Both the position numbers and the translations under genes were made by a program. A stretch of 64,000 nt of DNA, taken from Spirochaetota bacterium. GTDB taxonomy: Bacteria; Spirochaetota; UBA4802; UBA5550. The DNA lies in assembly GCA_050298055.1 (NCBI GenBank), contig JBNKTL010000017.1, positions 26,306-90,305 of the forward strand, in the 5' to 3' direction. Positions 1 through 64,000 of this stretch are shown here, one piece after another. The notes below the pieces were generated by a model. That model was not told the DNA's origin. It searched no databases and saw only the letters and a list, made by a program, of their open reading frames with translations. Positions within the stretch are counted from its first letter, which is position 1; the number at the start of each line of letters is the position of its first letter.

Positions 1-268
1 TCTGAAATAACGCCCTTCCGGGGATATGCCATTTTGTATTTCCCGTCTCTCTGGAGATGGCAATAAACTGTCCGCTCTTCTCATCAAGTTCCGATGAGAT
101 AAATAATGTATCACTGTCTTCTTCAATATCATTTATGACAACAATATCATTAAGCTTTTTTGCCCACAGTTTTTTCCCGTCTGCATTTTTGCACATGAGT
201 ATCGATTTTTCAGGATCATAGGAAAGCGTTATTTTTTCAAGCTGGAAAAAATGTTGTGTACCGCTCAT
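1..268 (-). CDS. Partial hypothetical protein, possibly PQQ-like beta-propeller; runs off the window edge
   Basis: ATG (CAT at 266-268) opens a frame MSGTQHFFQLEKITLSYDPEKSILMCKNADGKKLWAK...AISRETGNTKWHIP that stays open to position 1; DGKKLW and TGNTKW resemble propeller blades. Confidence 0.5.
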   Translation of the reverse strand, partial: MSGTQHFFQLEKITLSYDPEKSILMCKNADGKKLWAKKLNDIVVINDIEEDSDTLFISSELDEKSGQFIAISRETGNTKWHIPGRALFQ

Positions 269-274
269 TTTCTG

Positions 275-1027
275 CTATTCTGTGATGAGCCCCTTTATTT
301 TCATTCCTTCTATTATAAGACGGGCAACTTCTTCCGTGGAGTAAAGTGAGTTGTTTACAAAAAGATGATAGTTATGAGGATCGGTAATATCAAATTTCAC
401 GTATTTTTTCATATAACTGTCCCTTTCCTTGGACTTTTTGCTTATCATTTCTCTGGCTTCATGCCGGGAGAAGCGAAACATTGAAGCGATCCTTTCGATC
501 CTCCAATCCAGGTCTGCTACCAGCCGCACATGATAACCGCTTTTCATGTCACGGGTAATAACATTTCCCGCCCTTCCCACAATGACCACATGTCCGTTCT
601 CCGCGAGAAGTATTATTGTTTCCACGAGTTTTTTGTATACCGAAACCTGCGAAGGGAAATCGCTGAATGCAGTTTGTAAAAATTCGGTGAGCGACCTTCG
701 CGCCGATGTGGTAAGAGTTTCCGCGAGACACTGACAGATCCCCATGTCTGCCATGACAGTTTCAAGGACTTCCTTATCATAAGCGGCCCAGGGACTTTTA
801 AAATCGTATTCTGTATTGAGAATGGTTGAAAGCCTTTCGGCGATTTCAAAACCGCCGCAGCCATATTCCCGGGAAATTGTTACAAAGGGATAGTAGTTTT
901 TCTTGGGGAGCCTGCTTTCTTTTATTCGGGCTATAATTTTCTGGGGTCTGTCGATTTTGTTTTTTCTTTCGTGCCAGAATTTTATCTGCTTCTCTACATG
1001 TTTATCTTTCGCGGATTGTTCACTCAT
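275..1027 (-). CDS. Cytidylate kinase-like family protein
   Basis: VTISREYGCGG P-loop-like motif, VIVGRAG and YHLFVN motifs of the Cytidylate_kin2 family. Confidence 0.85.
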   Translation of the reverse strand: MSEQSAKDKHVEKQIKFWHERKNKIDRPQKIIARIKESRLPKKNYYPFVTISREYGCGGFEIAERLSTILNTEYDFKSPWAAYDKEVLETVMADMGICQCLAETLTTSARRSLTEFLQTAFSDFPSQVSVYKKLVETIILLAENGHVVIVGRAGNVITRDMKSGYHVRLVADLDWRIERIASMFRFSRHEAREMISKKSKERDSYMKKYVKFDITDPHNYHLFVNNSLYSTEEVARLIIEGMKIKGLITE

Positions 1028-1218
1028 TTACAATTCTCCTGAGAAGTCACACCTGATATCAAGTTTTATTTCGATAATATTTCCATTCAGTAAAGGTGCA
1101 AACTGAAAATAGAATTTTCGTCAATGCCCAGCCGTATGGCTGAGATAAATGTATTTTTTTTCAAAGTTATATATATGTTGTGATTTTATCAATCATTTTT
1201 CAAATGAGAAAAATAAAA

Positions 1219-2067
1219 TCATTCAAATTTTCCTATGACCTCGCCCATTCGTAACCTGTCTCCGGAGATAAAACTGTTAAAGTCCACCCTGTTTTTCTGA
1301 AAGAGGAGTATAATTGTGGAACCAATATGGAAGATGCCCAGTTCTTCGCCCTTTTTTATAAAGGGTAAACTTTGATCAGGGAAAAACCTCTCTTCCCTTT
1401 TTCTAAAGGCCCTGTTTGTGGCAGCATCCGAATAAGAGAGTGTTATCCTGCCTACGTCCAGTGCGCCAATTTTGCATACTGCAACAAGGCCGTTATCAGT
1501 CTGTATATAGGATATCATTCTTTCGTTTATGGAGTAAAGTCCTTTATAACCTTTGACCATGAATTCCTGGACAGTGTAGAGCTTTCCGGGAATATGATAA
1601 TACCCCTTTACATTCCCGTTTACCGGGGAGTGAATCCTGTGATAATCGGAGGGAGAGAGGTATATTGTCATGAATGATCCGTCTCTGAACTCCCGGGCAG
1701 TGGGGGAGGGTATCAGCTCTTCCAGGGAATAGTCGATTCCTTTTGCCTGGAGAATTGAATTTCCCCTTATTTCTCCGAACTCCTGGACCCTCCCGTCAAC
1801 GGGTGAGATAACCGTTTTTTTACCGGTATCAATTTTGTGAACACCTTCTTTCAATTCCCGGGTAAAGAACATGTCAAAGTTCCTGAAACCTGATTCGGGT
1901 ATAAAATACTCTTCACGGTTTACATTGTATGTTCTGCAGTACCAGTTGATTATTGGTTTCAAAAGAAAACCGGGAAGATGCAGCTGTGCAATAAATCCTG
2001 CAAACCGTGAAAGAAGGCATGTTGGAAGTATTCTGAAAAAGTCTATTATCAGTTTATTTTTGTTCAT
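1219..2067 (-). CDS. psd: Phosphatidylserine decarboxylase proenzyme
   Basis: FFTRELK, SPVDG, YLSPSDYHRIHSP, NER, and the GST self-cleavage motif (HIGSTII). Confidence 0.93.
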   Translation of the reverse strand: MNKNKLIIDFFRILPTCLLSRFAGFIAQLHLPGFLLKPIINWYCRTYNVNREEYFIPESGFRNFDMFFTRELKEGVHKIDTGKKTVISPVDGRVQEFGEIRGNSILQAKGIDYSLEELIPSPTAREFRDGSFMTIYLSPSDYHRIHSPVNGNVKGYYHIPGKLYTVQEFMVKGYKGLYSINERMISYIQTDNGLVAVCKIGALDVGRITLSYSDAATNRAFRKREERFFPDQSLPFIKKGEELGIFHIGSTIILLFQKNRVDFNSFISGDRLRMGEVIGKFE

Positions 2068-2187
2068 TATTGGGTCTTCGCTTAGATTGAAAATAATTCA
2101 ATGGGAAGACACACATTATTATTACACTCTTCTAAATCAAGATTTTTTTTATTTGACACAGTAATGGAGAGTGATCAATATTAAATC

Positions 2188-2622
2188 ATGAAAACTTCCT
2201 GTTTAACAGCACTTTTAATTCTCCTCTCCGGCAGTCTTCCCGTCTCTGCTGAAAATGGTTTTAAACCCTGGGGTGCGGATATAAGAATAGGAGATGAGAC
2301 AAAGAAGATTATAAAGCATACAGATGATGTAAAGGGGGGCCCGGGAAGAGCGGGTATCATCAACAGGAGTGTCAGGCCGGTCTACAATGGTGTTCAGGGA
2401 GGGGCATACTTTATGATACGGTTCTTCCAGGTGGTTATCTCTCCCCAGGATGGAGCGAACTGCAGGTTTACGCCGACGTGCAGCGCGTATGGAAAACATG
2501 CAGTGGAGAAACATGGAGCCCTCCTGGGAGCAATAATGGCAGGAGAGAGACTTATCAGGTGCAATCCCTATACCCGGCCCGGCTATGACAGGGTTCCTGA
2601 TAAAATTTTTTCGGGTAAATAA
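2188..2622 (+). CDS. yidD: YidD-like (membrane protein insertion efficiency factor) protein with N-terminal signal peptide
   Basis: CRFTPTCSAY...RLIRCNP...GYDRVP signature. Confidence 0.8.
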   Translation: MKTSCLTALLILLSGSLPVSAENGFKPWGADIRIGDETKKIIKHTDDVKGGPGRAGIINRSVRPVYNGVQGGAYFMIRFFQVVISPQDGANCRFTPTCSAYGKHAVEKHGALLGAIMAGERLIRCNPYTRPGYDRVPDKIFSGK

Positions 2623-2631
2623 TCTCTCCCT

Positions 2632-3516
2632 ATGAAATATCTTTCCCTCTTTCTTCTGCTGGTAATAGAGATTGTTTCAACGCCCCTTTCACTCTATTCT
2701 GACAGTTTCTCTGATCATCAAAAAGTGTTTATCAAAAAACTCTACAGGGAAAAACGCTATTTTGATGCCATTTCTGAAACACGGCGCTTGGTATCTTATC
2801 TCGGAGACTTCCCTGAAAAACGAAAATATGAGTATTTTATTCTGAGTAATTACTATCTCGGGGGACAGTATAAATCGGTTATTTTTCACTTTAATCATTT
2901 CTCCCGGGACCTCAATATTGCCGAAAAGCTCCTCCTCTCACGATCATACCTCAAAGCGGGTCTTTACACTGAAAGTTCCGCTGTTTTAAAGGGTCAGGAG
3001 TATGGTAATTCTCCGGGAGAAAACTACAGAATTCTCCTGGGCCGGGTTGAACCTCTTCTCTACCTGCATAATAATGATTCTGCACTTGACCGCATCAATG
3101 AAGCGGAGAAATATATACAGGCGGATGCGTACGCGGATTTAAAAAAAGATGTATTGAAATACCATGATATGAGCTACAGGTCGCCGGTACTGGGAGGGGT
3201 CCTCTCTGCAGTGGTACCCGGTTCAGGCCAGGTTTACTCAGGAAAATATTTATCGGGCCTTATCAGTTTACTGGGTGTAGCGGCAGCAGCTGCAGGGACC
3301 CGTTATTACCACGAAAAGGGGAAAAGGGGACTGGCCTGCAGCATGGGTTTCTTTACACTCCTCTTTTACACGGGAAATATCTATACCGGCTATAATTCCG
3401 CCCGGGGAAGGAATCATGATGAGGAGACAAAGTACTTTAACAGGGTGAGAAGGAGTTTTTCCCGGTATGATACTCCCCTTGAGGAATCGGATTTAGAGAA
3501 GATATTTCATGAATAA
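2632..3516 (+). CDS. Exported TPR-like protein with C-terminal TM2/DUF5683-like membrane region
   Basis: Signal peptide, helical repeats, then SAVVPGSGQVYSG followed by hydrophobic helices. Confidence 0.65.
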   Translation: MKYLSLFLLLVIEIVSTPLSLYSDSFSDHQKVFIKKLYREKRYFDAISETRRLVSYLGDFPEKRKYEYFILSNYYLGGQYKSVIFHFNHFSRDLNIAEKLLLSRSYLKAGLYTESSAVLKGQEYGNSPGENYRILLGRVEPLLYLHNNDSALDRINEAEKYIQADAYADLKKDVLKYHDMSYRSPVLGGVLSAVVPGSGQVYSGKYLSGLISLLGVAAAAAGTRYYHEKGKRGLACSMGFFTLLFYTGNIYTGYNSARGRNHDEETKYFNRVRRSFSRYDTPLEESDLEKIFHE

Positions 3517-4360
3517 AATAATAATATTCATTGCCATTTTCTTTCTTTCTATAGTTCCTTTAAGAGCAGAAGAGAGGGACCTGATAAAGTTTGCGGAATT
3601 ATCATACGGGAAAACAGAATACTATAGCACAATCACATCACTGATGCGCTACCAGTATCTCTATCCTCACGGTAAGTACTATGCGGAGAGCATGCTCCTT
3701 ATGGGTAAGGCATACTACAGGGGGGACAATTTCGGAAGGGCGGCTGAAGTCCTCACCTCGGCCTATGGCCGGTTTCCCGATGAGGAAGCAGGTGAAGAAT
3801 CTCTCTATATTCTGGGAAGGATGAGGCTTATGAGCGCTTCTCCCTTTTATGCCCTGAGGTCTTTCCAGGAATATCTGCATGTCTATGAAGAGGGAAGATA
3901 CAGAGAGGATGCAATCTTCAATTCATGTTATTCATATGCGCTGAGCCCCGCAATAAGTCTCGCTCAGAGGAAAATCAATGAATACAGAAAGGCCTATCCC
4001 CGGGGAAAATACCTGGAAGAGATAGATCAACTGGAGAAAAGCATACGGTATGAAATAAACAGGCCGAAAAAAAGTGTAGGTGTTGCGGTTGCCGGGTCAC
4101 TTATTTTCCCCGGGTTCGGACACTTCTATACCGGGAATTACTCAACCGGTTTTCTTTCCCTCTTTACAAATGCCCTTCTTATTTTCCTGATCTATGACGG
4201 TTACCGGGATGAAAGAAAAGCCCAGATGCTTGTTGCCGGCCTGGCGGAACTCTCATTTTACCAGTATTCAATCTATGAGGGTGCAAGGAATGTGAACAGG
4301 TATAACAGCAGGGAAGAATTCTACAGGCATGTGAGATTGAGTATCGGGACGAAGTTCTGA
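3509..4360 (+). CDS. BamD/TPR-like protein with C-terminal TM2/DUF5683-like membrane region
   Basis: Signal peptide; TPR pairs with YP-G-Y turns; SLIFPGFGHFYTG motif; overlaps the upstream gene by 8 nt. Confidence 0.7.
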   Translation: MNKIIIFIAIFFLSIVPLRAEERDLIKFAELSYGKTEYYSTITSLMRYQYLYPHGKYYAESMLLMGKAYYRGDNFGRAAEVLTSAYGRFPDEEAGEESLYILGRMRLMSASPFYALRSFQEYLHVYEEGRYREDAIFNSCYSYALSPAISLAQRKINEYRKAYPRGKYLEEIDQLEKSIRYEINRPKKSVGVAVAGSLIFPGFGHFYTGNYSTGFLSLFTNALLIFLIYDGYRDERKAQMLVAGLAELSFYQYSIYEGARNVNRYNSREEFYRHVRLSIGTKF

Positions 4361-4397
4361 TTATCTATGAAATAATATTTTCTCTCAGTACCGAATG

Positions 4398-4462
4398 CCC
4401 TCACCCCCCCCCCGGCCCCCTCTCCCAGAGAGTTTAATGGAGGAGGATGGGAGAGGGGGAGT
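4398..4462. repeat. REP-like palindrome
   Basis: CCCTCACCCCC..GGCCCCCTCTCCCA...TGGGAGAGGGGG inverted repeat in an intergenic region. Confidence 0.55.
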
Positions 4463-4533
4463 GTTTAAAAAGGGTAAAGTTAAAACTTTAAAAAATAATT
4501 TTCTTCTCTTGAATTATTAATTACAATAAATGC

Positions 4534-5106
4534 ATGAAAAGAATCAATTTGAGAACCCTCTATAGTTTTTTCGTTTTCTGTATAATAGTAACCTCCTGCG
4601 GCAGCAAAAATGTACGGCTGGAGGATGTTCCCTCTACAGAATACAGGGGGTTTCTCATACAGGAGCCAAGGGGGGGGCTCGATATCAGGAAACCCCTGGA
4701 CTTTATCATGATCAATGAGCCGTTGTTTTTCAGGCTGTTGAAAAAGCACGTGAAAAAAATTGAGTACAGCGCATATCTCTCTAATAGAAATTTTCCCTAT
4801 TACGATATCATTATTATCTCGCAATTTACCCTGGAGAGAGGGGAGGCCCATTCCGCGTCCGTCCTTCTCCATGAGCTCTTCCACATCATTCTGAACACTA
4901 TTCGGAGAAACAGATCACACTGTGGTATTGATGAGAAAACTTTTTTGCTGAAAGCGGGAATAAAGTATGACGACATTAAAGGTATGAAGAAGAATGCCGA
5001 GGAAAGGGCAGCGTACCTGTTCCAGTATGGTTTTATAAAACAATATGGTACTGAAAGAGATATCGATTATCAGAGGCAGAAACTTGAAAAGCTTGGCATT
5101 CACTAG
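4534..5106 (+). CDS. Putative lipoprotein with zincin-type HExxH motif
   Basis: Lipobox-like IVTSC; LLHELFH and downstream EERAAY. Confidence 0.55.
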   Translation: MKRINLRTLYSFFVFCIIVTSCGSKNVRLEDVPSTEYRGFLIQEPRGGLDIRKPLDFIMINEPLFFRLLKKHVKKIEYSAYLSNRNFPYYDIIIISQFTLERGEAHSASVLLHELFHIILNTIRRNRSHCGIDEKTFLLKAGIKYDDIKGMKKNAEERAAYLFQYGFIKQYGTERDIDYQRQKLEKLGIH

Positions 5107-5231
5107 TGCTGAGCCCGCGTGATTTTGCACCAAGAAGATTTTCTTAATAGTTGGATATTCCAGCAGTTAACCAATCATGATTAGTTAAAAATCACGCAGT
5201 CGAAGTACGGGGAAAAAAACCGGAGGAAATA

Positions 5232-5903
5232 ATGAGTGATCTCGAAGATCATATTGAAGAGTCAATTGATGATGAACTGCTCAGCAGTAATGTTCAGCTT
5301 ATCGATTACGAACAGCTTCTCAAGACAAATGAACTTTCTGTTGCAGCTAACAAGATTATTGAGACAAGCTATTTTCAGGAAGTGGACTTCATGCGGATGG
5401 ATGCCATTGATAAGTTCCTGGAGTTTGTTTTTTTCAAGGTACAGACCGGGTACATGGAAATTATTCACATGGGGTATCCCACGAAAAGGATGATGGATGA
5501 GGACCTCGAAGCAAAGATTATTGAACTCATTAATATTCACATGATTCCGGAAATTATCTTCAAGCTTCTTAAATTTTTTACAAGGAACCTGAATGATCCC
5601 GATACAAATCTTTACATTTCATACCTGATTTACTCCTCTGAGATCATTAAATCTATCTATGATACATTTCTCATGTTCAAAAAAGATATCTTTATCAGTG
5701 AACCTGAGAAGAGGGCGCTTAATGTAAAGAGGATACAGCAGTTTTCTCCACGGTCAGAACTGAAACTTTCTTCGCCCCTGGATGCGGCCGCAAGGCTTAA
5801 GTATATACTTGAGTTCTTTTCTATCAGGTATCATGTTGAAAACATTTACAGGAAAGAAGACCTTGTGATGCTGGGAGAAAAGGAATTAATCTCACAGAGG
5901 TAA
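5232..5903 (+). CDS. Hypothetical protein
   Basis: 223-aa ORF with strong RBS (GGAGG); no motif recognised. Confidence 0.75.
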   Translation: MSDLEDHIEESIDDELLSSNVQLIDYEQLLKTNELSVAANKIIETSYFQEVDFMRMDAIDKFLEFVFFKVQTGYMEIIHMGYPTKRMMDEDLEAKIIELINIHMIPEIIFKLLKFFTRNLNDPDTNLYISYLIYSSEIIKSIYDTFLMFKKDIFISEPEKRALNVKRIQQFSPRSELKLSSPLDAAARLKYILEFFSIRYHVENIYRKEDLVMLGEKELISQR

Positions 5904-5910
5904 GGCCGTA

Positions 5911-6372
5911 TCAGGGGATCGGTTGATAGAGGGAAAATTTTTCAACAACATCGTCCTGGTTTCTTTCAGTCTCAATTAACTTTATCTGCCTGTATCTTCC
6001 GGAGTCCTTAAACAGGTCACTGTTATACAGCGGTTCATAGAGATAAATCAGTCCGCTCATTACATCCTTCATGTCCGCAAGGCTTCCTTCCACAACTGTG
6101 AACTTGTAGTAGATGTCTCTTTCGGAAATGCTTTCAAGAATTTCCGGAAAGGGAGTAACGTCCGGGTCCATGAATTTCTTCAGGCCTCCCCTGCAGCCGT
6201 CTCTCCAGCAGCTGTAGAATATCAGAATTTCGAATTTTCTCTTTTTATGCATCAGACAGATGATTCCCGGCAGTTCGGTAACAATTTTCATTGCATCATA
6301 TTTATCATACCTGTGAACCGGTGACCAGGCTATCCTGTAGATCGCGTTATTGCCGGATATTATTTTCTTCAT
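5911..6372 (-). CDS. Hypothetical protein, degenerate GIY-YIG-like fold
   Basis: ELPGII at the N-terminus and LIYLYEPLYN near the C-terminus echo the UvrC GIY-YIG domain; ATGA-type overlap with the LON-domain gene. Confidence 0.55.
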   Translation of the reverse strand: MKKIISGNNAIYRIAWSPVHRYDKYDAMKIVTELPGIICLMHKKRKFEILIFYSCWRDGCRGGLKKFMDPDVTPFPEILESISERDIYYKFTVVEGSLADMKDVMSGLIYLYEPLYNSDLFKDSGRYRQIKLIETERNQDDVVEKFSLYQPIP

Positions 6373-6965
6373 AATACATCTTTATTCTTTTTTCTTATTC
6401 TCAGGATAAGCTTTCCCATGGTTTTAATAAGGAGGTTCCCCCTTTTTATCAGGTTGAGTTCATTGAGAATTTTAAATCTGCCTTTGAAACCGAGAACAAA
6501 GTAGTTTGATATAAAGTCTGTGAGCTGGTTAATGTCGCTGATATAGTTGAGGAGGTCTATGAGCTTATCTGACTCATCGACATTGATCAGAAAAATCAGT
6601 TCCTGCGATTTTTTTCTCAGATCTTCAACAAGTTCTTCGTTCCTGTTTTCTTCATTTTCATTGATAATTGAATAGTCGGCTACCTGTTGTCTGTGGATTT
6701 TTTTTATCCTGACCCTTGAGAGTCCTTTCAACTGGATTTTTATTTTATTGTCAGAATTGTATTTCTCAATGACCTCAGTGAGAGTTGCTATCCTGTTTTT
6801 ATAAAAAACCGCATCAAGCAATCTTCTTATGGGGAAAGCCAGAATCCTGTCACCATTTTTTATGGAGTCAGATGATTCGGAATGCGCTACCACAACATTT
6901 ATCGTACAGTAAGGGAAGACGACTTTTCTTTTCAGATAAAATATTTTTGATGTTTTTTCTTTCAT
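6369..6965 (-). CDS. Stand-alone LON peptidase substrate-binding domain protein
   Basis: VVFPY, LKGLSRVRI, and the C-terminal KILNELNLIKR pattern; start reassigned to ATG at 6965 because the upstream extension is repeat DNA. Confidence 0.75.
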   Translation of the reverse strand: MKEKTSKIFYLKRKVVFPYCTINVVVAHSESSDSIKNGDRILAFPIRRLLDAVFYKNRIATLTEVIEKYNSDNKIKIQLKGLSRVRIKKIHRQQVADYSIINENEENRNEELVEDLRKKSQELIFLINVDESDKLIDLLNYISDINQLTDFISNYFVLGFKGRFKILNELNLIKRGNLLIKTMGKLILRIRKKNKDVL

Positions 6966-6982
6966 GCTTTTATGAATAAACA

Positions 6983-7084
6983 GTAATGACTCAGCTATGT
7001 ATAAAAATAGATATGTTAATGAATAAAAGATAACTGATGTGTTGTTGTCATACAGCTTATTCTTATACATATAGGAGTCGTTAC
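6983..7084. mobile_element. MITE-like element copy, internally deleted
   Basis: TIRs GTAATGACTC...GAGTCGTTAC; the internal sequence is the reverse complement of the right arm of the copies at 8935 and 43243. Confidence 0.6.
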
Positions 7085-7189
7085 AAATAATCAACCTCAA
7101 AATAAAAAAAGATTGTAATATTTGTCAATATGTATATAGTGTAATATATCATGAAAGCGTAAGTTAACACATTTATTCCGGGGTCAGCA

Positions 7190-7507
7190 ATGGATGAAAA
7201 AAGAAAATTTGAAAGAACAAAGGTTAATACAAAATCAGAAGTTCATTCTGATGAAGGGATGACTTTCAGTAAATCTACGGACATGAGTAACGGAGGGCTC
7301 TTTATTGCCACGCCCGAGCCATTGGCTGAAGGGTCTGAAGTAAGCCTTTCTCTGCAGATTCCCGGTGAAGAGTCGGTTGATATTAAAGGTGTTGTCAGGT
7401 GGGTCAGGGAGAGCGGCGATGAGGATTCAAAATCCGGAATGGGTATTGAGTTTGTGGATATCTCTGAAAATGATCTTGAAAACCTGAAAAAGATCGTACT
7501 CGAATAA
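7190..7507 (+). CDS. PilZ domain protein (c-di-GMP receptor)
   Basis: RKFER (RxxxR) and DMSNGG (DxSxxG) motifs; GMGIEF. Confidence 0.9.
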   Translation: MDEKRKFERTKVNTKSEVHSDEGMTFSKSTDMSNGGLFIATPEPLAEGSEVSLSLQIPGEESVDIKGVVRWVRESGDEDSKSGMGIEFVDISENDLENLKKIVLE

Positions 7508-7517
7508 TAAAATTTTA

Positions 7518-8870
7518 TCAGGTCCTGATTCCACCCATCTTCCCAATCGTGCGTATTAAAAAAAATCCAAAAGTCGTAAGGTTTTCTCCCTCTTTCAGGT
7601 ATATGCGTTTGATTATGTAAGCACATGCGAACTTTTTCAGGTCCATACTCTTAATGAATTTAAAAAGGGAGCTGAATTTCTGTTCAATAGAGACTTCCAT
7701 TATTTCTGTGATAAAATTTTCAATCCTGGTTTTCACAATTTCCGTGTAGAACTTGGAAAAAGAGATCTTCTTGTCCCTATAGACAAATCTTTCGGTAAAT
7801 GCTTTAATCCCGTAATCAACATTAATCAGGTAATCAACAATATCAGCAATATCATCTTTGAACTCCACACTGCTCAGTCTTCCCGGATCTTCCACAAAGA
7901 GATTGAAAACAGGTTGTATCTTCTCCTTCATGACCTCGTCGGCAATGTTCCTGAATTTCAGCCTGCTGTCAGTGTTGAATATCTCTGATATTATCCTGTC
8001 TATAAGACTGCCATATTGCCGCCCGAAGGGTGTTTTCAGCATTTTATCGTTATAGTCCTGAGTTATCCTGTCTTTGGCATCCTGGATGCTTTCCTGTACT
8101 CTGCCATTCTCCTCATCCAGTTTCTCCCTGGCTTTTAGTGTCTGGATCCTGCTCTCCTGGGCTTCATTCATATGTTCAATGACTTTAACGGTATTTTCAA
8201 CTATCTGGCTCAGTGTCTGCCTCGGTTTTCTTGAAATCAGGAGAACATCATTTACTTTGAAGTCACTGTCATTGAAAAAGTATTTCATATAGGTCCTGTC
8301 ATTCCACCACTCGGGTTGATTGATCAGGAGGACATACGCGTCATGAAGTGATGCTGAAATATAGCCGTGCTGGGCCTTTGTTGATATAGTGATATTTCCC
8401 AGGGATAGTTCTTCAAAGGTCTTGATATGGCCCTTTAGTTCGTTGAGGGGCATTGTGAGTGTTGTATTGTTTTTGGCCATGTTTATGTTATATTGCTGTA
8501 TCTGATGGTTGAGTCTGTTTTCTATGGTATTTCTCAGATTTATATATGAGGAGATGTTGTAGGGATAAGCTGTCTCGGAGAATATATTGGAAATATACTC
8601 AACTTCAAGGTCCTTGAGCCCTTTGGATGCTATGTTATATATTTTTGATATTGCCTGTATATCTACGAGCAGGTTGATTATCAGGTTGGTCTGTTCACTG
8701 TTGAGATTGTATTTATAGTTAATAAGACCGGCAAGTTTTCCCTCTGCGATGAAATCGGAATAATCGGTAATTTTATTAAATATCCTCTCCATACTGGCCG
8801 AATCGGTAAATTCGGTGATATTTTCAATATCGATCAAAACTCTCGTTGTGATCAATCCATCATCAAACAT
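7518..8870 (-). CDS. Hypothetical protein with coiled-coil segment
   Basis: 450-aa ORF with RBS (AGGAG); no family recognised. Confidence 0.75.
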   Translation of the reverse strand: MFDDGLITTRVLIDIENITEFTDSASMERIFNKITDYSDFIAEGKLAGLINYKYNLNSEQTNLIINLLVDIQAISKIYNIASKGLKDLEVEYISNIFSETAYPYNISSYINLRNTIENRLNHQIQQYNINMAKNNTTLTMPLNELKGHIKTFEELSLGNITISTKAQHGYISASLHDAYVLLINQPEWWNDRTYMKYFFNDSDFKVNDVLLISRKPRQTLSQIVENTVKVIEHMNEAQESRIQTLKAREKLDEENGRVQESIQDAKDRITQDYNDKMLKTPFGRQYGSLIDRIISEIFNTDSRLKFRNIADEVMKEKIQPVFNLFVEDPGRLSSVEFKDDIADIVDYLINVDYGIKAFTERFVYRDKKISFSKFYTEIVKTRIENFITEIMEVSIEQKFSSLFKFIKSMDLKKFACAYIIKRIYLKEGENLTTFGFFLIRTIGKMGGIRT

Positions 8871-8934
8871 GGTATACTCCTGAATAGATTCATTGTTAAA
8901 GCAAAAAAGAAAACCATATGACAGCTGCTTTATG

Positions 8935-9036
8935 GGAACTACCCATCGTGTGTTCCCTCCGCCAGGACCGGCGGGAACACACCGGTTATATTTTATTCAT
9001 TAACATGTCTCTTTTATACATAGCAAAGTAGGTAAT
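8935..9036. mobile_element. MITE-like element copy, degenerate
   Basis: GTGTTCCC..CCG..CGGCGGGAACAC hairpin followed by GGTTAT.TTTTATTCATTAACAT..TATACATAGC, shared with the other copies. Confidence 0.55.
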
Positions 9037-9114
9037 GTTGAACAATTAAAATCATTCTATAAACATAGAATGTATGTGTAAATAAAAAAACAATGAGAAT
9101 TTAGTATTGACTGG

Positions 9115-9144
9115 TTGACAATATAAAAAAAAGTATGATATAGT
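9115..9144 (+). promoter_or_regulatory. Sigma70-type promoter
   Basis: TTGACA-18 nt-TATAGT with extended -10 TG, upstream of the kinase gene. Confidence 0.55.
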
Positions 9145-9241
9145 AGTGCTTGTTGAAATGTTCCTTTTTTCTCATATCTGAAACCATAGAGTGAACTTTC
9201 TCAAGTCAGGTATCTGTGTCGAGGAGTGGTCTACCGGGTAA

Positions 9242-10891
9242 ATGGGCAATGAAACAAAGAAATTGATTGTTGAGGATGATAACGATTTGACCCTCAGGGA
9301 CATCCTTTCGCATATACCGGATGTTCTGTTCAGACTTGATCCCGGCGGGAAGTTCCTCGATGAAAAGGAGAGGGAAACAGCTAAAAATATCTGGTCACCG
9401 AAGGTGTCAGAAAAGGCAATGCCCTTCATCACCCGGGCCCTTGAAAGCGGAGACCGGCAGATCTACTCCTACAGTTTGAAAAAGAAAGACGGCAAAAAAT
9501 ACTATGAAGCCAGGATTATTAAAGCAAAGGCAGATCGTGTCCTGGTTGTTGCAAGAGATATCACTGATAAGAAAATCGCAGAGATTAAAATTGAAAAATA
9601 TAAGAAAAAGCTGGAGAGAATTATTGAAGAGAGTGACGGGGAACTGGATGTGACATCTGAATATCTCAAGATATTCAAACATGCCATTGACCAGAGTTCC
9701 AATAGTGTTGTTATTATTACCAGCGAGGGAATAGTTGATTATGTCAATAACAGGTTTAAAAATCTCACCGGGTATTCAACCGGGGATATAATCGGGGTTG
9801 ATGTAGGGAAAGAAGCAAACCCGGTCTTTCCCGAACCGGAATTGTGGGAACAGATCAAGTCTCTCGGACACTGGAAGGGAGAAATATATAATATTACCAG
9901 GGACGGCAGTTTTTTTTACGGTGATGCTGATGTTGTGCCCCTGGATGATGATGACGACAGGGTTTCCCATTATATCCTCCAGTTTGAAGATATCACGGCA
10001 AAAAAGAACGAGGAGAAGGAGATAGAAAATGTCAGGAAGGTCCTGGACAAAACCGATATACGGTCCATTGATATGGAGATGGACTGGCAGGACTGGAAAG
10101 AGAAAATTCTCAGCAGAAATATATCAAGAACTGACAAGTCGCTTTTCAGGAATATAAACAACAGTTTTACACAGGGTGCCGGTCTCGGCTCCCTCATCTC
10201 TCTCCTTGAGATGATGTCTTCAGGCGCGGAGAGGGACGGAGACAAGTACAGGATCAACGCATCGCTTTTTGATCTTATCATTGACAATGCCCGTATTGCC
10301 GAGGATGCATTCAAGATGTTCAGCAATCTTGACTGGATCATATCCAATGATTTCGAGCTTGAACCTCTCTCTGCCAGGGAACTTTACGATTTTATCAAGG
10401 TCGTTGTCAACAAAGCAAACGAGTTTACATCAATAAAAAGACATAAGATAATCACAAGTGAATTGGATGCCATTATGAAAAATATCATGATAGATATTAA
10501 TAAGGAGCATATGTACAAGGCAGTCTATGAAATCCTTATCAATGCCATGAAATTTTCAAAGCCCGATACGAATATAATTATTATTTTCCGCGCAGACAGC
10601 AGGAACCTCATCCTGAACTTTATCAATGATCCTGAGAAGGGTGAGGGGAATACCCCGGGCATACCCGTTGAATATGAAAAAGTTGTTTTCGAGCCCTTCT
10701 ACAGGCTGAGTAAGCTGGTCTTTGAACAATACAGGTCGCTGGATTTCGGTCTCGGGCTTACCCTGATAGAAAAGATCATCAGCAAACATGGGGGTGAGAT
10801 TTTCCTTGGCAACATCAGGGACCACACTGACCTGAAGCGCGAACCTCAGCAGAAAGTGAACCTCACAATTATACTGCCAGTCAGGAAATGA
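9242..10891 (+). CDS. PAS-domain sensor histidine kinase-like protein
   Basis: Two PAS/PAC regions; N box EILINAMKFS, F box VFEPFYR, G2 box FGLGLTL; no obvious H-box histidine. Confidence 0.85.
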   Translation: MGNETKKLIVEDDNDLTLRDILSHIPDVLFRLDPGGKFLDEKERETAKNIWSPKVSEKAMPFITRALESGDRQIYSYSLKKKDGKKYYEARIIKAKADRVLVVARDITDKKIAEIKIEKYKKKLERIIEESDGELDVTSEYLKIFKHAIDQSSNSVVIITSEGIVDYVNNRFKNLTGYSTGDIIGVDVGKEANPVFPEPELWEQIKSLGHWKGEIYNITRDGSFFYGDADVVPLDDDDDRVSHYILQFEDITAKKNEEKEIENVRKVLDKTDIRSIDMEMDWQDWKEKILSRNISRTDKSLFRNINNSFTQGAGLGSLISLLEMMSSGAERDGDKYRINASLFDLIIDNARIAEDAFKMFSNLDWIISNDFELEPLSARELYDFIKVVVNKANEFTSIKRHKIITSELDAIMKNIMIDINKEHMYKAVYEILINAMKFSKPDTNIIIIFRADSRNLILNFINDPEKGEGNTPGIPVEYEKVVFEPFYRLSKLVFEQYRSLDFGLGLTLIEKIISKHGGEIFLGNIRDHTDLKREPQQKVNLTIILPVRK

Positions 10892-11053
10892 TAAAATGAA
10901 AATATTTTCGGGGACACCTTCTTTCTCTCTTATCCCGGTGTTTTTTTATTTTTTTTAGTGAAATATTTTCTGGCTCTTTGTATATGTACACAGAGAGGTA
11001 AATCGGATCAGTTACTTAATATCAATGGATTTAACTTATACAAGGAGGATCAT

Positions 11054-11248
11054 ATGCCGTATATTAATGTTAAAGTTGCAGGGAGCCTGACCGTTGAACA
11101 GAGGAAAACAATAGCAGACAGGTTTTCCCATGTTCTTCATGAAGTGGCGGGTAAAAATCCCTCTTCAACATATATTGTCTTTGAAGAGGTTGCCCGGGAC
11201 AGCTGGGCGGTGGGAGGCAGGCTTTTGTCTGAAAAAGATGAGATATAA
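11054..11248 (+). CDS. 4-oxalocrotonate tautomerase family protein
   Basis: M-P-Y-I-N-V start (catalytic Pro1), C-terminal WAVGG; RBS AAGGAGG. Confidence 0.9.
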   Translation: MPYINVKVAGSLTVEQRKTIADRFSHVLHEVAGKNPSSTYIVFEEVARDSWAVGGRLLSEKDEI

Positions 11249-11255
11249 CAGGTAG

Positions 11256-11927
11256 ATGTTACTGAGATTATCTAAAATAGAAAAATCTTTCCGGCAGAAA
11301 GGAGGGAAGCGGAGGATCCTTAATGGATTGGACCTTGAAATTGACAGCGGCGAGATCGTTTCAATAACAGGAAAATCAGGATGCGGTAAAACAACGCTTC
11401 TGAATGTCATTGCCGGCCTTACCTCCCCGGACCGTGGCAGTGTCACCTTTCAGGATAAAAAGGTCTCCTATCTCTTTGATCACAGCCTTTCAAAGAGGCG
11501 AAACCTCCGGATGGGATTTATCTTCCAGACATTCAAGCTCCTTGATGAAGAATCGGTCCTTTCCAATGTTCTTCTCCCCGCAAGGATCAGGGGAAGTATC
11601 GGAAAATCAACAAGGGAGTATATTGACGATATCCTGTTCAGCCTCGACATTTATTCATACAGGAGAGAAAAGGTGGGTATCCTGTCGGGAGGTCAGAAAC
11701 AGAGAGTTGCCGTGGCGCGGGCCCTGGTGAACAGGCCCTCGCTTATCCTTGCCGATGAACCCACGGCCAACCTGGACAGGGAGACCTCAAAGGAGATCTT
11801 CGACATACTCTGTAAACTGAAAGAAGAAGGCAAGGCCCTGATTGTCATTACCCATAAGGATTATATGCTGAGCAGGTCGGACAGGGTCCATAACATGAAA
11901 AAGGGACAGTTGAAAGAGATATCATGA
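11256..11927 (+). CDS. ABC transporter ATP-binding protein (LolD/MacB type)
   Basis: GKSGCGKTT, LSGGQKQRVAVARAL, ILADEPTANLD. Confidence 0.95.
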   Translation: MLLRLSKIEKSFRQKGGKRRILNGLDLEIDSGEIVSITGKSGCGKTTLLNVIAGLTSPDRGSVTFQDKKVSYLFDHSLSKRRNLRMGFIFQTFKLLDEESVLSNVLLPARIRGSIGKSTREYIDDILFSLDIYSYRREKVGILSGGQKQRVAVARALVNRPSLILADEPTANLDRETSKEIFDILCKLKEEGKALIVITHKDYMLSRSDRVHNMKKGQLKEIS

Positions 11928-13186
11928 TACAGAAATCCTTTCTTCTCCTCGCTGAACTTTTTAAGAGCAGGTTCATCAGCCTGATCGTTCTCTTTTCAAT
12001 AATTGTTTCGGTAATTTCGGTGGCTCTTTTTACCGTTATCGGGAACAACTTCAACAGCTATATAAGGAACAGGTTTGTTTCATCAATTCCCCCCAATACC
12101 ATAAAGGTTCTTCCCAAACCTCCGGAGACAGTCCTCTTTTTCGGTACGGGGAGAAGAAAAGGCCCGGAACTGGATGAAAAGGCCCTGAGGAAAATCCGTT
12201 CCCTGAAGGGAGTAAAAAATGTCAATCCCGTGATGCTCACGCGGGTCCCCGTACAGGCACGGATATCCATGTTTGGTCTTACTTATAATACGGACATACT
12301 CTGCATTGGAGTTCCCTACAGGTTTATCTCCGGGGATTTTTCCAACGGGAAATACAGGAAGATGTGGAAATCCCATGACCCGGAAAAGAACATCCCCGTG
12401 CTCTTTCCCCGGATCCTGATCAATGCTTACAACAGGGGGATGGCGGAACCGAATATGCTCCCGAGGATATCGGAAAAGATGGTTTCGGGGATGAAGTTTA
12501 AGCTTCTTTTCGGATATTCCAGCCTGAGGAAAATGGATAACTATATCAAGGTCGATGCCACAGTCTCAGGTTTTACCGACAGGATCAATTCCCTTGCAAT
12601 GGTTGTTCCCCTCAAGGCGGCACTCTACTATAACAGGGTGCTTCATCCCGGGGGCAAAAGAGACATTTATCTCCATGCGTTTGTTGCTGTTGATGACCAT
12701 TCCGCCCTGCTGCGGGTCTCTTCCCTGGTCAAAAAGATGGGTTTTGTTGTTGAGGCGGAAAAGAAGCTTTCCCGGGAGATGCTTAAATTAAAGCGGAATG
12801 TCAACCTGGTCATAGACCTTCTCATGTACCTGATTGTCGCCCTTTCGGTCCTGACAATATCATTCTCTACCATGATTGCCACAATGAACAGGATCGCGTA
12901 CTACAGGATCCTGAGGATAGTGGGAGCTTCGAGGAATTTTATTTCACTCTCAATAATAACCAGGTATGTTGTGCTGGGGATAGGGGGGACATTCCTGGGA
13001 CTGCAGCTTCTTGAGTCCCTCTCAGGGGCGGTCACGGGAATGATAAACATTTCATTTATCAAAATTTCACTTCTCTTTACCGAAGATATCAAGGGCCGGT
13101 TATATCTTTACGGCGTCATGATCCCTCTCCTTTCCGCCCTCCCGGCAATTATCAGGCTGAACATCAAAGGGCTCAGCAGGGATTAA
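11924..13186 (+). CDS. ABC transporter permease (FtsX/MacB type)
   Basis: One N-terminal TM, a large extracytoplasmic loop, three C-terminal TMs, ILRIVGAS motif. Confidence 0.85.
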   Translation: MIQKSFLLLAELFKSRFISLIVLFSIIVSVISVALFTVIGNNFNSYIRNRFVSSIPPNTIKVLPKPPETVLFFGTGRRKGPELDEKALRKIRSLKGVKNVNPVMLTRVPVQARISMFGLTYNTDILCIGVPYRFISGDFSNGKYRKMWKSHDPEKNIPVLFPRILINAYNRGMAEPNMLPRISEKMVSGMKFKLLFGYSSLRKMDNYIKVDATVSGFTDRINSLAMVVPLKAALYYNRVLHPGGKRDIYLHAFVAVDDHSALLRVSSLVKKMGFVVEAEKKLSREMLKLKRNVNLVIDLLMYLIVALSVLTISFSTMIATMNRIAYYRILRIVGASRNFISLSIITRYVVLGIGGTFLGLQLLESLSGAVTGMINISFIKISLLFTEDIKGRLYLYGVMIPLLSALPAIIRLNIKGLSRD

Positions 13187-13286
13187 AAAATATCTTGAAA
13201 AACCACCGGGCTTATAATACTTTTTAATTAGGAATCATTTTCAATTATACCTTTTGCCGGGTAAACAATACCAAGAAGGATTTATC

Positions 13287-14585
13287 ATGTCAGAATTTAT
13301 TGCGAGGTTTTTCAAGCTTGACGAGAGAAGGAGTGATATCAGGACAGAAGTTATTGCCGGTATCGCCACATTCCTGACAATGATGTACATCGTGCCCCTG
13401 AATGGAATCATCATGTCCAACGGGGGGATGCCCATTGAGGCGGTCATCACGGCCACGGCCCTTATCACAATAATTGCCACAATTGCAAACGGGATCTACT
13501 CCAATACGCCTATCGCGATGTCTGTGGGGCTGGGCCTCAACAGCTACTTCACGTTTTCCCTTGTCCTGGGTGAGAAACTTCCCTGGCAGACGGTACTGGG
13601 CATCGTTTTTCTCTCCGGCTTCTTCTTCCTTGTTCTCACGGTTACGAAGGTCCGAAAGCTGATCATTGAATCCATAACCTCGGATTTTAAGATAGCCGTA
13701 TCCTCGGGGATCGGTGTCTTTATCGCCTTTATCGGTCTCAAGGAGATGGGCCTTGTGGCGTCCCACCCGGTGACATTTGTTACACTGGGAAATCTCGGTG
13801 ACAAAAATGTTCTCCTGGGGATTGCCGGTATCTTTATCACAACCAGTCTTGTTGTCTGGAGAGTGAAGGGGGCCTTTATCTTCGGGATACTTTTAACAAG
13901 TGTTATTGGTTATATTATTTGTGCGGGTAAAGTCCCCGGGGGGATTATTTCACTTCCCGCGTCCATATCACCCATATTCCTGGAGCTGGACATTCAAAGC
14001 GCCCTGAAGATATCACTTCTGGGTCCCATCATAACGTTCATGCTCACGGACCTCTTTGACAGTCTCGGGACCCTGGCGGGCGTGGGATACAGGGCGGGGA
14101 TCTTCAGCGAGAAGAATTCGGGACCTATCCAGAAAACCCTGGAGGTGGACGCAGCGGCCACTGTTCTGGGATCGGTTCTGGGCCTCTCCACTACAACCAG
14201 TTTTATTGAAAGTGCCGCGGGAGTTGAGGAGGGGGGGCGGACCGGTCTTACATCGGTGGTGACCGGGCTTCTCTTTATCTGCACTCTCTTTATGCTTCCG
14301 CTCTTTAAGAGTATCCCGGCCAATGCCATATACCCGGTCCTTGTGATTATCGGGGTGATGATGTTTGCCGATTTAAAAAACATCGACTTCAGCGACCTGG
14401 AGACCGGGATCCCCGCTTTCCTGATTATCATCATGATGCCTTTGAGCTTTTCAATTACCAAAGGCCTGGCGGCGGGATTTATCTCCTTTGTTTTTATCAA
14501 GCTGGTAAGGGGAAAATTTTCCGAACTTAACCCGGTCATGGTTATACTGGGCATTGTATCCCTTTTTGCCTTTATTATCAAATAG
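13287..14585 (+). CDS. NCS2/AzgA family purine permease
   Basis: TEVIAGIATFLTM, GLGLNSYF, IESAAGVEEGGRTGLT. Confidence 0.93.
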   Translation: MSEFIARFFKLDERRSDIRTEVIAGIATFLTMMYIVPLNGIIMSNGGMPIEAVITATALITIIATIANGIYSNTPIAMSVGLGLNSYFTFSLVLGEKLPWQTVLGIVFLSGFFFLVLTVTKVRKLIIESITSDFKIAVSSGIGVFIAFIGLKEMGLVASHPVTFVTLGNLGDKNVLLGIAGIFITTSLVVWRVKGAFIFGILLTSVIGYIICAGKVPGGIISLPASISPIFLELDIQSALKISLLGPIITFMLTDLFDSLGTLAGVGYRAGIFSEKNSGPIQKTLEVDAAATVLGSVLGLSTTTSFIESAAGVEEGGRTGLTSVVTGLLFICTLFMLPLFKSIPANAIYPVLVIIGVMMFADLKNIDFSDLETGIPAFLIIIMMPLSFSITKGLAAGFISFVFIKLVRGKFSELNPVMVILGIVSLFAFIIK

Positions 14586-14594
14586 GCCCTGCTC

Positions 14595-15026
14595 ATGACT
14601 GATGAAAACTTTCTTATTGACTACAGCAGGTTCACGGATATATGCTATGCCCTTCTTGATAATCTGAAAAAAAGAGGGAAAGAATATGAAGGCATACTCT
14701 GTCCCTTAAGGGGGGGCTTCTATCTTTCAAACTTTATGAGCAGGCACCTTGATCTCCCCGTTGAGTACATAATGATCTCTTCATACACCGGGAAAACCCG
14801 GCATGAATTTTCCATCCCCTACAGGGCCCGGATAAAAAACGGAAATTTTCTTCTCTGTGATGATGTCTATGACTCGGGAAGGACAATTGAGAAGATCTAT
14901 ACACTCTATCCTCACGTTGAATTTGAGACAGTATGCGTGGCGTCCAAGGTTGAAAAAGCGGATATACTCTACGGATGTCTTGTGGACAAAAACAGGTGGA
15001 TAGACTTTTTCTGGGAGATCATGTAG
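14595..15026 (+). CDS. Purine phosphoribosyltransferase (type I PRTase)
   Basis: PRPP-binding motif LLCDDVYDSGRT; RGG loop; C-terminal WIDFFWE; follows the purine permease. Confidence 0.85.
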   Translation: MTDENFLIDYSRFTDICYALLDNLKKRGKEYEGILCPLRGGFYLSNFMSRHLDLPVEYIMISSYTGKTRHEFSIPYRARIKNGNFLLCDDVYDSGRTIEKIYTLYPHVEFETVCVASKVEKADILYGCLVDKNRWIDFFWEIM

Positions 15027-15046
15027 AAGAGCATCAATATTCTAAA

Positions 15047-15219
15047 CTGTCATAGCGAGCGCATCTCATCATGAGGAACGCAGTGACGTAATGATCTGTT
15101 CCCCTCGATACAATTTGCCGCACTTTGAAAAGTATACAGTGCTGTGGCAGGAAAGCGGCAAATCACTCGGGGAACATTACAGATGCTCATCGAGTAGGTC
15201 GCAGGCCGTATCGAGATGC
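15047..15219. repeat. Composite palindromic (REP-like) intergenic element
   Basis: GTTCCCC..GA..ATTTGCCGC...GCGGCAAATCACTCGGGGAAC stem, GCATCTC...GAGATGC outer arms and a CTCGATAC/GTATCGAG pair. Confidence 0.5.
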
Positions 15220-15312
15220 TTTTTATTCCTTGACGAGATCAGAAAGACTTAATGTATTATTAAGTTGAGAAATTAAAAACTTACTGATACGAAAAACCTT
15301 AAGGAGCTATAC

Positions 15313-16377
15313 ATGAAAGAAAAAGTCTACTTTATGAAAATTTCAGAAAACGAAGATGATAAATCAATAATAAAAAGGCTGGAAAACCTTTTAGAATCCA
15401 GAGAGCTTCTTTCTGTTGTTGATGAATTTGACATGGTTGCCGTGAAAAGCCACTTTGGCGAGTCACAAAAATCAGGTTATGTGAGACCCGCTTATTTAAA
15501 AATGATAGGGGACCTGATAAAGAAGAGAAAGGGGCAGCCTTTCCTTACCGAGACATCAACTCTTTATAAAGGAAATCGGAGCAATGCCGTAAGCCATGCC
15601 CATCACCTGGAAAACCAGGGTTTCGGGATGGCCAAAACCGGTATGCCCTTTATCCCCGCGGACGGCCTCTACGGGGACGAAGAGTGTGAAATAGAGATCC
15701 CGGGTAAGATCTATTCCAGCATAAAGATCAGCTCACTTCTTGAGAAGATCCAGTCCCTGGTGGTTGTATCTCATTTTACCGGTCACATGCTGGCAGGTTT
15801 CGGAGCAGCTTTGAAGAACCTGGGAATGGGGCTTTCCAGCAGAAAAGGGAAAATGATACAGCATTCAACCATGAAACCGAAGGTCAAAGAAAAACTCTGC
15901 ACCGGGTGTGAAATGTGTGTTAAATGGTGTCCCACGGGGGCCGTGTCAATGGGTGAAGAAACCGCTTCCATCAACCAGGAGGCATGTATTGGATGCGGCC
16001 AGTGCCTGGCAGTCTGCAGGTTTTACGCCGTTGAGTTTAACTGGGGCGCCACATATGAAGATATTCAGAAGAAGGTTGTAGAGCATGCCTGGGGCGCCCA
16101 TAAGGCCAATGAAGGGAAAAACCTCTACATAAATTTTCTCAACAGGATCTCCAAGGACTGTGACTGTATGCCTCAATACGAGCAGATTGCCCCGGATGTG
16201 GGGATCGTCATCTCCTGTGACCCTGTTGCCGCTGATGCCGCGTCACTGGACCTGGTGGAGGAGAAAGCGGGAAAAGAGTTCAACAACCTGGGGCATGATA
16301 TTCCCTACCGCTTTCAGATCGAATATGCCCGGGAGGTCGGTTTCGGGAGTCCCGATTATGAAATTGAAGAGGTGTAG
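15313..16377 (+). CDS. DUF362 domain protein with 2x[4Fe-4S] ferredoxin insert
   Basis: VKSHFGE, SHFTGH, GAALKNLGMG, two CxxCxxCxxxC motifs, DCDC. Confidence 0.9.
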   Translation: MKEKVYFMKISENEDDKSIIKRLENLLESRELLSVVDEFDMVAVKSHFGESQKSGYVRPAYLKMIGDLIKKRKGQPFLTETSTLYKGNRSNAVSHAHHLENQGFGMAKTGMPFIPADGLYGDEECEIEIPGKIYSSIKISSLLEKIQSLVVVSHFTGHMLAGFGAALKNLGMGLSSRKGKMIQHSTMKPKVKEKLCTGCEMCVKWCPTGAVSMGEETASINQEACIGCGQCLAVCRFYAVEFNWGATYEDIQKKVVEHAWGAHKANEGKNLYINFLNRISKDCDCMPQYEQIAPDVGIVISCDPVAADAASLDLVEEKAGKEFNNLGHDIPYRFQIEYAREVGFGSPDYEIEEV

Positions 16378-16469
16378 GTCACGTGTATGCGGGGTCACAT
16401 GTATACGAAATCACGTGTATGCAGGCGGGGTCACGTGACCCCGCCTGCATACACGTGACCCCGCCTACA
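16372..16469. repeat. GTAG...CTAC REP-like cluster containing a perfect 48-bp palindrome (16411-16458)
   Basis: TCACGTGTATGCAGGCGGGGTCAC|GTGACCCCGCCTGCATACACGTGA is self-complementary; partial copies lie on both sides. Confidence 0.8.
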
Positions 16470-17505
16470 TCCCGATATCCGCGAAGGTTCCCATCTCCTT
16501 CATGATCTTTGTTGCCGCGTCAATGATATGAAACGCAAGGGCGCAGCCTGTTCCTTCACCCAGCCTCATATCCATGTTCAGCATGGGATCGAGCTGAAGG
16601 ATCTCCCTGATGGCCCCGGCACCCGGCTCAGCGCTTGAATGGGACGCCAGCATATACCCCGTGGCCTCGGGCTTGATCTTTGCCGCCACCACTGCGGCTG
16701 TTCCCGATATAAACCCGTCAACCACTACCGGGATTTTTTTTGACGCGGCCGCAAGGTAGACACCCACAAGTCCCGCAATGTCAAAGCCCCCCACCTTCGC
16801 GAGAACATCAATGGGATCACCGGGATCGGGAGTGTTTATCTCCACGGCTTTTTTGATGATCATCTTCTTGTTCTCAAGACCTTCATCATCGAGACCGGCG
16901 CCCCTTCCCACAAGGCTGTCCAGGCTGTCCCCGGTCAGTGCATGGAGAATAGCGCTGCTGGTTGTGGTATTGCCTATGCCCACTTCCCCGGTACCCAGGA
17001 TATCACTGCCTTCTTCAATTGCTTCACGGGCAATTTCAATCCCGATCTCTATGGCCTTTACGGCCTCGTCTCTTGTCATGGCCGGTCCCTTTGAGATGTT
17101 TCCTGTCCCTTTTCGGATCTTTCTCCGGATAATGCCTTCAGGTTCCGTATCGATGTCCAGTCCCATATCCACGATCCTGAGATCTGCTCCCGCGTGCCGG
17201 GAGAGGACCGCAACACCTGCAATGCCTTTTGCCATGCAATCGGCCACCAGGAAGCTGACATCCTTGGGAAATGAACTGACATTTTCCTCAACAACACCGT
17301 TGTCAGCGCACATGGCAATGATTGTTTTTTTCTCAAATGTATTCTGGAGCTCTCCGGTCATGCCCGATATTTTTTTTACGATACTCTCCAGTTTGCCCAG
17401 GCTTCCGGGAGGCTTGAGAAGATTGTCAAGCCTCTCCTGCGCCTTCTCCATTACTTCGGCATTGAGCCCGGCTATTGAATCAATTGTCTCGGTCAGAATT
17501 TTCAT
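16465..17505 (-). CDS. cobT: Nicotinate-nucleotide--dimethylbenzimidazole phosphoribosyltransferase
   Basis: KPPGSLGKLE, GEVGIGNTT, MRLGEGTG. Confidence 0.96.
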   Translation of the reverse strand: MKILTETIDSIAGLNAEVMEKAQERLDNLLKPPGSLGKLESIVKKISGMTGELQNTFEKKTIIAMCADNGVVEENVSSFPKDVSFLVADCMAKGIAGVAVLSRHAGADLRIVDMGLDIDTEPEGIIRRKIRKGTGNISKGPAMTRDEAVKAIEIGIEIAREAIEEGSDILGTGEVGIGNTTTSSAILHALTGDSLDSLVGRGAGLDDEGLENKKMIIKKAVEINTPDPGDPIDVLAKVGGFDIAGLVGVYLAAASKKIPVVVDGFISGTAAVVAAKIKPEATGYMLASHSSAEPGAGAIREILQLDPMLNMDMRLGEGTGCALAFHIIDAATKIMKEMGTFADIGM

Positions 17506-17530
17506 ATGTACTCCTTTTCTATAAAATAAT

Positions 17531-17573
17531 ACTGATATCTCCCCGCCGCCGAAGGCGGCGGGGAGATATCAGT
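17531..17573. repeat. Perfect 20-bp-stem hairpin, the core of the MITE-like family; possible mRNA stabiliser or attenuator between cobC and cobT
   Basis: ACTGATATCTCCCCGCCGCC-GAA-GGCGGCGGGGAGATATCAGT. Confidence 0.8.
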
Positions 17574-17578
17574 TACAC

Positions 17579-18175
17579 TTATTTCTCATTTAACGATTTT
17601 ATAATGATATACTCATTGCTGAAGCAGATCCTGCATATTGTGCCGTTGTCCACCTGGAAGTGCCACGACTTGTCCAGTGAATCCATCAGGTAATGGCCGA
17701 TAATGGTCCTGATACAGCCCCCGTGGGTTACCACCGCCTTTTTCCCGCTGCTCTTCTTTATTCTCTCAATTTCAGATATTACGTTTCTGCTCATGTCCCG
17801 GAAACTTTCACCGCCGGGTACGGGCCGGTTGATCCAGTCATCTCTCCAGCTGGCAAATTCATCCCTGCCTGAAGCCAGGACCTCTTTCCACATCTTGCCT
17901 TCCCACTCCCCGAAATTCATCTCTCTCAGGTTCTTTGAGAATTCAATCTCTTGTTCGAAGTTGATGATCTCTGCTGTCTCCCTGCACCTTTTCAGGTCGC
18001 TGCAGTAAACCTCATGGATCTCTTCACCTGCGAGGACCTCTTTCAGCCTCCCTGCCTGCTTTCTCCCGGTTTCGTTGATCCCTATGTCTGTATGACCCAG
18101 GAACCTGTTGTCCCTGTTGTAATCAGTTTCACCGTGCCGGATCAGTATCAGCTCCGTTGTTTTTTCCTGTTTCAT
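17579..18175 (-). CDS. cobC: Alpha-ribazole phosphatase (histidine phosphatase family)
   Basis: RHGET, LREMNFGEWEG, VTHGG; located within the cob cluster. Confidence 0.88.
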   Translation of the reverse strand: MKQEKTTELILIRHGETDYNRDNRFLGHTDIGINETGRKQAGRLKEVLAGEEIHEVYCSDLKRCRETAEIINFEQEIEFSKNLREMNFGEWEGKMWKEVLASGRDEFASWRDDWINRPVPGGESFRDMSRNVISEIERIKKSSGKKAVVTHGGCIRTIIGHYLMDSLDKSWHFQVDNGTICRICFSNEYIIIKSLNEK

Positions 18176-18199
18176 TTTTATTTTTCTAATACCTGAACT

Positions 18200-18288
18200 T
18201 CCCCCTTAAAAGTTCCCCCTAACCCCCTCAGGGGGCACAAGAGGTTTTTGGGTTAATATCTTTCGCCCCCTCTGGGGGATGGGGGGCC
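18200..18288. repeat. REP-like palindrome
   Basis: CCCCCTAACCCCCTCAGGGGGC...GCCCCCTCTGGGGGATGGGGGG inverted arrangement. Confidence 0.5.
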
Positions 18289-18350
18289 GTTGGTGCGCAA
18301 CCTGTGATCCTGCAATTCACAATGAACCGGTCTCTGTGGCAAATCATTTT

Positions 18351-19106
18351 TTAATAAAAACCGAAGATCCTTTGAGAAAAGAGCATTGACGCGAGAAAAA
18401 CCACCTCGGAGAGTTCAATGACAGCGCCCAGGATGTCTCCCGTTATGCCGCCGATTTTCCCCGATGCGTACCGCGTGAACAGAACCGCAAAGAGCGCCGG
18501 AAAGCTTATTGCCGGCAGGGCATTCATTCCCAGGAGAAGGTATCCCGGTGCAGCGGTTATGAGTACGGCGGCGGCTATCTCCCTGTACCCCGTATGGTCA
18601 ATGGTTGATTTACCCATGCCGCTCTTCCGGGCGTATGATGATGTCCCGGCACTCCAGAGAATGTTCATCCGGGAGACAGCGGGCATCATGATTATTGTAA
18701 AGATAATGTTATCGCCTTTTAAGGAAATCATAAGCGCGATCTTCAGGATGATCAACAGGACAAGGCCCAGGGCGCCGTTGGTCCCCAGCCGCGGGTCTTT
18801 CATGATCTCAAGGATCTCTTTCCCGGTCCTGTTGCTGAAGAGGCCGTCACATGTATCGGCCAGTCCGTCAAAGTGAAGTCCCCCCGTGACAATGATCTCA
18901 ACCACTATGACAAGAACAATACCCGTATAAAAGAGATCCGTGTTAAGAAAGGGAAGAAAGACCAGTGCGGATACCAGGCCGATGATCAGTCCCACCAGGG
19001 GAGAAAGGACCATGCTTCTGGCAAAGAGGTCCTCGTCAAACTCCGGGTTTACCGGGAGGGGGATCCTGGTAAGGAAGCGAATCTGTAAAAAGAACCCTTT
19101 GAACAT
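18351..19106 (-). CDS. cobS: Adenosylcobinamide-GDP ribazoletransferase
   Basis: FLTRIP, TGGLHFDGLADTCDG, IMKDPRLG, GGITGDILGA. Confidence 0.96.
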   Translation of the reverse strand: MFKGFFLQIRFLTRIPLPVNPEFDEDLFARSMVLSPLVGLIIGLVSALVFLPFLNTDLFYTGIVLVIVVEIIVTGGLHFDGLADTCDGLFSNRTGKEILEIMKDPRLGTNGALGLVLLIILKIALMISLKGDNIIFTIIMMPAVSRMNILWSAGTSSYARKSGMGKSTIDHTGYREIAAAVLITAAPGYLLLGMNALPAISFPALFAVLFTRYASGKIGGITGDILGAVIELSEVVFLASMLFSQRIFGFY

Positions 19107-19666
19107 TAATCGCCCTTTATCTTAAGGGGTATTCCGGAAACCAGCAGGTAGACCTCGTCAGCCATTGATGCCGCAAACTGGTTTGCCCTTCCGGCCATGT
19201 CCCTGAAATGCCTGCCCAGGGGCGTGGGGGGAACAACCCCCATCCCAATTTCGTTGGACACGATGAGACTTTCACCGGTGAAATGAACGGCCCCTTCCAT
19301 GAGCATTTTCACTTCGCTCTCTATCATCTTTTCCGTTTCATGGACCGTGGCGGCATCGGTCCTTTCCCAGTTTATGTTGTTAATCACCATGAGGTTTGAT
19401 ACCATGATTGTCAGGCAGTCCAGGAGAATGTATCCGCGGCCGATGGCTTCTTCGGTAATGATATCTTTCAGGTTCCTGTATGCTTCAACGGTCTTCCAGT
19501 TCCTGTTTCTCTCTTTCCGGTGTCTTTTTATCCTCTCCTTCATCTCGCCGTCGAAGGGGAGGGCTGTTGCGATGTAGAGGACGTCGTTTTTCCCCTGAAG
19601 AAGAGACTCTGCGAAAGTACTCTTTCCGCTTCGGGCTCCTCCGGTTATGAATGTAATTTTACCCAT
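19106..19666 (-). CDS. cobU: Adenosylcobinamide kinase / cobinamide-phosphate guanylyltransferase
   Basis: GGARSGKS, ERIKRHR, LLDCLT, VSNEIGMG. Confidence 0.96.
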   Translation of the reverse strand: MGKITFITGGARSGKSTFAESLLQGKNDVLYIATALPFDGEMKERIKRHRKERNRNWKTVEAYRNLKDIITEEAIGRGYILLDCLTIMVSNLMVINNINWERTDAATVHETEKMIESEVKMLMEGAVHFTGESLIVSNEIGMGVVPPTPLGRHFRDMAGRANQFAASMADEVYLLVSGIPLKIKGD

Positions 19667-19747
19667 GGATTTATCTTTTTAATTATCGGAAAGATTTAAT
19701 AGATGGTACAATAGAGTGTAATAAAATCAAATAATGATACTCTTCAT

Positions 19748-20359
19748 TTATTTCAGATTCAATTTTTCAGCAACTGCTTTACTCATGCGATTAGCTATAA
19801 TATGCTCGCAATAATTAAAATTAAATATTTTATCCATATCCAGTACAAGGTATTCAAAGCTATAACCGTCAGGAGCATCAATGAGAACAGGAGCTGGAAT
19901 TATATTGCATTCTTGCATCTTTTTTGCTACTGCTGGTTTTAAGAGACCTTCTGCAGCGGCAAGAAAAATAAGATGGTTAATGTCGCCCTGTTTTCCGTCA
20001 TAGTCGTCACCTTCTTTATAAAACTCCTGAAATAATTTAAATACAGTTTTGGCAGCAGATGTAAACTTGGTAGATTTGCAGTTATTGTAATCAAATATAC
20101 TGTAGTATTCCCAATCAGCCGGACTGTATCGTAAATCATTGTCAGTTACAAAAGTTTCCTGGTTGACATAGTCTTTATCCTGACGAAAAGAAATTGCAAA
20201 ATATTCCTGATAGGTTGATGGTATAATGTCTAAAGAAACTGCATCAATATATTCATTTAATGATTTTATTTCATCTTTATGTATTTCAAATAAATCCAAA
20301 ATCCCATCTTCAATGATTGGAATTAATTGCGAAATTTTATGTGGTAATTTAATTTTCAT
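19748..20359 (-). CDS. Hypothetical protein, DUF4303-like
   Basis: LRYSPADWEY motif; AT-rich gene. Confidence 0.5.
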   Translation of the reverse strand: MKIKLPHKISQLIPIIEDGILDLFEIHKDEIKSLNEYIDAVSLDIIPSTYQEYFAISFRQDKDYVNQETFVTDNDLRYSPADWEYYSIFDYNNCKSTKFTSAAKTVFKLFQEFYKEGDDYDGKQGDINHLIFLAAAEGLLKPAVAKKMQECNIIPAPVLIDAPDGYSFEYLVLDMDKIFNFNYCEHIIANRMSKAVAEKLNLK

Positions 20360-20503
20360 AGATTCCTTGCAATATATCAGAAGTCTTGATCTGACACTAT
20401 TGTTGCCGTTTTATAGAGTCAAGTGAATTATTGTTCGAGTCAGAGGTGCATGTTTGGACGTAAAACCACTTGAGTAGCCTGCCCGCCGCAGGCGAATCTC
20501 ATG

Positions 20504-21391
20504 TCACTGTTTATCAAGGATTTTCCCTTCAAGGGAAATAGTTTTTTTCCCCTGTGTATATCTTTTAAATACCATCTGTTTTTTATATGTATTGATAATA
20601 AAAAAGGGATCCCCGTCATCAATCGAATAATCACCGCCTGTTATTTCCCATGAACCATCCTTCTTATTAATTATTTTGCAGTTAAAAGCACCATCACCCA
20701 GCCAGCCGTAAATTCTGCTGTTTTTATAAAACAACCTTGCCCTGCAGAGATACTGGTTCTTTTCTTTCCTGAGCCATCCCACATCCAGGTCGCAGAATTG
20801 ATCTGAAAAGCTTTTGGGAAATCCCGAACTTCGGATTATGTGAACTTTATAATCAGCGTGTTTCAGAACCGGGTTCCAGTCCGCCATGAACCAGGCAAAG
20901 ACTCCAATCAAGAGAAATAAAAACAATGACAGCTGCCACATCCTCACAGGCCCTGTAATTTTTTTGTTATGACGGGGTGATTTAATATTTATGAGAGTAA
21001 TTATTGCAAAAGCTGCTGCGCATCCTGAACCTGAAATAATAAACAGCAGGGCAGGCCTGTAGCTGTTTCGCTCCAGAAGAATCTGCGGTAAAAAATATAT
21101 GAGGCTGAAAAAAAGAAGAAACCCTATGAGAAGATATACCAGTATGGGATAAAAATCATTATTAAAGTCAATCTCCGGTCCCTTCTTAAAGGGCGATACA
21201 GGCTGCATATTAAAAAGGATAATTGTGGAGTTGCCTGTGATGAAAGCGGTAAAAACCGATAAAACAACAGGAATGTAGATATCTCCTTTTGCGTAAAACA
21301 CAAAATAGAAAGATATCCCTGCTGAAACGATAAAAAGGAGGATTAAAACAGCCCTTAAAGTTAAGGTAATATTTTTTCTTTTTTCCATCAC
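20504..21391 (-). CDS. Hypothetical membrane protein (about 5 TMs plus a soluble C-terminal domain)
   Basis: Hydrophobic segments in the N-terminal 170 aa. Confidence 0.7.
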   Translation of the reverse strand: MMEKRKNITLTLRAVLILLFIVSAGISFYFVFYAKGDIYIPVVLSVFTAFITGNSTIILFNMQPVSPFKKGPEIDFNNDFYPILVYLLIGFLLFFSLIYFLPQILLERNSYRPALLFIISGSGCAAAFAIITLINIKSPRHNKKITGPVRMWQLSLFLFLLIGVFAWFMADWNPVLKHADYKVHIIRSSGFPKSFSDQFCDLDVGWLRKEKNQYLCRARLFYKNSRIYGWLGDGAFNCKIINKKDGSWEITGGDYSIDDGDPFFIINTYKKQMVFKRYTQGKKTISLEGKILDKQ

Positions 21392-21485
21392 GCTCTATAC
21401 ACTACATTTTGTAAATTCTCTTAAATTAATCAAGCATTCTTCCTGTTCAAGTCATGTGAAAATTAATGTCGGCCGGTTGCTGTTA

Positions 21486-22001
21486 TTATAAAAGAAGTTT
21501 CCACTGGGAAAATGGTAACCACCTTGAGACGTTTTTACTGTAATCTTCCCATTCCCGGCCGAACTGTTCCTTTAAATAAGGCTCTTCGTATTTTATCACT
21601 CTCAAGTGGAATGATATGAAAAGGATAATATCATAGAAAAAAAGAAACGGTGAGAAAAAGTATACGCACCAGCCAAAAACAGTGACAAGAACCCCTGTAT
21701 ACATGGGGTTGCGTACATACCGGTAAAGACCTGAAATGATTAATCTTTTCGGCGGGTCCCAGGGCGCCAGGGTGCCTTTCCCGGTTATGAGGAAGTCACG
21801 AACGCACCATAACAGAATAACAGCGCCAACAAACAGTATGATTATCCCGGGAGTCAGATGACGGCCCTTCCAGGGGTCAAAACGGGCGATCAACGGGGGA
21901 AGCAACAGGGCAAAGATCCCGGGAAGTGAAACAAAGGCGATCAATGCCCTGATGAATATGTGAGATTCTGGATTCGATTTATTATTACCGGAATATTTCA
22001 C
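21486..22001 (-). CDS. Isoprenylcysteine carboxylmethyltransferase / PEMT family membrane methyltransferase
   Basis: GKGTLAPWDPP, GLYRYVRNPMY, YEEPYLKEQFG. Confidence 0.9.
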   Translation of the reverse strand: MKYSGNNKSNPESHIFIRALIAFVSLPGIFALLLPPLIARFDPWKGRHLTPGIIILFVGAVILLWCVRDFLITGKGTLAPWDPPKRLIISGLYRYVRNPMYTGVLVTVFGWCVYFFSPFLFFYDIILFISFHLRVIKYEEPYLKEQFGREWEDYSKNVSRWLPFSQWKLLL

Positions 22002-22019
22002 TGGGTATATTCGCTCTAT

Positions 22020-22721
22020 TCAAAGATTTTTTTGGGAAGAAAAAATTTTAATTTCATTATATCTGTTTAAGGACAGATCATAGTATTCGACCAATGATAT
22101 TGTGTTAACAGAATAATCAAATTTTCTATTGTTAATAATCCATTGATTCAAATATAAACTGGCATTGTTTTTTGCTTTTTCTGTAATTCTTTTAAAATCT
22201 ATAAAATGACCCAGAACAACAGTACAGGTAAACAACCTGTTACCGTCAATTGTACCCTCTTTTATCATTGCTCCAAGTCCCTTTAAAAAAATTCTCATGT
22301 ACGGTATAGCCCTCTCATTTATTAATACAATCTGTGTTGTTCCTGCTGAGCTGCTCTCAATACTTTTAAATGTTAATGAGAAACCATCATTGAGATAAAG
22401 GGATAAAAACCGGTCTAGTAATTTATAGTCACTGTCTAACCATGAACTTCTGTGCATTTTTAATCTCAATTGGTCATTAACAATATCTGTATAGGGCAGT
22501 TCTTTTGAAAGGATTGTTGAGTGATGGTTCTCCTGATTTTGAAAACAATCACCAAATATTTCTTTTAAACCCAAAGATAACTCATTAAATTTATTTTTAT
22601 ATTCGGGAAAATATTTCCAGTCAACTATAAAGCTTTGACCATAGACATCAGTAGATTTATTATACTTAGTCTTTTGGCAAGCTTCTTCATTTAGCGAGTT
22701 ATAAAATTTATTTTCACTCAT
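22020..22721 (-). CDS. Hypothetical protein, possible 2H-phosphoesterase fold
   Basis: HHSTIL (HxT) and a degenerate second motif CTVVLGHF; C-terminal ISLVEY strand; AT-rich. Confidence 0.45.
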   Translation of the reverse strand: MSENKFYNSLNEEACQKTKYNKSTDVYGQSFIVDWKYFPEYKNKFNELSLGLKEIFGDCFQNQENHHSTILSKELPYTDIVNDQLRLKMHRSSWLDSDYKLLDRFLSLYLNDGFSLTFKSIESSSAGTTQIVLINERAIPYMRIFLKGLGAMIKEGTIDGNRLFTCTVVLGHFIDFKRITEKAKNNASLYLNQWIINNRKFDYSVNTISLVEYYDLSLNRYNEIKIFSSQKNL

Positions 22722-22983
22722 AAAGTTTGTTTAAAAAAACAATATTTTCCTTTCATTTATTATAACAATATAAAGATCCCGTCAAATTAAAAATATCAAA
22801 AAAAAGTATTATATCAGGCTGGAATAATTATTCCTATAACCAGATATTATTAATAATAAATATATATTGTTAATATCCCGCATCTTTTAGAGTCCAATTT
22901 AGAATTTTTAAAATTATGTTTGATTTTTTATCTATTATATTTTCGCATTAATTAAAATAACAGGTAAATAATTATAAATTCCT

Positions 22984-23973
22984 ATGCTATACTCGAAAAC
23001 ACCGGAAAAACTACTGAGGATACCAATCAGTAATAAATGTAATTATGAGTGCACTTTTTGCTGTTGGAACCATAAACCGTTCAATCCTATTAAACTCCTT
23101 AATCCCAATGATTACAATATACTGGTTCAGGCTGCAAATATGACAGGTTGTACCCGGATAATGCTTACAGGGGGCGAACCACTTCAAGTCACCAGTAATA
23201 ATACTAAAGAACTTTTTGATATTATTAAATCTATTTCTTCAGTTAAAGGTTTGACCGACTTCTGGCTGCTTACAAATGGCTTTTATCTTAATTCAAGTAA
23301 GTTAATCAGTGATCTAAAACAGGCGGGATTAAAAAAAGTTGTTGTTTCCATCGGAGCTGAATCAAATAAGAAATATAAAGAGTATTCGCAAACAGAATAT
23401 GATCTTGATACAATCCTTAATAATATTACCCTGGCCATCAGGGGTGGTATGCATTTAAAGGTTGATGTACCACTCTCCAGGAGTGGAATAAAAAATTATG
23501 ATGAACTCTTGGTCCTTATTAAAAAACTGGAATATCTTGGTGTACCGGAAGTAGCCTATTTTAAACTTCATAAAACAGCCGAAAACATAGAGGTTTACGA
23601 TTCATTATTCGTTGATGTCGAGAGTATTACTGAAGCTTTCAATGAGAGTGAATTATGGGATCTGAATGAAGATGAGGGGAAACTGAGTTTTTCAAATGGG
23701 AAAATCAGTGTTATTATACCGGCGGCAATAGAGTATAGAACCACCAATTGCGATGAAAACAGTTGTGGGCCCTATTGTCAGGGAATATATGCTGCCTATC
23801 TGGTGTCAGAAGAAGACAAGACTTTTATCAGGGCTTGTCACCATGAATTTAAGGATAAAAGGAATGAATATATAATCGGGAACTGCAAAGGCCTTTTTGC
23901 AAAAGAAAAGATCATAAAAATATTTCGAGATGTCTGGATATATGCATATGGCGAAAATGATATTATTCTTTGA
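22984..23973 (+). CDS. Radical SAM protein, MoaA-like but divergent
   Basis: LRIPISNKCNYECTFC (CxxxCxxC), LTGGEP, LTNG; C-terminal cysteine cluster C-x4-C-x3-C...C. Confidence 0.9.
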   Translation: MLYSKTPEKLLRIPISNKCNYECTFCCWNHKPFNPIKLLNPNDYNILVQAANMTGCTRIMLTGGEPLQVTSNNTKELFDIIKSISSVKGLTDFWLLTNGFYLNSSKLISDLKQAGLKKVVVSIGAESNKKYKEYSQTEYDLDTILNNITLAIRGGMHLKVDVPLSRSGIKNYDELLVLIKKLEYLGVPEVAYFKLHKTAENIEVYDSLFVDVESITEAFNESELWDLNEDEGKLSFSNGKISVIIPAAIEYRTTNCDENSCGPYCQGIYAAYLVSEEDKTFIRACHHEFKDKRNEYIIGNCKGLFAKEKIIKIFRDVWIYAYGENDIIL

Positions 23974-24751
23974 CCTGGATGATACCCTCATTGAGAATGC
24001 AAAATATTTTGATACTGTCAAAAACAATGTCGCAGAGGAATGCCGGAAAAAGGGAATAGAAAAATCAATCAATGAATTAAAACTCTATTTTGATGAGATT
24101 GAGAATAAAAACCATAAGAAATATGGAAAAGGGAAGGATAATTTTAGAAGGTCTTTAAAAGAGGCATGCAGGACATTTGCGAATATCTCAGTTGGAACTC
24201 TCATTGATGAACAGGTCGATTGGCTTGAGAGCAACCTCTTTACACCGATTTACGGGGTCGGAGAGACACTTGAGGCCTTATCAGAATATTTCCCGATACT
24301 CTGTGTTACTCATGGGAACCCGCAAGAACAGATAAATAAGATAGAACGGTCTCACTTGAGCAGGTTTTTCAATTTTAAAGATAAATCTTTAGTGATACTG
24401 GAAAACAAAAGCAGAGAGCAATACTCAAATCTTCTTGAAAGTTTAACGTATGATCCGGAATATGCAGTTATGGTAGGCAACAGTCCGAAAAAAGATATTA
24501 ACCCTGCAAAAGAAGCAGGAATGATAACGGTATTTATACCGAGTAAACACACCTGGCACATGGATGATGAAGATATATCCGGAGGAGATCCTCCAACACT
24601 GGTTGCTTTTTCCATAACTGACCTGAAAGATCTTTTTATGCCCTCTTTCAATTTAAATAAAGGAAATAGATGTATTTCATATAACAGCACGGAAAAAAAG
24701 ATTAGATACAAAGACACAAGCGGCAGAGATAGTACTTTTATAATTCAATAA
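23948..24751 (+). CDS. HAD-superfamily hydrolase
   Basis: FDLDDTL motif I, VTHG motif II, K, and MVGNSPKKDI motif IV. Confidence 0.92.
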   Translation: MAKMILFFDLDDTLIENAKYFDTVKNNVAEECRKKGIEKSINELKLYFDEIENKNHKKYGKGKDNFRRSLKEACRTFANISVGTLIDEQVDWLESNLFTPIYGVGETLEALSEYFPILCVTHGNPQEQINKIERSHLSRFFNFKDKSLVILENKSREQYSNLLESLTYDPEYAVMVGNSPKKDINPAKEAGMITVFIPSKHTWHMDDEDISGGDPPTLVAFSITDLKDLFMPSFNLNKGNRCISYNSTEKKIRYKDTSGRDSTFIIQ

Positions 24752-24769
24752 CCTTAGAAAAAGAATTAC

Positions 24770-25384
24770 ATGATGAGAAAAGTTCTTATCATTACCGGTG
24801 GTAAAAATCCCGGCCATCCGATAGAAGCTCGAAATATTGAGATCTTTCAGGATATCTATGGTGATACTACTGAAATATCATCAATTGACCTCTCTGAGCT
24901 TTCAGTGAGAAAACTTGATGAGTATAATAATTTTATTTTTTTCACATCCCTTGAAGGTGCAAATAACCAGATGCTTAATCATATTTTAGACAGGTCAGGC
25001 AAGCATTCCTGGTGCATGGTTTTTCTCCATGAGGCTGCAATTTTTAACAGGGACAACCATGCATTTTACCGATTCCTGGGGGTCCGGTTCAAGGAGCACT
25101 ATGAATACGGCTCCTTTACGGTCAAGACAGAACGTTGTCCTGTTACAGAAGGTATTGGTGAAAAATTTATTATTGATGACGAATTATACTTTTTTGAAAA
25201 GCCGCTTAATGGTTCCGGTTCTTTTGTTTTCTGTTTTTCAGAAAAGAATGCTCCCCTGGGATTCATAAAAAATGAACAGCCAGGAGGAACATTGATCTAT
25301 ATCGCCCTTGGCCACAATAGAGGGGCATTTACGAACAGAGAGTACAGGCGGATGCTGAAAAATTGTGCCGGCTATTTCATATGA
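24770..25384 (+). CDS. ThuA-like (class I GATase-like fold) protein
   Basis: FLGVRFKEH, PVTEGI..F..DDELYF, YIALGH pattern. Confidence 0.75.
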   Translation: MMRKVLIITGGKNPGHPIEARNIEIFQDIYGDTTEISSIDLSELSVRKLDEYNNFIFFTSLEGANNQMLNHILDRSGKHSWCMVFLHEAAIFNRDNHAFYRFLGVRFKEHYEYGSFTVKTERCPVTEGIGEKFIIDDELYFFEKPLNGSGSFVFCFSEKNAPLGFIKNEQPGGTLIYIALGHNRGAFTNREYRRMLKNCAGYFI

Positions 25385-25401
25385 TTAATATTGGAGGGGA
25401 T

Positions 25402-28400
25402 ATGGGCAAGTATATTAAGGACAGCAGGATTCTGGATGAAGAGGATAAAAAAACAATATTGATTTTTGATGCCGACGATACGTTATGGGAAAGTTCAAAA
25501 CATTGGCGTGATATAAAAATTGATATTGCCCATGAAATCATCAATGTGCTTTTCAAAAACAAAAACAAAATCGTTATGGATTATTTAGATTTGGCAAAAG
25601 AAAAACTTAAGGAGAACAGTGAAGAATTAAAAATTGATTTAAAAGATTATCTTAGGAAACATGAATTAAAAAGTTTTAAAAATAGTATAAAGGAGAAAAT
25701 CCTCATTGATAGAATACAATTATACATTCAACAAGATGATAAAACCGAATATATAAAAGAGTTTATCGTGTCACTTGAAAAACTTGTAATAGATAAGTAT
25801 GATAAGGATTCTTTTAAGATACTCATTGAACTCTTTATAATATATTTCAATTTCAGGGAGGAAAAAAATCATAGCAACAAAGCACGCGGCATCGATAATT
25901 TCAGAACAGTGTTGTTAGAAATTGTCAAAGAATTATTTGATGAAAATGATGAAATAATATGGATTGAATCTTATGTAAATAAAAAAATTCATGAGCTTGA
26001 GTCTATTAGATATACAGCAAAGGACGGTGTGAGATCAGCTCTTTCAATTTTAAAAAAAACACATCACCTTGCGATATTGTCCCAGGGAAGCCCCTATGAG
26101 ATTAATTCAAAATTGAAGACGAGCGGACTCAATGTTTTTTTCGATAATAATAATATAGTTTTAGATTTTAATAAAAATAGTGATTTCAAAGAGTTAAAAA
26201 ATGAAATTCCTCACACTAAAGAAATCTTCTATATTGGGAACAGCCTTAAAAATGATATATTACCGGCATTTAAAGCTGGATTTCGAACCATTTTTTATCC
26301 CAACAGCAACACATGGATAAATGATGATGTTGTCGATAATGAAAATTTTACAGATATCAAAACCTACCTCATACGAACTCCCATGGAGATTATGAGCATT
26401 GTAAATATTAAAAACGAAGAAAAGCTAAAGAAATTGCTAAAATATGATTCTCATACAAAAACAATCAAATACCTGGAAAACGGTAAAACCAATGAAATTA
26501 CCATTTATAATTTCTGCACCCAGAAGGGCTTAATTTTCTGTATTGGCGATTTTATCCATGAAATGTTCGTAATACCCAAAAGTATAGCATATGAATCGGT
26601 GCGCCGCCACTCTGAAATTCACAGGGGTACTGAAAACGATATTTTACCGATTCAGCAGTATGGGGGGGCAATGCTCAGTCAGAGTTTATTAAATGTTTTA
26701 AATACCGGTGAAAACGAATATATTGTTAAATCACCGCCCTGTATTGACGTCAACCAGGCTGAAAGGCTTTATCCGTGGCAGACAGGAACAGTAATAGACA
26801 AAGAGAATAAAGACAGGCTCTACAACCAGCAGATATTCTATCTGAAGAAAAATCAATTTAATGATAACCTTATAGAAAACGGATCAACTTTTCGTGTCGA
26901 AACGCTGCTTACAAGGACATATGCTGAAGATATATATGCCAGGTTGTATAAGTGTATAAAAAACCATAACGACAAAGGAAAACTTGAAACAAAATTATCT
27001 GATTTTTTTGATAATGAGTCATCAATGAACAGCATTCTTAATAAATGCAATAATGATCTATGCATTCATAGTTGTGAGAGAAATTCAGCAGAACATAATA
27101 AAAACGGTTTAATTGAAAAGCTGTCAAGAGAACTTTCAGATAGGTCAGAGGGAAAAACCCAAGATGGTATTCTCTTTAACATATTTAAAAAGAACTTCAG
27201 TTGCTACCATTATAAAAATTGTGATGACCAATTAGAAGATATTTCTTCTCTGTACAGTAATAATGAAAATAGTTACCTGGTAATTGATTATTTTTCGGAT
27301 CAAAATAGAAATAAAAATAAAGATAACATCGCAATCAAAAAATTATTTGAGAATAAAGAGATTAATAATTTTAATACAATTTTCATTAAATGCAACGATC
27401 CCATTGAAGCAATTACTTTGAGTTATAAAATTGATAACATCTGGATAATCGGCAATATAACAAACCTCTTTAATAAATCAGGTACACATTATTATTCATG
27501 GGAAGCGCTTATTGAAGCAGTAATCAAAGAGCTTGAGACATATGAAAATGGATCAATTATTAAAGTAGAAAATTGCTTCAATCTTGTTCTTCTCTGTAAA
27601 AATGAAGGATGCATATATATTGAAAAGAAAAGAAATGAAAATACATTTCATATGCATACCTTTATTGATCCATTCAATCAATACGGCACATTCTCTGCCA
27701 GTAATTATGGATGGGTTGCCGGATTTCAGAATATATTCATCACTAAATTTGTCCATTCATTTGTCTCAGAAAAGTCAATCGATCATGTTAACAGTGTCGG
27801 GGATGCCTGGAAATATGCCAGGGCTGTTTTTCTCCTTGGTTACGGTTCAATAGAATTGATAGAGAATAATGAAATAGATAAAATACCCTCACTAATACCG
27901 GTTGCGGAAAACTTGAAGACAGTGAAAGAGATCATGACCAAATGCGATGAGGAATTAACCGACTTTGAAAAAAAATTCAGAGACTATGTTCAAGATGTTC
28001 TCCAGTATAGTGTCAATGTGGACATGAAAAGAGATGATCAAATGTTCCAACAAGAAGGAAATGAAGGTAAAGTGTACCATTATTCTAAAAACTTTTCATT
28101 ACTCTGTAAATACCGGCTTTCCTTAAAGCAGGCGTTTATTATCTCTGAAAAGATCATTGAATTAGGCCCCGATGCATTAAATAATGATATATATTTTGAA
28201 CCTGGGAAGGAACCAGATAAGAAGATTAGTTTCAGGATACCTTTTTTAAAAATCGGCAACCATATATCGATATTCAGAAAAGAAATCGAAGAGGTAAACC
28301 TGATATATACTGTTATACGCGATTATGTAAAAAGAAAAACAACAAAGCGTCCGCTTTCTATCGCGGTCTTTGGTGAGCCCGGTTCAGGGAAATCGTTTAC

Positions 28401-29280
28401 TGTTACCCAGATTGTAAAAAACCTGCAGGGGGTCAAAAGCGAGATCCTTGAATTTAACCTTTCCCAGATGTATTCACTCAATGACCTTATGGAAGCCTTT
28501 CACCTGATCCAGGATGCCGGACAGCGTGACAGGCTCCCCGTTGTTTTCTGGGACGAATTTGACTGTGAATTCAACGAAAATATCTTCGGGTGGCTTAAAA
28601 ACTTTTTAGCGCCCATGCAGGACGGTATGTACCTGAAGGACGGCAAAGACCACTATTTCGGCCAGGCAATTTTTATTTTTGCCGGTGGCATATGTTCAAA
28701 TGATATTGTCTTTAAAGCTCTTAGGGTTGCAAAACAAGACGTTAATAAATATCTTGCTGATACATATCAAGATATTGATGGAGAGATACTAGAACAATAT
28801 GCCCGTGAAGCAACTTCAATTTTAAAAGACATAAATTCTACGAAGATCAAAACCCTGAAATTACCGGATTTTATCAGCCGGCTAAAGCTCACCTATACGG
28901 TCCCGACAAGTAGGATTAGTGATTTAAACAAAAAAATTTTTAACACAAGTGAAAATATTAATGATACAAAACTGGAGGGCAAGGAAGCTGCAATTATCTT
29001 TCGCAGGGCAAGTCTCATCAGAAACCAACTGGCAAGCCATGCCGGACACCTCAAGACTATGGACTTTAAGGCCTTTCATCGACTGTTGCTCTCAGATAGA
29101 TATGCATGTGCCCGTGATCTTGAAAGCGCCATTGAGGCAAGCACCCTGGCAGACGTGGAAAACTTCGGACTCAGCGCCCTTCCATTGTCTCAGGAAAGTG
29201 ACAATGAAATTAAGTTAAACAAATTAGTAATAGACTATGGTAAAAAAGAGATTACTTTGAACAACCTTAACCGGACCTGA
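25402..29280 (+). CDS. Large fusion protein: HAD phosphatase + degenerate PfkB-like region + ClpB-D2-type AAA+ ATPase
   Basis: RBS GGAGGG; FDADDTLW and YIGNSLKNDI (HAD); IGDF and YGGAML (PfkB-like); GEPGSGKS, VVFWDEFD, LAPMQDG, PDFISRL, ARDLE (AAA+). Confidence 0.85.
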   Translation: MGKYIKDSRILDEEDKKTILIFDADDTLWESSKHWRDIKIDIAHEIINVLFKNKNKIVMDYLDLAKEKLKENSEELKIDLKDYLRKHELKSFKNSIKEKILIDRIQLYIQQDDKTEYIKEFIVSLEKLVIDKYDKDSFKILIELFIIYFNFREEKNHSNKARGIDNFRTVLLEIVKELFDENDEIIWIESYVNKKIHELESIRYTAKDGVRSALSILKKTHHLAILSQGSPYEINSKLKTSGLNVFFDNNNIVLDFNKNSDFKELKNEIPHTKEIFYIGNSLKNDILPAFKAGFRTIFYPNSNTWINDDVVDNENFTDIKTYLIRTPMEIMSIVNIKNEEKLKKLLKYDSHTKTIKYLENGKTNEITIYNFCTQKGLIFCIGDFIHEMFVIPKSIAYESVRRHSEIHRGTENDILPIQQYGGAMLSQSLLNVLNTGENEYIVKSPPCIDVNQAERLYPWQTGTVIDKENKDRLYNQQIFYLKKNQFNDNLIENGSTFRVETLLTRTYAEDIYARLYKCIKNHNDKGKLETKLSDFFDNESSMNSILNKCNNDLCIHSCERNSAEHNKNGLIEKLSRELSDRSEGKTQDGILFNIFKKNFSCYHYKNCDDQLEDISSLYSNNENSYLVIDYFSDQNRNKNKDNIAIKKLFENKEINNFNTIFIKCNDPIEAITLSYKIDNIWIIGNITNLFNKSGTHYYSWEALIEAVIKELETYENGSIIKVENCFNLVLLCKNEGCIYIEKKRNENTFHMHTFIDPFNQYGTFSASNYGWVAGFQNIFITKFVHSFVSEKSIDHVNSVGDAWKYARAVFLLGYGSIELIENNEIDKIPSLIPVAENLKTVKEIMTKCDEELTDFEKKFRDYVQDVLQYSVNVDMKRDDQMFQQEGNEGKVYHYSKNFSLLCKYRLSLKQAFIISEKIIELGPDALNNDIYFEPGKEPDKKISFRIPFLKIGNHISIFRKEIEEVNLIYTVIRDYVKRKTTKRPLSIAVFGEPGSGKSFTVTQIVKNLQGVKSEILEFNLSQMYSLNDLMEAFHLIQDAGQRDRLPVVFWDEFDCEFNENIFGWLKNFLAPMQDGMYLKDGKDHYFGQAIFIFAGGICSNDIVFKALRVAKQDVNKYLADTYQDIDGEILEQYAREATSILKDINSTKIKTLKLPDFISRLKLTYTVPTSRISDLNKKIFNTSENINDTKLEGKEAAIIFRRASLIRNQLASHAGHLKTMDFKAFHRLLLSDRYACARDLESAIEASTLADVENFGLSALPLSQESDNEIKLNKLVIDYGKKEITLNNLNRT

Positions 29281-29461
29281 CAGTGTAAATGATCCGCGGG
29301 AAGAGCCATCCCCGACTGCGCGGTTCCTGGACCGATACTGTCATAAAACCGGTTTTATCTATGAGGCCCGACATATCTTTTTTTTCAGCCGGGAGTGAAA
29401 AAGCCGGGAAGCTGGTTTTCAATTTATCGAATGTTTTATGAATCTTAGCGTTGAATTTATA

Positions 29462-29490
29462 TTGACAGTTATTTTTTAGGAACCTAACAT
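29462..29490 (+). promoter_or_regulatory. Sigma70-type promoter
   Basis: TTGACA-17 nt-TAACAT. Confidence 0.5.
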
Positions 29491-29496
29491 GGAGAT

Positions 29497-30402
29497 GTGA
29501 TGTGGCATATCTCTTCTCTGACTGCGTTTTTAATTATCATAACACTTGTTCCTGTGAGTGGCGCGGAACCGGCTGCTCACAGAAGCACGCAGAAGCAGGT
29601 TGAAGCTGCCGGAAGCCTGCTGAAGATCATTTCCCTTGTTCCCGGAGAAGGGAAGCCTGTAAGCGGCAGGTCGATGCTGAAGGCAGAGGTTTCGGTTGAT
29701 ATCCCCGGATTTACACCGGATGATCAGTACCTGCTTCGGGTCTACATGAGGAGTATGAAAAAGGGACAGCCGGGGAAGTACTTTGTGGACACCTATGATA
29801 TTACGTCACGTAAAAATCATATGTACATCATTGTTCCCATTAACAAAGTCCTGGGAGGTTTCGGGAAGGGTGAGGTGGGTGTGGACTTTTCAGTGGCCCG
29901 GAAAAAGAGGGGCCTTTACGCACCGCTGCATATTATGACAACGGTTACAAAAAAGTATATAAACACCGGGGAGGGGATCTCCCCGGAAAGCCGGAGAATC
30001 AACTGGGAGAGAAGAACGGATTCTTTAGACACGGGGAATGATTCCTTCGGCAATATCGAACCTGTTGTCATGAAGATCCGGGACCTGAATAAAACTGCCG
30101 GTTCAACCATCCAGCCCGGCGGGGAGATCACCGGAACCGTGGATTACCGTATACCCGGGTATTCAGGGACCCGGCGGTACATCATCTACCTCTATGAGAT
30201 CACAGGCGGCAATTACCGTCTGGTCAAAAAATTCCGCATACCTTCGGGAAGCGGCAGCATTCCCTTCAGCTATACCTCTCCTTCCGGGGGAAGAGGTGAC
30301 GGGGATTTAACCATCAGGTTCGTGGTGAACAGGTACTCACGGATGGGCTTTCTCCCCGTCTTTACCTGTGATGCCGTCCGGTATAGGACCGGGAAGCATT
30401 AG
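29497..30402 (+). CDS. Exported hypothetical protein with two tandem beta-rich domains
   Basis: Signal peptide; internal repeat (KIISL..G.....V..DIPGF...Y.L / KIRDL..G.....VDYRIPGY...Y.I). Confidence 0.65.
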   Translation: MMWHISSLTAFLIIITLVPVSGAEPAAHRSTQKQVEAAGSLLKIISLVPGEGKPVSGRSMLKAEVSVDIPGFTPDDQYLLRVYMRSMKKGQPGKYFVDTYDITSRKNHMYIIVPINKVLGGFGKGEVGVDFSVARKKRGLYAPLHIMTTVTKKYINTGEGISPESRRINWERRTDSLDTGNDSFGNIEPVVMKIRDLNKTAGSTIQPGGEITGTVDYRIPGYSGTRRYIIYLYEITGGNYRLVKKFRIPSGSGSIPFSYTSPSGGRGDGDLTIRFVVNRYSRMGFLPVFTCDAVRYRTGKH

Positions 30403-30831
30403 TCTGCCGGCGGCTCCCGGAGGGAGGTGCATACCGGGCCGGGGACTGCTCCCGTATCCCGGCATTGTTTTTTTACCTCTGTAAAATTCTTCTTTTTCAA
30501 CCGCGCATCGTCAAAATGGGCTCTTCCCGTAAGCTTAATGGGATGATGCTCTCTCTCCGGTTTAATTAAAGTGAAGCCGGTAAAGTCCCGTATAGTCACG
30601 GCTCTATATATACTTGTTGACAGAAGGAATACCGGATATATACTGCCTGGAGAATCAGCGAACATTTTATTATTACAATTATCGGTACAATTTATTTGTA
30701 TTTTGCCTTCCTGAGGTAACTGTCTGGAATAAGTTACCAATCATTTGAGTAAAAATTAAATTTGTAAGCCCTCTGAATATTGTTTTCTCTCAATAAGCCG
30801 TTTATGTCATGAACAGTAAAATTGCATATAA

Positions 30832-31980
30832 ATGAATATACTTCAGATAGCCACACTGAACCGGCCCATTAAGCAGGACCTGGGTTACGGCCCTATTGAA
30901 GCGGTTATTTATAACATTGATAAAGGTCTGCATAAATTGGGTCACCGTTCTCTTGTTGCCTGTTCCGGTGATTCAAAAGTTTTCGGAGAACAATACTCCA
31001 CCATAGAGAAGAGTTTCAGTGAATACCACAGTACAAATACCCGGGAACAGCGGAAAAATATGCGCAGGCATCTTCTCCTCTCCCTTGAAAGGGCGAAAAA
31101 GTGTGATATTGATATCATCCATATACATGACGCCGCCATGGTTGAATATATTTTTAACGGAGTTGTTAAAAGTCCTGTTCCCATTGTGATGACACTCCAT
31201 GTGCCTGCAAAAGACAAAGGGCCATTCAGGCTGTGGAATGAGTCGCTTATTTCCACTTCCCGGGTGTTTTTTGTCCCGATCAGTGAATACCAGAAAAAAC
31301 AACACAATGGATTAATGAACATTCAGAATGTTATCCACCACGGTATTGATGTGGAGGACTATCCCTTTAAATCTGGCTCCGGTAAACAGGAATATCTGTT
31401 CTCCATCGGAAGGATCACAAAGGATAAAGGGCAGGATATCGCAATCGAGATCGCGAAAAAAACCGGCAACCGGCTCATCATTGCCGGTAATGTTCAGAAC
31501 AAAAAAAAAGACAGGGCATTCTTCAACAGTATCATAGAATCAATCGACCTTGTGACTGATCTGCCTGAACCCTGTGACGATAACGACTATTATGAAAAGA
31601 TCATGAAACCGATTCTGGATTCGGATCACCAGATCATCTATATCGGAGAAGTCAATACCGCCCGGAAAATGCTCTGGTACATGCATGCAAAGGCGACGCT
31701 TTTTCCCATACAATGGGGAGAACCCTTCGGGCTTGTGCTGATCGAATCAATGGCCTCCGGTACGCCGGTTGTGGCCTTCAATAAAGGCTCGGTGCCTGAA
31801 ATTGTTATTCATGAAAAAACCGGTTTTGTGGTAGATTCAATAGATGAAATGGTCAATGCGGTGAGTGAGATCGGTATTATCAAACACCATGACTGCCGAA
31901 GTCACATTAAAGAGAATTTTTCAATTTTAAGTATGGCTGAAAAATATTCAGAGCTGTATCAATCTGTTATGGAGAAGTAA
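30832..31980 (+). CDS. Glycosyltransferase family 4
   Basis: YGPIE, GRITKDKG, EPFGLVLIESMASGTPVV. Confidence 0.93.
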   Translation: MNILQIATLNRPIKQDLGYGPIEAVIYNIDKGLHKLGHRSLVACSGDSKVFGEQYSTIEKSFSEYHSTNTREQRKNMRRHLLLSLERAKKCDIDIIHIHDAAMVEYIFNGVVKSPVPIVMTLHVPAKDKGPFRLWNESLISTSRVFFVPISEYQKKQHNGLMNIQNVIHHGIDVEDYPFKSGSGKQEYLFSIGRITKDKGQDIAIEIAKKTGNRLIIAGNVQNKKKDRAFFNSIIESIDLVTDLPEPCDDNDYYEKIMKPILDSDHQIIYIGEVNTARKMLWYMHAKATLFPIQWGEPFGLVLIESMASGTPVVAFNKGSVPEIVIHEKTGFVVDSIDEMVNAVSEIGIIKHHDCRSHIKENFSILSMAEKYSELYQSVMEK

Positions 31981-31985
31981 AATTA

Positions 31986-33947
31986 ATGCCCAGAGATATC
32001 CCTGTCAGTAACGGTTCTTTCCTTTTGAATTTTGATCCGGATTACCAGATCAGAGATGTTTATTATCCTTTTATCGGACAGGAAAACCATTCCAGCGGGA
32101 ATCCTTTTCTCTTTGGGGTATGGGTGGATGGGAAGTATTCGCGCATGGGACCGGAGTGGGAAAAAGATCTGCGATACCGGGATAACAGTCTTATAACAAA
32201 CGTTTATCTCAAAAATGACGATCTGGGCCTGACAATTCGATGCTCCGATGTTGTGGATATGGATTTAAACATCTACATCAAAAAAATCGAAGTTACCAAC
32301 CTTGAAGGGAAGAACCGACAGGTCCGGCTTTTTTTCAGTCATGAATTTAATCTCTATGGGAATGATATCGGAGGCACAGCTTATTTTGATCCCCGGAGCT
32401 GTTCAATCATCCATTATAAAGTCAACCGGTATTTTCTTATAAGCTGCTGGGCCCATGACCAGTGGGGAATGAAACATTTTTCCTGCGGGAGAAGAAATGC
32501 TTCGGGTAGTTTAGAGACCATTAAAGAGACGGAGGAGGGAAAACTCAGCGGGAATCCTTCCGCATGGGGTTCGCCTCATTCCACTATCGGCATCTGGCTG
32601 GATTTGACAGGCGGGGGAACAGAAACCACCTATTACTGGATAGCGGCGGGGAAGACCTATTCCCAGGTGGCAGATCTCAACATGGCGGTCCACAAGATCA
32701 CCCCGGAAGAACTTCTCATCCGCTCATCAAAATACTGGAAGACATGGGTGCAGGAAACCTCCCAGGATTTTCATAATCTTCCCCGATCGGTCACTGAAGT
32801 TTATAAACGAAGCCTGCTTATATTGAGAACACAAATTGACAATCGCGGCGCCATAATTGCAGCCAATGATTCGGATATTATCCGTTTTGGAAAGGATACC
32901 TATTCGTATATGTGGGGACGGGACGGGGCTTTTGTTGCCGCCGCCCTGGCAAAGGCCGGTTACTCCCATGTCTGTATGAAGTATTTTAATTTTTGCGCCC
33001 GTATTTTATCCAGTGACGGGTACCTGTTTCAGCATTATAATCCCGACGGATCCCTTGCCAGTAACTGGCATCCCTGGCTTGTGGATGGGAACGAGGTCCT
33101 TCCTATCCAGGAAGATTCCACCGCTCTGACCCTGTGGGCACTCTGGATACACTACCGGAGCCTGAAGGATGTTGAATTCATCAAACCTCTCTACCGCACA
33201 CTCATCATAAAGGCCGCTGATTTCTTAGTAAGTTACCGGGACCCTCAAACCCTGCTGCCTTTACCCTCCTATGATCTCTGGGAGGAACGCTATGAACTGC
33301 ACACCTATACCGCCGCGACAGTGGTCGCGGGGCTCAGGGCTGCAGCTCATTTTTCAGAACTCTTTCAGGATACCTCACTGGCAGATAAGTATAACAGGGC
33401 GGCTGATGAAATAACAGCAGGGATTGAACAATACCTTTATCATAAGGGGCTTAAACGCTTTGCCCGTTCAGGTTCCCGGACAGACGGCGGGTATAAGCTG
33501 GATGAAGTCATTGATATCAGTCTTTTAAGCCTGGCGACTCTGGGAGTTCTGGATCCCGGAGATACGAAAATGATTGAAACGGCAGATGCCGTACATGAGA
33601 ACCTGTGGCTGAAAACCCCGACGGGAGGTTGCGCCCGGTACCAGGGAGATCTCTACCAGCGTACGGAAGACAGCCCCGGGGAGATTCCCGGGAACCCGTG
33701 GTTTATAGCTACACTCTGGCTGGCCGAATATTATATTGACCGGGCTGAGAACCGGCAACAGCTCCACGCTGCTGTTCCTTATCTTGAATGGTGTGTAAAA
33801 AATGCCCTCCCTTCGGGAGTGCTGGCCGAGCAGGTGCACCCTCTGAACGGTTCTCCACTCTGTGTTTCTCCTCTCACCTGGAGCCATTCCGCCTTTGCCT
33901 GGACAGTTCTGCGTTACATTGAAAAGATCAGGGGGTTTGAGGTTTAA
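31986..33947 (+). CDS. Glycoside hydrolase family 15 (glucoamylase/trehalase-like)
   Basis: YSYMWGRDG, QEDST, DLWEE, LAEQV, PLTWSHS. Confidence 0.93.
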   Translation: MPRDIPVSNGSFLLNFDPDYQIRDVYYPFIGQENHSSGNPFLFGVWVDGKYSRMGPEWEKDLRYRDNSLITNVYLKNDDLGLTIRCSDVVDMDLNIYIKKIEVTNLEGKNRQVRLFFSHEFNLYGNDIGGTAYFDPRSCSIIHYKVNRYFLISCWAHDQWGMKHFSCGRRNASGSLETIKETEEGKLSGNPSAWGSPHSTIGIWLDLTGGGTETTYYWIAAGKTYSQVADLNMAVHKITPEELLIRSSKYWKTWVQETSQDFHNLPRSVTEVYKRSLLILRTQIDNRGAIIAANDSDIIRFGKDTYSYMWGRDGAFVAAALAKAGYSHVCMKYFNFCARILSSDGYLFQHYNPDGSLASNWHPWLVDGNEVLPIQEDSTALTLWALWIHYRSLKDVEFIKPLYRTLIIKAADFLVSYRDPQTLLPLPSYDLWEERYELHTYTAATVVAGLRAAAHFSELFQDTSLADKYNRAADEITAGIEQYLYHKGLKRFARSGSRTDGGYKLDEVIDISLLSLATLGVLDPGDTKMIETADAVHENLWLKTPTGGCARYQGDLYQRTEDSPGEIPGNPWFIATLWLAEYYIDRAENRQQLHAAVPYLEWCVKNALPSGVLAEQVHPLNGSPLCVSPLTWSHSAFAWTVLRYIEKIRGFEV

Positions 33948-33995
33948 CAACCCGGTGGCGGCTAAAAAACAGGGCAGGGAGAAGAATTTCCTCCA

Positions 33996-35918
33996 TTATT
34001 CCGAGTACATACGGGCAATGGTATTTTTGTAATTGTCCAAAATAACTTTTCTTTTTACTTTAAGAGTTGGTGTCATCTCACCTGTTTCTTCAGTAAATTT
34101 TTTCGATAAAACAGTATATTTTTTCACCTGTTCAAAATCAGATAATTCCCTGTTTACTTTTTGGATATCTTCATCAATAAGAGCCTTTATTTTTTTGTCT
34201 GCGATCAGCTCTTCACCGACTTTAATGCAGAGGGGGGCGGGGCCGTCATAATTATATTCAAGGGCCTTTTTGTCATACTCAATCCCATTGGTATCACAAT
34301 AAGCGATAAGTTCGTTAAAGTCAGGGACAACAAGGGCGGAAACATATTTTTTATCATCGCCAACAGGAAAACAGATATCAATCCATTTGCTCAGAGAGAA
34401 AAGTGACTCAATGCGGGCAGAGGCTACATTTTTCCCCGTGTCAAGAACCATGATGCCTTTTTTCCGATCAATGATGCGGATAAATCCTTCAGCCACTTCC
34501 TCCACAATATCACCGGTTTTAAAAAAGCCGTCCTCTGTAAAGGCTTCCCCGGTTGCTTCTTCATTGTTCCAATAGCCAAGAAAGAGATTTTCTCCCCGGA
34601 CAAGCCATTCACCGTCATCAGCGATTTTTCCCTCAACACAGTCAGGAAGCATTCCAACTGAGCCGGGAAGAATTTTTCCCTCTCTGTTAAGGTTAATGGT
34701 GTTCCATGTCTCTGTGAGCCCGTAGCCCTCCATGATGATAATGCCCATTGCCAGAAAGGCTTTACACAGATCAGCGGGAAGAGAGCCCGCGGCAGAAAAG
34801 GCCCCGCGGAAACGGCCTCCAAAGCGGTCCCGCACCCGGGAAAAGACCAGACGGTCATAGAGACGATAGCGCAACTTAAGAAAAATGCCGGCCTTTTCAG
34901 TAATGTCCCTGTTCTCTTCTATTGGCAGAATACCATGTTCACCTGCAATTGTTTCCATGACCTGGAGCCCTGTTTTCATTGCCCGGTTAAATATTGCCGT
35001 TTTCACAGGTGATGCGGAGGCCATTGCCCGCATTGCCATATAGATTCTCTCATAGATTCTTGGTACAGATACGAATATGTGGGGCCTGAATATCTGCAGG
35101 TCCTGTACAATGGTCTTTGGTGTTGAATATGCGATTGTTGAGACTGACATCATGGCGCAGCCATGGCCGCATTCCCGTTCATAAGTATGAGAAAGCGGGA
35201 GGAAAGAGAGGAAAACATTTTCTTCAGGGAAAGCAGGGGCTATTTTCAGGTCACGGCATATGGCGGTATTGAACCCAAGATGGCTGTGCATGGCGCCTTT
35301 TGGTATGCCGGTGGTCCCGGATGTGTAAACAATGGTCATGAGGTCTGTGATTTCTACGGACCGCCACCGCTTTTCAAAGCAGCTCCGGTCTGACGCAAGT
35401 CTGTGGACCCCCAGTTCTCTCAACTGTTTTATACTCATGACACGATTGTCACTGGTTTCAAAATCATCGTTAAAAAGAACAACCTTCTCTAACCCCGGTA
35501 TCTGGTCCCAGACATTTATGATCTTTTTCAGCTGTTCATTTCCCTGAACATAGAGAATCTTTGATCCGGAATCCTTTAATATATAAGCTGTTTCATTTTC
35601 AGTCAGGGTGGGATAGATGCATACGGTGACTCCTGCAGCGGATAGAATGGAATAGTCTGCGTGTACCCATTGTGGGCAGGTATGCGCCATAACGGCTGCC
35701 CGGTCACCTTTTTCAAAACCCAGCTCCATGAGGCCGGCTGACAGCTCTTTAACTATCCGCCAGACTTCCGCGTATGTCAATGATTCCAGTGAACCATCTT
35801 CATTTTGCCACCACTGAAATCTCCTCTGGCCGAAACGAACCGCGTTACGGTTTAAAAGTGCCGGAGCTGTCAATTCCTCAATATACCATTTGTCAGTTGC
35901 TTTCGTCATTTCAATCAC
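33996..35918 (-). CDS. Long-chain fatty acid--CoA ligase
   Basis: YTSGTTGIPKG, EGYGLTET, FKTGDI. Confidence 0.93.
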   Translation of the reverse strand: MIEMTKATDKWYIEELTAPALLNRNAVRFGQRRFQWWQNEDGSLESLTYAEVWRIVKELSAGLMELGFEKGDRAAVMAHTCPQWVHADYSILSAAGVTVCIYPTLTENETAYILKDSGSKILYVQGNEQLKKIINVWDQIPGLEKVVLFNDDFETSDNRVMSIKQLRELGVHRLASDRSCFEKRWRSVEITDLMTIVYTSGTTGIPKGAMHSHLGFNTAICRDLKIAPAFPEENVFLSFLPLSHTYERECGHGCAMMSVSTIAYSTPKTIVQDLQIFRPHIFVSVPRIYERIYMAMRAMASASPVKTAIFNRAMKTGLQVMETIAGEHGILPIEENRDITEKAGIFLKLRYRLYDRLVFSRVRDRFGGRFRGAFSAAGSLPADLCKAFLAMGIIIMEGYGLTETWNTINLNREGKILPGSVGMLPDCVEGKIADDGEWLVRGENLFLGYWNNEEATGEAFTEDGFFKTGDIVEEVAEGFIRIIDRKKGIMVLDTGKNVASARIESLFSLSKWIDICFPVGDDKKYVSALVVPDFNELIAYCDTNGIEYDKKALEYNYDGPAPLCIKVGEELIADKKIKALIDEDIQKVNRELSDFEQVKKYTVLSKKFTEETGEMTPTLKVKRKVILDNYKNTIARMYSE

Positions 35919-36236
35919 CCCGGGTCATGTTTTTTCTTCTTTAATAGAAAAATCTATTTTATAAACTTTTAAGCACAATATATGCATATATATTTTAATA
36001 TACATTTGTCAACAGAATAAATATTTATTTCTCACCAATTGTCTGGTGAAAATTTGCTATCCATTGTAAAAAAAAGTATCAAAGGGTATCTCATGAGATA
36101 CCCGGTATCGGTTACCACACTTTTTATCATTCCTTGATAAGCAAAAATCTTTCTTAAAAAAACTTGCAAAAATTGCTTTTTGATGCCGTAAATAAACCAT
36201 ATATGAATTGAATCATCAGAACCAGGGATTGACAAT

Positions 36237-36563
36237 ATGAATCGTTTAGAAGCAAAAAAATGGATTTTGAAAAAGTGCGGCGAGGGCTGGCTGGGTCTTA
36301 TAGATGAAGTCTATGATAATCTTCCCCGGGGGATAGAAATTACACAGGTATATCAGAAGTATGCCGGTTTGCGTGTGGATATCAATCCTGAATCCGAATC
36401 ATTTGAAGATTTTCTTGCGGATATCGAAGAGAGAAGTTATTCCCTGTGTGAAATCTGCGGTAAAGAGGCAAGCCAGTACGAAATCAACGAGTGGGAATAT
36501 ACCCGGTGTACGGACCATTGTGAAAATGGAGTCGACCTCAATGATTTATTTGAAAAGGATTAG
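36237..36563 (+). CDS. Small hypothetical protein of a phage-common family with a Zn-binding C-terminus
   Basis: GEGW..LI, QVYQKYAGLR, CEICG...TRC..H. Confidence 0.7.
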   Translation: MNRLEAKKWILKKCGEGWLGLIDEVYDNLPRGIEITQVYQKYAGLRVDINPESESFEDFLADIEERSYSLCEICGKEASQYEINEWEYTRCTDHCENGVDLNDLFEKD

Positions 36564-36637
36564 TATGACGTTAAAAATTTTAAGAACTTTCTGTTATCAA
36601 GGTATAAGGATGTACGAGATTGTTAAAGTAAAGATAA

Positions 36638-37606
36638 TTAAATATGTATATTGATGCCGGCTAAGCCGGCATTTATTTTTGCATATTCAGCTTTAAAAAG
36701 CCTGTATCCAATAAATAATTCCAGATGTTTATATGAAATCCCAAGTCTTGATTCAAAGTCTATGAAATTAATATATTCGAAATTTATAGCACCATATTTT
36801 ATAATGAGAGAGAAAGGCTTTACTGGGTATGATTTTATTTTAACACCATACGCAACTCCATTTCTTGACAGGATACCCCTGAACATGGCTCTTTGAATAT
36901 AAAAGTCAGGTGAAATATAATCATTTTGAAATACCGGTAAATTAATTCCCAAGGCATAATAATCTAAATGATCTTCATCATCCTTTATTCTCAATAAATC
37001 GATCTCCGGACCAATTATTTTCCAAAACCGACCGGTAATTTTGCCAAAATATCCGGAGCCATTTTCCTTTGTCCGTAACCCGCCGCCATTTATTGAATAA
37101 TAATAATTCTTATATGTAGTTGTTTCCTTAAGTGATCTGGAAGGTTTTATATTGTCCGTTGATTCAAGAACATCTTTTTGTGTGTTTTTATCAACAAGAG
37201 AGTATGTATTATCTTTTTTTTGAATTGTTTTTAAATGTGATGATGCAGAATTCGCATTTTCATCATTTTTATCAGAAAAAGAAATATCGGTGATTTTATT
37301 TTCTTTTTTCTTAATGTAGTTTACAAAGTGTTTATCAAAATTTTTGTTATATGGGTAATCTGAATAATAGACACTAAAATTATGCATTGCCCATAAAAGA
37401 AAAACGACTTCAGAAATTTCACCCAGTATATCTCCCAGACATCCTCCATCGGAACTACTTGATGAACTTCCTTTTTTCCTTTTATTTCTCCTTTCCTCTT
37501 TTTTTACGTCATCTTTAAAATCCTTAAGAGAAGCCAGAATAATATTATGAGTAAAAATTATTGTAAAAATAAGGAGAAATGATAATAATTTGTTTTTTCT
37601 TTTCAT
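36638..37606 (-). CDS. Exported hypothetical protein, probable C-terminal outer-membrane beta-barrel
   Basis: Signal peptide; alternating beta-strand pattern in the C-terminal half. Confidence 0.6.
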   Translation of the reverse strand: MKRKNKLLSFLLIFTIIFTHNIILASLKDFKDDVKKEERRNKRKKGSSSSSSDGGCLGDILGEISEVVFLLWAMHNFSVYYSDYPYNKNFDKHFVNYIKKKENKITDISFSDKNDENANSASSHLKTIQKKDNTYSLVDKNTQKDVLESTDNIKPSRSLKETTTYKNYYYSINGGGLRTKENGSGYFGKITGRFWKIIGPEIDLLRIKDDEDHLDYYALGINLPVFQNDYISPDFYIQRAMFRGILSRNGVAYGVKIKSYPVKPFSLIIKYGAINFEYINFIDFESRLGISYKHLELFIGYRLFKAEYAKINAGLAGINIHI

Positions 37607-37782
37607 AAAATATTAATACAAAATTCTTCCAACCGTCATGGAGGGTTGTAATTAAGTTTTTAAGGCATTGTACTTAACGTCTCCGGATTAAGTACATTCT
37701 TCCCTGACCAGGCCCAGGTCAAATATGTCAGTGCGAATTGCCCGGGACTGCGGGCACAATAGCAACAGGTTAAAACCTGCGG

Positions 37783-38529
37783 TTACGGGATCTGCCCGGC
37801 AATCCCCAGAACATCCTCTGCCTCATGAACAAGCTCCGGGTAGTCAATCTCCGGTCTCCGGATAACCAGGACCTCCAGTCCCGACTCAAGGGCGGGTTCA
37901 ATCATTTCTCTCATCCCCGAAGTGTCACCCGGCTCCTTGGTGACCAGGAACTTTATCTCCAGCTCCCTGTAGAGGAGAGAGTTGAACTCCCGGGACATCC
38001 TGAAGCTCATGGCCACGATATTCCCGGGCCGTATACCCGCACCCAGGGCTTCTTCAACGGAGTTGAGAAAGGGGACGATCCTTACCATGAGCCTCTCCCC
38101 GGGGATGCGGGAGAAACTCCCGATCATGTCGGTGCCGGTCACCAGTAAGACCTTTCCCTCCTTTCCGGCGAGGTAGGATGATGCTTCTTCACAGGTCCCG
38201 AACATCAGGGCGCCCTCAAACTCTGCCGCTTTTTGTTCGTACCTGATATACCGGGTCCCTGTTTTCCGGGAAACATCCATAGCGTTGGATGTTACGTCAA
38301 CGGAATATGAATGGGTGGCGTCAATGATAAGTTTTACGGAATATTCCTTCACCAGGGCGGCCATGGCATCCTCTGTGAGCTTTCCCGGAATAAAAGTGAG
38401 CCCGGGACAGTCTTTGTAGAGGTCTTTTCCGTATTCCGTACCGGTGGTAACCAGCACAGGGACCCCCGCTTCGCAGAGTTTCCCTACCAGTCCCCTTCCG
38501 CTCTCTGTTCCCGATAGTACCCAGATCAT
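37783..38529 (-). CDS. cbiJ: Precorrin-6A / cobalt-precorrin-6A reductase
   Basis: IWVLSGTESGR, IIDATHSY, LVTKE, VIRRP. Confidence 0.88.
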   Translation of the reverse strand: MIWVLSGTESGRGLVGKLCEAGVPVLVTTGTEYGKDLYKDCPGLTFIPGKLTEDAMAALVKEYSVKLIIDATHSYSVDVTSNAMDVSRKTGTRYIRYEQKAAEFEGALMFGTCEEASSYLAGKEGKVLLVTGTDMIGSFSRIPGERLMVRIVPFLNSVEEALGAGIRPGNIVAMSFRMSREFNSLLYRELEIKFLVTKEPGDTSGMREMIEPALESGLEVLVIRRPEIDYPELVHEAEDVLGIAGQIP

Positions 38530-38639
38530 TTACTCAGCTCCTCTTTTTGTACAGGAAGACCCGGCTTCCAGAGCCCGGAGTGTTCCTTTTCTCTGATTAT
38601 CTGGTTTCTCTTTTCTCTCTGTCAATGAAATATTTCGGG

Positions 38640-38768
38640 GCATATTCAGTTAAGTAAAGAATATTCATGAAAAACATAATTGATGTATCCCACCGCCTGC
38701 GGCGGCGGGGACACATTGTTGATATTTTTGTAAATATATTTATTATTGCTCTTTAGCTGAATAGTTAC
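38640..38768 (-). mobile_element. MITE-like element copy
   Basis: On the minus strand: GTAACTATTCAGC...AAAATATCAACAATGTGTCCCCGCCGCCGCAGGCGGTGGGATACATC...CTGAATATG. Confidence 0.75.
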
Positions 38769-38911
38769 AAAATAGAGATTTTACCATGAAATAATTAAAA
38801 ATAAACTGTTTATTTGTCACATTTAATGTTATATTCTTGACGTAAAACATTACAAATGACACTGTTGAAATGTAATATATTTAAGATAAAATATGACATA
38901 TAGAAACACAA

Positions 38912-40057
38912 ATGAGTAAATACCCCCATATACAATTTCGGAAACACTGGCAAATCGGAAATTCCTGTGCGTATCAATTAGGTGAATGTTCCGCTTTAAT
39001 TCAGGCTCTCTCAAATATTCCTTTAAAACCTGAATATAGATCAAAATTATTACAGGTATCACTGATAAAAGGAGCGCAGGCAACAACTGCTATCGAAGGA
39101 AATACTTTAACTGAAGAAGAAATTGAAAAGATTCAGGAAGGGTGGAAACTTCCTGAAAGCCGGGAATATCAGGAAAGAGAAGTAACAAATGTTATAAATG
39201 CTTTTAATGAATTATTAAAAGAAATAATAGAAGAAGAAAAGTTAAGAATTATTACGCCGGATACCATAAAAACTTTTCATAAGATGATTGGAAAAAATTT
39301 AGGCAAACATCTGGATGCTATACCCGGCAAATTCAGAACTGACAGCCGTTTTGTAGGTCCTTACAAAACACCGGACCATGAAGATATTCCTGGGCTAATG
39401 GAGGAATTATGTACCTGGTTAAAAAAAGAATTTCATTTTGAATCGGGGCAGGATTTTCCCACAGCGGTCATTCAGGCTGTTGTGACACATGTTTATCTGG
39501 AATGGATTCATCCTTTTGGAGACGGTAACGGACGAACAGGAAGACTTCTTGAGTTTTATATCCTGTTACGTGCGGGACTTCCGGATATTGTTTCTCATGT
39601 CCTATCAAATTTCTACAATAAAACAAGACAGGAATATTATCGCCAGCTGAGAAATGCAAAAGAAAAAAATGATTTAACTTTTTTTATCGAATACGCTGTT
39701 AAAGGATTTCGTGACGGTCTTGTTGAAAATCTTGATATTATACAGGAAAGCCAATTGTATACTTTTTGGCATAATTATATTTATGAAATTTTTAGTAATT
39801 TAAGATATACAAAAAAGGAAGCTTTTAAAAGGAAAAGAGAATTAATTCTTCAGTTGCCAACTGACAAATATTTATCAACTGATGAAATGACGATGACAAC
39901 TCCCCTCATTGCCAAAATGTATTCTCAAGTCAATAAAGTAACGGTATTACGTGATATAAAAGAATTAATTGAACTAAATCTTCTGAAAAAAGAGGGGAGA
40001 AAATATAAAGCAAATATTGAAATATTGCGTACCATGATCCCCCTCAAGAAACAATAA
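38912..40057 (+). CDS. Fic family protein (class II, N-terminal inhibitory helix, C-terminal HTH)
   Basis: HPFGDGNGRTGR catalytic motif; TTAIEGN inhibitory motif; AT-rich. Confidence 0.93.
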   Translation: MSKYPHIQFRKHWQIGNSCAYQLGECSALIQALSNIPLKPEYRSKLLQVSLIKGAQATTAIEGNTLTEEEIEKIQEGWKLPESREYQEREVTNVINAFNELLKEIIEEEKLRIITPDTIKTFHKMIGKNLGKHLDAIPGKFRTDSRFVGPYKTPDHEDIPGLMEELCTWLKKEFHFESGQDFPTAVIQAVVTHVYLEWIHPFGDGNGRTGRLLEFYILLRAGLPDIVSHVLSNFYNKTRQEYYRQLRNAKEKNDLTFFIEYAVKGFRDGLVENLDIIQESQLYTFWHNYIYEIFSNLRYTKKEAFKRKRELILQLPTDKYLSTDEMTMTTPLIAKMYSQVNKVTVLRDIKELIELNLLKKEGRKYKANIEILRTMIPLKKQ

Positions 40058-40069
40058 AACGGATGTCTC

Positions 40070-41932
40070 CTACTCATCCGGCGCCCCCGTAAAGATCTCC
40101 GGGACCGCTTCCACTACGGAATCGTCCTCTGCCAGGACCGCGTTTATGACTCCCGGGTATTTTCCGAATTCCGTTCCGATAAAGTAGCGTGACGCCAGGA
40201 TCTTTCCCCGGTAGAAGGCCGCTTCGCTGTTTTCGGACACGGCCTTATCAGGCTCGTCCGCTCCTCTTATCTCATCCAGTTTTGGAATGCAGATGGTGAG
40301 TGAACGGAGGTGCATCCACGCGTAGCTCAGGAGGGCGAACGCCTCCAGGAGGAGGGCGGCCCTGGCCATGAGCCCCGGGACCTCCAGTTTTTTGAGTTTT
40401 TCACCCAGTTTTGCCACAGTACTGTTCATTATCTCAATTCCCTCTTTTACGGGAGCGATAAATTTTTCCTCAACGATACCCGATGCTTCATCCACGGCTT
40501 TTTGGACCCTTCCCCTGTACACGGTGTAATTCCTGAGTTCGGGATTCATCAGGAGTTTCCTCATGATGAGGTCCATGGCCTGTATCCCGTTTGTCCCTTC
40601 ATAGATGGCCAGTATCTTTGAGTCCCGTGCCAGCTGTTCCACGGGGTACTCCCGGGTGTATCCGTATCCGCCGAAAACCTGCACCGCGTCTCCCGTGATC
40701 TCCCACGCCCGGTCGGTGTTTCCGGCCTTGATGATGGGTGTGAGGAAATCCACAAGGGCTTCCTCCTCCTCTGCGGCGGCTTTGTCTCCCGTAAGGGCCC
40801 TGTCGATACTGAAATTTGCCGTGGCCATAAGCATCCTCATGGCTTCCACGCGGGATTTCATCCTGAGGAGCATCCGCTTCACGTCGGGATGGCTGATAAT
40901 GGGGACAGAGGGCGCGTCGGGGTCCGTCATCTTCATGATCTCCTTTCCCTGTATCCTGTTCTTCGCATAGGTGACCGCGTGAAGATAGGCGCTGCTGGAG
41001 AGGGCAAGCCCCTGGAGCCCCACGTCGATCCGTGCCTCGTTCATCATCTGGAACATCATCTTAAGCCCCTTCCTCTCCTCTCCCATGAGGTACCCCGCGC
41101 ACTTTCCGTTGTCTCCGAAGCTCAGGGCGCAGGTGGCCGATCCGTTGAGCCCCATTTTATGTTCGATCCCGGTACAGATAAAATCGTTTCTCTCTCCCAG
41201 TGATCCGTCGTGGTTGACCAGGTATTTGGGCACCAGGAACATGGAGATCCCCCGTGTACCGGGGGGGTCTCCCTCTATCCGCGCCAGGACCGGGTGGACC
41301 ATGTTCTCGTAGAGGTTGTTGTCCCCGGAGGATATGAAGATCTTCTGTCCCGAGATGAGATAGGTCCCGTCATCCTGCCTCACGGCTTTTGTCTTGAGGG
41401 CCCCCACATCGGAACCGGCATCGGGCTCGGTGAGACACATGGTCCCTCCCCATTCACCTTCCGCCATCTTTTGCAGAAAGAGGTCTTTCAGCTCACCGGT
41501 ATAAAAATTCCTTACAAGCTTTGCGGCGCCCATGGTGAGAGTACAGTATATGCTGAAGGATATGCTCGCGGAGAAGAAATATTCCAGGGCGGCCCTGAAG
41601 ACAACCATGGGCAGTCCCATTCCCCCGCAGTCGGCGGGAAGCCCCAGTCCCGGGAAGCCCGCTTCTTTAAATAACCTGAAGGGCTCCATAAATGATCCGG
41701 GGACTTTTACCTCCCCCGTCGCGGGATTGAAGAAGACACCCTCCTGCTCGGAAAGGGTGTTGGCGGGGTAGACCCTGTTATACGCAATCTGTTCCGCAAG
41801 GGTCAGGATATCTTCAAAGATCTCCCTGTCAAACTCCGAGTAGATCTCATGCCGGGTGAGATCCAGGGTATGGAGAAATTCAAAGAGTATAAAACGCACG
41901 TCACGTGAATCGACCAGGAAGTTTGATGCCAT
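40070..41932 (-). CDS. Acyl-CoA dehydrogenase
   Basis: GTMCLTEPDAGSD, GQKIFIS, QVFGGYGY, IYEGTNGIQ. Confidence 0.95.
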   Translation of the reverse strand: MASNFLVDSRDVRFILFEFLHTLDLTRHEIYSEFDREIFEDILTLAEQIAYNRVYPANTLSEQEGVFFNPATGEVKVPGSFMEPFRLFKEAGFPGLGLPADCGGMGLPMVVFRAALEYFFSASISFSIYCTLTMGAAKLVRNFYTGELKDLFLQKMAEGEWGGTMCLTEPDAGSDVGALKTKAVRQDDGTYLISGQKIFISSGDNNLYENMVHPVLARIEGDPPGTRGISMFLVPKYLVNHDGSLGERNDFICTGIEHKMGLNGSATCALSFGDNGKCAGYLMGEERKGLKMMFQMMNEARIDVGLQGLALSSSAYLHAVTYAKNRIQGKEIMKMTDPDAPSVPIISHPDVKRMLLRMKSRVEAMRMLMATANFSIDRALTGDKAAAEEEEALVDFLTPIIKAGNTDRAWEITGDAVQVFGGYGYTREYPVEQLARDSKILAIYEGTNGIQAMDLIMRKLLMNPELRNYTVYRGRVQKAVDEASGIVEEKFIAPVKEGIEIMNSTVAKLGEKLKKLEVPGLMARAALLLEAFALLSYAWMHLRSLTICIPKLDEIRGADEPDKAVSENSEAAFYRGKILASRYFIGTEFGKYPGVINAVLAEDDSVVEAVPEIFTGAPDE

Positions 41933-41941
41933 TACGCTCTC

Positions 41942-43216
41942 CTATTTAAGATATTCTTTTGCTATTCTCTCTCCCTCTTCCATGTTGACCTTCAGAAGCA
42001 GGAATCCCCCGGTAATAAAAAGTATAATTATCGAGATGATCCCGTACCGGATGTTGCCGGTAAGGAGAGTCACACTCCCCATGAGGAAAGGCCCGATCAC
42101 CGCCGCGAACTTGCCGATCATGTTATAGAAACCGTAAAACTGCGCTGACTTTTCGGGGGGGATGAGTCGGGAGTAGAGACTCCTGCTCAGGGCCTGTATT
42201 CCTCCCTGGAAAAGCCCCACTGTTCCCGCGAGAATATAGAAGTGGATCTCACTGCTCATAAAATAAGCCAGGATGGTGATAATTGAATAGGCCAGGATTG
42301 AGATCTGCACCGCTTTTTTTACCCCGATCTTATAGGCCAGCTTGCTGTAGAGGAGCGTCGCGGGGAAGGCGATAAACTGTACCATGAGAAGCGCTGTTAT
42401 CAGGGCGCTGCTGGGGAAGCCCAGGGACATACCGTAGTCAACGGCCATCCTGATGATGGTGTCCACCCCGTCGATATAGAGCCAGTATGCCAGGAGGAAT
42501 GTCCCCACGATCTTCAGGTGCTGTATCTCTTTGAAGGTGTCAACCAGCTGGCGCCAGCCCCGGGTCACCGCTTCACCGAAACCGATGGATTCCTTCATGT
42601 AAGGCTCCTTCACGAAGAGGAAAACCGGGATTGAGAAGACCGCCCACCAGATGGCAACAGAGAGAAATGATATCCTGATGGCGGTGGCGCCGTCAGGGAT
42701 GCCGAAAAGTTCCGGTTTCAGGTACATGAGAACATTTACCAGGAAGAGAAGCCCTCCCCCGATATATCCCAGCGAGAACCCCAGGGATGAGACAAAGTCA
42801 ACCTTCTCTTCGGATGCCACACCGGGAAGGAGTGAATCGTAAAAGATATTGCCTCCGGAAAAACCTATGGTGGCCCCCACATAGAAGACGATTGCCATGA
42901 ACCAGTTTCCCTTTGCCACCAGCCAGAGGGACCCGCTCATGATGACCCCCAGGAACGCAAAGAGGAAGAGGAACTTTTTCTTTGCAGAGCCCCTGTCTGC
43001 CACAGCTCCCAGGAAGGGGGCCAGGGCGGCAACCAGTATGGATGCCATTGAATTTGCCACACCCAGGTAGAAAGTGCTCTGGTTCGGATCATCAGGATTT
43101 GCCCAGTAACCCTTAAAAAAGAGGGGAAAGAACCCTGCCATAACAGTTGTGGCGAAAGCCGAGTTGCCCCAGTCATAAAATGCCCAGGACCAGTATGTTT
43201 TTTTATTATCCTGCAT
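41942..43216 (-). CDS. MFS transporter (UMF1/Atg22-like)
   Basis: SWAFYDWGNSAF, GGIQALSRS; about 12 TMs. Confidence 0.9.
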   Translation of the reverse strand: MQDNKKTYWSWAFYDWGNSAFATTVMAGFFPLFFKGYWANPDDPNQSTFYLGVANSMASILVAALAPFLGAVADRGSAKKKFLFLFAFLGVIMSGSLWLVAKGNWFMAIVFYVGATIGFSGGNIFYDSLLPGVASEEKVDFVSSLGFSLGYIGGGLLFLVNVLMYLKPELFGIPDGATAIRISFLSVAIWWAVFSIPVFLFVKEPYMKESIGFGEAVTRGWRQLVDTFKEIQHLKIVGTFLLAYWLYIDGVDTIIRMAVDYGMSLGFPSSALITALLMVQFIAFPATLLYSKLAYKIGVKKAVQISILAYSIITILAYFMSSEIHFYILAGTVGLFQGGIQALSRSLYSRLIPPEKSAQFYGFYNMIGKFAAVIGPFLMGSVTLLTGNIRYGIISIIILFITGGFLLLKVNMEEGERIAKEYLK

Positions 43217-43242
43217 ATTTCCCTCTTTTATTCATTTATTTA

Positions 43243-43374
43243 TAACTACTCAGCTATATGGCTTGTAATTAACTTGTTTGCTAAAATATCAACAATGTGC
43301 CCCGCCGCCTTCGGCGGCGGGGGCACATCAGTTATGTTCGTGTTAAATATTTATTCTTATACATAGCTGTAATT
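43243..43374 (+). mobile_element. MITE-like element copy
   Basis: TAACTACTCAGCTAT...AAAATATCAACAATGTGCCCCGCCGCCTTCGGCGGCGGGGGCACATCAGTTAT...ATACATAGCTG. Confidence 0.75.
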
Positions 43375-43508
43375 ATATTTATTTCATGAAATATAAGTTT
43401 ATGAATTTTAAGGAAATATGTAAAGCACTATTGCAGTGAGAATTTTATTTTCAGGGAGAGTTCATGAAATTGCCTTGACCATAGGGAAAGACAATTTTTA
43501 ATATCGGT

Positions 43509-44372
43509 ATGCAAAACAGTCCCAAGCCATTCATCAAGGGCCTTAAGGGGTTTACACCCATAGGTCACAGGGGTGCCGGGGGTGAAGTCCCGGGGAACAC
43601 CATAGAGTCTTTCGGGCATCTCCTTGATCTTCTTCCCGGTGCCATCCTTGAGCTTGATGTCTGGGGCACCCGTGACGGCAGGATTGTGGTCTACCATGAC
43701 GAGCTGCTCGATCATGAAACAGACGGCAGGGGGCCGGTATCTTTTCTTACCTATGAAGAGCTTCGTAAAATTGACAGGGGTTACAGGGTCAGTTGGGACG
43801 GCGGGCAGAGTTTTCCTTTCAGGAACAGGGGATACAGGATACCCCTCCTTGAAGACGTTATAAAGGAGTTTCCCTCTTCAAGAATATCAATTGATGTCAA
43901 GCAGCATGATACCGGTTTTGCCGCGAAGGTCATGAAGATGCTTGAGGAGAATGACGCGGTTGAAAGGATCATCCTGGGATCCTTCAGCGGCGGGATCAAC
44001 AGGTACCTGTGCCGGTGGAGTAATGATACAGTCACAAGCTTTCGGACCGGGGAGGTCCTGAAGTTCACGCTTTTTCATATCATTCATACGGCCTGTCTCT
44101 ATAAAAAGAAGAATGACGCCATGATGATCCCTGAATTCATAAGTCCCGGCGGAGAAGTGACCGAGGATGAGTATGGGAAGAGGGGGATACGGATAGTAAG
44201 CGAGAGGTTTATTAAAGACGCCCACAGGCTGGGGGTCCCCGTTTTCATATGGACAATAAACAGGGAAGAGAATATGAGAAGGCTCATAGACTGGGGTGTT
44301 GACGGGATCGTTACGGATTATCCGTCCCGCCTCAAAAAGGTCATGCGGGAGAAGGGACTGATTTCGAGTTAG
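43509..44372 (+). CDS. Glycerophosphodiester phosphodiesterase
   Basis: GHRG, ELDV, HD, WTIN, GVDGIVTDYP. Confidence 0.93.
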   Translation: MQNSPKPFIKGLKGFTPIGHRGAGGEVPGNTIESFGHLLDLLPGAILELDVWGTRDGRIVVYHDELLDHETDGRGPVSFLTYEELRKIDRGYRVSWDGGQSFPFRNRGYRIPLLEDVIKEFPSSRISIDVKQHDTGFAAKVMKMLEENDAVERIILGSFSGGINRYLCRWSNDTVTSFRTGEVLKFTLFHIIHTACLYKKKNDAMMIPEFISPGGEVTEDEYGKRGIRIVSERFIKDAHRLGVPVFIWTINREENMRRLIDWGVDGIVTDYPSRLKKVMREKGLISS

Positions 44373-44419
44373 GGAAAGTTCCGGGCTCCGAGTTCCGGGC
44401 TGAAAAGAGAAGAGTTTTA

Positions 44420-44564
44420 AACCGCCAAGACGCAAAGGACGCGAAGGAAGAGTTCCTTAATGTTAAGTTTAATTAAAGAAACCGTTTTTAATGAGATAAT
44501 TCAAAATTAAAAATTTAAAATTCAACATTATATAAAGCTTTGCGCCCTTTGTGTATTGGCGGTT
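44420..44564. repeat. Second small inverted-repeat element (AACCGCCAA...TTGGCGGTT)
   Basis: AACCGCCAAGACGCAAAGGACGCGAAG and CTTTGCGCCCTTTGTGTATTGGCGGTT are imperfect inverted repeats around an AT-rich core. Confidence 0.65.
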
Positions 44565-44616
44565 CAAAAAAAATGTGTAAATGTGAGCCGGATTGAAAAG
44601 GGGGCAGGAGAGGTCG

Positions 44617-45489
44617 ATGATTGACAAAACCATAACCGGAAAACTCATCGTTGAAGGGAGTGAAAGCTATCTCCTTGATAAGGAAGGCAGAGAACACTTC
44701 AGGGAGAACCTCATCTGGGACGGTTATACGGGGCACTGGGAGGGTGAAAAACTGAACGCGCGGTATCTTCCGCAGAGGGACTACCGTTCCGGTGATCAGA
44801 TCATTATCATGTGGCCCGTTGACAGCGGGGAGGGAAAAGGGGCGGTTGAACTCTATTACAATGAGAGGCTGGTGAAGTACCCTGTCTCGGTCCTGGGTCA
44901 TATTGCACTTAACATTGACGGTTCCCTCTTTAACTTTTCTCATCTGATAAACGAGAATGAGATTGTTACACCGGAAGAATACTTCTTCAGACCCGCACTT
45001 GGGGAGTTTGCTCCCCATCCCGAAACGGGGAGCTATAACGACACCGATCCCCAAAGGCCATACCTGGACAAGTTCGGGAGGCAGTTCATGAGAACGATCC
45101 ATGTCCTGAGGATCCGGGGGCTTGATAACGAGAGACTCATTAAATACTGCAGAAACCAGCTTGAGATCATACACAATACTCCCCGGGACCCGGATAAACC
45201 GGATAAGTATGCCGACTTTAATATTTTCAGGAGAAGCTGCAGTACCATCATCAGGGACTGTTTCCGTGAATACGGATTCACACCCATATCGGGTGTATTT
45301 CCCCGGGACCTCTTTGTGAACATGGCGTACTTTTTTTTCAGGAAAGAAAAAACAAAGAAACTCGGGATATCTTATTATCAGAGAAAACAGCTGAAAGTCC
45401 CGGAAGCGGCATGCAGTAAAATAACGCCGCTTATCAATCCCCTGAACAGGATAAGGGGCTTCCTGATAAGAAAGGACCTTCGTCAATAA
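44617..45489 (+). CDS. Hypothetical protein, possible permuted papain-like (NlpC/P60-type) hydrolase
   Basis: LGHIAL (His) precedes FNIFRRSCST (Cys); RBS AGGAG. Confidence 0.55.
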   Translation: MIDKTITGKLIVEGSESYLLDKEGREHFRENLIWDGYTGHWEGEKLNARYLPQRDYRSGDQIIIMWPVDSGEGKGAVELYYNERLVKYPVSVLGHIALNIDGSLFNFSHLINENEIVTPEEYFFRPALGEFAPHPETGSYNDTDPQRPYLDKFGRQFMRTIHVLRIRGLDNERLIKYCRNQLEIIHNTPRDPDKPDKYADFNIFRRSCSTIIRDCFREYGFTPISGVFPRDLFVNMAYFFFRKEKTKKLGISYYQRKQLKVPEAACSKITPLINPLNRIRGFLIRKDLRQ

Positions 45490-45519
45490 GAGGAGAGTGT
45501 CCCGGAGAGTAAAGGTCTC

Positions 45520-47235
45520 TCATTTCTCCTGTTTCACCTTCAGTGTCCGAAGCCTGTTCAGGGCTGCGGCGAGTTCAAGCTTCCTGAACCCCGCGTAGTT
45601 CCCCACCGGCCAGGGACTCAGTATATCGAGGCCCTCCGTATTAATATCCGTCTCAACCCTGGCGGCAATCTCACCCAGTGTATTCACTCCGTTCATATAT
45701 TTTCGTGAGTAGTTGAGAGCATCGCCCATGGCACGGGTCTGGCTCATGCTTACGATCTGCTCGATCCCGGAGAGGTCGATCTCCTCCCTTCCGAACCGGA
45801 TGCTGTTCATGCCCCGGGCATCGATCTTTACTTCTCTCTTCCCCCGTGATGGGTCCAGGCTTTCCGGTGAGGGTATCCTCCTGATAAGGGTCCCGAACCC
45901 GCTGCCTCCTTCACGGCTTCGCTCGGCCCTGTATTTTCCGGCTATCCGCGACGCTTCCTCCGTTACCTCCTCCGGAAGATATTCAACCATGCAGATCACC
46001 GTATGGGCCACATCGAAGTAGTCCCCGGAGCCCCCGATGACCAGGACCGTGGATATCCCGTGATCGGTGTGGAGCTGCTCCACCTTGTCGATAAAGGGCG
46101 TTATCGGTTCCTTCTCCTTTGCAACAAGCTCCTGCATCCTGTGGTCCCTTATCATGAAGTTGGTGGCCGAGGTGTCCTCGTCGATCATGAGAATATCGGC
46201 CCCTGCCTCTATGGCCTCGATTATGTTGGCGGACTGTGAGGTGCTGCCGCTTGCGTCTCCCGTGCTGAAGGAGTCGGTGTTCCTGTTGAAGGGAAGGTTG
46301 CTAATGAAGGGGGATATGCAGGTTTTCTCTATCCTTCTCCCGTCCTCGGCCCGTATCTTCACCGCCCCTCTTCCCGTGACCACAAACTCCCTGCCGTCGC
46401 CGGGCAGGTGGTTGTAGATCCCCCGTTCAAGGGCGTTCATAAGGGTGGATTTGCCATGGTATCCTCCTCCCACTATGAGGGTGATGCCCTTCCGTATGCC
46501 CATGCCGGAGATGGTGCCCCTGTTGGGAAGGGTAAAATCCACACGCAGGGATTCCGGAGACCTGAAAAGGACAGCCTCTTTCTTTTCCATGGGGGCCTGG
46601 TCTATGCCGCTTTTTCGGGGAAGGAGGGAGCCGTCGGCAACAAAGGCAATGAGGCCGGAACCGTCAAGCTCTTCCCGCAGGTGGTCCGCGTCTTCCGCAA
46701 CTTCTATATGCCGGGTGAGCTCCTCCCGGTTGAGGTTTTTATAGACAAGTGATTTTTCCACTATTTCCGGGAGTTCATGGAAGAACATTCTTCCGGCGGT
46801 CCCGCTGTCAATCTTTCTTCCCCTGGCCGGAAGCCCCATGACAAACCGCGCCTCCACAAAGTCGCTGTTTACAAAAACCGATGTCCTGGGGAGGACCTCC
46901 TGTCCCGGCCTGTCAATTGAGATGATCCCGCTTTTCCCGGTCCCCCTTATTCCCCGGCAGATTTTTCCCGCCGCGCCGGCGAAGCACCGTGTGAGGTAAT
47001 CGGCAAGCCCCCTGTTCCTGCTTTTCCCGGTATATGTATTCTCCGGGAACCCCCCTTCCTCCTGTGAAAGTCTCACGCGTATTCTGCTGGGAGCGGCGAA
47101 GGGATCTCCCTGTACATGATCAATAATGAGTGTATAGAGACCGGCTCCGTAGGTGTCCCTGATGTCCTTATACGCCTTGTATCCCCGTCCGTCTATCCGG
47201 GCCAGTATTCTTTTTAAATCTTCCGTTGTTTTCAT
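45520..47235 (-). CDS. ABC-class ATPase domain-containing protein (soluble, PF09818-like)
   Basis: GGGYHGKSTL, SGSTSQ, IDEDTSATN, HVQGDPFA. Confidence 0.9.
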   Translation of the reverse strand: MKTTEDLKRILARIDGRGYKAYKDIRDTYGAGLYTLIIDHVQGDPFAAPSRIRVRLSQEEGGFPENTYTGKSRNRGLADYLTRCFAGAAGKICRGIRGTGKSGIISIDRPGQEVLPRTSVFVNSDFVEARFVMGLPARGRKIDSGTAGRMFFHELPEIVEKSLVYKNLNREELTRHIEVAEDADHLREELDGSGLIAFVADGSLLPRKSGIDQAPMEKKEAVLFRSPESLRVDFTLPNRGTISGMGIRKGITLIVGGGYHGKSTLMNALERGIYNHLPGDGREFVVTGRGAVKIRAEDGRRIEKTCISPFISNLPFNRNTDSFSTGDASGSTSQSANIIEAIEAGADILMIDEDTSATNFMIRDHRMQELVAKEKEPITPFIDKVEQLHTDHGISTVLVIGGSGDYFDVAHTVICMVEYLPEEVTEEASRIAGKYRAERSREGGSGFGTLIRRIPSPESLDPSRGKREVKIDARGMNSIRFGREEIDLSGIEQIVSMSQTRAMGDALNYSRKYMNGVNTLGEIAARVETDINTEGLDILSPWPVGNYAGFRKLELAAALNRLRTLKVKQEK

Positions 47236-47414
47236 TTTTAAATTATTTTTGCTGTCCGCTGTAAATCATATGCAACAGTAATTGATGATTATATTTTTCA
47301 CAAGAAAAATTTAAGCCCCCTTCCGGGTTGAGTTCTACCCACATTTAGTAATGCAGAGGCATATCCCCTCTTCAATCCCCTAATCCCCCTTTTTTTTTCT
47401 TTATCTTATAAAAA

Positions 47415-47453
47415 CTTCGCGCTCTTTGTGTCCTGGGCGGTTCAAAAAATGTG
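47415..47453. repeat. Half-copy of the 44420-44564 element
   Basis: CTTCGCGCTCTTTGTGTCCTGGGCGGTTCAAAAAATGTG matches 44538-44578. Confidence 0.6.
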
Positions 47454-47559
47454 GGTAGAAGTCAGCCTTCCGGGGGGCTTTATGGGTAGCAATGAGTCGT
47501 GTGAACTTCCGGTTTTCTTGTTGAAATTGTGGGGCTGGCCGGCTAATATTACATTAATT

Positions 47560-49950
47560 ATGGTAGAGGGGAAAAACATCAAGGTTCTTCTCACAGATGA
47601 CGAACGTATCGTGAGGGATGTCTTCGGGATATACCTGGAAACTATCGGTTTCACGGTCATTCAGGCCCAGAACGGGCTGGTCTGCCTGGACCTCTTTGAG
47701 AAGGAGAAGCCTGATATTGTCCTCCTTGACCTGAAGATGCCGGTCATGGACGGGATCGAGACCCTCAAAAGTCTCAAGGAGAAAAACCCGGACATTCCTG
47801 TTATCATCATTTCCGGTGAAGGCCTGGTTGGAGATGTTGTCAGGGCACTGAGACTGGGAGCATGGGACTATATTATCAAGCCTGTGATAGATATGAACAT
47901 CATATCTCATTCCATGGGAAAAGCCCTGGAGAGGAGCCGGCTCATCGAGGAGAACAGGGCCTACCAGGAGAAACTGGAGGACCTTGTAAGACAAAGGACC
48001 GTTGAACTTGACAGGGCGAACAATGAGCTCCATACGATTAACAGCAGGCTGAGAAGTATTGTTTCATCGGCAACCGAGATCTCAAGCTGCAGCAGGATCA
48101 GCGATTTTGGAGAACTCCTGATTAGGGAGTTTGGCAGGCATATGGATACTTCCGGAGGGTCATTATACCTCCTGGAGGATGAGGGCCTGCGGCTCCTCTC
48201 TTCCCTTGGTCCGTCCCACTGTCCCGAATTTATCACATTTCCCCTCAAAGAAGGTACAATATTCCAGAGAACAATTTCCGGCGGGAAATCACTTCTGAGC
48301 AACGACATCAGGAAAGATGAAACATGTTTTCTCAGCGGCTGGGATGGATACATAAATGATTCTCTCTTGACCTTCCCTCTGATCCATGAAAACGGCAGTG
48401 TCATTGCCGTTCTCTCTCTTCATAACAAGTCAAATCCTCCGTTTATACAGCAGGACCAGGAGGTGGGGATGATCCTGACAACCTACAGCTCCGAAGCGCT
48501 GAGAAATATCAGGGCCGTTGAAGACCTGCGGGAGAGTGAAAACAGGTACAGGAAACTCTTCAATAATGCCCGGGACGCAATATTTCTCTGGGAATTGCTT
48601 GATAATAACAATCCCGGGTGCTGTATCGACGCTAATGATGTAGCAGTTGAGATGACCGGCTTTAGCAGGGATGAACTGCTCAGGATGGAACCGGGGGATC
48701 TTGCTTATGGAAATTTCCGGGAAAGCTGTTTGGAAATAATGAAAGAACTTATAAAAACCGGATCTGCGACCATTGAAAGGATTTATAAAACAAAGAAAGG
48801 TGATTTAATACCGGTTGAGATAAGCTCACATGTCTTTCATTTAAAAAAGAAAAGGGTCATTCTCTCTATAACCAGGGACATCACCAGGAGAAAGGAAGCT
48901 GAAGAAAAGATCAGGGAGTCTCTCCGGGAAAAGGAACTGATGCTCAAGGAGATACATCACAGGGTAAAGAACAATATCCAGATCATTATCAGTATTCTTA
49001 ACCTCCAGTCGGAAAAAATAAAAAACCGTGAGGACCTTGAATACTTCGTTGAGAGTGAAAACCGTGTCAGGTCCATCGCCCTTGTTCATGAGATGCTTTA
49101 CCGGTCCGAAAGTCTCTCCAATATTAATTTTAAGGATTATATCACGTCCCTGGTTGAACAGATAGAGATGTTCACCAGCTGCAGAGAGAAAAACATCAAT
49201 ATAAAAGTCAATGCCGAGAACCAGCTCATCGGAATTGAGTCGGCAATACCCTGCGCTCTCATCGTTAATGAACTCATTACCAATGCCGTTAAATATGCTT
49301 TCACCGGTGTTGAAGGAGGAACAATCGGGATAAGTTTTTCCGGAAAAAATGATACCTATTCCCTTGTTGTAACGGATGACGGTCCCGGTTTTCACAGTGA
49401 CTTTAATCTTGAGAAGAGTGAATCTCTTGGCCTCAGGATGGTAAATGAACTGGTGAAACAGCTGAAAGGAAAGATCACGATTGAATCCCGCAAGGGTGTC
49501 CGGATAAGCGTTCTTTTCGGGGATGGTGTGAATCAGGAGTTGAATGAAACTGCGCCTGTGCATGAAGGGTTAACAATGAACGGGAAGCGCCTCCTTCTCG
49601 TTGAGGATGAGAGAATTACGGTACTTCATATAAAGAATATCCTTGAAAATGTGGGATACTCGGTTATTGATACTGTTTCATCGGGGGAGGAAGCGCTTAA
49701 GATTGTCAAAAAGTTCCGGCCGGATATTATTCTTATGGATATCATGCTTGATGGTAAACTGGATGGTATCGACACAGTAGAAATGATTTTAAGGGATTAT
49801 ACCATACCCGTTATATATTTGACTGCCAATACGGACATGTATGTGAAAGAGAGGGCCATGAAGACCAGTCCCTTCGGGTATCTTCCCAAACCCATAGAGA
49901 GGGATGAAATGATAAGGCTTATAGAGAAGGGTCTTTCCGAAAAACAGTAA
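47560..49950 (+). CDS. Hybrid sensor kinase REC-GAF-PAS-HisKA_2-HATPase-REC
   Basis: LLDLKMP receiver; EIHHRVKNN H box; NELITNAVKY; C-terminal LMDIML receiver. Confidence 0.93.
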   Translation: MVEGKNIKVLLTDDERIVRDVFGIYLETIGFTVIQAQNGLVCLDLFEKEKPDIVLLDLKMPVMDGIETLKSLKEKNPDIPVIIISGEGLVGDVVRALRLGAWDYIIKPVIDMNIISHSMGKALERSRLIEENRAYQEKLEDLVRQRTVELDRANNELHTINSRLRSIVSSATEISSCSRISDFGELLIREFGRHMDTSGGSLYLLEDEGLRLLSSLGPSHCPEFITFPLKEGTIFQRTISGGKSLLSNDIRKDETCFLSGWDGYINDSLLTFPLIHENGSVIAVLSLHNKSNPPFIQQDQEVGMILTTYSSEALRNIRAVEDLRESENRYRKLFNNARDAIFLWELLDNNNPGCCIDANDVAVEMTGFSRDELLRMEPGDLAYGNFRESCLEIMKELIKTGSATIERIYKTKKGDLIPVEISSHVFHLKKKRVILSITRDITRRKEAEEKIRESLREKELMLKEIHHRVKNNIQIIISILNLQSEKIKNREDLEYFVESENRVRSIALVHEMLYRSESLSNINFKDYITSLVEQIEMFTSCREKNINIKVNAENQLIGIESAIPCALIVNELITNAVKYAFTGVEGGTIGISFSGKNDTYSLVVTDDGPGFHSDFNLEKSESLGLRMVNELVKQLKGKITIESRKGVRISVLFGDGVNQELNETAPVHEGLTMNGKRLLLVEDERITVLHIKNILENVGYSVIDTVSSGEEALKIVKKFRPDIILMDIMLDGKLDGIDTVEMILRDYTIPVIYLTANTDMYVKERAMKTSPFGYLPKPIERDEMIRLIEKGLSEKQ

Positions 49951-49959
49951 GTTAATCAG

Positions 49960-50634
49960 TCAGTTGCAGCAGTCAGAGTTACAGGAACAGGAGAAGTAGT
50001 TCTTCCTGGCCTTTTCAAAAGACTCCCTTCCTTCCTTAAAAGAAAAGTATGCAATACCGAGGCCCCCGATGACGTCTATGTATGAAATCCTGAATATTTC
50101 GTAAAGAAGGCTTGAAGCCAGGAGGAGAAAGGATAAAGAAAAGCATGTTTTTGTGCAGCGGGCATCTGCGATGATCGGTTCAGAGTTGAGTGCTGTTCCG
50201 ACTTTCATCTTCCGGTTGTAGAGGAACCACATGGTAATGATTGAGATTGCTGATATTATCACTCCCGCCATTGTGGTCTCGGGCCGGTTTCCCATTATGA
50301 TTGTGAGAACAGACCCGAATATCAATCCAAGAGTAAGCAGATAAAAGCCGGTACCGGTAATGAAGAGTGCCTGCCTCTCGAACCTGTCCCTCTTCTCAAC
50401 AGGGTTATTTTTCATCCTTAAAACCATGTGAGCAATACCGATCCCGGATATTACCTCCACAAAGCTGTCCACTCCAAAACCAAAAAGTGCAATGGTCTCA
50501 TCTTCCATCCCGAAGAAGGTGGAGATGAGCCCCTCCGCAATGTTGTATCCTATGGTTATCATGCTTAATATAAATGCTGTTTTCAGCAGTCTGAGTGATG
50601 TTGTTTTGCTGTCTGTTTTCATTTTTTTATTCAT
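49960..50634 (-). CDS. Cation transporter (CDF-related, TM region only)
   Basis: YNIAEG, GFGVDSFVE, Cys-rich C-terminal tail. Confidence 0.8.
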   Translation of the reverse strand: MNKKMKTDSKTTSLRLLKTAFILSMITIGYNIAEGLISTFFGMEDETIALFGFGVDSFVEVISGIGIAHMVLRMKNNPVEKRDRFERQALFITGTGFYLLTLGLIFGSVLTIIMGNRPETTMAGVIISAISIITMWFLYNRKMKVGTALNSEPIIADARCTKTCFSLSFLLLASSLLYEIFRISYIDVIGGLGIAYFSFKEGRESFEKARKNYFSCSCNSDCCN

Positions 50635-50758
50635 TTGGTTTTATCTTTTTATAATGTTCAGTATTCAATATTTGCATAAGACATAAATGAGTCAAGTCTG
50701 TTCACTCTGCGGCACATTAATTATTTGAGGAATTAATCGTGTTTTTTTCTCTAATTTC

Positions 50759-50788
50759 TTGACTGATTATAATAATTAATGTTATGCT
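50759..50788 (+). promoter_or_regulatory. Sigma70-type promoter
   Basis: TTGACT-18 nt-TATGCT with extended -10 TG. Confidence 0.45.
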
Positions 50789-50924
50789 CCCAATTATTGT
50801 GGGCAATAGAACTTTAATAGTAACTACTCAGTTATGCGTAAGAGTAGTGAGATTCATTGAAAACATCTCATATGAGTCATAGAGTTGAGAAGTTATCTTT
50901 AATAAAATATTAGAGGGATTTAAC

Positions 50925-51914
50925 ATGGCAAGTTACTATAAAAAAATCAAGGGTAAAAACTATGACAGGGCGCTTCTTGACCTTGCGGATACGTCAACAA
51001 GAGGAAAGGGTGACGGCAGGATTTCTATCAATGACGCGAAAAAGCTCTTTAAAAAAATAAAGGACTCTGACACATATACTGATATTGAAAAGAAGACTGT
51101 TCAATTTATCCGCGACAATTATAAATTCACAAAAGAAGCTGACAGCTTTTTCAGGGCCGAAGTCAGGAAGTGGGCATCCGGCAAAAAGGAGAGCGGAAAG
51201 AAGACGGCCGTTCCTCAAAAGAAAGCCGGTGTGAAGGAAAAAGCAGCCCAAAAAGCAGCTGCTAAAAAAACTGCTGCAAAGAAGAAAGCCGCAAAAAAAC
51301 CGGCCGTGAAAAAGAAAGCGGTAAAAAAACCGGCGGCGAAAAAAGCTGCTGCAAAAAAACCGGCTGTAAAAAAACCCGTTGAAAGAAAAGAAGAGACCGG
51401 CTTCATTCAAACATCCGCAGAACCTGGAATCAGGGAAGCGGAAGCAGTACAGAGCGCAGCAGCTGTCCCCGAAGGGAAAGAGGAGAGATCACGAAAACCT
51501 GTCACGGCAATTCTGATTGTAGCGGTTATTGCTGTTCTGGTTTTTTTCCTTTTACCCCGGTTCAGGAAATATATCTCCGGTGACAGGAAAGTTCCCCCGG
51601 GGGAAACCGTAACTGAAAAAGGGGAAGAGATTGAAGGAAAAAAAGCCGGTGAGATAAAAGAGAAAGCAGCCGGACAGAAACCGGAAAAAACAGTTGATTC
51701 GGATAAAAGCAAAACCCGGCCGCTCCCGGCTGCGGAAGAAAAGAACATCTACACGGTACAGGTCAAGGACCAGCTCACGGAAATCGGTTACAAATTTTAT
51801 GGAAATTACCATGACTGGAAGTTAATTTACAATGCAAACCGTGACAGGATCAAGGACCCTGCCCTTATTTTCCCCGGGCAGAAACTTGTGATCCCGGAGA
51901 AGAAAGAAAAATAA
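50925..51914 (+). CDS. LysM domain membrane protein with histone H1-like Lys/Ala/Pro repeats
   Basis: N-terminal GKGDGRIS domain; KKPAVKK/KKAAAKK repeats; one TM; YTVQVKD...IYNANR..I..P.LIFPGQKLVIP LysM. Confidence 0.85.
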   Translation: MASYYKKIKGKNYDRALLDLADTSTRGKGDGRISINDAKKLFKKIKDSDTYTDIEKKTVQFIRDNYKFTKEADSFFRAEVRKWASGKKESGKKTAVPQKKAGVKEKAAQKAAAKKTAAKKKAAKKPAVKKKAVKKPAAKKAAAKKPAVKKPVERKEETGFIQTSAEPGIREAEAVQSAAAVPEGKEERSRKPVTAILIVAVIAVLVFFLLPRFRKYISGDRKVPPGETVTEKGEEIEGKKAGEIKEKAAGQKPEKTVDSDKSKTRPLPAAEEKNIYTVQVKDQLTEIGYKFYGNYHDWKLIYNANRDRIKDPALIFPGQKLVIPEKKEK

Positions 51915-51932
51915 TAAACCCCGGGGCGCGTT

Positions 51933-52763
51933 CTAGTTTTTCATCTGGTACTTTTTATATTCCCGGAGGATCCTGTGCAGTTCTTCACGGGAAATCATCC
52001 CTTTGTTAACAAAATACTCCCCAAGCTGTTGCTGCGTTTTGGACTGCTTGTAGAGTATTGCTTTATGTTGAAATTCTTTGAGATATCCGAGCCGAACAGC
52101 GCAATCTCCAAATTTTTCCAGAGGTTCTTTGCTCTTGAGTATTGTTAAAATATCGTTTTTCTTAATTATGCCCCATTTTAAGGCGATTGTGCCGTAGAGA
52201 TCACGCTGCTGTCTCTGCCAGAAAATCGCGTCAAGAAGCGCGGAAAATGTTATATACCCGGAGAAGAAGAGATACTGCCCGAACAGGAGCCTGTAGTTTT
52301 TCCTGACTCCCGTTTTTCTTTCCCATTTCGGGTCACGGGTTTTTCCTGCTTCTTTCCGGTCAAAGCTGCCTTTCTTTTCTTTCTCACTGTAAGGATTTTT
52401 TTGAGTCTTCCCGGTATACCGGTTCTGTGAACCGGCCCTGTTTTTGTTTTTATTGCCCGAACCGGAGAACGGTTTACTGGTATGCCTTTTTTTCAGGGAA
52501 GCAGCCGGGACACTGCAGCAGCTAATAAATTCGTAGAGGGCTTTGTATGCGTTGCTGATTTCATTAAATTTCATTGTAAGGACCTTTTCGTTGACACCCA
52601 GAAGCTTTGCCCTGTCAGGGTGCGTCTCAAGTGCCCTGGTCCTGTATGCGGATTTTATTTTTTTTATATTCAGGGATTTAATCAAATCTATGTTTATATT
52701 GCTTTCCTGGGAAAAAAGCAGCCTGTAAGCTTTCAGAATATGTTTATCTCTTCTATCATTCAT
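51933..52763 (-). CDS. J-domain protein with four C-terminal MshEN-like repeats
   Basis: HPD motif; repeats of the form (F/L)G....xxG.I....L..(L/I)..Q. Confidence 0.8.
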   Translation of the reverse strand: MNDRRDKHILKAYRLLFSQESNINIDLIKSLNIKKIKSAYRTRALETHPDRAKLLGVNEKVLTMKFNEISNAYKALYEFISCCSVPAASLKKRHTSKPFSGSGNKNKNRAGSQNRYTGKTQKNPYSEKEKKGSFDRKEAGKTRDPKWERKTGVRKNYRLLFGQYLFFSGYITFSALLDAIFWQRQQRDLYGTIALKWGIIKKNDILTILKSKEPLEKFGDCAVRLGYLKEFQHKAILYKQSKTQQQLGEYFVNKGMISREELHRILREYKKYQMKN

Positions 52764-53003
52764 GGCAAAATGCCTTCATTAAGATAAAATATAAATAATA
52801 TGACTTTTGGACAAGATCTTTTTTTCCGGAGAGACATATTTTCTTTCCCCGATTTCTTTTCTCCTGATGAAATATTGGCACGGAAGAAGAAATTTACTTG
52901 AAATTATATGAGAATTATTCTTTTGTTAATGTTATTTATCAGTTGAAAAGTGTATGGTACTTGCCTCATAAGAGTGAAGAGAAATACCGAAAATTCATAT
53001 GCA

Positions 53004-55148
53004 ATGAATGAAACTGTGACAAAAAGTGATAATGTAACATTACTGCCCAGGGGAGGTTATCTTATCGATACCCCTACCGGTTATATTCAGATCGGTTCAC
53101 CTCCTGAAACCATTAAGGATACCATGTATATGGAAAAGGGTGTACCGGAGATATTTGTATTATCCGGTGAACTCTTTAACTGGATCAAGGGAATAAGTGT
53201 CGCTGAGATAGAATTTCCCATATATTATAACTTTTTTATTAATAGCAAGAAGACCCACATACTCTGTGAAAAAGATCAACTCTCAAGGATAAAAAGGGTC
53301 CTCCAGGAGGCCATATTCGGTCCCCGGAGAATTGACCTGAAAAGAGACCTGGACCCGTCAATGGACCCCGGCATTTACGATATCAAAAGGGAGATGGAGT
53401 ATTTCAGCGGAAGCCTGAAGATGTCAAACCTTGTGGGTTTCGGTCTTTTTAAAAATAACAGCTATACCTACAAAGGAATAACCATCAAGAGAGATGAAGA
53501 CAACAGCTTTAAGATATTCCACGGGAAAGAGATGCTTGCCCATGTCCCGGGAAAGATTGATTATAAGCCCACATACGAGATAGGTGAACGGCTTGCGGAA
53601 CCGTACATCCCGCCCCTTTTCGGCGTAACATGTCTCGGCCCCAGCCACGGATTTGATCCTACGGCAAATACATCCGGTTTTATCATATGGCTCAACCACC
53701 AGGGAATTATGGTTGATCCGCCGGTGAACTCGACGGAGTGGCTGGAGGATTCAAACATCAATCCGAAACTTATCGATTCGATAATTCTTACCCACTGTCA
53801 CGCGGACCACGACGCCGGGACATTCCAGAAGATACTTGAGGAGAGCAGGGTCACCGTCTATACCACGCAAACCGTAATAGACAGCTTCATGAGAAAGTAC
53901 TCTTCCCTGTCAGGCCTGTCGGTATCATACCTCATGAAGCTTTTTGATTTCCACCCGGTAACAATTGGCGAGCCGGTTTTTATCAACGGCGGCAGGTTTG
54001 ACATGTTCTATACCCTCCACTCCATACCCACTGTGGGGTTCAGGATGGAGTTCCAGGACCAGTCTTTTGTTTACAGTTCGGACCACAATAACGATCCCAA
54101 ACTCCACAGGAAGCTCCTCAACGAAAAGATCATCAGCAAAGAGAGATACGAGGAACTAAAGAATTTCCCCTGGGATTCCAAGGTTATCTACCATGAATCG
54201 GGAGTACCTCCCCTGCATACACCCATAGATTATCTCAATTCTCTGCCCCATGAAATCCAGGCCCGTACGGTTGTGTACCATATCGCGGCAAAGGACTTTC
54301 CCGAAAAAACGGGCCTTACCCTGGCAACCTTCGGGATTGAAAATACCCTTTACTTTCCCACGGAATCTCCCCGGTTCGAAAAGGCATACCAGATACTGGG
54401 TCTCCTGAAGAACCTCGATTTTTTCGAGGACATTCCGGTGAACAAGGCGCAGGAATTCATTGACATTATCGAAGAGGAGAACTACCGGAAGGGTGACCTC
54501 ATTGTTAAAAAGGGGACCACCGGGGACAAGTTCTACATGATACTCCACGGGAACATCTCCGTGGATACCGGGGGCCTCGAGATGAAGAAGATTTACGGGG
54601 CTTACGATTATTTCGGAGAAGTGGCCCTGATTACCGAGGCCAAGAGGGCCGCGGATATTTACGCCGAGACGGATATGGTTGTGTATACCATCACCCGGGA
54701 CAGGTTCCTGAACTTCATTGTGGGAACGGAATTTGAAAAAACACTGAAGCGCCTTGTAAAGATCAGGAGCAGTGAGACATGGAACCTCCTCTCAATGAGC
54801 AAGTTTTTCCAGCACTGCACATCCTCCCAGAAGACATGGCTGGAATCGATTTTCCAGCCGGTTGAGCTGACAAAGAAGGGGACCCTGATAAAAGAGGGCG
54901 AGCATGTTGAGTTTATCTATATCATACGTAAAGGTGAGGTAGAGGTAAAGAAGGGAAGAAAGAAGATCGCCGCGTTAAAGCGGGGTGATTTTATCGGTTC
55001 AATGCTCAAGATCTACAACAGTGAACCGGCAGAGCATACCTTTTCCCCCACCGGTCCCGTTTCCCTCTATGCCATGCAGAGAAAGGACATCCTGAGGTTT
55101 CTTGACAAGAACCCGGGAATTTTAATGAAATCGGTCTATGATTTTTAG
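53004..55148 (+). CDS. Metallo-beta-lactamase-fold cyclic nucleotide phosphodiesterase with two cNMP-binding domains
   Basis: THCHADHD; FGEVAL...RAA cNMP site; second, degenerate cNMP domain. Confidence 0.88.
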   Translation: MNETVTKSDNVTLLPRGGYLIDTPTGYIQIGSPPETIKDTMYMEKGVPEIFVLSGELFNWIKGISVAEIEFPIYYNFFINSKKTHILCEKDQLSRIKRVLQEAIFGPRRIDLKRDLDPSMDPGIYDIKREMEYFSGSLKMSNLVGFGLFKNNSYTYKGITIKRDEDNSFKIFHGKEMLAHVPGKIDYKPTYEIGERLAEPYIPPLFGVTCLGPSHGFDPTANTSGFIIWLNHQGIMVDPPVNSTEWLEDSNINPKLIDSIILTHCHADHDAGTFQKILEESRVTVYTTQTVIDSFMRKYSSLSGLSVSYLMKLFDFHPVTIGEPVFINGGRFDMFYTLHSIPTVGFRMEFQDQSFVYSSDHNNDPKLHRKLLNEKIISKERYEELKNFPWDSKVIYHESGVPPLHTPIDYLNSLPHEIQARTVVYHIAAKDFPEKTGLTLATFGIENTLYFPTESPRFEKAYQILGLLKNLDFFEDIPVNKAQEFIDIIEEENYRKGDLIVKKGTTGDKFYMILHGNISVDTGGLEMKKIYGAYDYFGEVALITEAKRAADIYAETDMVVYTITRDRFLNFIVGTEFEKTLKRLVKIRSSETWNLLSMSKFFQHCTSSQKTWLESIFQPVELTKKGTLIKEGEHVEFIYIIRKGEVEVKKGRKKIAALKRGDFIGSMLKIYNSEPAEHTFSPTGPVSLYAMQRKDILRFLDKNPGILMKSVYDF

Positions 55149-55462
55149 GTATTGCTCCCGCTTGTTACTTCCTTATCACCTCTATAACAGAACATGTGAA
55201 ACGGGAACCGGTTGAAAAGAACTTCGGGTTATATCGTGTCATGAGTTCTCAGTGCCTCATTATATTCAATTTATACTTTTAATGGTGCAATCCCAGGGCA
55301 GGTTTTGCTCTGAAAACCCGGTAAAGAGATTCATGAGAATAAAAAATTATTTACATGCATTTATCTCAATATATATGTGTCCTTTCAAGTTATTTTAATA
55401 TTTATTCTGTACTGATATTTGGTACTATTCCCCTGAAAAGAATAATGATTGGTGTGCGTTGA

Positions 55463-56497
55463 ATGCGTTATAGCCTGGCAATTAATGGTTACGGTCGTAT
55501 CGGACGTTGCGTATTGCGCGCCCTCTACGAGGCCGGTTTGCAAAAAGAAATGCAAATCGTTGCCATCAATGAGCCTGCCGATCTCAATACCATTTGCCAT
55601 CTGACCAGGTACGATTCAACCCATGGCCGTTTCCCCGGCCAGGTCAGTTGCGGAGACGGTCAGGTACTGAATGTTAACGGTGACCGGATAAGCGTTTATC
55701 AGCAGAACGATCACAGCCTGCTTAACTGGCGGGACCAGCATATTGACCTGGTCCTGGAGTGTACCGGGGAAGTGAACACTATCGATGATGCCGGGCTGTT
55801 GCTCAGTGCCGGTTCCCGGCGTGTGTTGTTTTCTTATCCCGGTGAGGCGGACCTGATGGACAGCACCATTGTTTATGGTGTGAATGAGGCCCGGATTTCC
55901 GCGGAGCAGCGTTTTGTTTCCGCGGCTTCCTGTACCACCAACTGTATCGTCCCTGTCATAAAGGTGCTGGATGATGCCTTCGGTATCGAGGCGGGGACGA
56001 TTACCACGATTCACTCCTCCATGAATGACCAGCCGGTTATTGATGCTTATCATCATACCGATCTGCGTAAGACCCGGGCCGCCGGCCAGTCGATTATACC
56101 GGTTGATACCGGTCTGGCCAGAGGAATTGGCCGTGTTTTACCGCATATGGAAGGTGTATTTACCGCCCATGCCCTGCGTGTTGCCACCATTAATGTTTCG
56201 GCCATGGATCTGGTGGTGTTGGTTCGCAGGGATGTGAACAGCTCCCGGGTCAATGCCGTTTTGCAGCAGGCGGCTGAAGGTGGATTGGCAAAAATAATGG
56301 GTTACACAACAGAGCCCCTGGCCAGTTGTGACTTTAACCATGATCCGCGTTCGGTTGTTGTGGATGCCAGTCAAACCTGTGTCAGTAACAGCCGCCTGGT
56401 TAAGGTATTATGCTGGTTTGATAACGAATGGGCTTACGCCAACCGCATGCTGGATATTGCCATGGTAATGAAGCAACTGGATTTCGAAAGTCAATAA
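55463..56497 (+). CDS. epd: Erythrose-4-phosphate dehydrogenase (GAPDH family)
   Basis: INGYGRIGR, ASCTTNC, HSSMNDQPVIDAYHHTDLRKTR (Epd-type), WFDNEW. Confidence 0.85.
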   Translation: MRYSLAINGYGRIGRCVLRALYEAGLQKEMQIVAINEPADLNTICHLTRYDSTHGRFPGQVSCGDGQVLNVNGDRISVYQQNDHSLLNWRDQHIDLVLECTGEVNTIDDAGLLLSAGSRRVLFSYPGEADLMDSTIVYGVNEARISAEQRFVSAASCTTNCIVPVIKVLDDAFGIEAGTITTIHSSMNDQPVIDAYHHTDLRKTRAAGQSIIPVDTGLARGIGRVLPHMEGVFTAHALRVATINVSAMDLVVLVRRDVNSSRVNAVLQQAAEGGLAKIMGYTTEPLASCDFNHDPRSVVVDASQTCVSNSRLVKVLCWFDNEWAYANRMLDIAMVMKQLDFESQ

Positions 56498-56610
56498 CGG
56501 AACAAATTTTATAAAGTTGCCGGCTATTAATTTAAGGAATGTAGTGATATTTTCGGATAAACATTACCGGGTTACGACCCTGTTTTTAAGAATAATAATT
56601 CGGCGCTCCA

Positions 56611-56682
56611 CAATATCAATAATATCGATAATAACTATTGATAATATTAATACTTGACATTCTCGTTATTACCCTGACCATG
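56611..56682 (+). promoter_or_regulatory. Putative promoter and operator of the tRNA/DCCP locus
   Basis: TATCGATA-N5-TATTGATA imperfect palindrome (56623-56643) and 9-bp repeats immediately upstream of TTGACA (56654-56659); weak -10 GACCAT. Confidence 0.45.
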
Positions 56683-56686
56683 TCCC

Positions 56687-56777
56687 GGATCGGTTGAGGG
56701 GGCTGGGCCCCCCGCGGGCTGCAAACCCGTCGGAAAGCTTATATGCTTTCGGGTGGTTCGATTCCGCCTCCGATCTC
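56687..56777 (+). tRNA. Non-canonical tRNA: tRNA-Sec-like fold with GCA (Cys) anticodon (selC*-like tRNA-Cys or tRNA-Sec(GCA))
   Basis: Acceptor GGATCGG/CCGATCT; D arm GGGGGC-TGG-GCCCCC; anticodon arm GCGGG-CT GCA AA-CCCGT; variable arm GAAAGC-TTATAT-GCTTTC; T arm GGTGG-TTCGATT-CCGCC. Confidence 0.85.
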
Positions 56778-56798
56778 ATGGAATAATAATTTTTAACA

Positions 56799-56935
56799 GT
56801 AACTACTCGGCTCTATGGAGAAATAAACCTGTTTATCAAAATATCAACAGGATGTCCCCGCTCCTTCGGCTGCGGGGACATCCCGGTTATTTTTTTAATA
56901 AATATGATTAGTCTTTAACATGGCTGAGTAGCAAC
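56799..56935 (+). mobile_element. MITE-like element copy
   Basis: TIRs GTAACTACTCGGC...GCTGAGTAGCAAC; internal AAAATATCAACAGGATGTCCCCGC..CTTCGG..GCGGGGACATCC. Confidence 0.75.
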
Positions 56936-56960
56936 TTATAGTGAAAAAAGAGGTACCTTT

Positions 56961-58259
56961 ATGAATGCGGCAAAATTTGAAGTAAAATCCTATCCGAAGA
57001 TGTGGGAAAGTCTGGACATGGATGTTGAAAGGTTTGATAAAGCACGCCTTGCGCTTGGAGAAGTCTACACAAATACATTTCTTTCCCAGGAGAACCGGCC
57101 CCGCATGATGCGCTATTTTGATGAGATGGTATCTGAAATTTTTGGACGCCGTATTGAGGAGCTGCTTGAAGTAAAGAAATCGGGTAAGCCTGTAGTGGGG
57201 ACTTTTTGTGTTTATATCCCCGAAGAGATCGTTGTCGCCGCAGGGGGCGTATGCGTGGGTCTCTGCGGAGGATCACAGGGCTCCGTACCTGATGCGGAAA
57301 AAATTCTTCCCAGGAATATCTGCCCCATGGTCAAGTCCGCTTACGGTTTTAAAGAGGGGAGAATATGTCCCTACTTCCAGAGTGTTGATTTTGTCTATGG
57401 AGAAACCACCTGTGACGCGAAGAAAAAGACATGGGAACTCCTTGACCGGCTGGTGCCCACCCATGTGATGGAGATCCCCCAGATGAAGAAAAAGCGGGAT
57501 AAAGACCTGTGGCTGGAGGAAGTAAAAGATTTCAAAACAAAGGTGGAAGAGATCAGTAAAACAACGATATCAACCGAAGATCTGAAAAACGCCATTAATG
57601 TCATCAATAATAAACGAAAAGCCCTTCAGGACCTTACAAGATTAAGGGCCCACAATCCCGCCCCCATCAGCGGAAGAGATGCTTTGCTTATTGAGCAGAT
57701 TGCATTTTATGATGAACCTGTCCGTTTTGCCGATAAGCTCAATGAGTTGTGCCGGGAGCTTGAAGAACGGGTCAGCAGCGGAACAGGCATTGCTGCCGGC
57801 GAATCTCCCCGGGTCATGATATCGGGAACTCCTATGGCCCTCCCCAACTGGAAGGTGCATAACCTTGTGGAAAGTGCCGGGGCCGTCGTGGTCAATGAGG
57901 AAAGCTGTATTGGCACCCGGTATTTTAAAGATCTCATTGATGAAGATAAAAATTCACTGGACGAACAGCTTGACGTGCTTACGGACCGTTATATGCGGAT
58001 AGACTGTTCCTGTTTTACTCCCAATGATGAACGGGTTGACCAGGTTTTGAAAGAATTTAAAGATTCCCGGGCCCAGGGTATCCTTCACTATTCCCTCCAG
58101 TTCTGTCACACATATAATATCGAAGAGGTAAAAATCCGGGAAGCCTGCGAAAAGGAAGGCATCCCCTATCTTTCCATTGAATCCGATTACTCACCGGAGG
58201 ATGTTGGACAGCTGCAGACCAGGATCGAGGCTTTCCTGGAACAGATAAGGGAGCAATAA
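56961..58259 (+). CDS. Double-cubane-cluster protein / 2-hydroxyacyl-CoA dehydratase family
   Basis: GTFCVYIPEE, LCGG, NICP, ETTCDAKKK, EESC, DCSCF, QFCH, IESDYS..D.GQL.TRIEAF. Confidence 0.9.
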   Translation: MNAAKFEVKSYPKMWESLDMDVERFDKARLALGEVYTNTFLSQENRPRMMRYFDEMVSEIFGRRIEELLEVKKSGKPVVGTFCVYIPEEIVVAAGGVCVGLCGGSQGSVPDAEKILPRNICPMVKSAYGFKEGRICPYFQSVDFVYGETTCDAKKKTWELLDRLVPTHVMEIPQMKKKRDKDLWLEEVKDFKTKVEEISKTTISTEDLKNAINVINNKRKALQDLTRLRAHNPAPISGRDALLIEQIAFYDEPVRFADKLNELCRELEERVSSGTGIAAGESPRVMISGTPMALPNWKVHNLVESAGAVVVNEESCIGTRYFKDLIDEDKNSLDEQLDVLTDRYMRIDCSCFTPNDERVDQVLKEFKDSRAQGILHYSLQFCHTYNIEEVKIREACEKEGIPYLSIESDYSPEDVGQLQTRIEAFLEQIREQ

Positions 58260-59017
58260 TGCTTATCGGTGTAGATCTCGGGTCACGGGCCATTAAGATC
58301 GCCGTGATGGTCAACGGTGCGCTTCATGATTCCCAGAAGAAAGAAAGCGGTTTTGAACCGCATACCCAGGCGAAAAGTATGCTTGCGGCATACAGTCCCG
58401 GTAAAATTATAGCAACCGGCTACGGGAGGCATCTTGCCCAGAAACATTTTGCCCATGAAGTCATCACTGAAATTAAGGCCCATGCACTGGGGGCGCGGCA
58501 TTTTTTCCCTGACTGTACCACTGTTCTCGATGTGGGAGGACAGGACTCCAAGGTCATTTCACTTGACGGGGAGGGAAGGGTCATAAATTTCCAGATGAAT
58601 GACAAATGCGCGGCGGGGACAGGCCGCTTTCTGGAAATCATGGCCGCCTCCCTGGGCTATACAATAGGTGAATTTGGTGATGCGGCCCTTTCCTCAACCA
58701 GGGAGGTGTCTATTAACAGCATGTGTACCGTGTTTGCCGAATCGGAAGTTATTTCAATGAAAAATTCGGGTATCTCTCCCGCTGATATTGCCAGGGCCGT
58801 TCACCTGTCCGTTGTGAACAGGCTGGCTGCCATGCTTGAGAGAATTGGCATTGGAGAATCAATCGTCTTTTCCGGCGGGGTCGCCAATAACCGGTGTATT
58901 GTCAAACTGCTGGAGGAGAACCTGAATAAACCGGTACATATACCGGAGACCCCTGATATTGTGGGGGCAATCGGTGCTGCCGTTTATGCCCGGAATCACA
59001 GTCCGGGTGCCGTCTGA
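58259..59017 (+). CDS. ATP-dependent activase/reductase (HgdC/BadFG, DCCP-R type)
   Basis: GVDLGS, ATGYGR, DVGGQDSK, MNDKCAAGTGRFLE, CTVFAESE. Confidence 0.95.
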   Translation: MLIGVDLGSRAIKIAVMVNGALHDSQKKESGFEPHTQAKSMLAAYSPGKIIATGYGRHLAQKHFAHEVITEIKAHALGARHFFPDCTTVLDVGGQDSKVISLDGEGRVINFQMNDKCAAGTGRFLEIMAASLGYTIGEFGDAALSSTREVSINSMCTVFAESEVISMKNSGISPADIARAVHLSVVNRLAAMLERIGIGESIVFSGGVANNRCIVKLLEENLNKPVHIPETPDIVGAIGAAVYARNHSPGAV

Positions 59018-60456
59018 CCGGTTTGTCTCCTGGATTTTATAAAACCTGTTATGGCAAGAACCAGAGAGATGAATATCACCAGGGATGAGATAATAAATAC
59101 ATCGTGAAGTCCGGAGATCTGGTCCTTCACGCTTGCTTTGGAGGGGCCCTCGTTGAGTATTCTTCCGCTGGAGGAGGCAACCCTGTATGCCCAGAGAGCG
59201 CCCAGCAGGGCAATCCCCGATGTCTGCCCCAGGGTCCGGGTGATGGCGAGAAGACTGGAAGCCGTCCCGTACTGGTGCCTCGGGAAGGAGTGCATGATTG
59301 CGCTGTTGTTGGGAGACTGAAACGTTCCCAGACCAATTCCCAGGGGAATGAAAGCGGAAACATAAGCGGGGATTGCACTGCTTCCGTTAAATATCAGGGA
59401 CATCAGGAGAAATCCCGTAAGAATAAACGTAAGGCCGATTGCATTCATGATCCATGTGCCGTACCTGTCAGAAATCGAACCCGAAAATGGAGACACTATT
59501 CCCGCGCTTAAAGGAATTGTCGCCAGGAGCAGACCCATTGACGCGGGATTCATTTTGAGAATATTCTGGAGGTAAAAGGGGATAAGGAGTATCACCCCGG
59601 CCATTGTAATAAAGACGCTGAATCCCATGAGAATGTTAAAACTCAGGAGCCCCCTGCGGAAAAGTCTCAAATTCAGCAGAGGGTCTTGGGCTTTTAATTC
59701 CGTGAGAATAAATCCAATGAGAAAGAGAAAGAACACCGTGAAGAGAACCAGTACACCGGATTCTGTAAATCCTCTTTTCTGGCCTACGGTGAGGGCGAGG
59801 AGAAGGGAGAGTATGCAGATAAACATGAAGAGAGCTCCCCGGTAATCAAATTTTTGACCGGCCTTCGGTTTGGTGTACGGTATGAACTTCAGGGACATGA
59901 CTATCCCCAATATGCCAAGAGGGATATTTACCAGGAAAATCCAGTGCCAGGAAAGCCTGTTGATGATTAAACCTCCGATGACCGGGCCCGTGATGATACC
60001 GATTGAAACCATGGAGCCGATTATGCCGAGGGATTTTCCTCTTTCTGCGGGAGGGAAGGCTTCGCTGATTATTCCCGCGCCCAGGGCCATTGTCATAACG
60101 GCGCCTGTTCCCTGGAAGACTCTTGCCCCTATGAGCCAGTGAATAGTCGGCGAGAGGGCGCAGAGAAGGGAACCTGCGGTGAATACCGCCATCCCTGAAA
60201 TATAGAGTGTTTTTTTACCTACAATATCCGCGATCCTGCCAACACCAAGCATGAGTGTGGTAACAGTGAGAAGATATGAGAGAACGACCCACTGGACCAG
60301 GGAAAAATAAGTATTCAGTTCATGAACAAGTGTGGGCAGGGCAATATTGACAATACTTGCGTCAATTGTACCGAGAATAATCCCCATTGCAACTGCCGCC
60401 ATGGCATACCATTTACGGCTGTAATCTGTTTCTTCGGACATGTTTTCTGCTGTCAT
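58996..60456 (-). CDS. MFS drug:H+ antiporter (DHA2, 14 TM)
   Basis: DASIVNIALP, GRIADIVGKK, WHWIFLVNIP, SPNNSAIM. Confidence 0.92.
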   Translation of the reverse strand: MTAENMSEETDYSRKWYAMAAVAMGIILGTIDASIVNIALPTLVHELNTYFSLVQWVVLSYLLTVTTLMLGVGRIADIVGKKTLYISGMAVFTAGSLLCALSPTIHWLIGARVFQGTGAVMTMALGAGIISEAFPPAERGKSLGIIGSMVSIGIITGPVIGGLIINRLSWHWIFLVNIPLGILGIVMSLKFIPYTKPKAGQKFDYRGALFMFICILSLLLALTVGQKRGFTESGVLVLFTVFFLFLIGFILTELKAQDPLLNLRLFRRGLLSFNILMGFSVFITMAGVILLIPFYLQNILKMNPASMGLLLATIPLSAGIVSPFSGSISDRYGTWIMNAIGLTFILTGFLLMSLIFNGSSAIPAYVSAFIPLGIGLGTFQSPNNSAIMHSFPRHQYGTASSLLAITRTLGQTSGIALLGALWAYRVASSSGRILNEGPSKASVKDQISGLHDVFIISSLVIFISLVLAITGFIKSRRQTGQTAPGL

Positions 60457-60617
60457 GGTTTCATCCGTTTTATTTTATATGAAAGCCATAGATATTAATG
60501 ATGTGAAATATAGCAATAATAAATAGAACTTTAGGCAGGCAGAATATAGATCAAAAGACCGGTAAAGAGTTAAGCTGTTACCCGTGCTGCAGCTTCATGC
60601 GAAGACATAAGGACCTC

Positions 60618-61337
60618 TCATTGCCCCTTCATAAAACCGGAAACAAATTTCTTAAATCCCTTCCGCTCATTTTCAAATGACTCGTAAAGAGGGGCCTCTC
60701 TTCCTGAATTGATAAGCTGCTTCATCTTCCCGATCATTTCAAAATCCGCTGTTTTTATCTCGTCACAGATTTCCCCTGCCCTCTTCATGAGCCTCTCATG
60801 GGCCACAACCTCGTTTACAAGCCCGATCCTGAACGCCTCTTCCGCTTCGACTATTTTACCGGAAAGTGATATCTCCTTTGCTCTCCGGATGCCCACTGCC
60901 TCCTGAAGGAGCTGTGACATCCCCCATCCCGGGTGGATACGCACTCTCACATGGGTGTCCCGGAATGAGGCCCGTTCCGAGGCTATGAGGAAATCACAAT
61001 TGAGGGCAATCTCGAAACCGCCGGTTATGGCGTGTCCGTTAACGGCACCGATCACCGGTTTGTCCAGTGAGTGAAACAGGTCCGGGAGGTCCGTACCGTC
61101 ACCCCTTGGATCAAAGAGGTTTTCCGTTTTTACCGCGTCAAGGTCTATCCCGGAACAGAATGATTTGCCGTTCCCGGTAATGATCGCGGCCCTGATATCG
61201 TCTCTCCTGTTTACTTCTTCAAGGTGGTTGTAGAGATGAAGAAGGAGTTCCCGGTTTATGGCATTTCTCCTCTCCGGCCTGTTCAGTGTAATGACTGCTG
61301 TCCCGTCTTTAACTTCAAAGAGTACAGGTTGCTCCAT
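60618..61337 (-). CDS. Enoyl-CoA hydratase/isomerase family protein
   Basis: LNRPERRNA, FCSGIDL, AVNGHAITGGFE. Confidence 0.93.
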   Translation of the reverse strand: MEQPVLFEVKDGTAVITLNRPERRNAINRELLLHLYNHLEEVNRRDDIRAAIITGNGKSFCSGIDLDAVKTENLFDPRGDGTDLPDLFHSLDKPVIGAVNGHAITGGFEIALNCDFLIASERASFRDTHVRVRIHPGWGMSQLLQEAVGIRRAKEISLSGKIVEAEEAFRIGLVNEVVAHERLMKRAGEICDEIKTADFEMIGKMKQLINSGREAPLYESFENERKGFKKFVSGFMKGQ

Positions 61338-61520
61338 GGTTCTTCTCCCTGCGCGGAATATTCACTGGCTCTCATTTCATTTCATAGTATACCGGTCATC
61401 ATATTAACGTCAAGATAAGTTTAACGGGGTCTGCTCTTTTCTCTTGACTTCCAAATAATTATGTATTAAGACTATCCGGACAGCCTGTGATATTCAATTC
61501 TTTCGCGTAAGGAGACCCCA

Positions 61521-62834
61521 ATGGACTTTATGATCAAGACACTGGGTGAATGCACGTACGATTCGCCTCTGTCAAAAAAATTTCCCGCAAGCGATCACTT
61601 CTATATGCGGGAAAAGAGGAGAATGCATTTTAATGTTTTTTCCGAAGAAAATAAGGCCCCCCGGCTCTGTGAGGAAAACTGCTTTGAACTTGCCGGTCCC
61701 CGGGAAAAACTCTATTTTAACCCGGAAAAGAGTGTTTCCGCCCTTATCACCTGCGGGGGGCTCTGTCCCGGGCTCAACGATGTCATCAGGTCAATTGTTA
61801 TGGAGACCTACTACATGTACGGTTCAAGATCGATCCTCGGTATCCGGAACGGTTATAACGGGCTCAATCCTGAAAAAGGATACGAACCGGTAGAACTCAC
61901 CCCGGAATATGTCCGGGACATCCACAAGATCGGCGGGACTATTCTCGGTTCATCACGGGGAGGGACCGATGATATGGACCTCCTGGTTGATACCATAGAG
62001 AGGCTGGGAATAAACATCCTCTACACCATAGGCGGCGACGGGACCCTCCGGGGAGCCCGAAAGATCGATGAAATCGCAATAGCGAGAGGGATTGATCTTG
62101 CGGTGATCGGGGTCCCGAAAACCATTGACAACGATATCAGCTATATACAGAAATCGTTCGGTTTCGAGACAGCATTCACCCGGGCCGTTGAAGCCATAAG
62201 CTCCGCCCATGTTGAGGCCAGCGGGGCCCCAAACGGGATCGGGCTTGTGAAACTCATGGGGAGACATTCCGGTTTTATTGCCGCCAACGCGTCCCTTGCC
62301 ATGAATGATGTCAATTTTCTGCTTGTACCGGAGGTGGAATTTGACCTGGAGGGTGACAACGGTTTTCTCAAACACCTGGAAGAAAGGATACTCAGAAGGA
62401 AACATGCGGTCATCTGCGTTGCCGAAGGCGCCGGGCAGAGGCACCTTGTGGAGGACACATCGAGCCAGAAGAGGGACAAATCGGGTAATATCATCCTTGA
62501 GGATATCGGGATCTTTTTAAAAAACAGGATTAAAGAGTATTTTGACAGGAGGGGAATAGAAGCCAATCTAAAATATATCGATCCGAGCTATATCATCAGG
62601 AGTACCCCGGCGAACCCCGCGGATTCGGTCTTCTGCGCTCTCCTGGGCCAGAATGCCGTTCACGCGGCCATGGCCGGGAAGACCGACATGATAGTGGGAC
62701 AGTGGAACAATATCTTCACTCATCTGCCTATTGAGCTTGCCATATCAAAAAGAAAGAAGTTAAATCCCCGTTCCGCCTACTGGTACAGTGTTCTGCAGGC
62801 AACGGGGCAGCCGGCGAGTATGGTTAATAAGTAA
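61521..62834 (+). CDS. pfkA: ATP-dependent 6-phosphofructokinase (group X)
   Basis: TCGGLCPG, GGTILGSSRG, GGDGT, PKTIDND, MGR, YIDPSYIIRS. Confidence 0.93.
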   Translation: MDFMIKTLGECTYDSPLSKKFPASDHFYMREKRRMHFNVFSEENKAPRLCEENCFELAGPREKLYFNPEKSVSALITCGGLCPGLNDVIRSIVMETYYMYGSRSILGIRNGYNGLNPEKGYEPVELTPEYVRDIHKIGGTILGSSRGGTDDMDLLVDTIERLGINILYTIGGDGTLRGARKIDEIAIARGIDLAVIGVPKTIDNDISYIQKSFGFETAFTRAVEAISSAHVEASGAPNGIGLVKLMGRHSGFIAANASLAMNDVNFLLVPEVEFDLEGDNGFLKHLEERILRRKHAVICVAEGAGQRHLVEDTSSQKRDKSGNIILEDIGIFLKNRIKEYFDRRGIEANLKYIDPSYIIRSTPANPADSVFCALLGQNAVHAAMAGKTDMIVGQWNNIFTHLPIELAISKRKKLNPRSAYWYSVLQATGQPASMVNK

Positions 62835-62865
62835 GGTAAACCGGGAAAAGTCCGGGCTATGGATT

Positions 62866-63744
62866 TTAGCTGGTTTTAACGCAGTTCCTTCCGCTGTTTT
62901 TGGCCGTGTAAAGCGCACTGTCCGCGGAGGAGACAATCTTCCTGTATTCATCACCGTCTTCCGGATATGAAGAAATGCCGCCGCTTATGGTGATCTTAAT
63001 ATCGGTATCTTTAATTCCCGTGCCCTCCAGTGCTTTCCGTATCCTCTCGGCAGCGGTAAAAGCCTGTTTCTTATCCGTGTGAGGCATAACAATGAGAAAC
63101 TCCTCTCCACCGTACCTTCCCGCGTAATCAGAGTCCCGCATGTTTTTTGCGATGCTTTCGGATACATTTCTCAGGACAATGTCCCCTGCCTGGTGGCCGT
63201 AGGTATCGTTGACTTTTTTAAAGTGGTCGATATCCATCATCGCAATTGAGAAGCTGTTATTGTATCTCCTTCCCCTGTTGATCTCCTCTTCCAGCCTTTT
63301 ATCAATCCCCCCCCTGTTAAGAAGGCCGGTAAGCTTATCATGGTATATCAGGTTGTTGAATTCCCTGCTCTTTTCGATACGGGACCTGATTATTGCCATA
63401 AGCTCGCTGTTCTCAAAGGGTTTCGTGAGGTAGTAGTCCGCTCCGATTTCAAGGCCCTGAATTTTATCATCCAGTTTATTTTTTGCCGAGAGAAAAACAA
63501 AGGGGATCAGGTTAAACTTCTGGTTTTCCCTGAGATTGTTTCTGAACTCCATTCCATCCATTACAGGCATAATAATGTCACTGATAATCAGATCGGGAGT
63601 GAATTCAGACATGAGATTTATGGCATTCTGTCCGTTAACGGCGGATTTGATCTCAAACCCCTCTTTTTCAAGCTTTGCTTTAATTAAGGTAAGTGTTGTT
63701 TGATTGTCTTCTACCAGGAGAATTTTTGACTTCATAGAGTTCAT
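62866..63744 (-). CDS. Response regulator diguanylate cyclase (REC-GGDEF)
   Basis: ISDIIMP receiver; RDSD I-site followed by GRYGGEEF. Confidence 0.95.
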   Translation of the reverse strand: MNSMKSKILLVEDNQTTLTLIKAKLEKEGFEIKSAVNGQNAINLMSEFTPDLIISDIIMPVMDGMEFRNNLRENQKFNLIPFVFLSAKNKLDDKIQGLEIGADYYLTKPFENSELMAIIRSRIEKSREFNNLIYHDKLTGLLNRGGIDKRLEEEINRGRRYNNSFSIAMMDIDHFKKVNDTYGHQAGDIVLRNVSESIAKNMRDSDYAGRYGGEEFLIVMPHTDKKQAFTAAERIRKALEGTGIKDTDIKITISGGISSYPEDGDEYRKIVSSADSALYTAKNSGRNCVKTS

Positions 63745-64000
63745 ACACTGTATTTACAAGAAAGATCTTCTAACTTTCCCATGAGTACATCCGGTTTTTT
63801 TTAGTATTTAGGATTCCTCATTATAAATGACTATTATGTCATTTTCGTCAAGGATTTTAATCATTATTTGTTCCGAAAAATTAAGATTTATCTTCATTAT
63901 TCCACATCCCTTAGGGCCCCCCGTCCCCCTTGTCTGTCGATTTTTACAAATTGAAATAAACAGTTATTGTATAAATCTACCTCGATTATCAAGATTGGGG

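Follow-up and report, generated by a model that had tools for sequence, protein, structure and literature searches.

In the window, by which we mean the whole 64,000-nucleotide stretch of DNA analyzed here, five genes form an AT-rich run that we read, at a probability of roughly 50%, as composite, horizontally acquired DNA holding at least two independent modules, one of which, a radical SAM/ThuA-like gene pair, is most likely a conflict module. The genes and the segment that carries them are laid out as follows:

gA, 22020-22721, minus strand: 233 aa, 2H-phosphoesterase-fold protein
Divergent intergenic region, 22722-22983: 262 nt, 18.7% GC
gB, 22984-23973, plus strand: 329 aa, radical SAM enzyme of a rare MoaA-related family
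gC, 23930-24751, plus strand: 273 aa, HAD-IA phosphatase, CTE7/YjjG-like, below cutoffs
gD, 24770-25384, plus strand: 204 aa, ThuA-like (class I glutamine-amidotransferase-like) protein
gE, 25363-29280, plus strand: 1305 aa from TTG; HAD + PfkB/ribokinase fold + AAA+ ATPase
Inserted segment, 19667-37782: 18.1 kb between cobU and cbiJ, from comparison with two related genomes

The ORF coordinates confirm the arrangement described in the sequence-only reading, of four co-oriented genes that overlap or lie under 20 nt apart and a divergent fifth. gB and gC overlap by 44 nt, gC and gD are separated by 18 nt, and gD and gE either overlap by 22 nt (TTG start) or are separated by 17 nt (ATG start at 25402, as in the database copy of 1292 aa), while gA diverges from gB across the 262-nt spacer. 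The AT-richness noted there relative to the flanks also holds: GC content is 34.0% in 22020-29280 versus 45.1% in the remaining window, each of the five genes falls at 30-40% (gA at 29.8%), and among 568 sliding windows of 7.3 kb (mean 43.7%, sd 4.1) the one with the lowest GC content (33.8%, starting at 21101) overlaps the five-gene stretch almost entirely. Promoter-like matches were at chance level (35 found versus 32.5 expected), as was the terminator scan.

In the related genomes G009 and G008, CobT-CobC-CobS-CobU is followed directly by CbiJ, whereas here 18.1 kb lies between cobU (19106-19666) and cbiJ (37783-38529). The DNA from 19.7 to 34 kb had no real match among 25 relatives, and a search for repeats bounding the island returned only short, AT-rich, chance-like matches. 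The AT-rich five-gene stretch makes up one part of this inserted segment. We considered a role in cobalamin metabolism, given the cob genes flanking both sides, and rejected it on two grounds: relatives lack this inserted segment, and no cob genes accompany the radical SAM/ThuA pair at other loci.

The radical SAM enzyme gB anchors the first module. It matches Pfam Radical_SAM (PF04055) at 48.8 bits (cutoff 29.5) and shares with MoaA, the GTP 3',8-cyclase, the N-terminal radical SAM core and the cluster motif CX3CX2C (C19/C23/C26). MoaA models are its best NCBIfam matches (89.9 bits to TIGR02666, cutoff 284; 91.4 bits to TIGR02668, cutoff 325) and MoaA is its nearest solved relative, followed by BlsE and viperins, which bears out the earlier proposal of a radical SAM enzyme on a GTP-cyclase scaffold. 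MoaA carries a second, C-terminal Fe-S cluster, and the C-terminal residues conserved in family alignments of gB (C256, C261, C265 and C285-H286) form a cysteine cluster that could hold one as well. In contrast, gB scores far below the MoaA equivalog cutoffs, and its C-terminal 140 residues are unmatched, with S. aureus MoaA aligning at 95 bits over positions 7-185 only. Mob_synth_C (PF06463) is absent from gB and, as read from precomputed Pfam lists, from seven close homologues, whereas it is present in the true MoaA matches of the same search; no moaC or other Moco gene lies near gB. A quick, unfinished tree search with weak deep support split the gB family from three MoaA sequences by a long branch (support 100).

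The family is scarce across every collection we searched. Only 36 representatives were found at E ≤ 1e-30 among 1.84 billion proteins, a scan of one genome per species gave 24 loci of which four hold full-length orthologues (L050-L053), and a phylum sample matched 2 of 401 genomes, one being the seed genome itself. Scanning metagenomes with the radical SAM alignment gave 46 loci, all of them partial matches at 21-38% identity and none a full-length orthologue; viral contigs gave three weak partial radical SAM matches, and PHROGs gave only generic radical SAM matches. Judged by sequence, the gB family lies far from MoaA and is rare and undescribed. Viperins appear among its solved relatives, yet gB scores only 32.9 bits against the NCBIfam viperin model NF038283 (cutoff 180), and the PADLOC pVip models match it at 37-39 bits through the generic radical SAM core, with 38.6 bits for a match that covers profile positions 6-148 of 257. 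We also rejected the HXS system, described with HxsB/HxsC/HxsD/HxsA (PMC13128918), for which gB scores 51.3 bits against an HxsC equivalog cutoff of 268 and the island has neither a second radical SAM gene nor an HxS-repeat protein.

The constant partner of gB is gD, and together they would make up module 1, here with gC between them. gD matches Pfam ThuA (PF06283) at 60 bits (cutoff 33.4) over model positions 1-206 of 209, so that the ThuA-like call stands. This full-length match is shared with the ThuA proteins of trehalose utilization, but gD belongs to a subfamily of its own, with the alignment-invariant motifs GGKNPGH, TSLE, HEA, GVRF, DE.Y and GH, which lies beside or fused to radical SAM enzymes at the loci with flank, and no thuB-type oxidoreductase or sugar transporter lies near gD. 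Context for the pair comes from four other loci, one of them truncated: the window and all three other loci with enough flank (L050, L052 and L053) keep the radical SAM and ThuA-like genes in synteny, and at these three loci the ThuA-like orthologues adjoin the radical SAM gene at 30-40% identity to gD, and the L051 contig, which ends 179 nt after the radical SAM gene, was left out of this count. L052 has its ThuA-like domain joined in one protein to an additional rSAM/SPASM enzyme. In the window gC is inserted between the two genes, which are adjacent at the three other loci with flank. Literature searches on ThuA together with radical SAM returned nothing relevant, judged from titles and abstract starts, and those on ThuA, ThuB and 3-ketotrehalose returned no description of the family.

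Evidence for a function in conflict comes from fused sister enzymes and from genomic context. SIR2_2 scores above its Pfam cutoff in six of the seven N-terminally extended members of the gB family (29-36 bits versus 24.5), and the three fused proteins that we scanned (L051, P0163 and P0171) match PADLOC PDC-S65 at 79-93 bits and pAgo-associated SIR2 at 78-102 bits. For the L051 protein, Atlas features (0.90) and structure (TM 0.53-0.74) both mark the N-terminus as SIR2-like. SIR2-fused and ThuA-adjacent forms are interleaved in the same quick, weakly supported tree. The fused sister forms thus carry SIR2_2 in common with defence SIR2 proteins (short-pAgo-associated SIR2, the PADLOC candidate PDC-S65 and Thoeris ThsA), but in place of the APAZ/pAgo, SLOG or other modules of the known systems they have a radical SAM domain, and gB of the window itself has no SIR2 domain. 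No paper describing a SIR2-radical SAM fusion was found in the literature searched. Defence-model matches lie within about 10 kb in three of the four contexts: mad7 (E 4e-31) and SspF (E 3e-33) 4.7-9.4 kb upstream at L053, PDC-M05A/B about 220 bp downstream at L052 (PDC models denoting candidate systems only), and SoFic (E 4e-67) at 38912-40057 in the window, outside the 18-kb insertion. PADLOC-DB 2.0, run on nine island and flank proteins, gave only weak generic matches (the pVip similarity above, one 'Hydrolase' model and mad8 at 16.6 bits) and names no system for any island protein, as the sequence-only reading had expected of a novel locus.

Sister enzymes bear defence-type, NAD+-cleaving SIR2 domains, and defence genes occur close to these loci; the most likely identity of the radical SAM/ThuA pair is therefore a rare, so far undescribed candidate anti-phage module of the viperin or Ophion kind. 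The logic shared with prokaryotic viperins (pVip) and Ophion is that of a nucleotide-directed radical SAM enzyme accompanied by phosphoesterase or nucleotide enzymes in mobile, defence-associated loci; Ophion is described as the rSAM protein OpnA with a PHP phosphatase and a PRTase (bioRxiv 10.1101/2025.09.30.679545), whereas the partners in the island are ThuA-like and HAD proteins rather than a kinase, PHP or PRTase. The earlier emphasis on nucleotides and phosphorylated small molecules is reinforced by the MoaA, BlsE and viperin relatives and by the SIR2-fused forms. By analogy with these three relatives, gB would abstract a ribose hydrogen from a nucleotide by means of the SAM cluster and, probably, another Fe-S cluster in the C-terminal part, the substrate perhaps being an NTP or an NAD+/ADP-ribose-type molecule; gD would complete or feed this reaction, and the HAD enzyme gC might trim phosphate from the product or a by-product. 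Nucleotide-rewriting radical SAM enzymes are one of the few immune chemistries common to bacteria and animals, with viperins as the known example and Ophion a recently reported one, and the gB family offers a directly testable candidate, in which one can ask which nucleotide is attacked and whether NAD+ is the feedstock.

The neighbors of the pair might instead point to a rare pathway that makes or salvages a small molecule (a modified sugar or nucleoside, or a compound resembling a cofactor), with the pair as its core and the neighboring kinases, phosphatases and extra radical SAM enzymes as tailoring steps. We regard this as possible though doubtful. The pair is accompanied by a CofD/MobA-like NTP-transferase fusion, a ROK and a NUDIX protein at L050, by PfkB, ROK-like and B12-radical SAM proteins at L053, and by three further radical SAM-type proteins and a xylose-isomerase-like TIM barrel at L052; moreover, the ThuA proteins that gave the family its name are linked to trehalose use (Pfam description), and the nearest solved relatives of gB include the nucleoside-antibiotic enzyme BlsE. 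However, these accessory genes change from locus to locus, which leaves the pair as the only conserved part of any pathway, and neither a transporter nor a regulator is conserved with it. A biosynthetic role also fits poorly with recurrent SIR2_2 fusions that score best against defence SIR2 models and with defence-model matches near three of four contexts, and the conflict module remains our preferred reading of the pair.

The two HAD phosphatases proposed from the sequence are borne out by Pfam matches and DxDxT motifs. gC matches HAD_2 at 46.4 bits with motif I FDLDDTL, and the N-terminus of gE matches HAD PF00702 at 30.8 bits with motif I FDADDTL; against the YjjG and CTE7 NCBIfam models (cutoffs 160-170 bits), gC scores 83.5 and 40.6 bits and gE 34.6 and 21.7 bits, all below cutoff. 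The two are paralogues (30.5% identity over 167 aa, E 1.5e-17), and gC is the sole other match to gE within the host genome. On sequence grounds, the paralogy of these HAD domains is the only tie between gE and the operon genes.

gE would form module 2, a separate sensor-ATPase adjoining module 1. It combines a HAD domain (~30-330), a PfkB/ribokinase fold (~387-888), interrupted in the predicted model at about 450-623 by an insert of low confidence and low complexity, and an AAA+ ATPase (~960-1290), so the proposed linkage of a ribokinase-like fold to AAA+ is upheld by VIA, Foldseek and the Walker motifs. The middle region aligns to pseudouridine kinase 7c1x (VIA Z 17.5, rmsd 5.0, 292 residues aligned), and more than 30 further PfkB-family chains reach VIA Z 13-17 over model residues 38-539. 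The C-terminal region adopts a Clp/NtrC-like AAA+ fold, helical lid included (Foldseek Skd3/ClpB NBD2 and ClpA, E 2e-6; VIA ClpA, Z 15.5) with Walker A GEPGSGKS and Walker B VVFWDEFD. We scored 283 homologues, and the C-terminal 650 residues of gE align to relatives at 24-33% identity (E down to 1e-75). Among aligned family members, AAA is present in 35 of 42, RyR in 31 of 42 and PfkB (Pfam) in none, with no PF00294 match at E ≤ 0.1. The PfkB/ribokinase signature includes the GAGD motif, which forms the catalytic base and anion hole. The gE-family consensus shows no conserved Asp at the expected PfkB catalytic site, and hhalign of the family against three true PfkB proteins gave a probability of 0.24; read from this consensus and the failed hhalign, the PfkB fold of the family is apparently without kinase residues.

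Known proteins with the PfkB fold and AAA+ (often with RyR) are annotated only as 'RyR domain-containing protein'; gE shares their fold and conserved Walker motifs, but it has no RyR and carries an N-terminal HAD instead, the only HAD-fused architecture among the 120 matches listed with Pfam domains out of the 283 scored. The best gE match carries a Ham1 domain and another carries SLOG, so the nucleotide-handling domain of the family is swappable: usually RyR, sometimes Ham1 or SLOG, and HAD in gE. The family is large and unstudied, and its PfkB fold is probably a ligand sensor fused to an intact AAA+ ATPase. Searches on RyR-domain, AAA+ and ribokinase proteins and on bacterial RyR ATPase defence found no description of it; a 2026 preprint describes phage RyR-domain proteins that cleave or sequester 2'/3'cADPR (PMC13232231). 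Three plasmid relatives of gE sit beside transposase or integrase genes and share no neighbor. In a phylum sample the gE core was found in 1 of 301 genomes, the host itself; among 40 relatives gE had no match beyond HAD-only ones, and a phage record collection gave no match to the core. A large protein at L050 (1247 aa, C-terminal NUDIX) was tried as a gE homologue and rejected, with no similarity by BLASTP (E > 1) or profile search.

The composition of the segment and the gE insert could suggest that an old insertion carries these genes as cargo that is decaying or no longer has a function, the segment being extremely AT-rich and a singleton in the host family and the insert long and of low complexity. 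This is highly improbable: all five reading frames are uninterrupted and as long as those of their homologues, the CX3CX2C, HAD DxDxT, Walker A and Walker B motifs are intact, and family-invariant residues are kept in the window copies.

The divergent gene gA was earlier taken as a possible 2H phosphoesterase, and its fold agrees. The AF2 model (pLDDT 88.6) has CPDase, LigT, AKAP18 and Usb1 as top Foldseek matches (E 1e-5, TM 0.5-0.6), all 19 of the matches listed at E ≤ 0.001 are 2H-fold proteins or domains (TM 0.4-0.6), and Atlas assigns the protein to PF08975 at 0.94. 2H phosphoesterases are defined by two H-x-T/S motifs, which provide two catalytic histidines. gA shares the overall fold and the first H-x-T with plant Appr>p cyclic phosphodiesterase, LigT, the AKAP18 central domain, Usb1 and Atu0111/DUF1868, its first motif NHHST (H67-S-T69, on the first central strand) being invariant across a family with 10 homologues at 33-41% identity. 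However, the second H-x-T position reads T165-C-T167 in all 11 aligned sequences, TM values only reach 0.4-0.6, and Pfam 2H models give no match even at E 10. Overall, gA had no Pfam, NCBIfam, PADLOC or PHROG match and no relatives among viral contigs. A PEMT-like gene lies 18 nt downstream on the same strand, so gA may belong to another transcription unit. gA is a 2H-fold protein without the second catalytic histidine, and it has no demonstrated link to either module.

Along the lines of the sequence-only reading, all five genes could form one integrated, lineage-specific system: the pair would produce a modified nucleotide for the HAD and 2H enzymes to convert or clear away, and gE would detect this nucleotide via the PfkB-like domain and in response switch on its ATPase and HAD effector. 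We consider this unlikely. In its favor, the four co-oriented genes overlap or lie at most 18 nt apart, low GC (30-40%) is common to all five, gC is both a paralogue of the gE N-terminus and the sole other gE match in the genome, HAD fusion is confined to gE among the 120 listed of 283 matches, and all five domains plausibly handle ribose-phosphate compounds. The expected co-occurrence, however, holds only in part: the radical SAM and ThuA-like genes travel together in the window and at three of three loci, whereas gA and the gE core are each found in none of the four genomes with a radical SAM orthologue, and none of the four loci (L050-L053) has, within 10 kb, a HAD gene that matches gC or the N-terminus of gE. 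Hidden gA or ThuA homologues were sought among unknown neighbors and fused proteins, and none were found. The three plasmid gE relatives have no common neighbor, and gA may sit in a transcription unit with the PEMT-like gene.

Since gA, the gE core and the HAD were not found with the pair in the four other genomes and the three plasmid relatives of gE share no neighbor, what speaks for a circuit of radical SAM signal, HAD/2H removal and PfkB sensing is only local adjacency and the HAD duplication, and the claim of a conserved system falls. The island is probably not one conserved five-gene machine, and genes packed into one operon of an AT-rich island do not necessarily make up a conserved system. 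A make-sense-clear circuit in this lineage is possible, and, given the tight operon and the HAD duplication, gE could have been recruited into module 1 here. A more far-reaching version, which we find quite improbable, would take the radical SAM/ThuA pair and the SIR2-radical SAM fusions as a new antiviral family in which NAD+/ADP-ribose-derived or NTP radical chemistry yields a toxic or signaling nucleotide, wired in this lineage to a dead-kinase AAA+ sensor, with HAD in place of RyR, and a one-histidine 2H enzyme. If true, the island would hold a whole circuit for making, sensing and clearing a nucleotide, of a kind not described before.

Independently of such wiring, gE is one more example of a large and unstudied family of AAA+ proteins with an apparently dead kinase. 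The swappable end domain of this family (RyR, SLOG, Ham1 or HAD) in each case binds or acts on nucleotides, which sharpens the idea that its members detect nucleotide signals or clear them. Both modules of the island share a theme of nucleotides or ribose phosphates.

The AT-rich locus at 22020-29280 is read here, at about even odds, as a composite foreign island that combines a rare, undescribed radical SAM/ThuA-like pair and an added HAD phosphatase, most likely a nucleotide-modifying conflict module, with a unique HAD-fused dead-PfkB/AAA+ protein and a degenerate 2H protein. The five open reading frames, in a bacterial host assembly of 4.7 Mb, fall exactly where the sequence-only reading had placed them, and family searches together with predicted folds confirmed every one of its domain calls. 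The segment and its genes are:

19667-37782: 18.1-kb insertion between cobU and cbiJ, which are contiguous in two related genomes
22020-22721, minus strand: gA, 2H-like protein, 233 aa
22984-23973, plus strand: gB, radical SAM protein, 329 aa
23930-24751, plus strand: gC, HAD protein, 273 aa
24770-25384, plus strand: gD, ThuA-like protein, 204 aa
25363-29280, plus strand: gE, HAD-PfkB-AAA+ fusion, 1305 aa counted from TTG (1292 aa in the database copy, which begins with the ATG at 25402)

The description of an AT-rich, tightly spaced island was likewise borne out. GC content is 34.0% across the stretch and 45.1% in the remaining window, and the minimum among 568 sliding 7.3-kb windows (33.8%, in the one starting at 21101) overlaps the five genes almost wholly. 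The four plus-strand genes, gB to gE, overlap or are separated from their neighbours by at most 18 nt. In two genomes of the host's family (G008 and G009), CbiJ directly follows CobT-CobC-CobS-CobU; in the window, by contrast, the end of cobU (19666) and the start of cbiJ (37783) are set apart by an 18.1-kb segment that splits the cob operon. The AT-rich genes make up one part of this larger insertion and stand out from the rest of it in composition. Comparison with 25 relatives gave no real DNA match to the segment outside the cob genes, and searches for an integrase, a transposase, a tRNA or a bounding repeat found none. Its other cargo comprises three proteins without assignment (203, 295 and 301 aa), a PEMT/ICMT-like membrane methyltransferase, a GT4 glycosyltransferase, a GH15 glucoamylase-like enzyme, an AMP-binding enzyme and an AT-rich 322-aa protein without assignment (29.8% GC). 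The methyltransferase gene (21486-22001, minus strand) follows gA in the same orientation after 18 nt, and its product matches phrog_26245, a phage family without assigned function (E 9e-17).

The top family and structure matches of gB are to MoaA and cover its N-terminal core only: the protein aligns with S. aureus MoaA over positions 7-185 (95 bits) but scores 91 bits against the MoaA equivalog model, far under the cutoff of 325 bits. After MoaA, BlsE and the viperins are its nearest solved relatives. The cluster cysteines of gB are C19, C23 and C26, and C261, C265 and C285 may form an auxiliary cluster. The gC protein is a HAD-IA phosphatase by domain search, and gD matches ThuA-like proteins over its full length, with K12, H16, E62, H87, E88, D137, E138 and H182 as invariant residues. 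Close homologues of gB are rare, numbering seven at 39-45% identity in a collection of 5.8 billion clusters, and among the 24 loci that came from scanning a single genome for each species, four have full-length orthologues: L050 (Desulfobacteraceae), L051 (a 'Deltaproteobacteria' MAG), L052 (Methanosarcinales) and L053 (Desulfatiglandales). In L050, L052 and L053 a ThuA-like orthologue with 30-40% identity to gD directly adjoins the radical SAM gene, in L052 as a fusion to a further rSAM/SPASM enzyme; L051 stops 179 nt past the radical SAM gene.

These four loci, on which the gene-context comparison rests, bear directly on the proposal of a single novel five-gene system, which is only partly supported. 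The radical SAM/ThuA-like association recurs; by contrast, no HAD matching gC or gE is found in the four loci, and neither the gA family nor the PfkB-like/AAA+ core of gE was detected in any of the four genomes. The sequence-only reading had itself taken synteny among homologues as its yardstick, and because only the radical SAM and ThuA-like genes co-occur elsewhere, the five-gene system fails by that measure and a two-gene core survives. Neighbours of the pair vary from locus to locus: a CofD/NTP-transferase fusion, two proteins without assignment and a 1247-aa NUDIX protein in L050; three further radical SAM-type proteins and a TIM barrel in L052; and a protein without assignment, PfkB, a ROK-like protein and a B12-radical SAM enzyme in L053. 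The L052 row (6225-12940, in a Methanosarcinales MAG) has four consecutive radical SAM-type genes, encoding a 442-aa CX3CX2C protein, a 504-aa radical SAM enzyme, the gB orthologue and the ThuA-rSAM/SPASM fusion, with the xylose-isomerase-like TIM barrel among them.

A profile of 12 gB-family members, run against 1.84 billion representatives, yielded 36 proteins at E <= 1e-30. Seven of these have a long N-terminal extension, six of the seven bear SIR2_2 at a score over the Pfam cutoff, and the radical SAM protein of L051 is of the same SIR2-extended type. In the three fusions scanned with PADLOC (L051, P0163 and P0171) the top scores went to defence models, with PDC-S65 at 79-93 bits and short-pAgo-associated SIR2 at 78-102 bits. 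A ThuA-subfamily gene went undetected in the fusion genome (the L051 MAG, of unreported completeness) and is present in the other three. In a quick, unfinished tree, a long branch with support of 100 separates the gB family from MoaA, SIR2-fused and ThuA-adjacent forms interleave, and gB joins L050 and one fused clade with weak support (83). PADLOC also placed mad7 (E 4e-31) and SspF (E 3e-33) upstream of the pair in L053, and PDC-M05A/B, a nucleotidyltransferase/HEPN-like pair, about 220 bp downstream in L052. In the window itself, a 381-aa Fic/DOC protein (38912-40057, plus strand) matches SoFic (E 4e-67); its gene, at 34.0% GC, lies just past cbiJ and outside the 18-kb insertion. The upstream stretch of L053 (563-8126) is a neighbourhood of defence or mobile-element type: the mad7-like and SspF/DndF-like genes come first, and YaaC-like, split DUF932 and HTH genes come after them.

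Because of the fusions scoring as defence SIR2, the tree and the nearby defence models, we favour a conflict role for the gB/gD pair, in which gB would attack the ribose of an NTP or of an NAD+/ADP-ribose-type nucleotide. Published analogues would be the viperins and Ophion, described as a radical SAM enzyme with a PHP phosphatase and a PRTase (bioRxiv 10.1101/2025.09.30.679545). A small-molecule pathway is a serious rival, as the kinases, NUDIX, CofD and extra radical SAM genes near the pair fit it equally well.

The gE model covers residue 350 onward (pLDDT 70) and predicts a ribokinase/PfkB fold at about 387-888 (Z 17.5, 292 residues aligned to pseudouridine kinase, with dozens of other PfkB kinases ranking after it), followed at about 960-1290 by a Clp/NtrC-type AAA+ module with intact Walker A and B motifs. 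None of 42 family members gives a PfkB sequence signal, nor does hhalign find one, and the family consensus has no conserved aspartate at the expected kinase-base position; on these grounds we infer that the PfkB domain is probably a ligand-binding relic. The C-terminal 650 residues are homologous to 'RyR domain-containing' proteins of about 880 aa from many phyla (283 matches scored), which share the PfkB-like and AAA+ parts and carry RyR repeats after them; gE lacks RyR and has an N-terminal HAD domain instead.

RyR occurs in 31 of the 42 aligned members; the closest match bears an N-terminal Ham1 (ITPase-like) domain, another adds SLOG, and among the 120 matches listed with Pfam domains, of the 283 scored, gE alone has a HAD fusion. 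Judged from these architectures, the end domain of the family is swappable. Phage RyR-domain proteins are described in a 2026 preprint (PMC13232231) as cleaving or sequestering 2'/3'cADPR immune signals, which by analogy makes a nucleotide-handling role of the end domain plausible. The core had no member in the phage records searched, and in the host phylum it occurs in one of 301 sampled genomes, the host itself. Three plasmid-borne relatives all have different neighbours, with transposase/integrase genes or a giant SIR2 protein alongside. In one of them (L093, a Methylobacterium plasmid, 1-9398), about 1.3 kb separates the RyR-type PfkB-like/AAA+ gene from one annotated as a 'SIR2 family protein' of very large size (record 5696-11944, running off the locus edge), and a transposase and an HTH gene occupy the interval.

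The HAD domain is the only tie between gE and the operon. The gE N-terminus and gC are paralogues that share 30.5% identity over 167 aa, gC is the sole other match to gE in the host genome, and it separates gB from gD, whose counterparts are directly adjacent in other loci. This shows local duplication and does not by itself imply shared function.

For gA, no family match appeared even at E 10. Its AlphaFold model, built from an alignment with 10 homologues (pLDDT 88.6), resembles the 2H phosphoesterases Appr>p cyclic phosphodiesterase, LigT, AKAP18 and Usb1 in the PDB (E 1e-5, TM 0.5-0.6), and the Atlas result agrees with this assignment. The first H-x-T motif is invariant in the family (NHHST), but the second position reads T-C-T in all 11 sequences, so gA has the predicted fold of these enzymes without the second motif's histidine and is a one-histidine variant. 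Its best reading is a degenerate 2H protein.

Two short intergenic sequences of the cob operon are repeated elsewhere: 18215-18288 recurs at least 10 more times on other contigs of the host genome (85-90% identity), and 17514-17584 has many matching sites in the related genomes G004, G011, G012 and G013 too. Both look like REP-like dispersed repeats. Finally, ARAGORN predicts a tRNA-Cys (GCA) at 56688-56777 on the plus strand, whose 90 nt are unusually long for a class I tRNA.

Follow-up and report, generated by a model that had tools for sequence, protein, structure and literature searches.

A tRNA-Sec-shaped tRNA gene with a cysteine anticodon, very probably of the selC* (tRNAReC) family, in a Leptospirales genome

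INTRODUCTION

The tRNA-Cys species encoded by selC* form a family that was reportedly renamed tRNAReC by Vargas-Rodriguez et al. in 2018. As described in the parts of Mukai et al. 2017 available to us (PMC5389517), these tRNAs resemble tRNA-Sec but have U73, with either GCA or UCA as the anticodon, and their hosts are anaerobes with a complete Sec apparatus, to which some deltaproteobacteria add a second selB (selB*) and a second cysS (cysS*). The accessible text of that paper and of a 2020 review names Firmicutes, Thermodesulfobacteria, Nitrospirae, and Proteobacteria as host phyla. Published tests, as far as these sources cover them, concern the clostridial member of D. nigrificans and the deltaproteobacterial ones of D. 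tiedjei and D. biacutus, which belong to other subgroups than the tRNA treated here, and the 8-bp acceptor (8/4 or 8/5) of the tested members was reported to be important for suppression (PMC5389517). The tRNA-Cys(GCA) of D. nigrificans is described, in the available sections of a later study, as decoding UGA with Cys, being delivered by SelB and showing no interaction with EF-Tu (PMC11415595). A further paper, also available in part, defines tRNAReC operationally by a length of at least 80 nt, a UCA or GCA anticodon, and a U discriminator, and reports it in Armatimonadota, Desulfobacterota, and JAPLJL01 (PMC13582414).

Two other groups of unusual tRNAs come close to this family. The tRNA-Sec(GCA) of Aeromonas salmonicida puts Sec at UGC (Mukai et al. 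2016, as cited in the available text of PMC11415595), and the allo-tRNAs, with 8/4 or 9/3 branches and many anticodons, are read as Ser or Ala acceptors in the sections of PMC5389517 at hand. Here, we describe a tRNA gene of a spirochete that combines the shape of tRNA-Sec with the anticodon of tRNA-Cys and compare it with these systems.

RESULTS AND DISCUSSION

Structure of the tRNA gene

The window, which is the whole 64-kb stretch of DNA that was analyzed, corresponds to positions 26306 to 90305 of contig C17 of a 4.7-Mb genome (199 contigs, 98% complete) and contains an intact 89-nt tRNA gene with the anticodon GCA (Table 1). The initial annotation had described a Sec-type cloverleaf at this site (D stem, TGG loop, GCA anticodon loop, variable arm, T arm, no CCA), and every one of these elements is in the sequence. 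The Sec-type architecture was also borne out by tRNA models, as the Rfam tRNA-Sec family (RF01852) matched with 61.1 bits (cut-off, 47; E value, 6e-10), the sole Rfam family match in the 64 kb, and ARAGORN called a tRNA-Cys(gca) at 56688 to 56777 and drew the same cloverleaf. The minimum free energy fold is again the cloverleaf (-44.8 kcal/mol, z score of -3.1), with 1 of 200 shuffles equally good. CCA is not encoded after the tRNA, which is normal here, because the selC and the ordinary tRNA-Cys of the same genome also lack it.

Table 1 Features of the tRNA gene and its flanks (positions of the window)
Feature	Position	Strand	Details	Evidence
GAPDH gene	55463-56497		upstream of the tRNA	
TTGACA, candidate -35	56654-56659	+	exact hexamer, 29 nt before the tRNA, weak	by eye
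G at position -1	56687	+	could pair with U56776 as an eighth acceptor pair	Rfam alignment begins here
tRNA gene, selC*/tRNAReC-type tRNA-Cys(GCA) (very probable)	56688-56776	+		ARAGORN, Rfam RF01852, MFE cloverleaf, covariation in 61 homologues
Acceptor helix	56688-56693 with 56770-56775	+	6 bp, G56688-C56775 to G56693-C56770	ARAGORN drawing
Acceptor/T junction non-pair	56694, 56769	+	U56694 opposite U56769	sequence, ARAGORN drawing
D arm	56698-56712	+	stem GGGGGC/GCCCCC, 56698-56703 with 56707-56712; loop TGG	sequence, ARAGORN
Anticodon arm	56714-56730	+	5-bp stem, loop CTGCAAA; GCA at 56721-56723	sequence, ARAGORN
Variable arm	56733-56750	+	6-bp stem GAAAGC/GCTTTC, 6-nt loop	sequence, ARAGORN
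T arm	56752-56768	+	GGTGG-TTCGATT-CCGCC	sequence, ARAGORN
Discriminator U	56776	+		sequence, ARAGORN, homologues
Terminator-like hairpin	56850-56896	+	12 bp, 56850-56861 with 56872-56883; T run to 56896; 74 nt 3' of the tRNA	fold, terminator scan
HGD-D dehydratase component	56961-58259		downstream of the tRNA	
Dehydratase activator	58259-59017		follows the HGD-D gene	

Two readings of the acceptor had been proposed, one of eight positions closed by the first G and the last U, and the other starting one base later with U as the discriminator. Only 27 of 61 related sequences have at -1 an A or G, which could pair with U73, so we place the mature 5' end at G56688 and the discriminator at U56776, as in the second reading; G56687 is probably part of the leader, outside the mature tRNA. 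In this copy, position 8:65 is a U opposite a C and 49:65 is a G-C pair, which gives an acceptor/T branch of 7/5 (12 bp), and a 13-bp branch would require the G-1:U73 pair, which is unconserved among the relatives. The suggestion that the anticodon might hide a T-to-G error at 56721 was not upheld. Two DNA runs from a single study (X1 and X2, the former of which may itself be the source of the window's DNA) yielded contigs with 0 differences over 56400 to 57000, and GCA is found in all homologues, a set retrieved with a motif that itself fixed the anticodon; the GCA anticodon is therefore not an assembly error.

The 6-bp D stem with its short loop, the length of the variable arm, and the above-threshold score are common to this tRNA and bacterial tRNA-Sec (RF01852); it differs from the latter in having GCA instead of UCA, U73 instead of G73, a 12-bp instead of a 13-bp (8/5) branch, and a location away from selA and selB; the true selC of the genome (73 bits) has all the tRNA-Sec features. 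GCA, U73, and G1:C72 are those of canonical tRNA-Cys, including the 73-nt copy of this genome. However, canonical tRNA-Cys is a molecule of about 74 nt with a short variable loop and a D stem of 3 to 4 bp, whereas the window's tRNA is 16 nt longer than the genome's own copy, has 6 bp in both the D stem and the variable arm, and leaves 7:66 unpaired.

The best match among described tRNAs is the selC*/tRNAReC family, with which the window's tRNA has in common a length of about 90 nt, the Sec-like D arm, the long variable arm, GCA, U73, G1:C72, and the coexistence with canonical selC, selA, selB, and selD. With 89 nt, GCA, and a U discriminator, it also fits the definition of tRNAReC in the available text of PMC13582414. 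The published table rows were compared by eye only; the nearest one is that of Thermodesulfatator atlanticus, which has U73, a GGCCGG acceptor, and TGGT in the D loop but encodes no CCA, and the Smithella rows (UCA, GACCGG type) are also near, both in the accessible part of PMC5389517. This copy differs in that it has no adjacent selB* or cysS*, its acceptor sequence is GAUCGG, and its branch is 7/5 with U7 opposite U66 rather than 8/4 with an A51a bulge.

Sec machinery and other tRNAs of the host genome

The host genome codes for a canonical tRNA-Sec(UCA) on contig C5 (73 bits, 8-bp acceptor, G73), with selA and selB directly after it, and the Sec-shaped GCA tRNA is distinct from this selC. 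The genome also contains selD with one in-frame TGA, one full-length cysS above the cut-off, and elsewhere an ordinary 73-nt tRNA-Cys(GCA) with G1:C72 and U73. All of these are on contigs other than the window's, and the initial annotation was right in seeing no selA, selB, or cysS within the window. Genome-wide searches with TIGR00475 and TIGR00435 gave no second selB (selB*) and no second cysS above the cut-off, their other matches being partial and belonging to other GTPases and to other synthetases, respectively. The CysRS gene is at 107589 to 109004 of contig C4, selB at 45114 to 46913 of C5, and the gene for EF-Tu at 49583 to 50464 of C3.

Two of the three FlpD/MvhD homologues of the genome and its sole DUF1573 homologue have one in-frame TGA each, so that, with selD, at least four genes are candidate UGA targets. 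The discriminator is G73 in all five tRNAs served by SerRS (four tRNA-Ser and tRNA-Sec) and U73 in both GCA tRNAs, a comparison in which two ARAGORN ends were off by one base and were corrected by eye. The CysRS identity set (GCA, U73, G1:C72) is the same in the Sec-shaped tRNA and in the normal tRNA-Cys; in the selC* family, G1:C72 accompanies U73 in members that rely on the ordinary CysRS.

In another of the related genomes (G034; loci L036 and L060), tRNA-Sec(UCA) is encoded twice, each time on a different contig.

Relatives and distribution

A scan of 61 related genomes with RF01852 gave a match in 53, and five of the 61 (the window's genome G000, G019, G040, G047, and G057) carry a GCA copy of this kind, all five of them together with tRNA-Sec(UCA). 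A motif derived from the window's tRNA was found in 9 of 122 genomes of the host's order, which we take to be Leptospirales (7 of 78 among the high-quality ones), and within the host's own family in G000 plus 2 of 63 genomes. The gene is thus rare and patchy in Leptospirales. One of the host-family copies (G122, contig C31, 11776 to 11828; L169) has a core like that of genus g30, which belongs to another family, and unlike the G000 and G019 types, which points to either lateral transfer inside the order or a mix-up during binning. At L169, the sequence about 70 nt upstream of the GCA tRNA looks like the T arm and 3' end of a further tRNA, which the GCA tRNA directly follows, and it is therefore part of a tRNA cluster at that locus.

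Across 185,579 species genomes, the motif retrieved at least 119 loci, each from a species genome. Of the 87 loci L068 to L154, ARAGORN called 80 as tRNA-Cys(gca) of about 90 nt and left seven uncalled. Among ten carriers from other phyla, tRNA-Sec(UCA) was found in eight, and selC was not found at an E value of ≤1e-7 in the other two (G064 and G067, genomes whose completeness is not known), so that the Sec trait accompanies the GCA-type tRNA in 13 of the 15 carriers checked. The matches include a Desulfomonile tiedjei MAG (L162) and Desulfoscipio geothermicus DSM 3669 (L124), and both organisms are in the table of Mukai et al. 2017, the latter as Desulfotomaculum geothermicum, going by the accessible part of that paper (PMC5389517). 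The L124 sequence, the sole locus so compared, agrees by eye with its row in that table.

The GGCCGG-type subgroup and covariation

We split 121 sequences (119 loci among the matches listed, the window's tRNA, and that of G047) by their first six bases. The GGGGGCAA/GGGGAGAA type makes up 58 of the 121 among the matches listed, mostly with an encoded CCA, in deltaproteobacterial, Nitrospirota, and clostridial records, and corresponds to most rows of the 2017 table in the available text (PMC5389517). The remaining 63, again among the matches listed, are of the GGCCGG type, which includes the window's tRNA. Their labels are Acidobacteriota, Planctomycetota, Actinomycetota, Desulfobulbales-like deltaproteobacteria (Desulfobacterota), Krumholzibacteria, some Clostridia (Bacillota), and Spirochaetota. 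L088 and L176 were left out of this set for mis-set 5' ends, and three GGCCGG-like sequences that fell in the other bin (L107, L168, and L186) were not used. The remaining 61 distinct sequences form alignment A1, which was scored against the cloverleaf.

Standard pairs occupy 93.2% of the cells of A1 against 81.1% after shuffling, both sides of the pair change at 20 of 29 pairs, and none of 500 shuffles reached any of the five measures; when the partners were slid, just 34 to 56% were paired. Invariance of the anticodon stem, the T loop, and two pairs of the T stem is uninformative because the motif fixed them; the covariation sits in the pairs that it left free, those of the acceptor, the D and variable stems, and the outer T stem. 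All 61 aligned relatives have G1:C72 and U73. The window's copy has compensated acceptor changes with respect to the others (GAUCGG/CCGAUC versus GGCCGG/CCGGCC) and keeps every stem. The gene is intact and under selection.

Position 7:66 (A1 columns 7 and 91; the junction non-pair of Table 1) is non-standard in 44 of the 61, mostly a U opposite a C; tRNAs do not usually conserve a mismatch where the acceptor and T stems meet. Position 8:65 is pairable in 33 of 61 subgroup members and 49:65 in 51. With the allo-tRNAs, the subgroup shares the 12-bp branch, the long variable arm, presence in Acidobacteria and, in most members, a long D stem with a tetraloop, but it differs from them in being uniformly GCA/U73/G1:C72 in the retrieved set, the GCA being fixed by the motif.

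Proposed function and alternatives

We have little doubt that the gene is a real and functional member of the selC* tRNA-Cys/tRNAReC family, and its tRNA is likely charged with cysteine, judging from the identity elements. In the model that we favor, the single canonical CysRS of the genome would charge the Sec-shaped tRNA with cysteine, and SelB, not EF-Tu, would bring the Cys-tRNA to those UGA codons that precede a SECIS element, so that Cys would be placed where Sec normally goes, plausibly as a backup under selenium scarcity. A selC*/tRNAReC tRNA that is charged by CysRS, borne by SelB, and inserts Cys at UGA/SECIS sites is, as a whole, the best explanation, and a somewhat probable one; the SelB-mediated reading of UGA as Cys by this particular tRNA, taken separately, is a claim on which we would be evenly divided. 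On sequence, either SelB or EF-Tu may be the carrier, since this copy is 7/5 and not built on the 8-bp acceptor of the tested members, and the 7/5 branch could favor EF-Tu. Conversely, the 7:66 region, to which the EF-Tu antideterminant of Escherichia coli tRNA-Sec was reportedly mapped (Rudinger et al. 1996), has a conserved non-pair in these tRNAs that would fit EF-Tu rejection.

One alternative is an ordinary extra Cys isoacceptor, charged by CysRS, carried by EF-Tu, and reading UGC and UGU, with the Sec-like shape as a relic. A 7/5 branch of 12 bp as in elongator tRNAs, the frequent pairability of 49:65 against that of 8:65, and the lack of a dedicated SelB paralogue in the genome all agree with it. 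A tested family member is, however, reported not to interact with EF-Tu in the available text of PMC11415595. The genome already has a normal tRNA-Cys, the family tracks the Sec trait, and the Sec-like D arm and the 7:66 non-pair are kept across phyla, needless for a redundant isoacceptor, so we regard this explanation as rather unlikely. Less likely still, and in our opinion improbable, the GGCCGG subgroup, and especially the 7/5 copy, would work differently from the tested clostridial tRNAReC: given its 12-bp branch, the conserved 7:66 non-pair, and the lack of a SelB paralogue, it would be accepted by EF-Tu or be an object of competition between CysRS and SerRS/SelA, placing Cys (occasionally Sec) at UGC/UGU in a regulated way; if true, this would make an EF-Tu-accepted or dual-charged subgroup a second functional class in the family, across many phyla.

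The initial annotation had left two possibilities, a selC-derived tRNA-Cys or a tRNA recoding Cys codons to Sec. GCA, U73, G1:C72, the coexisting selC and Sec machinery, and homology uphold the former. The annotation did not take into account the mechanism reported for this family, in which SelB inserts Cys at UGA/SECIS. In the second, as with A. salmonicida tRNA-Sec(GCA), SerRS would charge the tRNA and SelA would convert Ser to Sec, which would then be inserted at selected UGC/UGU codons. The long variable arm and the 6-bp D stem, features used by SerRS and SelA on tRNA-Sec, are both present here, and the Sec-like shape and cysteine anticodon are shared with the A. salmonicida tRNA. The latter reportedly has G73, whereas the spirochete tRNA has a U discriminator and coexists with a separate UCA selC, located beside selA and selB. 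Although G73 or U73 with a long variable arm can suit SerRS in allo-tRNAs, according to the accessible part of PMC5389517, U73 is here that of the normal tRNA-Cys, against G73 in the four tRNA-Ser and the tRNA-Sec of the genome, and it is invariant in the subgroup (61 of 61); the branch moreover has 12 bp and not 13. Insertion of Sec at Cys codons thus seems very unlikely.

Equally far-fetched, in our view, is a non-decoding role, such as a decoy binding SelB or SelA or a regulatory RNA tuning Sec insertion. It would account for the Sec-like shape, the tracking of the Sec trait, and the patchy distribution, but the CUGCAAA loop, U73, G1:C72, the D-loop GG, and the T-loop TTC are kept as in a working elongator tRNA, in part because the motif forced them. 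Finally, a presence in just 9 of the 122 genomes of the order and a host genome in 199 contigs, apparently metagenome assembled, might point to a pseudogene or to an assembly or binning artifact. This we consider exceedingly improbable, as no stem is broken and the sequence differs from its relatives in a compensatory way, the gene is inside a 90-kb contig with ordinary genes on either side, and the contigs of two runs are identical.

Novelty and implications

The kind is already known and in part characterized, having been described as selC* tRNA-Cys by Mukai et al. in 2017. What may be new here is Spirochaetota as a host phylum and the breadth of the GGCCGG subgroup, both of which a 2018 survey may already cover. 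The initial annotation knew of no report from this lineage, which is plausible: there is no spirochete among the 54 rows of the 2017 table, nor a mention of Spirochaetes or Leptospira in the 2017 supplement, within the parts of PMC5389517 available to us. The subgroup, present in at least 61 species-level genomes under the labels given above, has a broader range than the accessible text of the 2017 paper and the 2020 review describes. The picture of how the family works is left unchanged by this case. In organisms with a tRNA of this type, the UGA codons of selenoprotein genes may specify Cys in addition to Sec, and caution is therefore due with predicted selenoproteomes and with the selenium dependence of these anaerobes.

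Genomic surroundings

The tRNA gene is located between a GAPDH gene and a gene for an HGD-D dehydratase component, which is followed by that of its activator (Table 1). No convincing -10 follows the TTGACA upstream of the tRNA, and a scan for consensus sigma-70-like promoters gave no site on the + strand upstream of it. Downstream, the hairpin with its T run looks like a terminator; the fold of 56778 to 56900 has a z score of -3.2, and the terminator scan recovered part of the hairpin.

Neighboring genes vary among the Leptospirales loci, and the HGD-D gene recurs in three of the six examined. It adjoins the tRNA in three genomes of two families, downstream of it in the window and upstream in L188 (2636 to 3916) and L128 (1803 to 2438); the open frame of the latter holds only the C-terminal part of the domain. 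The host genome has nine HGD-D paralogues, none with an in-frame stop. We also considered the neighbors as selenoprotein genes, and screening 42 loci for TGA read-through yielded 170 candidates, which were mostly noise. The single conserved case of read-through (L075 and L076) turned out, from the translations, to be two separate genes sharing one frame. At these two loci, there is a conserved Cys-rich ORF of 142 amino acids next to the tRNA (L075, 2694 to 3119; L076, 1943 to 2368; CGMACCV...CSPRH) without a Pfam match, and a TonB-receptor-like gene comes after it in the same frame; both loci are of the Acidobacteriota type.

The genes nearest to GGCCGG-type tRNAs often belong to thiol/redox families, and many of the loci are syntenic. 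These include DUF1573 (L075, L076, L080, L082, and L146), AhpC/TSA (L070 to L072), CCG/Fer4 HdrD-like proteins (L104, L122, and L139), TusA (L092 and L123), MsrB-MsrA (L188, L189, and L128), and a molybdopterin oxidoreductase with an HdrA-like protein (L098). Several of these families have selenoprotein members, and the copies next to the tRNAs are uninterrupted and presumably Cys forms. Last, the window codes at 52950 to 55148 for a 732-amino-acid protein with a metallo-beta-lactamase fold and two cyclic-nucleotide-binding domains.

Follow-up and report, generated by a model that had tools for sequence, protein, structure and literature searches.

The enzyme system closest to the locus described here is the double-cubane cluster protein (DCCP) of Carboxydothermus hydrogenoformans with its reductase, DCCP-R, which we take to be the proteins of PDB entries 6ENO and 7YYL. 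DCCPs as a family have been connected with selenium metabolism, as 955 of 970 high-scoring members occur in SelD-containing genomes according to the text of a preprint (Haft 2022, 10.1101/2022.07.06.499078), and an HgdD-like subunit and an activase are listed among the genomic partners of YedE, YedF and LysR (Lin 2015, Table 1, PMC5322559). On the tRNA side, the closest relatives are the selC* tRNAs, cysteine tRNAs with the body of a tRNA-Sec (Mukai 2016, PMC5389517).

Here, we analysed a 64,000-nt stretch of DNA from a Spirochaetota bacterium, referred to as the window, in which a tRNA of this type lies 183 nt upstream of a DCCP gene and its activase gene. A sequence-only reading had delimited the tRNA, a MITE copy, the DCCP gene and the reductase gene, with the two coding sequences overlapping by 1 nt, and all of these were recovered at the same positions by ORF calling, ARAGORN, Infernal and blastn. 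It had also proposed an undescribed tRNA-metalloenzyme module. The adjacency and its recurrence speak for this proposal, and the novelty of the tRNA has to be given up in view of the selC* tRNAs already presented in the text of Mukai 2016 (PMC5389517). Since both the tRNA class and the enzyme family have been described, the window provides new members rather than a new kind.

A selC*-type cysteine tRNA

The tRNA is the only one found by ARAGORN in the whole window, where it is reported as a 90-nt tRNA-Cys (GCA) at 56688-56777 on the forward strand. Infernal assigns positions 56687-56776 to the Rfam tRNA-Sec family RF01852 with 61.1 bits and an E-value of 1.3e-11, against a gathering score of 47 bits. 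Counted from G1 to the discriminator U73, the gene spans 56688-56776 (+), with anticodon GCA, a long variable arm and a 6-bp D stem, and no CCA is encoded. The tRNA had been called non-canonical on first inspection, and the combination of a Sec-like body with a Cys anticodon bears this out. An alignment with four homologues from the same order gave 29 consensus pairs, of which 13 show compensatory changes, and all five sequences, the window tRNA included, carry U in the last aligned column. The consensus of the five contains the 6-bp D stem and a 6-bp variable arm, and its predicted fold has a 6-bp acceptor helix, a conserved 7:66 mismatch and a 6-bp T stem; within this fold, the window tRNA differs from its own relatives in two compensated pairs of the acceptor helix.

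By these marks, the window tRNA is an extra cysteine tRNA, in which a tRNA-Sec body carries the Cys identity elements U73 and GCA. The genome also contains a canonical 73-nt tRNA-Cys on contig C16, a true selC with G73 together with selA and selB on contig C5, and a SelD (360.8 bits) with one in-frame TGA. Only one cysS (475.5 bits) scores over its cut-off, and the window tRNA is most likely charged by this single, ordinary CysRS. A true tRNA-Sec with a sense anticodon would likewise be expected to score above the RF01852 gathering cut-off; once charged with serine, it would undergo conversion by SelA, and SelB would bring it to certain UGC or UGU codons. We regard this as very unlikely, considering the discriminator U in 5/5 homologues as against G73 in the genome's own selC, and the predicted acceptor helix of 6 pairs with a conserved 7:66 mismatch instead of the 8 acceptor-helix pairs that SelB needs (PMC7609411). 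Nor was a SECIS-like hairpin found after the Cys codons of the adjacent genes.

Judged by sequence and predicted fold, the window tRNA is a member of the described class of selC* tRNA-Cys (Mukai 2016), with the Thermodesulfatator/Smithella layout. It shares with that type, as presented in PMC5389517, the Sec-like body, the long variable arm, the 6-bp D stem, U73, the GCA anticodon and the absence of an encoded CCA, as well as the coexistence with a canonical tRNA-Cys and a complete selA/B/C/D set. It differs from the Desulfococcus-type selC* tested by Mukai, which has the 8/4 form, in its predicted 6-bp acceptor helix with the 7:66 mismatch and its 6-bp T stem. The 8/4 acceptor/T-stem arrangement with bulge A51a, a feature of delta-proteobacterial selC*, is thus absent from the tRNA type of the window. 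In the material presented by Mukai 2016 (PMC5389517), however, the acceptor/T arrangement is particular to each phylum, and the tRNA listed for Thermodesulfatator atlanticus in Table S1 is laid out at its 5' and 3' sides like those of the window's lineage; the 8/4 arrangement with A51a is therefore a mark of a subtype and not of the class.

Similar to the selC*-selB*-cysS* locus of Desulfobacterales and Syntrophobacterales (Mukai 2016, Fig. 5), the window has a Sec-like Cys-tRNA gene leading co-oriented protein genes. Unlike that locus, its tRNA has G1:C72 and GCA, and the genes downstream encode a DCCP and an activase. The other features of the published module, a second selB and, in one of its subgroups, a truncated cysS, are not present in the genome of the window, whose only full-length SelB match lies on C5 beside selA. 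Loci of the Mukai type, in which an A1:U72 tRNA with a UCA anticodon is followed by a selB-like gene, were found in five other cases (L073, L088, L089, L156 and L175). Because its anticodon is GCA (type G1:C72), the window tRNA could not act as an opal suppressor by normal pairing, and the role of UCA-type selC* as a Cys fallback at UGA is not directly transferable to a tRNA that reads ordinary Cys codons.

The DCCP and its activase

The gene at 56961-58259 (+) encodes a 432-aa protein that scores 494.7 bits against NF040772, whose curated equivalog cut-off is 350 bits, and 412 bits against PF06050. It is followed at 58259-59017 (+) by a gene for a 252-aa DCCP-R-type ATP-dependent activase/reductase of the BcrAD_BadFG family, with 183 bits against PF01869 and 235.4 bits against TIGR00241 (cut-off 125.4 bits), and the DCCP stop and the activase start share one nucleotide in TAATG. 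The DCCP is homologous over its full length to PDB 6eno_A and 7yyl_C (E 1e-152), and the activase matches 7yyl_E (1.3e-45) and 4eht_A (3.2e-55). These matches, together with NF040772 and TIGR00241, agree with the first identification of the two proteins as a true DCCP and DCCP-R-type pair.

Exactly 12 Cys are present in the DCCP, all encoded by TGT or TGC and without any in-frame stop, in line with the initial count of about 12 without an in-frame TGA, and 11 of the 12 align to Cys of 6eno_A and 7yyl_C. These comprise Cys 83, 102, 121, 151, 316, 349 and 382, which form the 7-Cys motif, as well as Cys 98, 136, 264 and 351. Compared with the motif as printed in the text of Haft 2022, the first spacing in the window is X18 (printed X19) and the fourth is X164 (printed X166-170). 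The alignment to the solved DCCP is ungapped up to Cys151. The full-length homology, the retained cluster-motif Cys positions and the NF040772 membership are all shared with the DCCP/DCCP-R of C. hydrogenoformans, and from its sequence the pair is a genuine DCCP with its activase, predicted to be an [8Fe-9S] protein and its ATP-driven, electron-donating partner.

DCCP and activase genes are retained together in 79 of 80 orthologue loci. In this orthologue group, a HesB(Se)-type gene, rhodaneses or HdrA-MvhD usually come ahead of the pair, none of which occurs in the window, where the neighbours of the tRNA/DCCP pair encode GAPDH, an MFS transporter, an enoyl-CoA hydratase (ECH) and PFK, and no selenium or sulfur genes flank it. 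A search of selC* loci in relatives and of the 80 orthologue loci did not find the window neighbours (GAPDH, MFS, ECH, PFK and a cNMP/MBL protein) next to selC* or next to the DCCP gene, respectively. The window DCCP shares 67-84% identity with Desulfobulbales-type orthologues; in 40 related genomes, no DCCP exceeds 49% identity to it. The tRNA, in contrast, resembles those of its own order.

A genomic island was considered and rejected, as the 19 ORFs between 37.8 and 63.7 kb include no integrase, no repeat of the tRNA of at least 14 nt occurs elsewhere on the contig and the GC content of the DCCP pair is not anomalous.

The spacer between the tRNA and the DCCP gene

Much of the 183-nt spacer is occupied by a dispersed repeat. 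A short-word blastn search with positions 56778-56960 returned 33 further matches on 24 other contigs of the same genome, while the upstream spacer and the tRNA matched only themselves. An alignment of six copies revealed terminal inverted repeats and bounds the window copy to 56799-56935 (137 nt, strand not assigned), which also has a central GC hairpin. Being short, non-coding and dispersed in many copies with terminal inverted repeats, this element is MITE-like. A 2001-nt contig from a second run of the same study (X2) covers 56300-57349 without a single difference, so the junction is not a repeat-driven assembly artefact.

The spacer is predicted to fold with -55.9 kcal/mol (z -5.16). A terminator-like element at 56850-56896 (+) consists of a GC-rich 12-bp stem (56850-56861/56872-56883) followed, after the 6 nt CGGTTA, by a run of 7 T; a consensus scan flags part of this element, with 6 sites found in the region versus 2.8 expected. 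Further downstream, a sigma-70-like promoter match (TTAACA-16-TATAGT, 10/12 positions) at 56915-56942 (+) has its -35 box within the MITE end and its -10 box just beyond the MITE. On its own, this match is no better than chance, since the scan found 4 sites against 4.2 expected. A ribosome-binding site precedes the DCCP start. The tRNA had been proposed to head the operon, and this arrangement argues otherwise: with the MITE, its hairpin and the T-run in between, and a ribosome-binding site at the DCCP start, transcription of the tRNA is probably separate from that of the DCCP pair in the window.

Recurrence of the adjacency

Against the possibility, named with the initial proposal, that no other DCCP locus carries such a tRNA, co-oriented adjacency within 10 kb was found in 14 other genomes. 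Among the 78 genomes behind the 80 DCCP-orthologue loci, 13 have a U73 Sec-like tRNA, which in 8 of them lies within 7.4 kb of the DCCP gene. We also examined 151 genomes drawn evenly from the order of genome G070. Eighteen of these carry selC*, and 8 of the 18 have an NF040772-type gene within 10 kb, whereas about 0.1 carriers with such an adjacency would be expected from the 75/151 genomes that contain mostly one DCCP gene in about 3 Mb. The remaining 10 carriers have no DCCP gene within 10 kb, with the contig ending inside the examined stretch in 3 of them. By contrast, a by-eye comparison of the same 151 genomes placed no true selC within 10 kb of a DCCP gene, with one sub-threshold case at 10.9 kb. 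Among 7 carriers from the order to which the window belongs, the adjacency is present in 3, namely G000, G331 and G351. All sets together, 15 of 31 selC* carrier genomes have a DCCP gene within 10 kb, co-oriented in 15/15, although related genomes are not independent and these counts reduce to about eight architectures. The tRNAs in these co-oriented pairings are of at least four selC* types and the DCCPs belong to three subfamilies, and we did not find the adjacency in print.

The simplest alternative is that the tRNA and the DCCP pair are unrelated neighbours in the window, which a rearrangement placed next to each other or which met when the pair arrived horizontally beside a tRNA gene. tRNA genes are common insertion points, the DCCP is far closer to Desulfobulbales-type orthologues than to those of related genomes while the tRNA is like those of its own order, and selenium and sulfur genes are absent near the pair. 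Moreover, in the four selC* loci of relatives that were looked at first (G013, G019, G028 and G035), selC* has unrelated neighbours (FdhA/HdrA, DeoC/DHQS-II, LexA and MsrBA). We nevertheless consider coincidence unlikely, considering that the adjacency is always co-oriented across the three DCCP subfamilies and the several selC* types and that true selC lacks it. The contig, in addition, yielded neither an integrase nor a direct repeat of the tRNA end, and the GC content of the pair is ordinary.

Is the tRNA dedicated to the DCCP?

The initial proposal was that the tRNA serves the DCCP operon itself, as a supply of Cys or Sec for the cluster-ligand codons or as a sulfur-carrying Cys-tRNA for assembly of the [8Fe-9S] cluster. 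Co-oriented adjacency here and in the 14 other genomes is compatible with this, above all where the distances are short, as in L125, in which the tRNA ends only 24 nt ahead of the DCCP start, and L181, in which it ends about 120-150 nt ahead. The only known means of directing a tRNA to a single mRNA is SelB acting together with a SECIS, and the corresponding signals did not appear. When the 40 nt after every Cys codon of both genes (16 in all) were folded, none was an outlier, and the best, after Cys264, lay at the 5th percentile of all codon positions; the SECIS-like hairpins suggested 3' of Cys codons were thus not borne out. The same applies to the suggested TGA at aligned positions in homologues, as 0/80 DCCP orthologues have an in-frame stop and a paralogue flagged with one TGA has no stop inside the aligned region.

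Scans with ARAGORN alone showed no Sec-like tRNA within 2.5 kb in 75 of 80 DCCP orthologue loci and none in the flanks of 29/29 DCCP homologue loci in relatives, counts in which such tRNAs may be underestimated because ARAGORN misses the UCA-type tRNAs of about 99 nt that only Infernal detects. From these loci it follows that DCCP is made elsewhere without such a tRNA. The genome of the window has a canonical tRNA-Cys as well, and U73 favours charging with Cys rather than Ser or Sec. We therefore find a dedicated supply of either amino acid highly improbable, and give a sulfur-carrying role in cluster assembly no more weight.

A second possibility is direct chemistry, in which Cys-tRNA(selC*) would be a substrate or cofactor of a DCCP-dependent reaction, for example one in which tRNA-bound Cys and Sec are converted into each other. 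tRNA-dependent amino acid conversions exist, for instance those by SelA and SepCysS, the DCCP/activase adjacency is specific to selC* as opposed to true selC, and genes for selenium donors and carriers lie nearby in the selC*-DCCP loci. On the other hand, domain profile searches detected no tRNA-binding domain in the DCCP or the activase, most DCCP loci lack the tRNA and no homologue of a tRNA-dependent transferase occurs in these loci apart from selB*. This reading, too, has very little probability in our estimate.

Selenium-related neighbourhoods

Outside the window, the genes next to selC*-DCCP loci often encode YedE, YedF, SelD, HesB(Se), a rhodanese or selB*. YedE, YedF, LysR_Sec_metab, IscA_HesB_Se, SelD and selB beside these selC* tRNAs all scored above the NCBIfam cut-offs, and a HesB, rhodanese or YedF-like gene was present in the 2.5-kb flanks of 46 of the 80 orthologue loci. 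Gene orders in the order sampled with 151 genomes include tRNA-selB*-DCCP-activase and HesB-DCCP-activase-rhodanese-tRNA-selB*. This partnership of DCCP-type subunits and activases with selenium genes agrees with the associations in Lin 2015 (YedE, YedF, LysR and DUF3343) and in the text of Haft 2022 (DCCP-SelD and DCCP-SAO). The present loci differ from those accounts in including selC*, as the texts of Haft 2022 and Lin 2015 mention no tRNA partner. The text of Haft 2022, supplements aside, uses "tRNA" a single time, on a different matter, and never names YedE, YedF or HesB; in Lin 2015, the DCCP-type genes appear in Table 1 only. Haft 2022 also raised, as a formal possibility, that the cluster of a DCCP might contain selenium. 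Conversely, the text and machine-readable supplement of Mukai 2016 make no mention of DCCP, which in the window is the partner of selC*. A biochemical link between DCCP and selenium was not found in print.

Taken with the recurrence, these neighbourhoods favour the reading that a single accessory neighbourhood associated with selenium comprises the tRNA and the DCCP pair as separate units, a reading to which we assign a probability of roughly 0.55. The tRNA would be a selC*-type tRNA-Cys charged by the ordinary CysRS, and a MITE with a terminator-like hairpin would have inserted into what is otherwise a 46-nt spacer between it and the DCCP gene. Their adjacency would be no accident, considering that the two are co-oriented neighbours in several lineages and share clusters with YedE, YedF, SelD, the HesB(Se) subfamily, rhodaneses, a selenium-associated LysR regulator, selB* and HdrA/MvhD. 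We infer that selC* and the DCCP pair both belong to an accessory set for selenium economy, in which the substrate or carrier of DCCP/DCCP-R may bear selenium or sulfur. The place of the Sec-like Cys-tRNA in this set would be in translation, and it would not serve the cysteine ligands of the DCCP itself.

A more specific version, which we hold only tentatively and think somewhat doubtful, is that selC* and DCCP/activase are the two co-selected parts of a module for selenium scarcity. The ATP-driven DCCP would release selenium that is refractory or bound to a carrier, with the neighbouring HesB(Se), rhodanese, YedF and YedE as candidate carriers, and would thereby supply SelD. The Sec-shaped Cys-tRNA would allow mRNAs of the selenoprotein type still to be translated, with cysteine. 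On this view, a minimal remnant of the module would persist in the window as the tRNA, a spacer of about 46 nt, DCCP and DCCP-R, later split by the MITE.

Significance

Two questions meet at this locus, the physiological substrate of DCCP and the role of Sec-shaped Cys-tRNAs, especially those of the GCA type. The useful part of the analysis is the comparative result that selC*, and not true selC, repeatedly adjoins DCCP/activase genes, co-oriented and in selenium clusters. The statistical association of DCCP with selenium, known from the literature, is thereby narrowed to loci that can be tested, and cultivable-type gene arrangements are named for experiments. If the two-part module for selenium scarcity proves true, it would provide DCCP with a physiological context, which has long been sought, and the GCA-type selC* tRNAs with a function.

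tRNA, MITE and DCCP genes in the window

The only tRNA gene found in the window by ARAGORN encodes a 90-nt tRNA-Cys with anticodon GCA (56688–56777, +), which in Infernal searches matches the Rfam tRNA-Sec model RF01852 end to end (61.1 bits, gathering score 47, E 1.3e-11). A 183-nt spacer separates its 3' end from an ORF of 432 aa (56961–58259, +), preceded by an AAGAGG ribosome-binding site, and a second ORF of 252 aa (58259–59017, +) overlaps the first by one base (TAATG). The gene for the 432-aa protein has no in-frame stops, and each of the 12 Cys is specified by TGT or TGC. The sequence-only reading had described this co-oriented set of tRNA, miniature element (MITE), DCCP-like gene and reductase, including the 1-nt overlap and the 12 Cys codons, correctly in every detail. 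Two genes upstream of the tRNA, a 732-aa protein combines a metallo-beta-lactamase fold with two cyclic-nucleotide-binding domains (52950–55148, +).

The 432-aa protein is a double-cubane cluster protein (DCCP), scoring 494.7 bits on the NCBIfam model NF040772 "double-cubane-cluster-containing anaerobic reductase" (cut-off 350) and matching PDB 6eno_A and 7yyl_C over its full length (E 1e-152), with Cys aligned to Cys at 11 of 12 positions. The 252-aa protein is a BcrAD_BadFG-family activase (TIGR00241, 235.4 bits) that matches 7yyl_E at 1.3e-45 and 4eht_A at 3.2e-55. PDB names these only "dehydratase family protein" and "activase"; we take 6ENO to be the Carboxydothermus DCCP and 7YYL the DCCP:DCCP-R complex. 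Of 80 orthologue loci, 79 keep the two genes as a pair, and the remaining one is truncated by a contig end.

Short-word blastn of the spacer (56778–56960) yielded 33 more partial copies, spread over 24 other contigs of the genome. This dispersal, together with the inverted termini in a six-copy alignment, which bounds the window copy at 56799–56935, confirms the MITE. In this family of elements of about 137 nt, a T-run follows a GC hairpin at the centre, and the termini are inverted. The core of the window copy forms a terminator-like hairpin with a 12-bp GC-rich stem (56850–56861/56872–56883), then 6 bases and seven T (spacer fold z -5.16). Upstream of the DCCP start lies a promoter-like match, TTAACA-16-TATAGT (56915–56942), in a scan that found 4 such sites with 4.2 expected by chance; the right end of the MITE forms its -35, the -10 being just outside the element. 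In this genome the tRNA and the DCCP gene probably now belong to separate transcription units. Without the MITE the spacer would measure 46 nt, comparable to the 24–57 nt of other lineages, from which we infer a formerly tight coupling of the two. The tRNA–MITE–DCCP junction is real, since a contig from a second run spans 56300–57349 with 0 differences.

A new member of the selC* class

The genome (199 contigs, 4.7 Mb, 53 tRNA and tmRNA genes by ARAGORN) also encodes a 73-nt tRNA-Cys(GCA) on contig C16 and a 90-nt tRNA-Sec(UCA) on contig C5, so the window tRNA is a third, extra species. The ordinary tRNA-Sec gene (true selC) has a 3'-terminal G and is followed by selA and selB; cysS is present in one copy, and no second selB (selB*) was found in the genome. 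SelD (G000:C39:25483-26403, -; TIGR00476, 360.8 bits) is probably itself a selenoprotein, as its gene contains one in-frame TGA. Judged by matches to the tRNA-Sec model at E <= 1e-8, selenocysteine use is patchy in the phylum, with 38 of 151 sampled genomes positive; for the order of genome G070 the figure was 135 of 151.

Four of the 40 nearest genomes (G013, G019, G028 and G035) have a homologue of the window tRNA, as do two more of the same order (G331 and G351). A five-sequence alignment gives a cloverleaf with a 6-bp acceptor helix, a conserved 7:66 mismatch, a 6-bp D stem, a 5-bp anticodon stem with loop CUGCAAA, a 6-bp variable arm, a 6-bp T stem and an invariant 3' U. Compensatory changes affect 13 of 29 pairs, including two acceptor pairs at which the window departs from its relatives. 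In Mukai 2016 (PMC5389517), selC* tRNA-Cys is marked by a body like that of tRNA-Sec, U73 as discriminator, anticodon GCA and a whole Sec machinery in the genome, and Table S1 lists a GCA species from Thermodesulfatator atlanticus. That tRNA shares its 5' and 3' layout with the window tRNA, neither encoding CCA; the 8/4 arrangement tested there represents another selC* subtype. With these marks and the like entry in Table S1, the window tRNA is, on sequence grounds, a new member of the described selC* class, and an undescribed kind of tRNA is not supported.

Recurrence of the tRNA–DCCP adjacency

Long U73 tRNAs lay within 2.5 kb of the DCCP gene in 5 of the 80 orthologue loci: a 96-nt GCA species ending 24 nt before the DCCP start in L125, and UCA species downstream of the activase in L142, L073, L088 and L089. 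Infernal was then run on the 78 genomes that contain the 80 loci; once secondary matches had been fetched, 13 carriers of U73 Sec-like tRNAs were identified (sample a). Three further same-strand adjacencies, at 3.2, 5.6 and 7.4 kb (G070, G065 and G072), bring adjacency to 8 of 13 carriers. The odd 92-nt tRNA of G077, second matches with G73 (G077, G102 and G116) and a tRNA-Ser (G082) were left out. The G077 tRNA (L157, 9989–10080, -) has a UCA anticodon, U73, an encoded CCA and a body unlike all selC* types here.

A second sample, chosen regardless of DCCP, took 151 genomes evenly across the order of G070 (sample b). U73 Sec-like tRNAs were present in 18, with a DCCP gene at <=10 kb in eight (G058, G059, G065, G070, G124, G130, G139 and G174); those of G124 and G139 were confirmed as NF040772 (468–470 bits). 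NF040772 genes over the cut-off, mostly single copy, occur in 75 of the 151 genomes and in 14 of the 18 carriers, one more (G189) being sub-threshold; by chance, adjacency would be expected in about 0.1 of these 15 DCCP-bearing carriers. As a control, the positions of true selC and DCCP in these 151 genomes were compared by eye: no true selC came closer than 10 kb to a DCCP gene, and one sub-threshold case (G062) was 10.9 kb away. In the window's own order (sample c), adjacency was found in 3 of 7 carriers; G331 and G351 share the order DCCP (464–470 bits), 52–57 nt, tRNA(GCA), MsrBA.

The linkage perceived in the window is thus real and recurrent: across all samples, adjacency occurs in 15 of the 31 carrier genomes examined and is co-oriented in all 15, although related genomes are not independent and these counts exceed the number of separate events. 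Among the adjacencies are at least eight architectures and at least four tRNA types; their DCCPs fall into three subfamilies, namely the window's orthologue group, one sharing about 45% identity with it and another sharing about 48%.

The window DCCP pair reaches 84% identity to Desulfobulbales-type orthologues, against <=49% to any DCCP in 40 related genomes. It looks imported, and since the tRNA, unlike the pair, belongs to its own order's type, this suggests that the pair was acquired by transfer, either along with a selC* of resident type or beside one already there. On this point base composition gives no support in either direction. In L129, short DCCP-like fragments with an internal stop (4816–5066), probably a decayed duplicate, lie downstream of an intact DCCP–activase pair.

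Selenium and sulfur genes around the adjacent loci

NCBIfam and Pfam scans of other genomes placed selenium-related genes beside these tRNAs. The arrangements include YedE / x–tRNA–selB*–DCCP–activase (L180), YedF ... YedE / x–tRNA–DCCP–activase (L181), YedE–x–tRNA–LysR_Sec_metab (L176) and IscA_HesB_Se–tRNA–SelD (L179). L088 and L089 read HesB–DCCP–activase–x–rhodanese–tRNA–selB*; L073 and L175 are alike but have a tandem rhodanese directly upstream of DCCP. L152, L153 and L173 read HdrA–tRNA–MvhD–(FdhA fusion)–HesB–MIP–x–DCCP–activase, L155, annotated in part, being similar, and L125 reads tRNA–DCCP–activase–rhodanese–TusA/DsrE (YedF-like). A HesB, rhodanese or YedF-like gene occurs in the 2.5-kb flanks of 46 of the 80 orthologue loci, HesB in 32 of these. 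The HdrA, MvhD, FdhA, HesB-like and Msr families are known to contain selenoproteins.

In several Desulfobulbales-type genomes, a Sec-like tRNA of about 99 nt (UCA, U73), missed by ARAGORN, sits exactly between HdrA-like and MvhD (FlpD) genes (L151, L152, L153, L155, L159, L160, L172 and L173; at about 9.9–10.1 kb of the locus, in L152 at 3723–3822). Other loci of the same order, such as L075, have an HdrA–MvhD gap of only about 20 nt and no tRNA. The HdrA-like gene upstream of the tRNA in L153 (10040–13172, -) consists of two overlapping ORFs in different frames; recoding may account for this, as may a frameshift or an error in the assembly. In genus g30 of the window's order, a bifunctional MsrB/MsrA gene always follows selC*(GCA), in three genomes (L182, 8818–9792, -; L183, 10355–11332, +; L034, 1601–2578, -), with a DCCP gene lacking an adjoining activase directly upstream of the tRNA in two of them.

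Proposed roles of the tRNA and the reductase

The sequence-only reading had proposed that the tRNA may supply Cys or Sec for the cluster ligands, or carry sulfur for cluster assembly. Across the 80 DCCP orthologues (67–84% identical), no stop falls inside the full-length match, and a paralogue flagged with TGA has none inside its aligned region. In a search for SECIS-like hairpins, no unusually stable 40-nt fold followed any of the 16 Cys codons of the DCCP and activase genes. ARAGORN detected no Sec-like tRNA in 75 of the 80 orthologue loci (2.5-kb flanks) or in any of 29 homologue loci of relatives (1.5-kb flanks). A private Cys/Sec supply is therefore unsupported.

A DCCP–selenium link is already known, statistically. 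In the accessible part of the Haft 2022 preprint (10.1101/2022.07.06.499078), 955 of 970 high-scoring NF040772 proteins come from SelD-containing genomes, DCCP genes adjoin a selenoprotein-rich locus and a selenium-bridged cluster is a formal possibility; YedE, YedF and HesB go unmentioned there, and "tRNA" appears once, in another context. Table 1 of Lin et al. 2015 (PMC5322559) gives STRING partners of YedE, YedF, a LysR-like regulator and DUF3343 in Slackia; these include an activase and an HgdD-like subunit, which the paper leaves undiscussed. Mukai 2016 (PMC5389517) describes selC*-selB*-cysS*; the words "dehydratase", "activase", "rhodanese" and "HdrA" are all absent from its accessible text and from its machine-readable supplement. 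A full-text literature search found no publication joining double-cubane with tRNA, selB, selC or tRNASec. Given this record, the specific selC*–DCCP adjacency appears unreported within the limits of that search.

The selC* tRNA would be charged by the ordinary CysRS and read UGY codons, while its Sec-like body may permit handling by SelB. The substrate of DCCP/DCCP-R might be a small molecule or a carrier that contains selenium or sulfur; an ATP-driven reductase would suit the very low potential required to reduce elemental selenium to selenide. The tRNA and DCCP/DCCP-R may have been co-selected as accessory parts of a selenium trait. Among the points that weaken this selenium-trait reading, the GCA anticodon cannot rescue UGA, and none of these selenium genes lies near the tRNA and DCCP in the window. 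The idea of a tRNA–metalloenzyme module survives in part, as a real and recurrent linkage; its proposed mechanism and its claim to an undescribed tRNA are unsupported. The window is a new arrangement of two known kinds, and its value is as a comparative lead on the function of DCCP and of selC* tRNAs.
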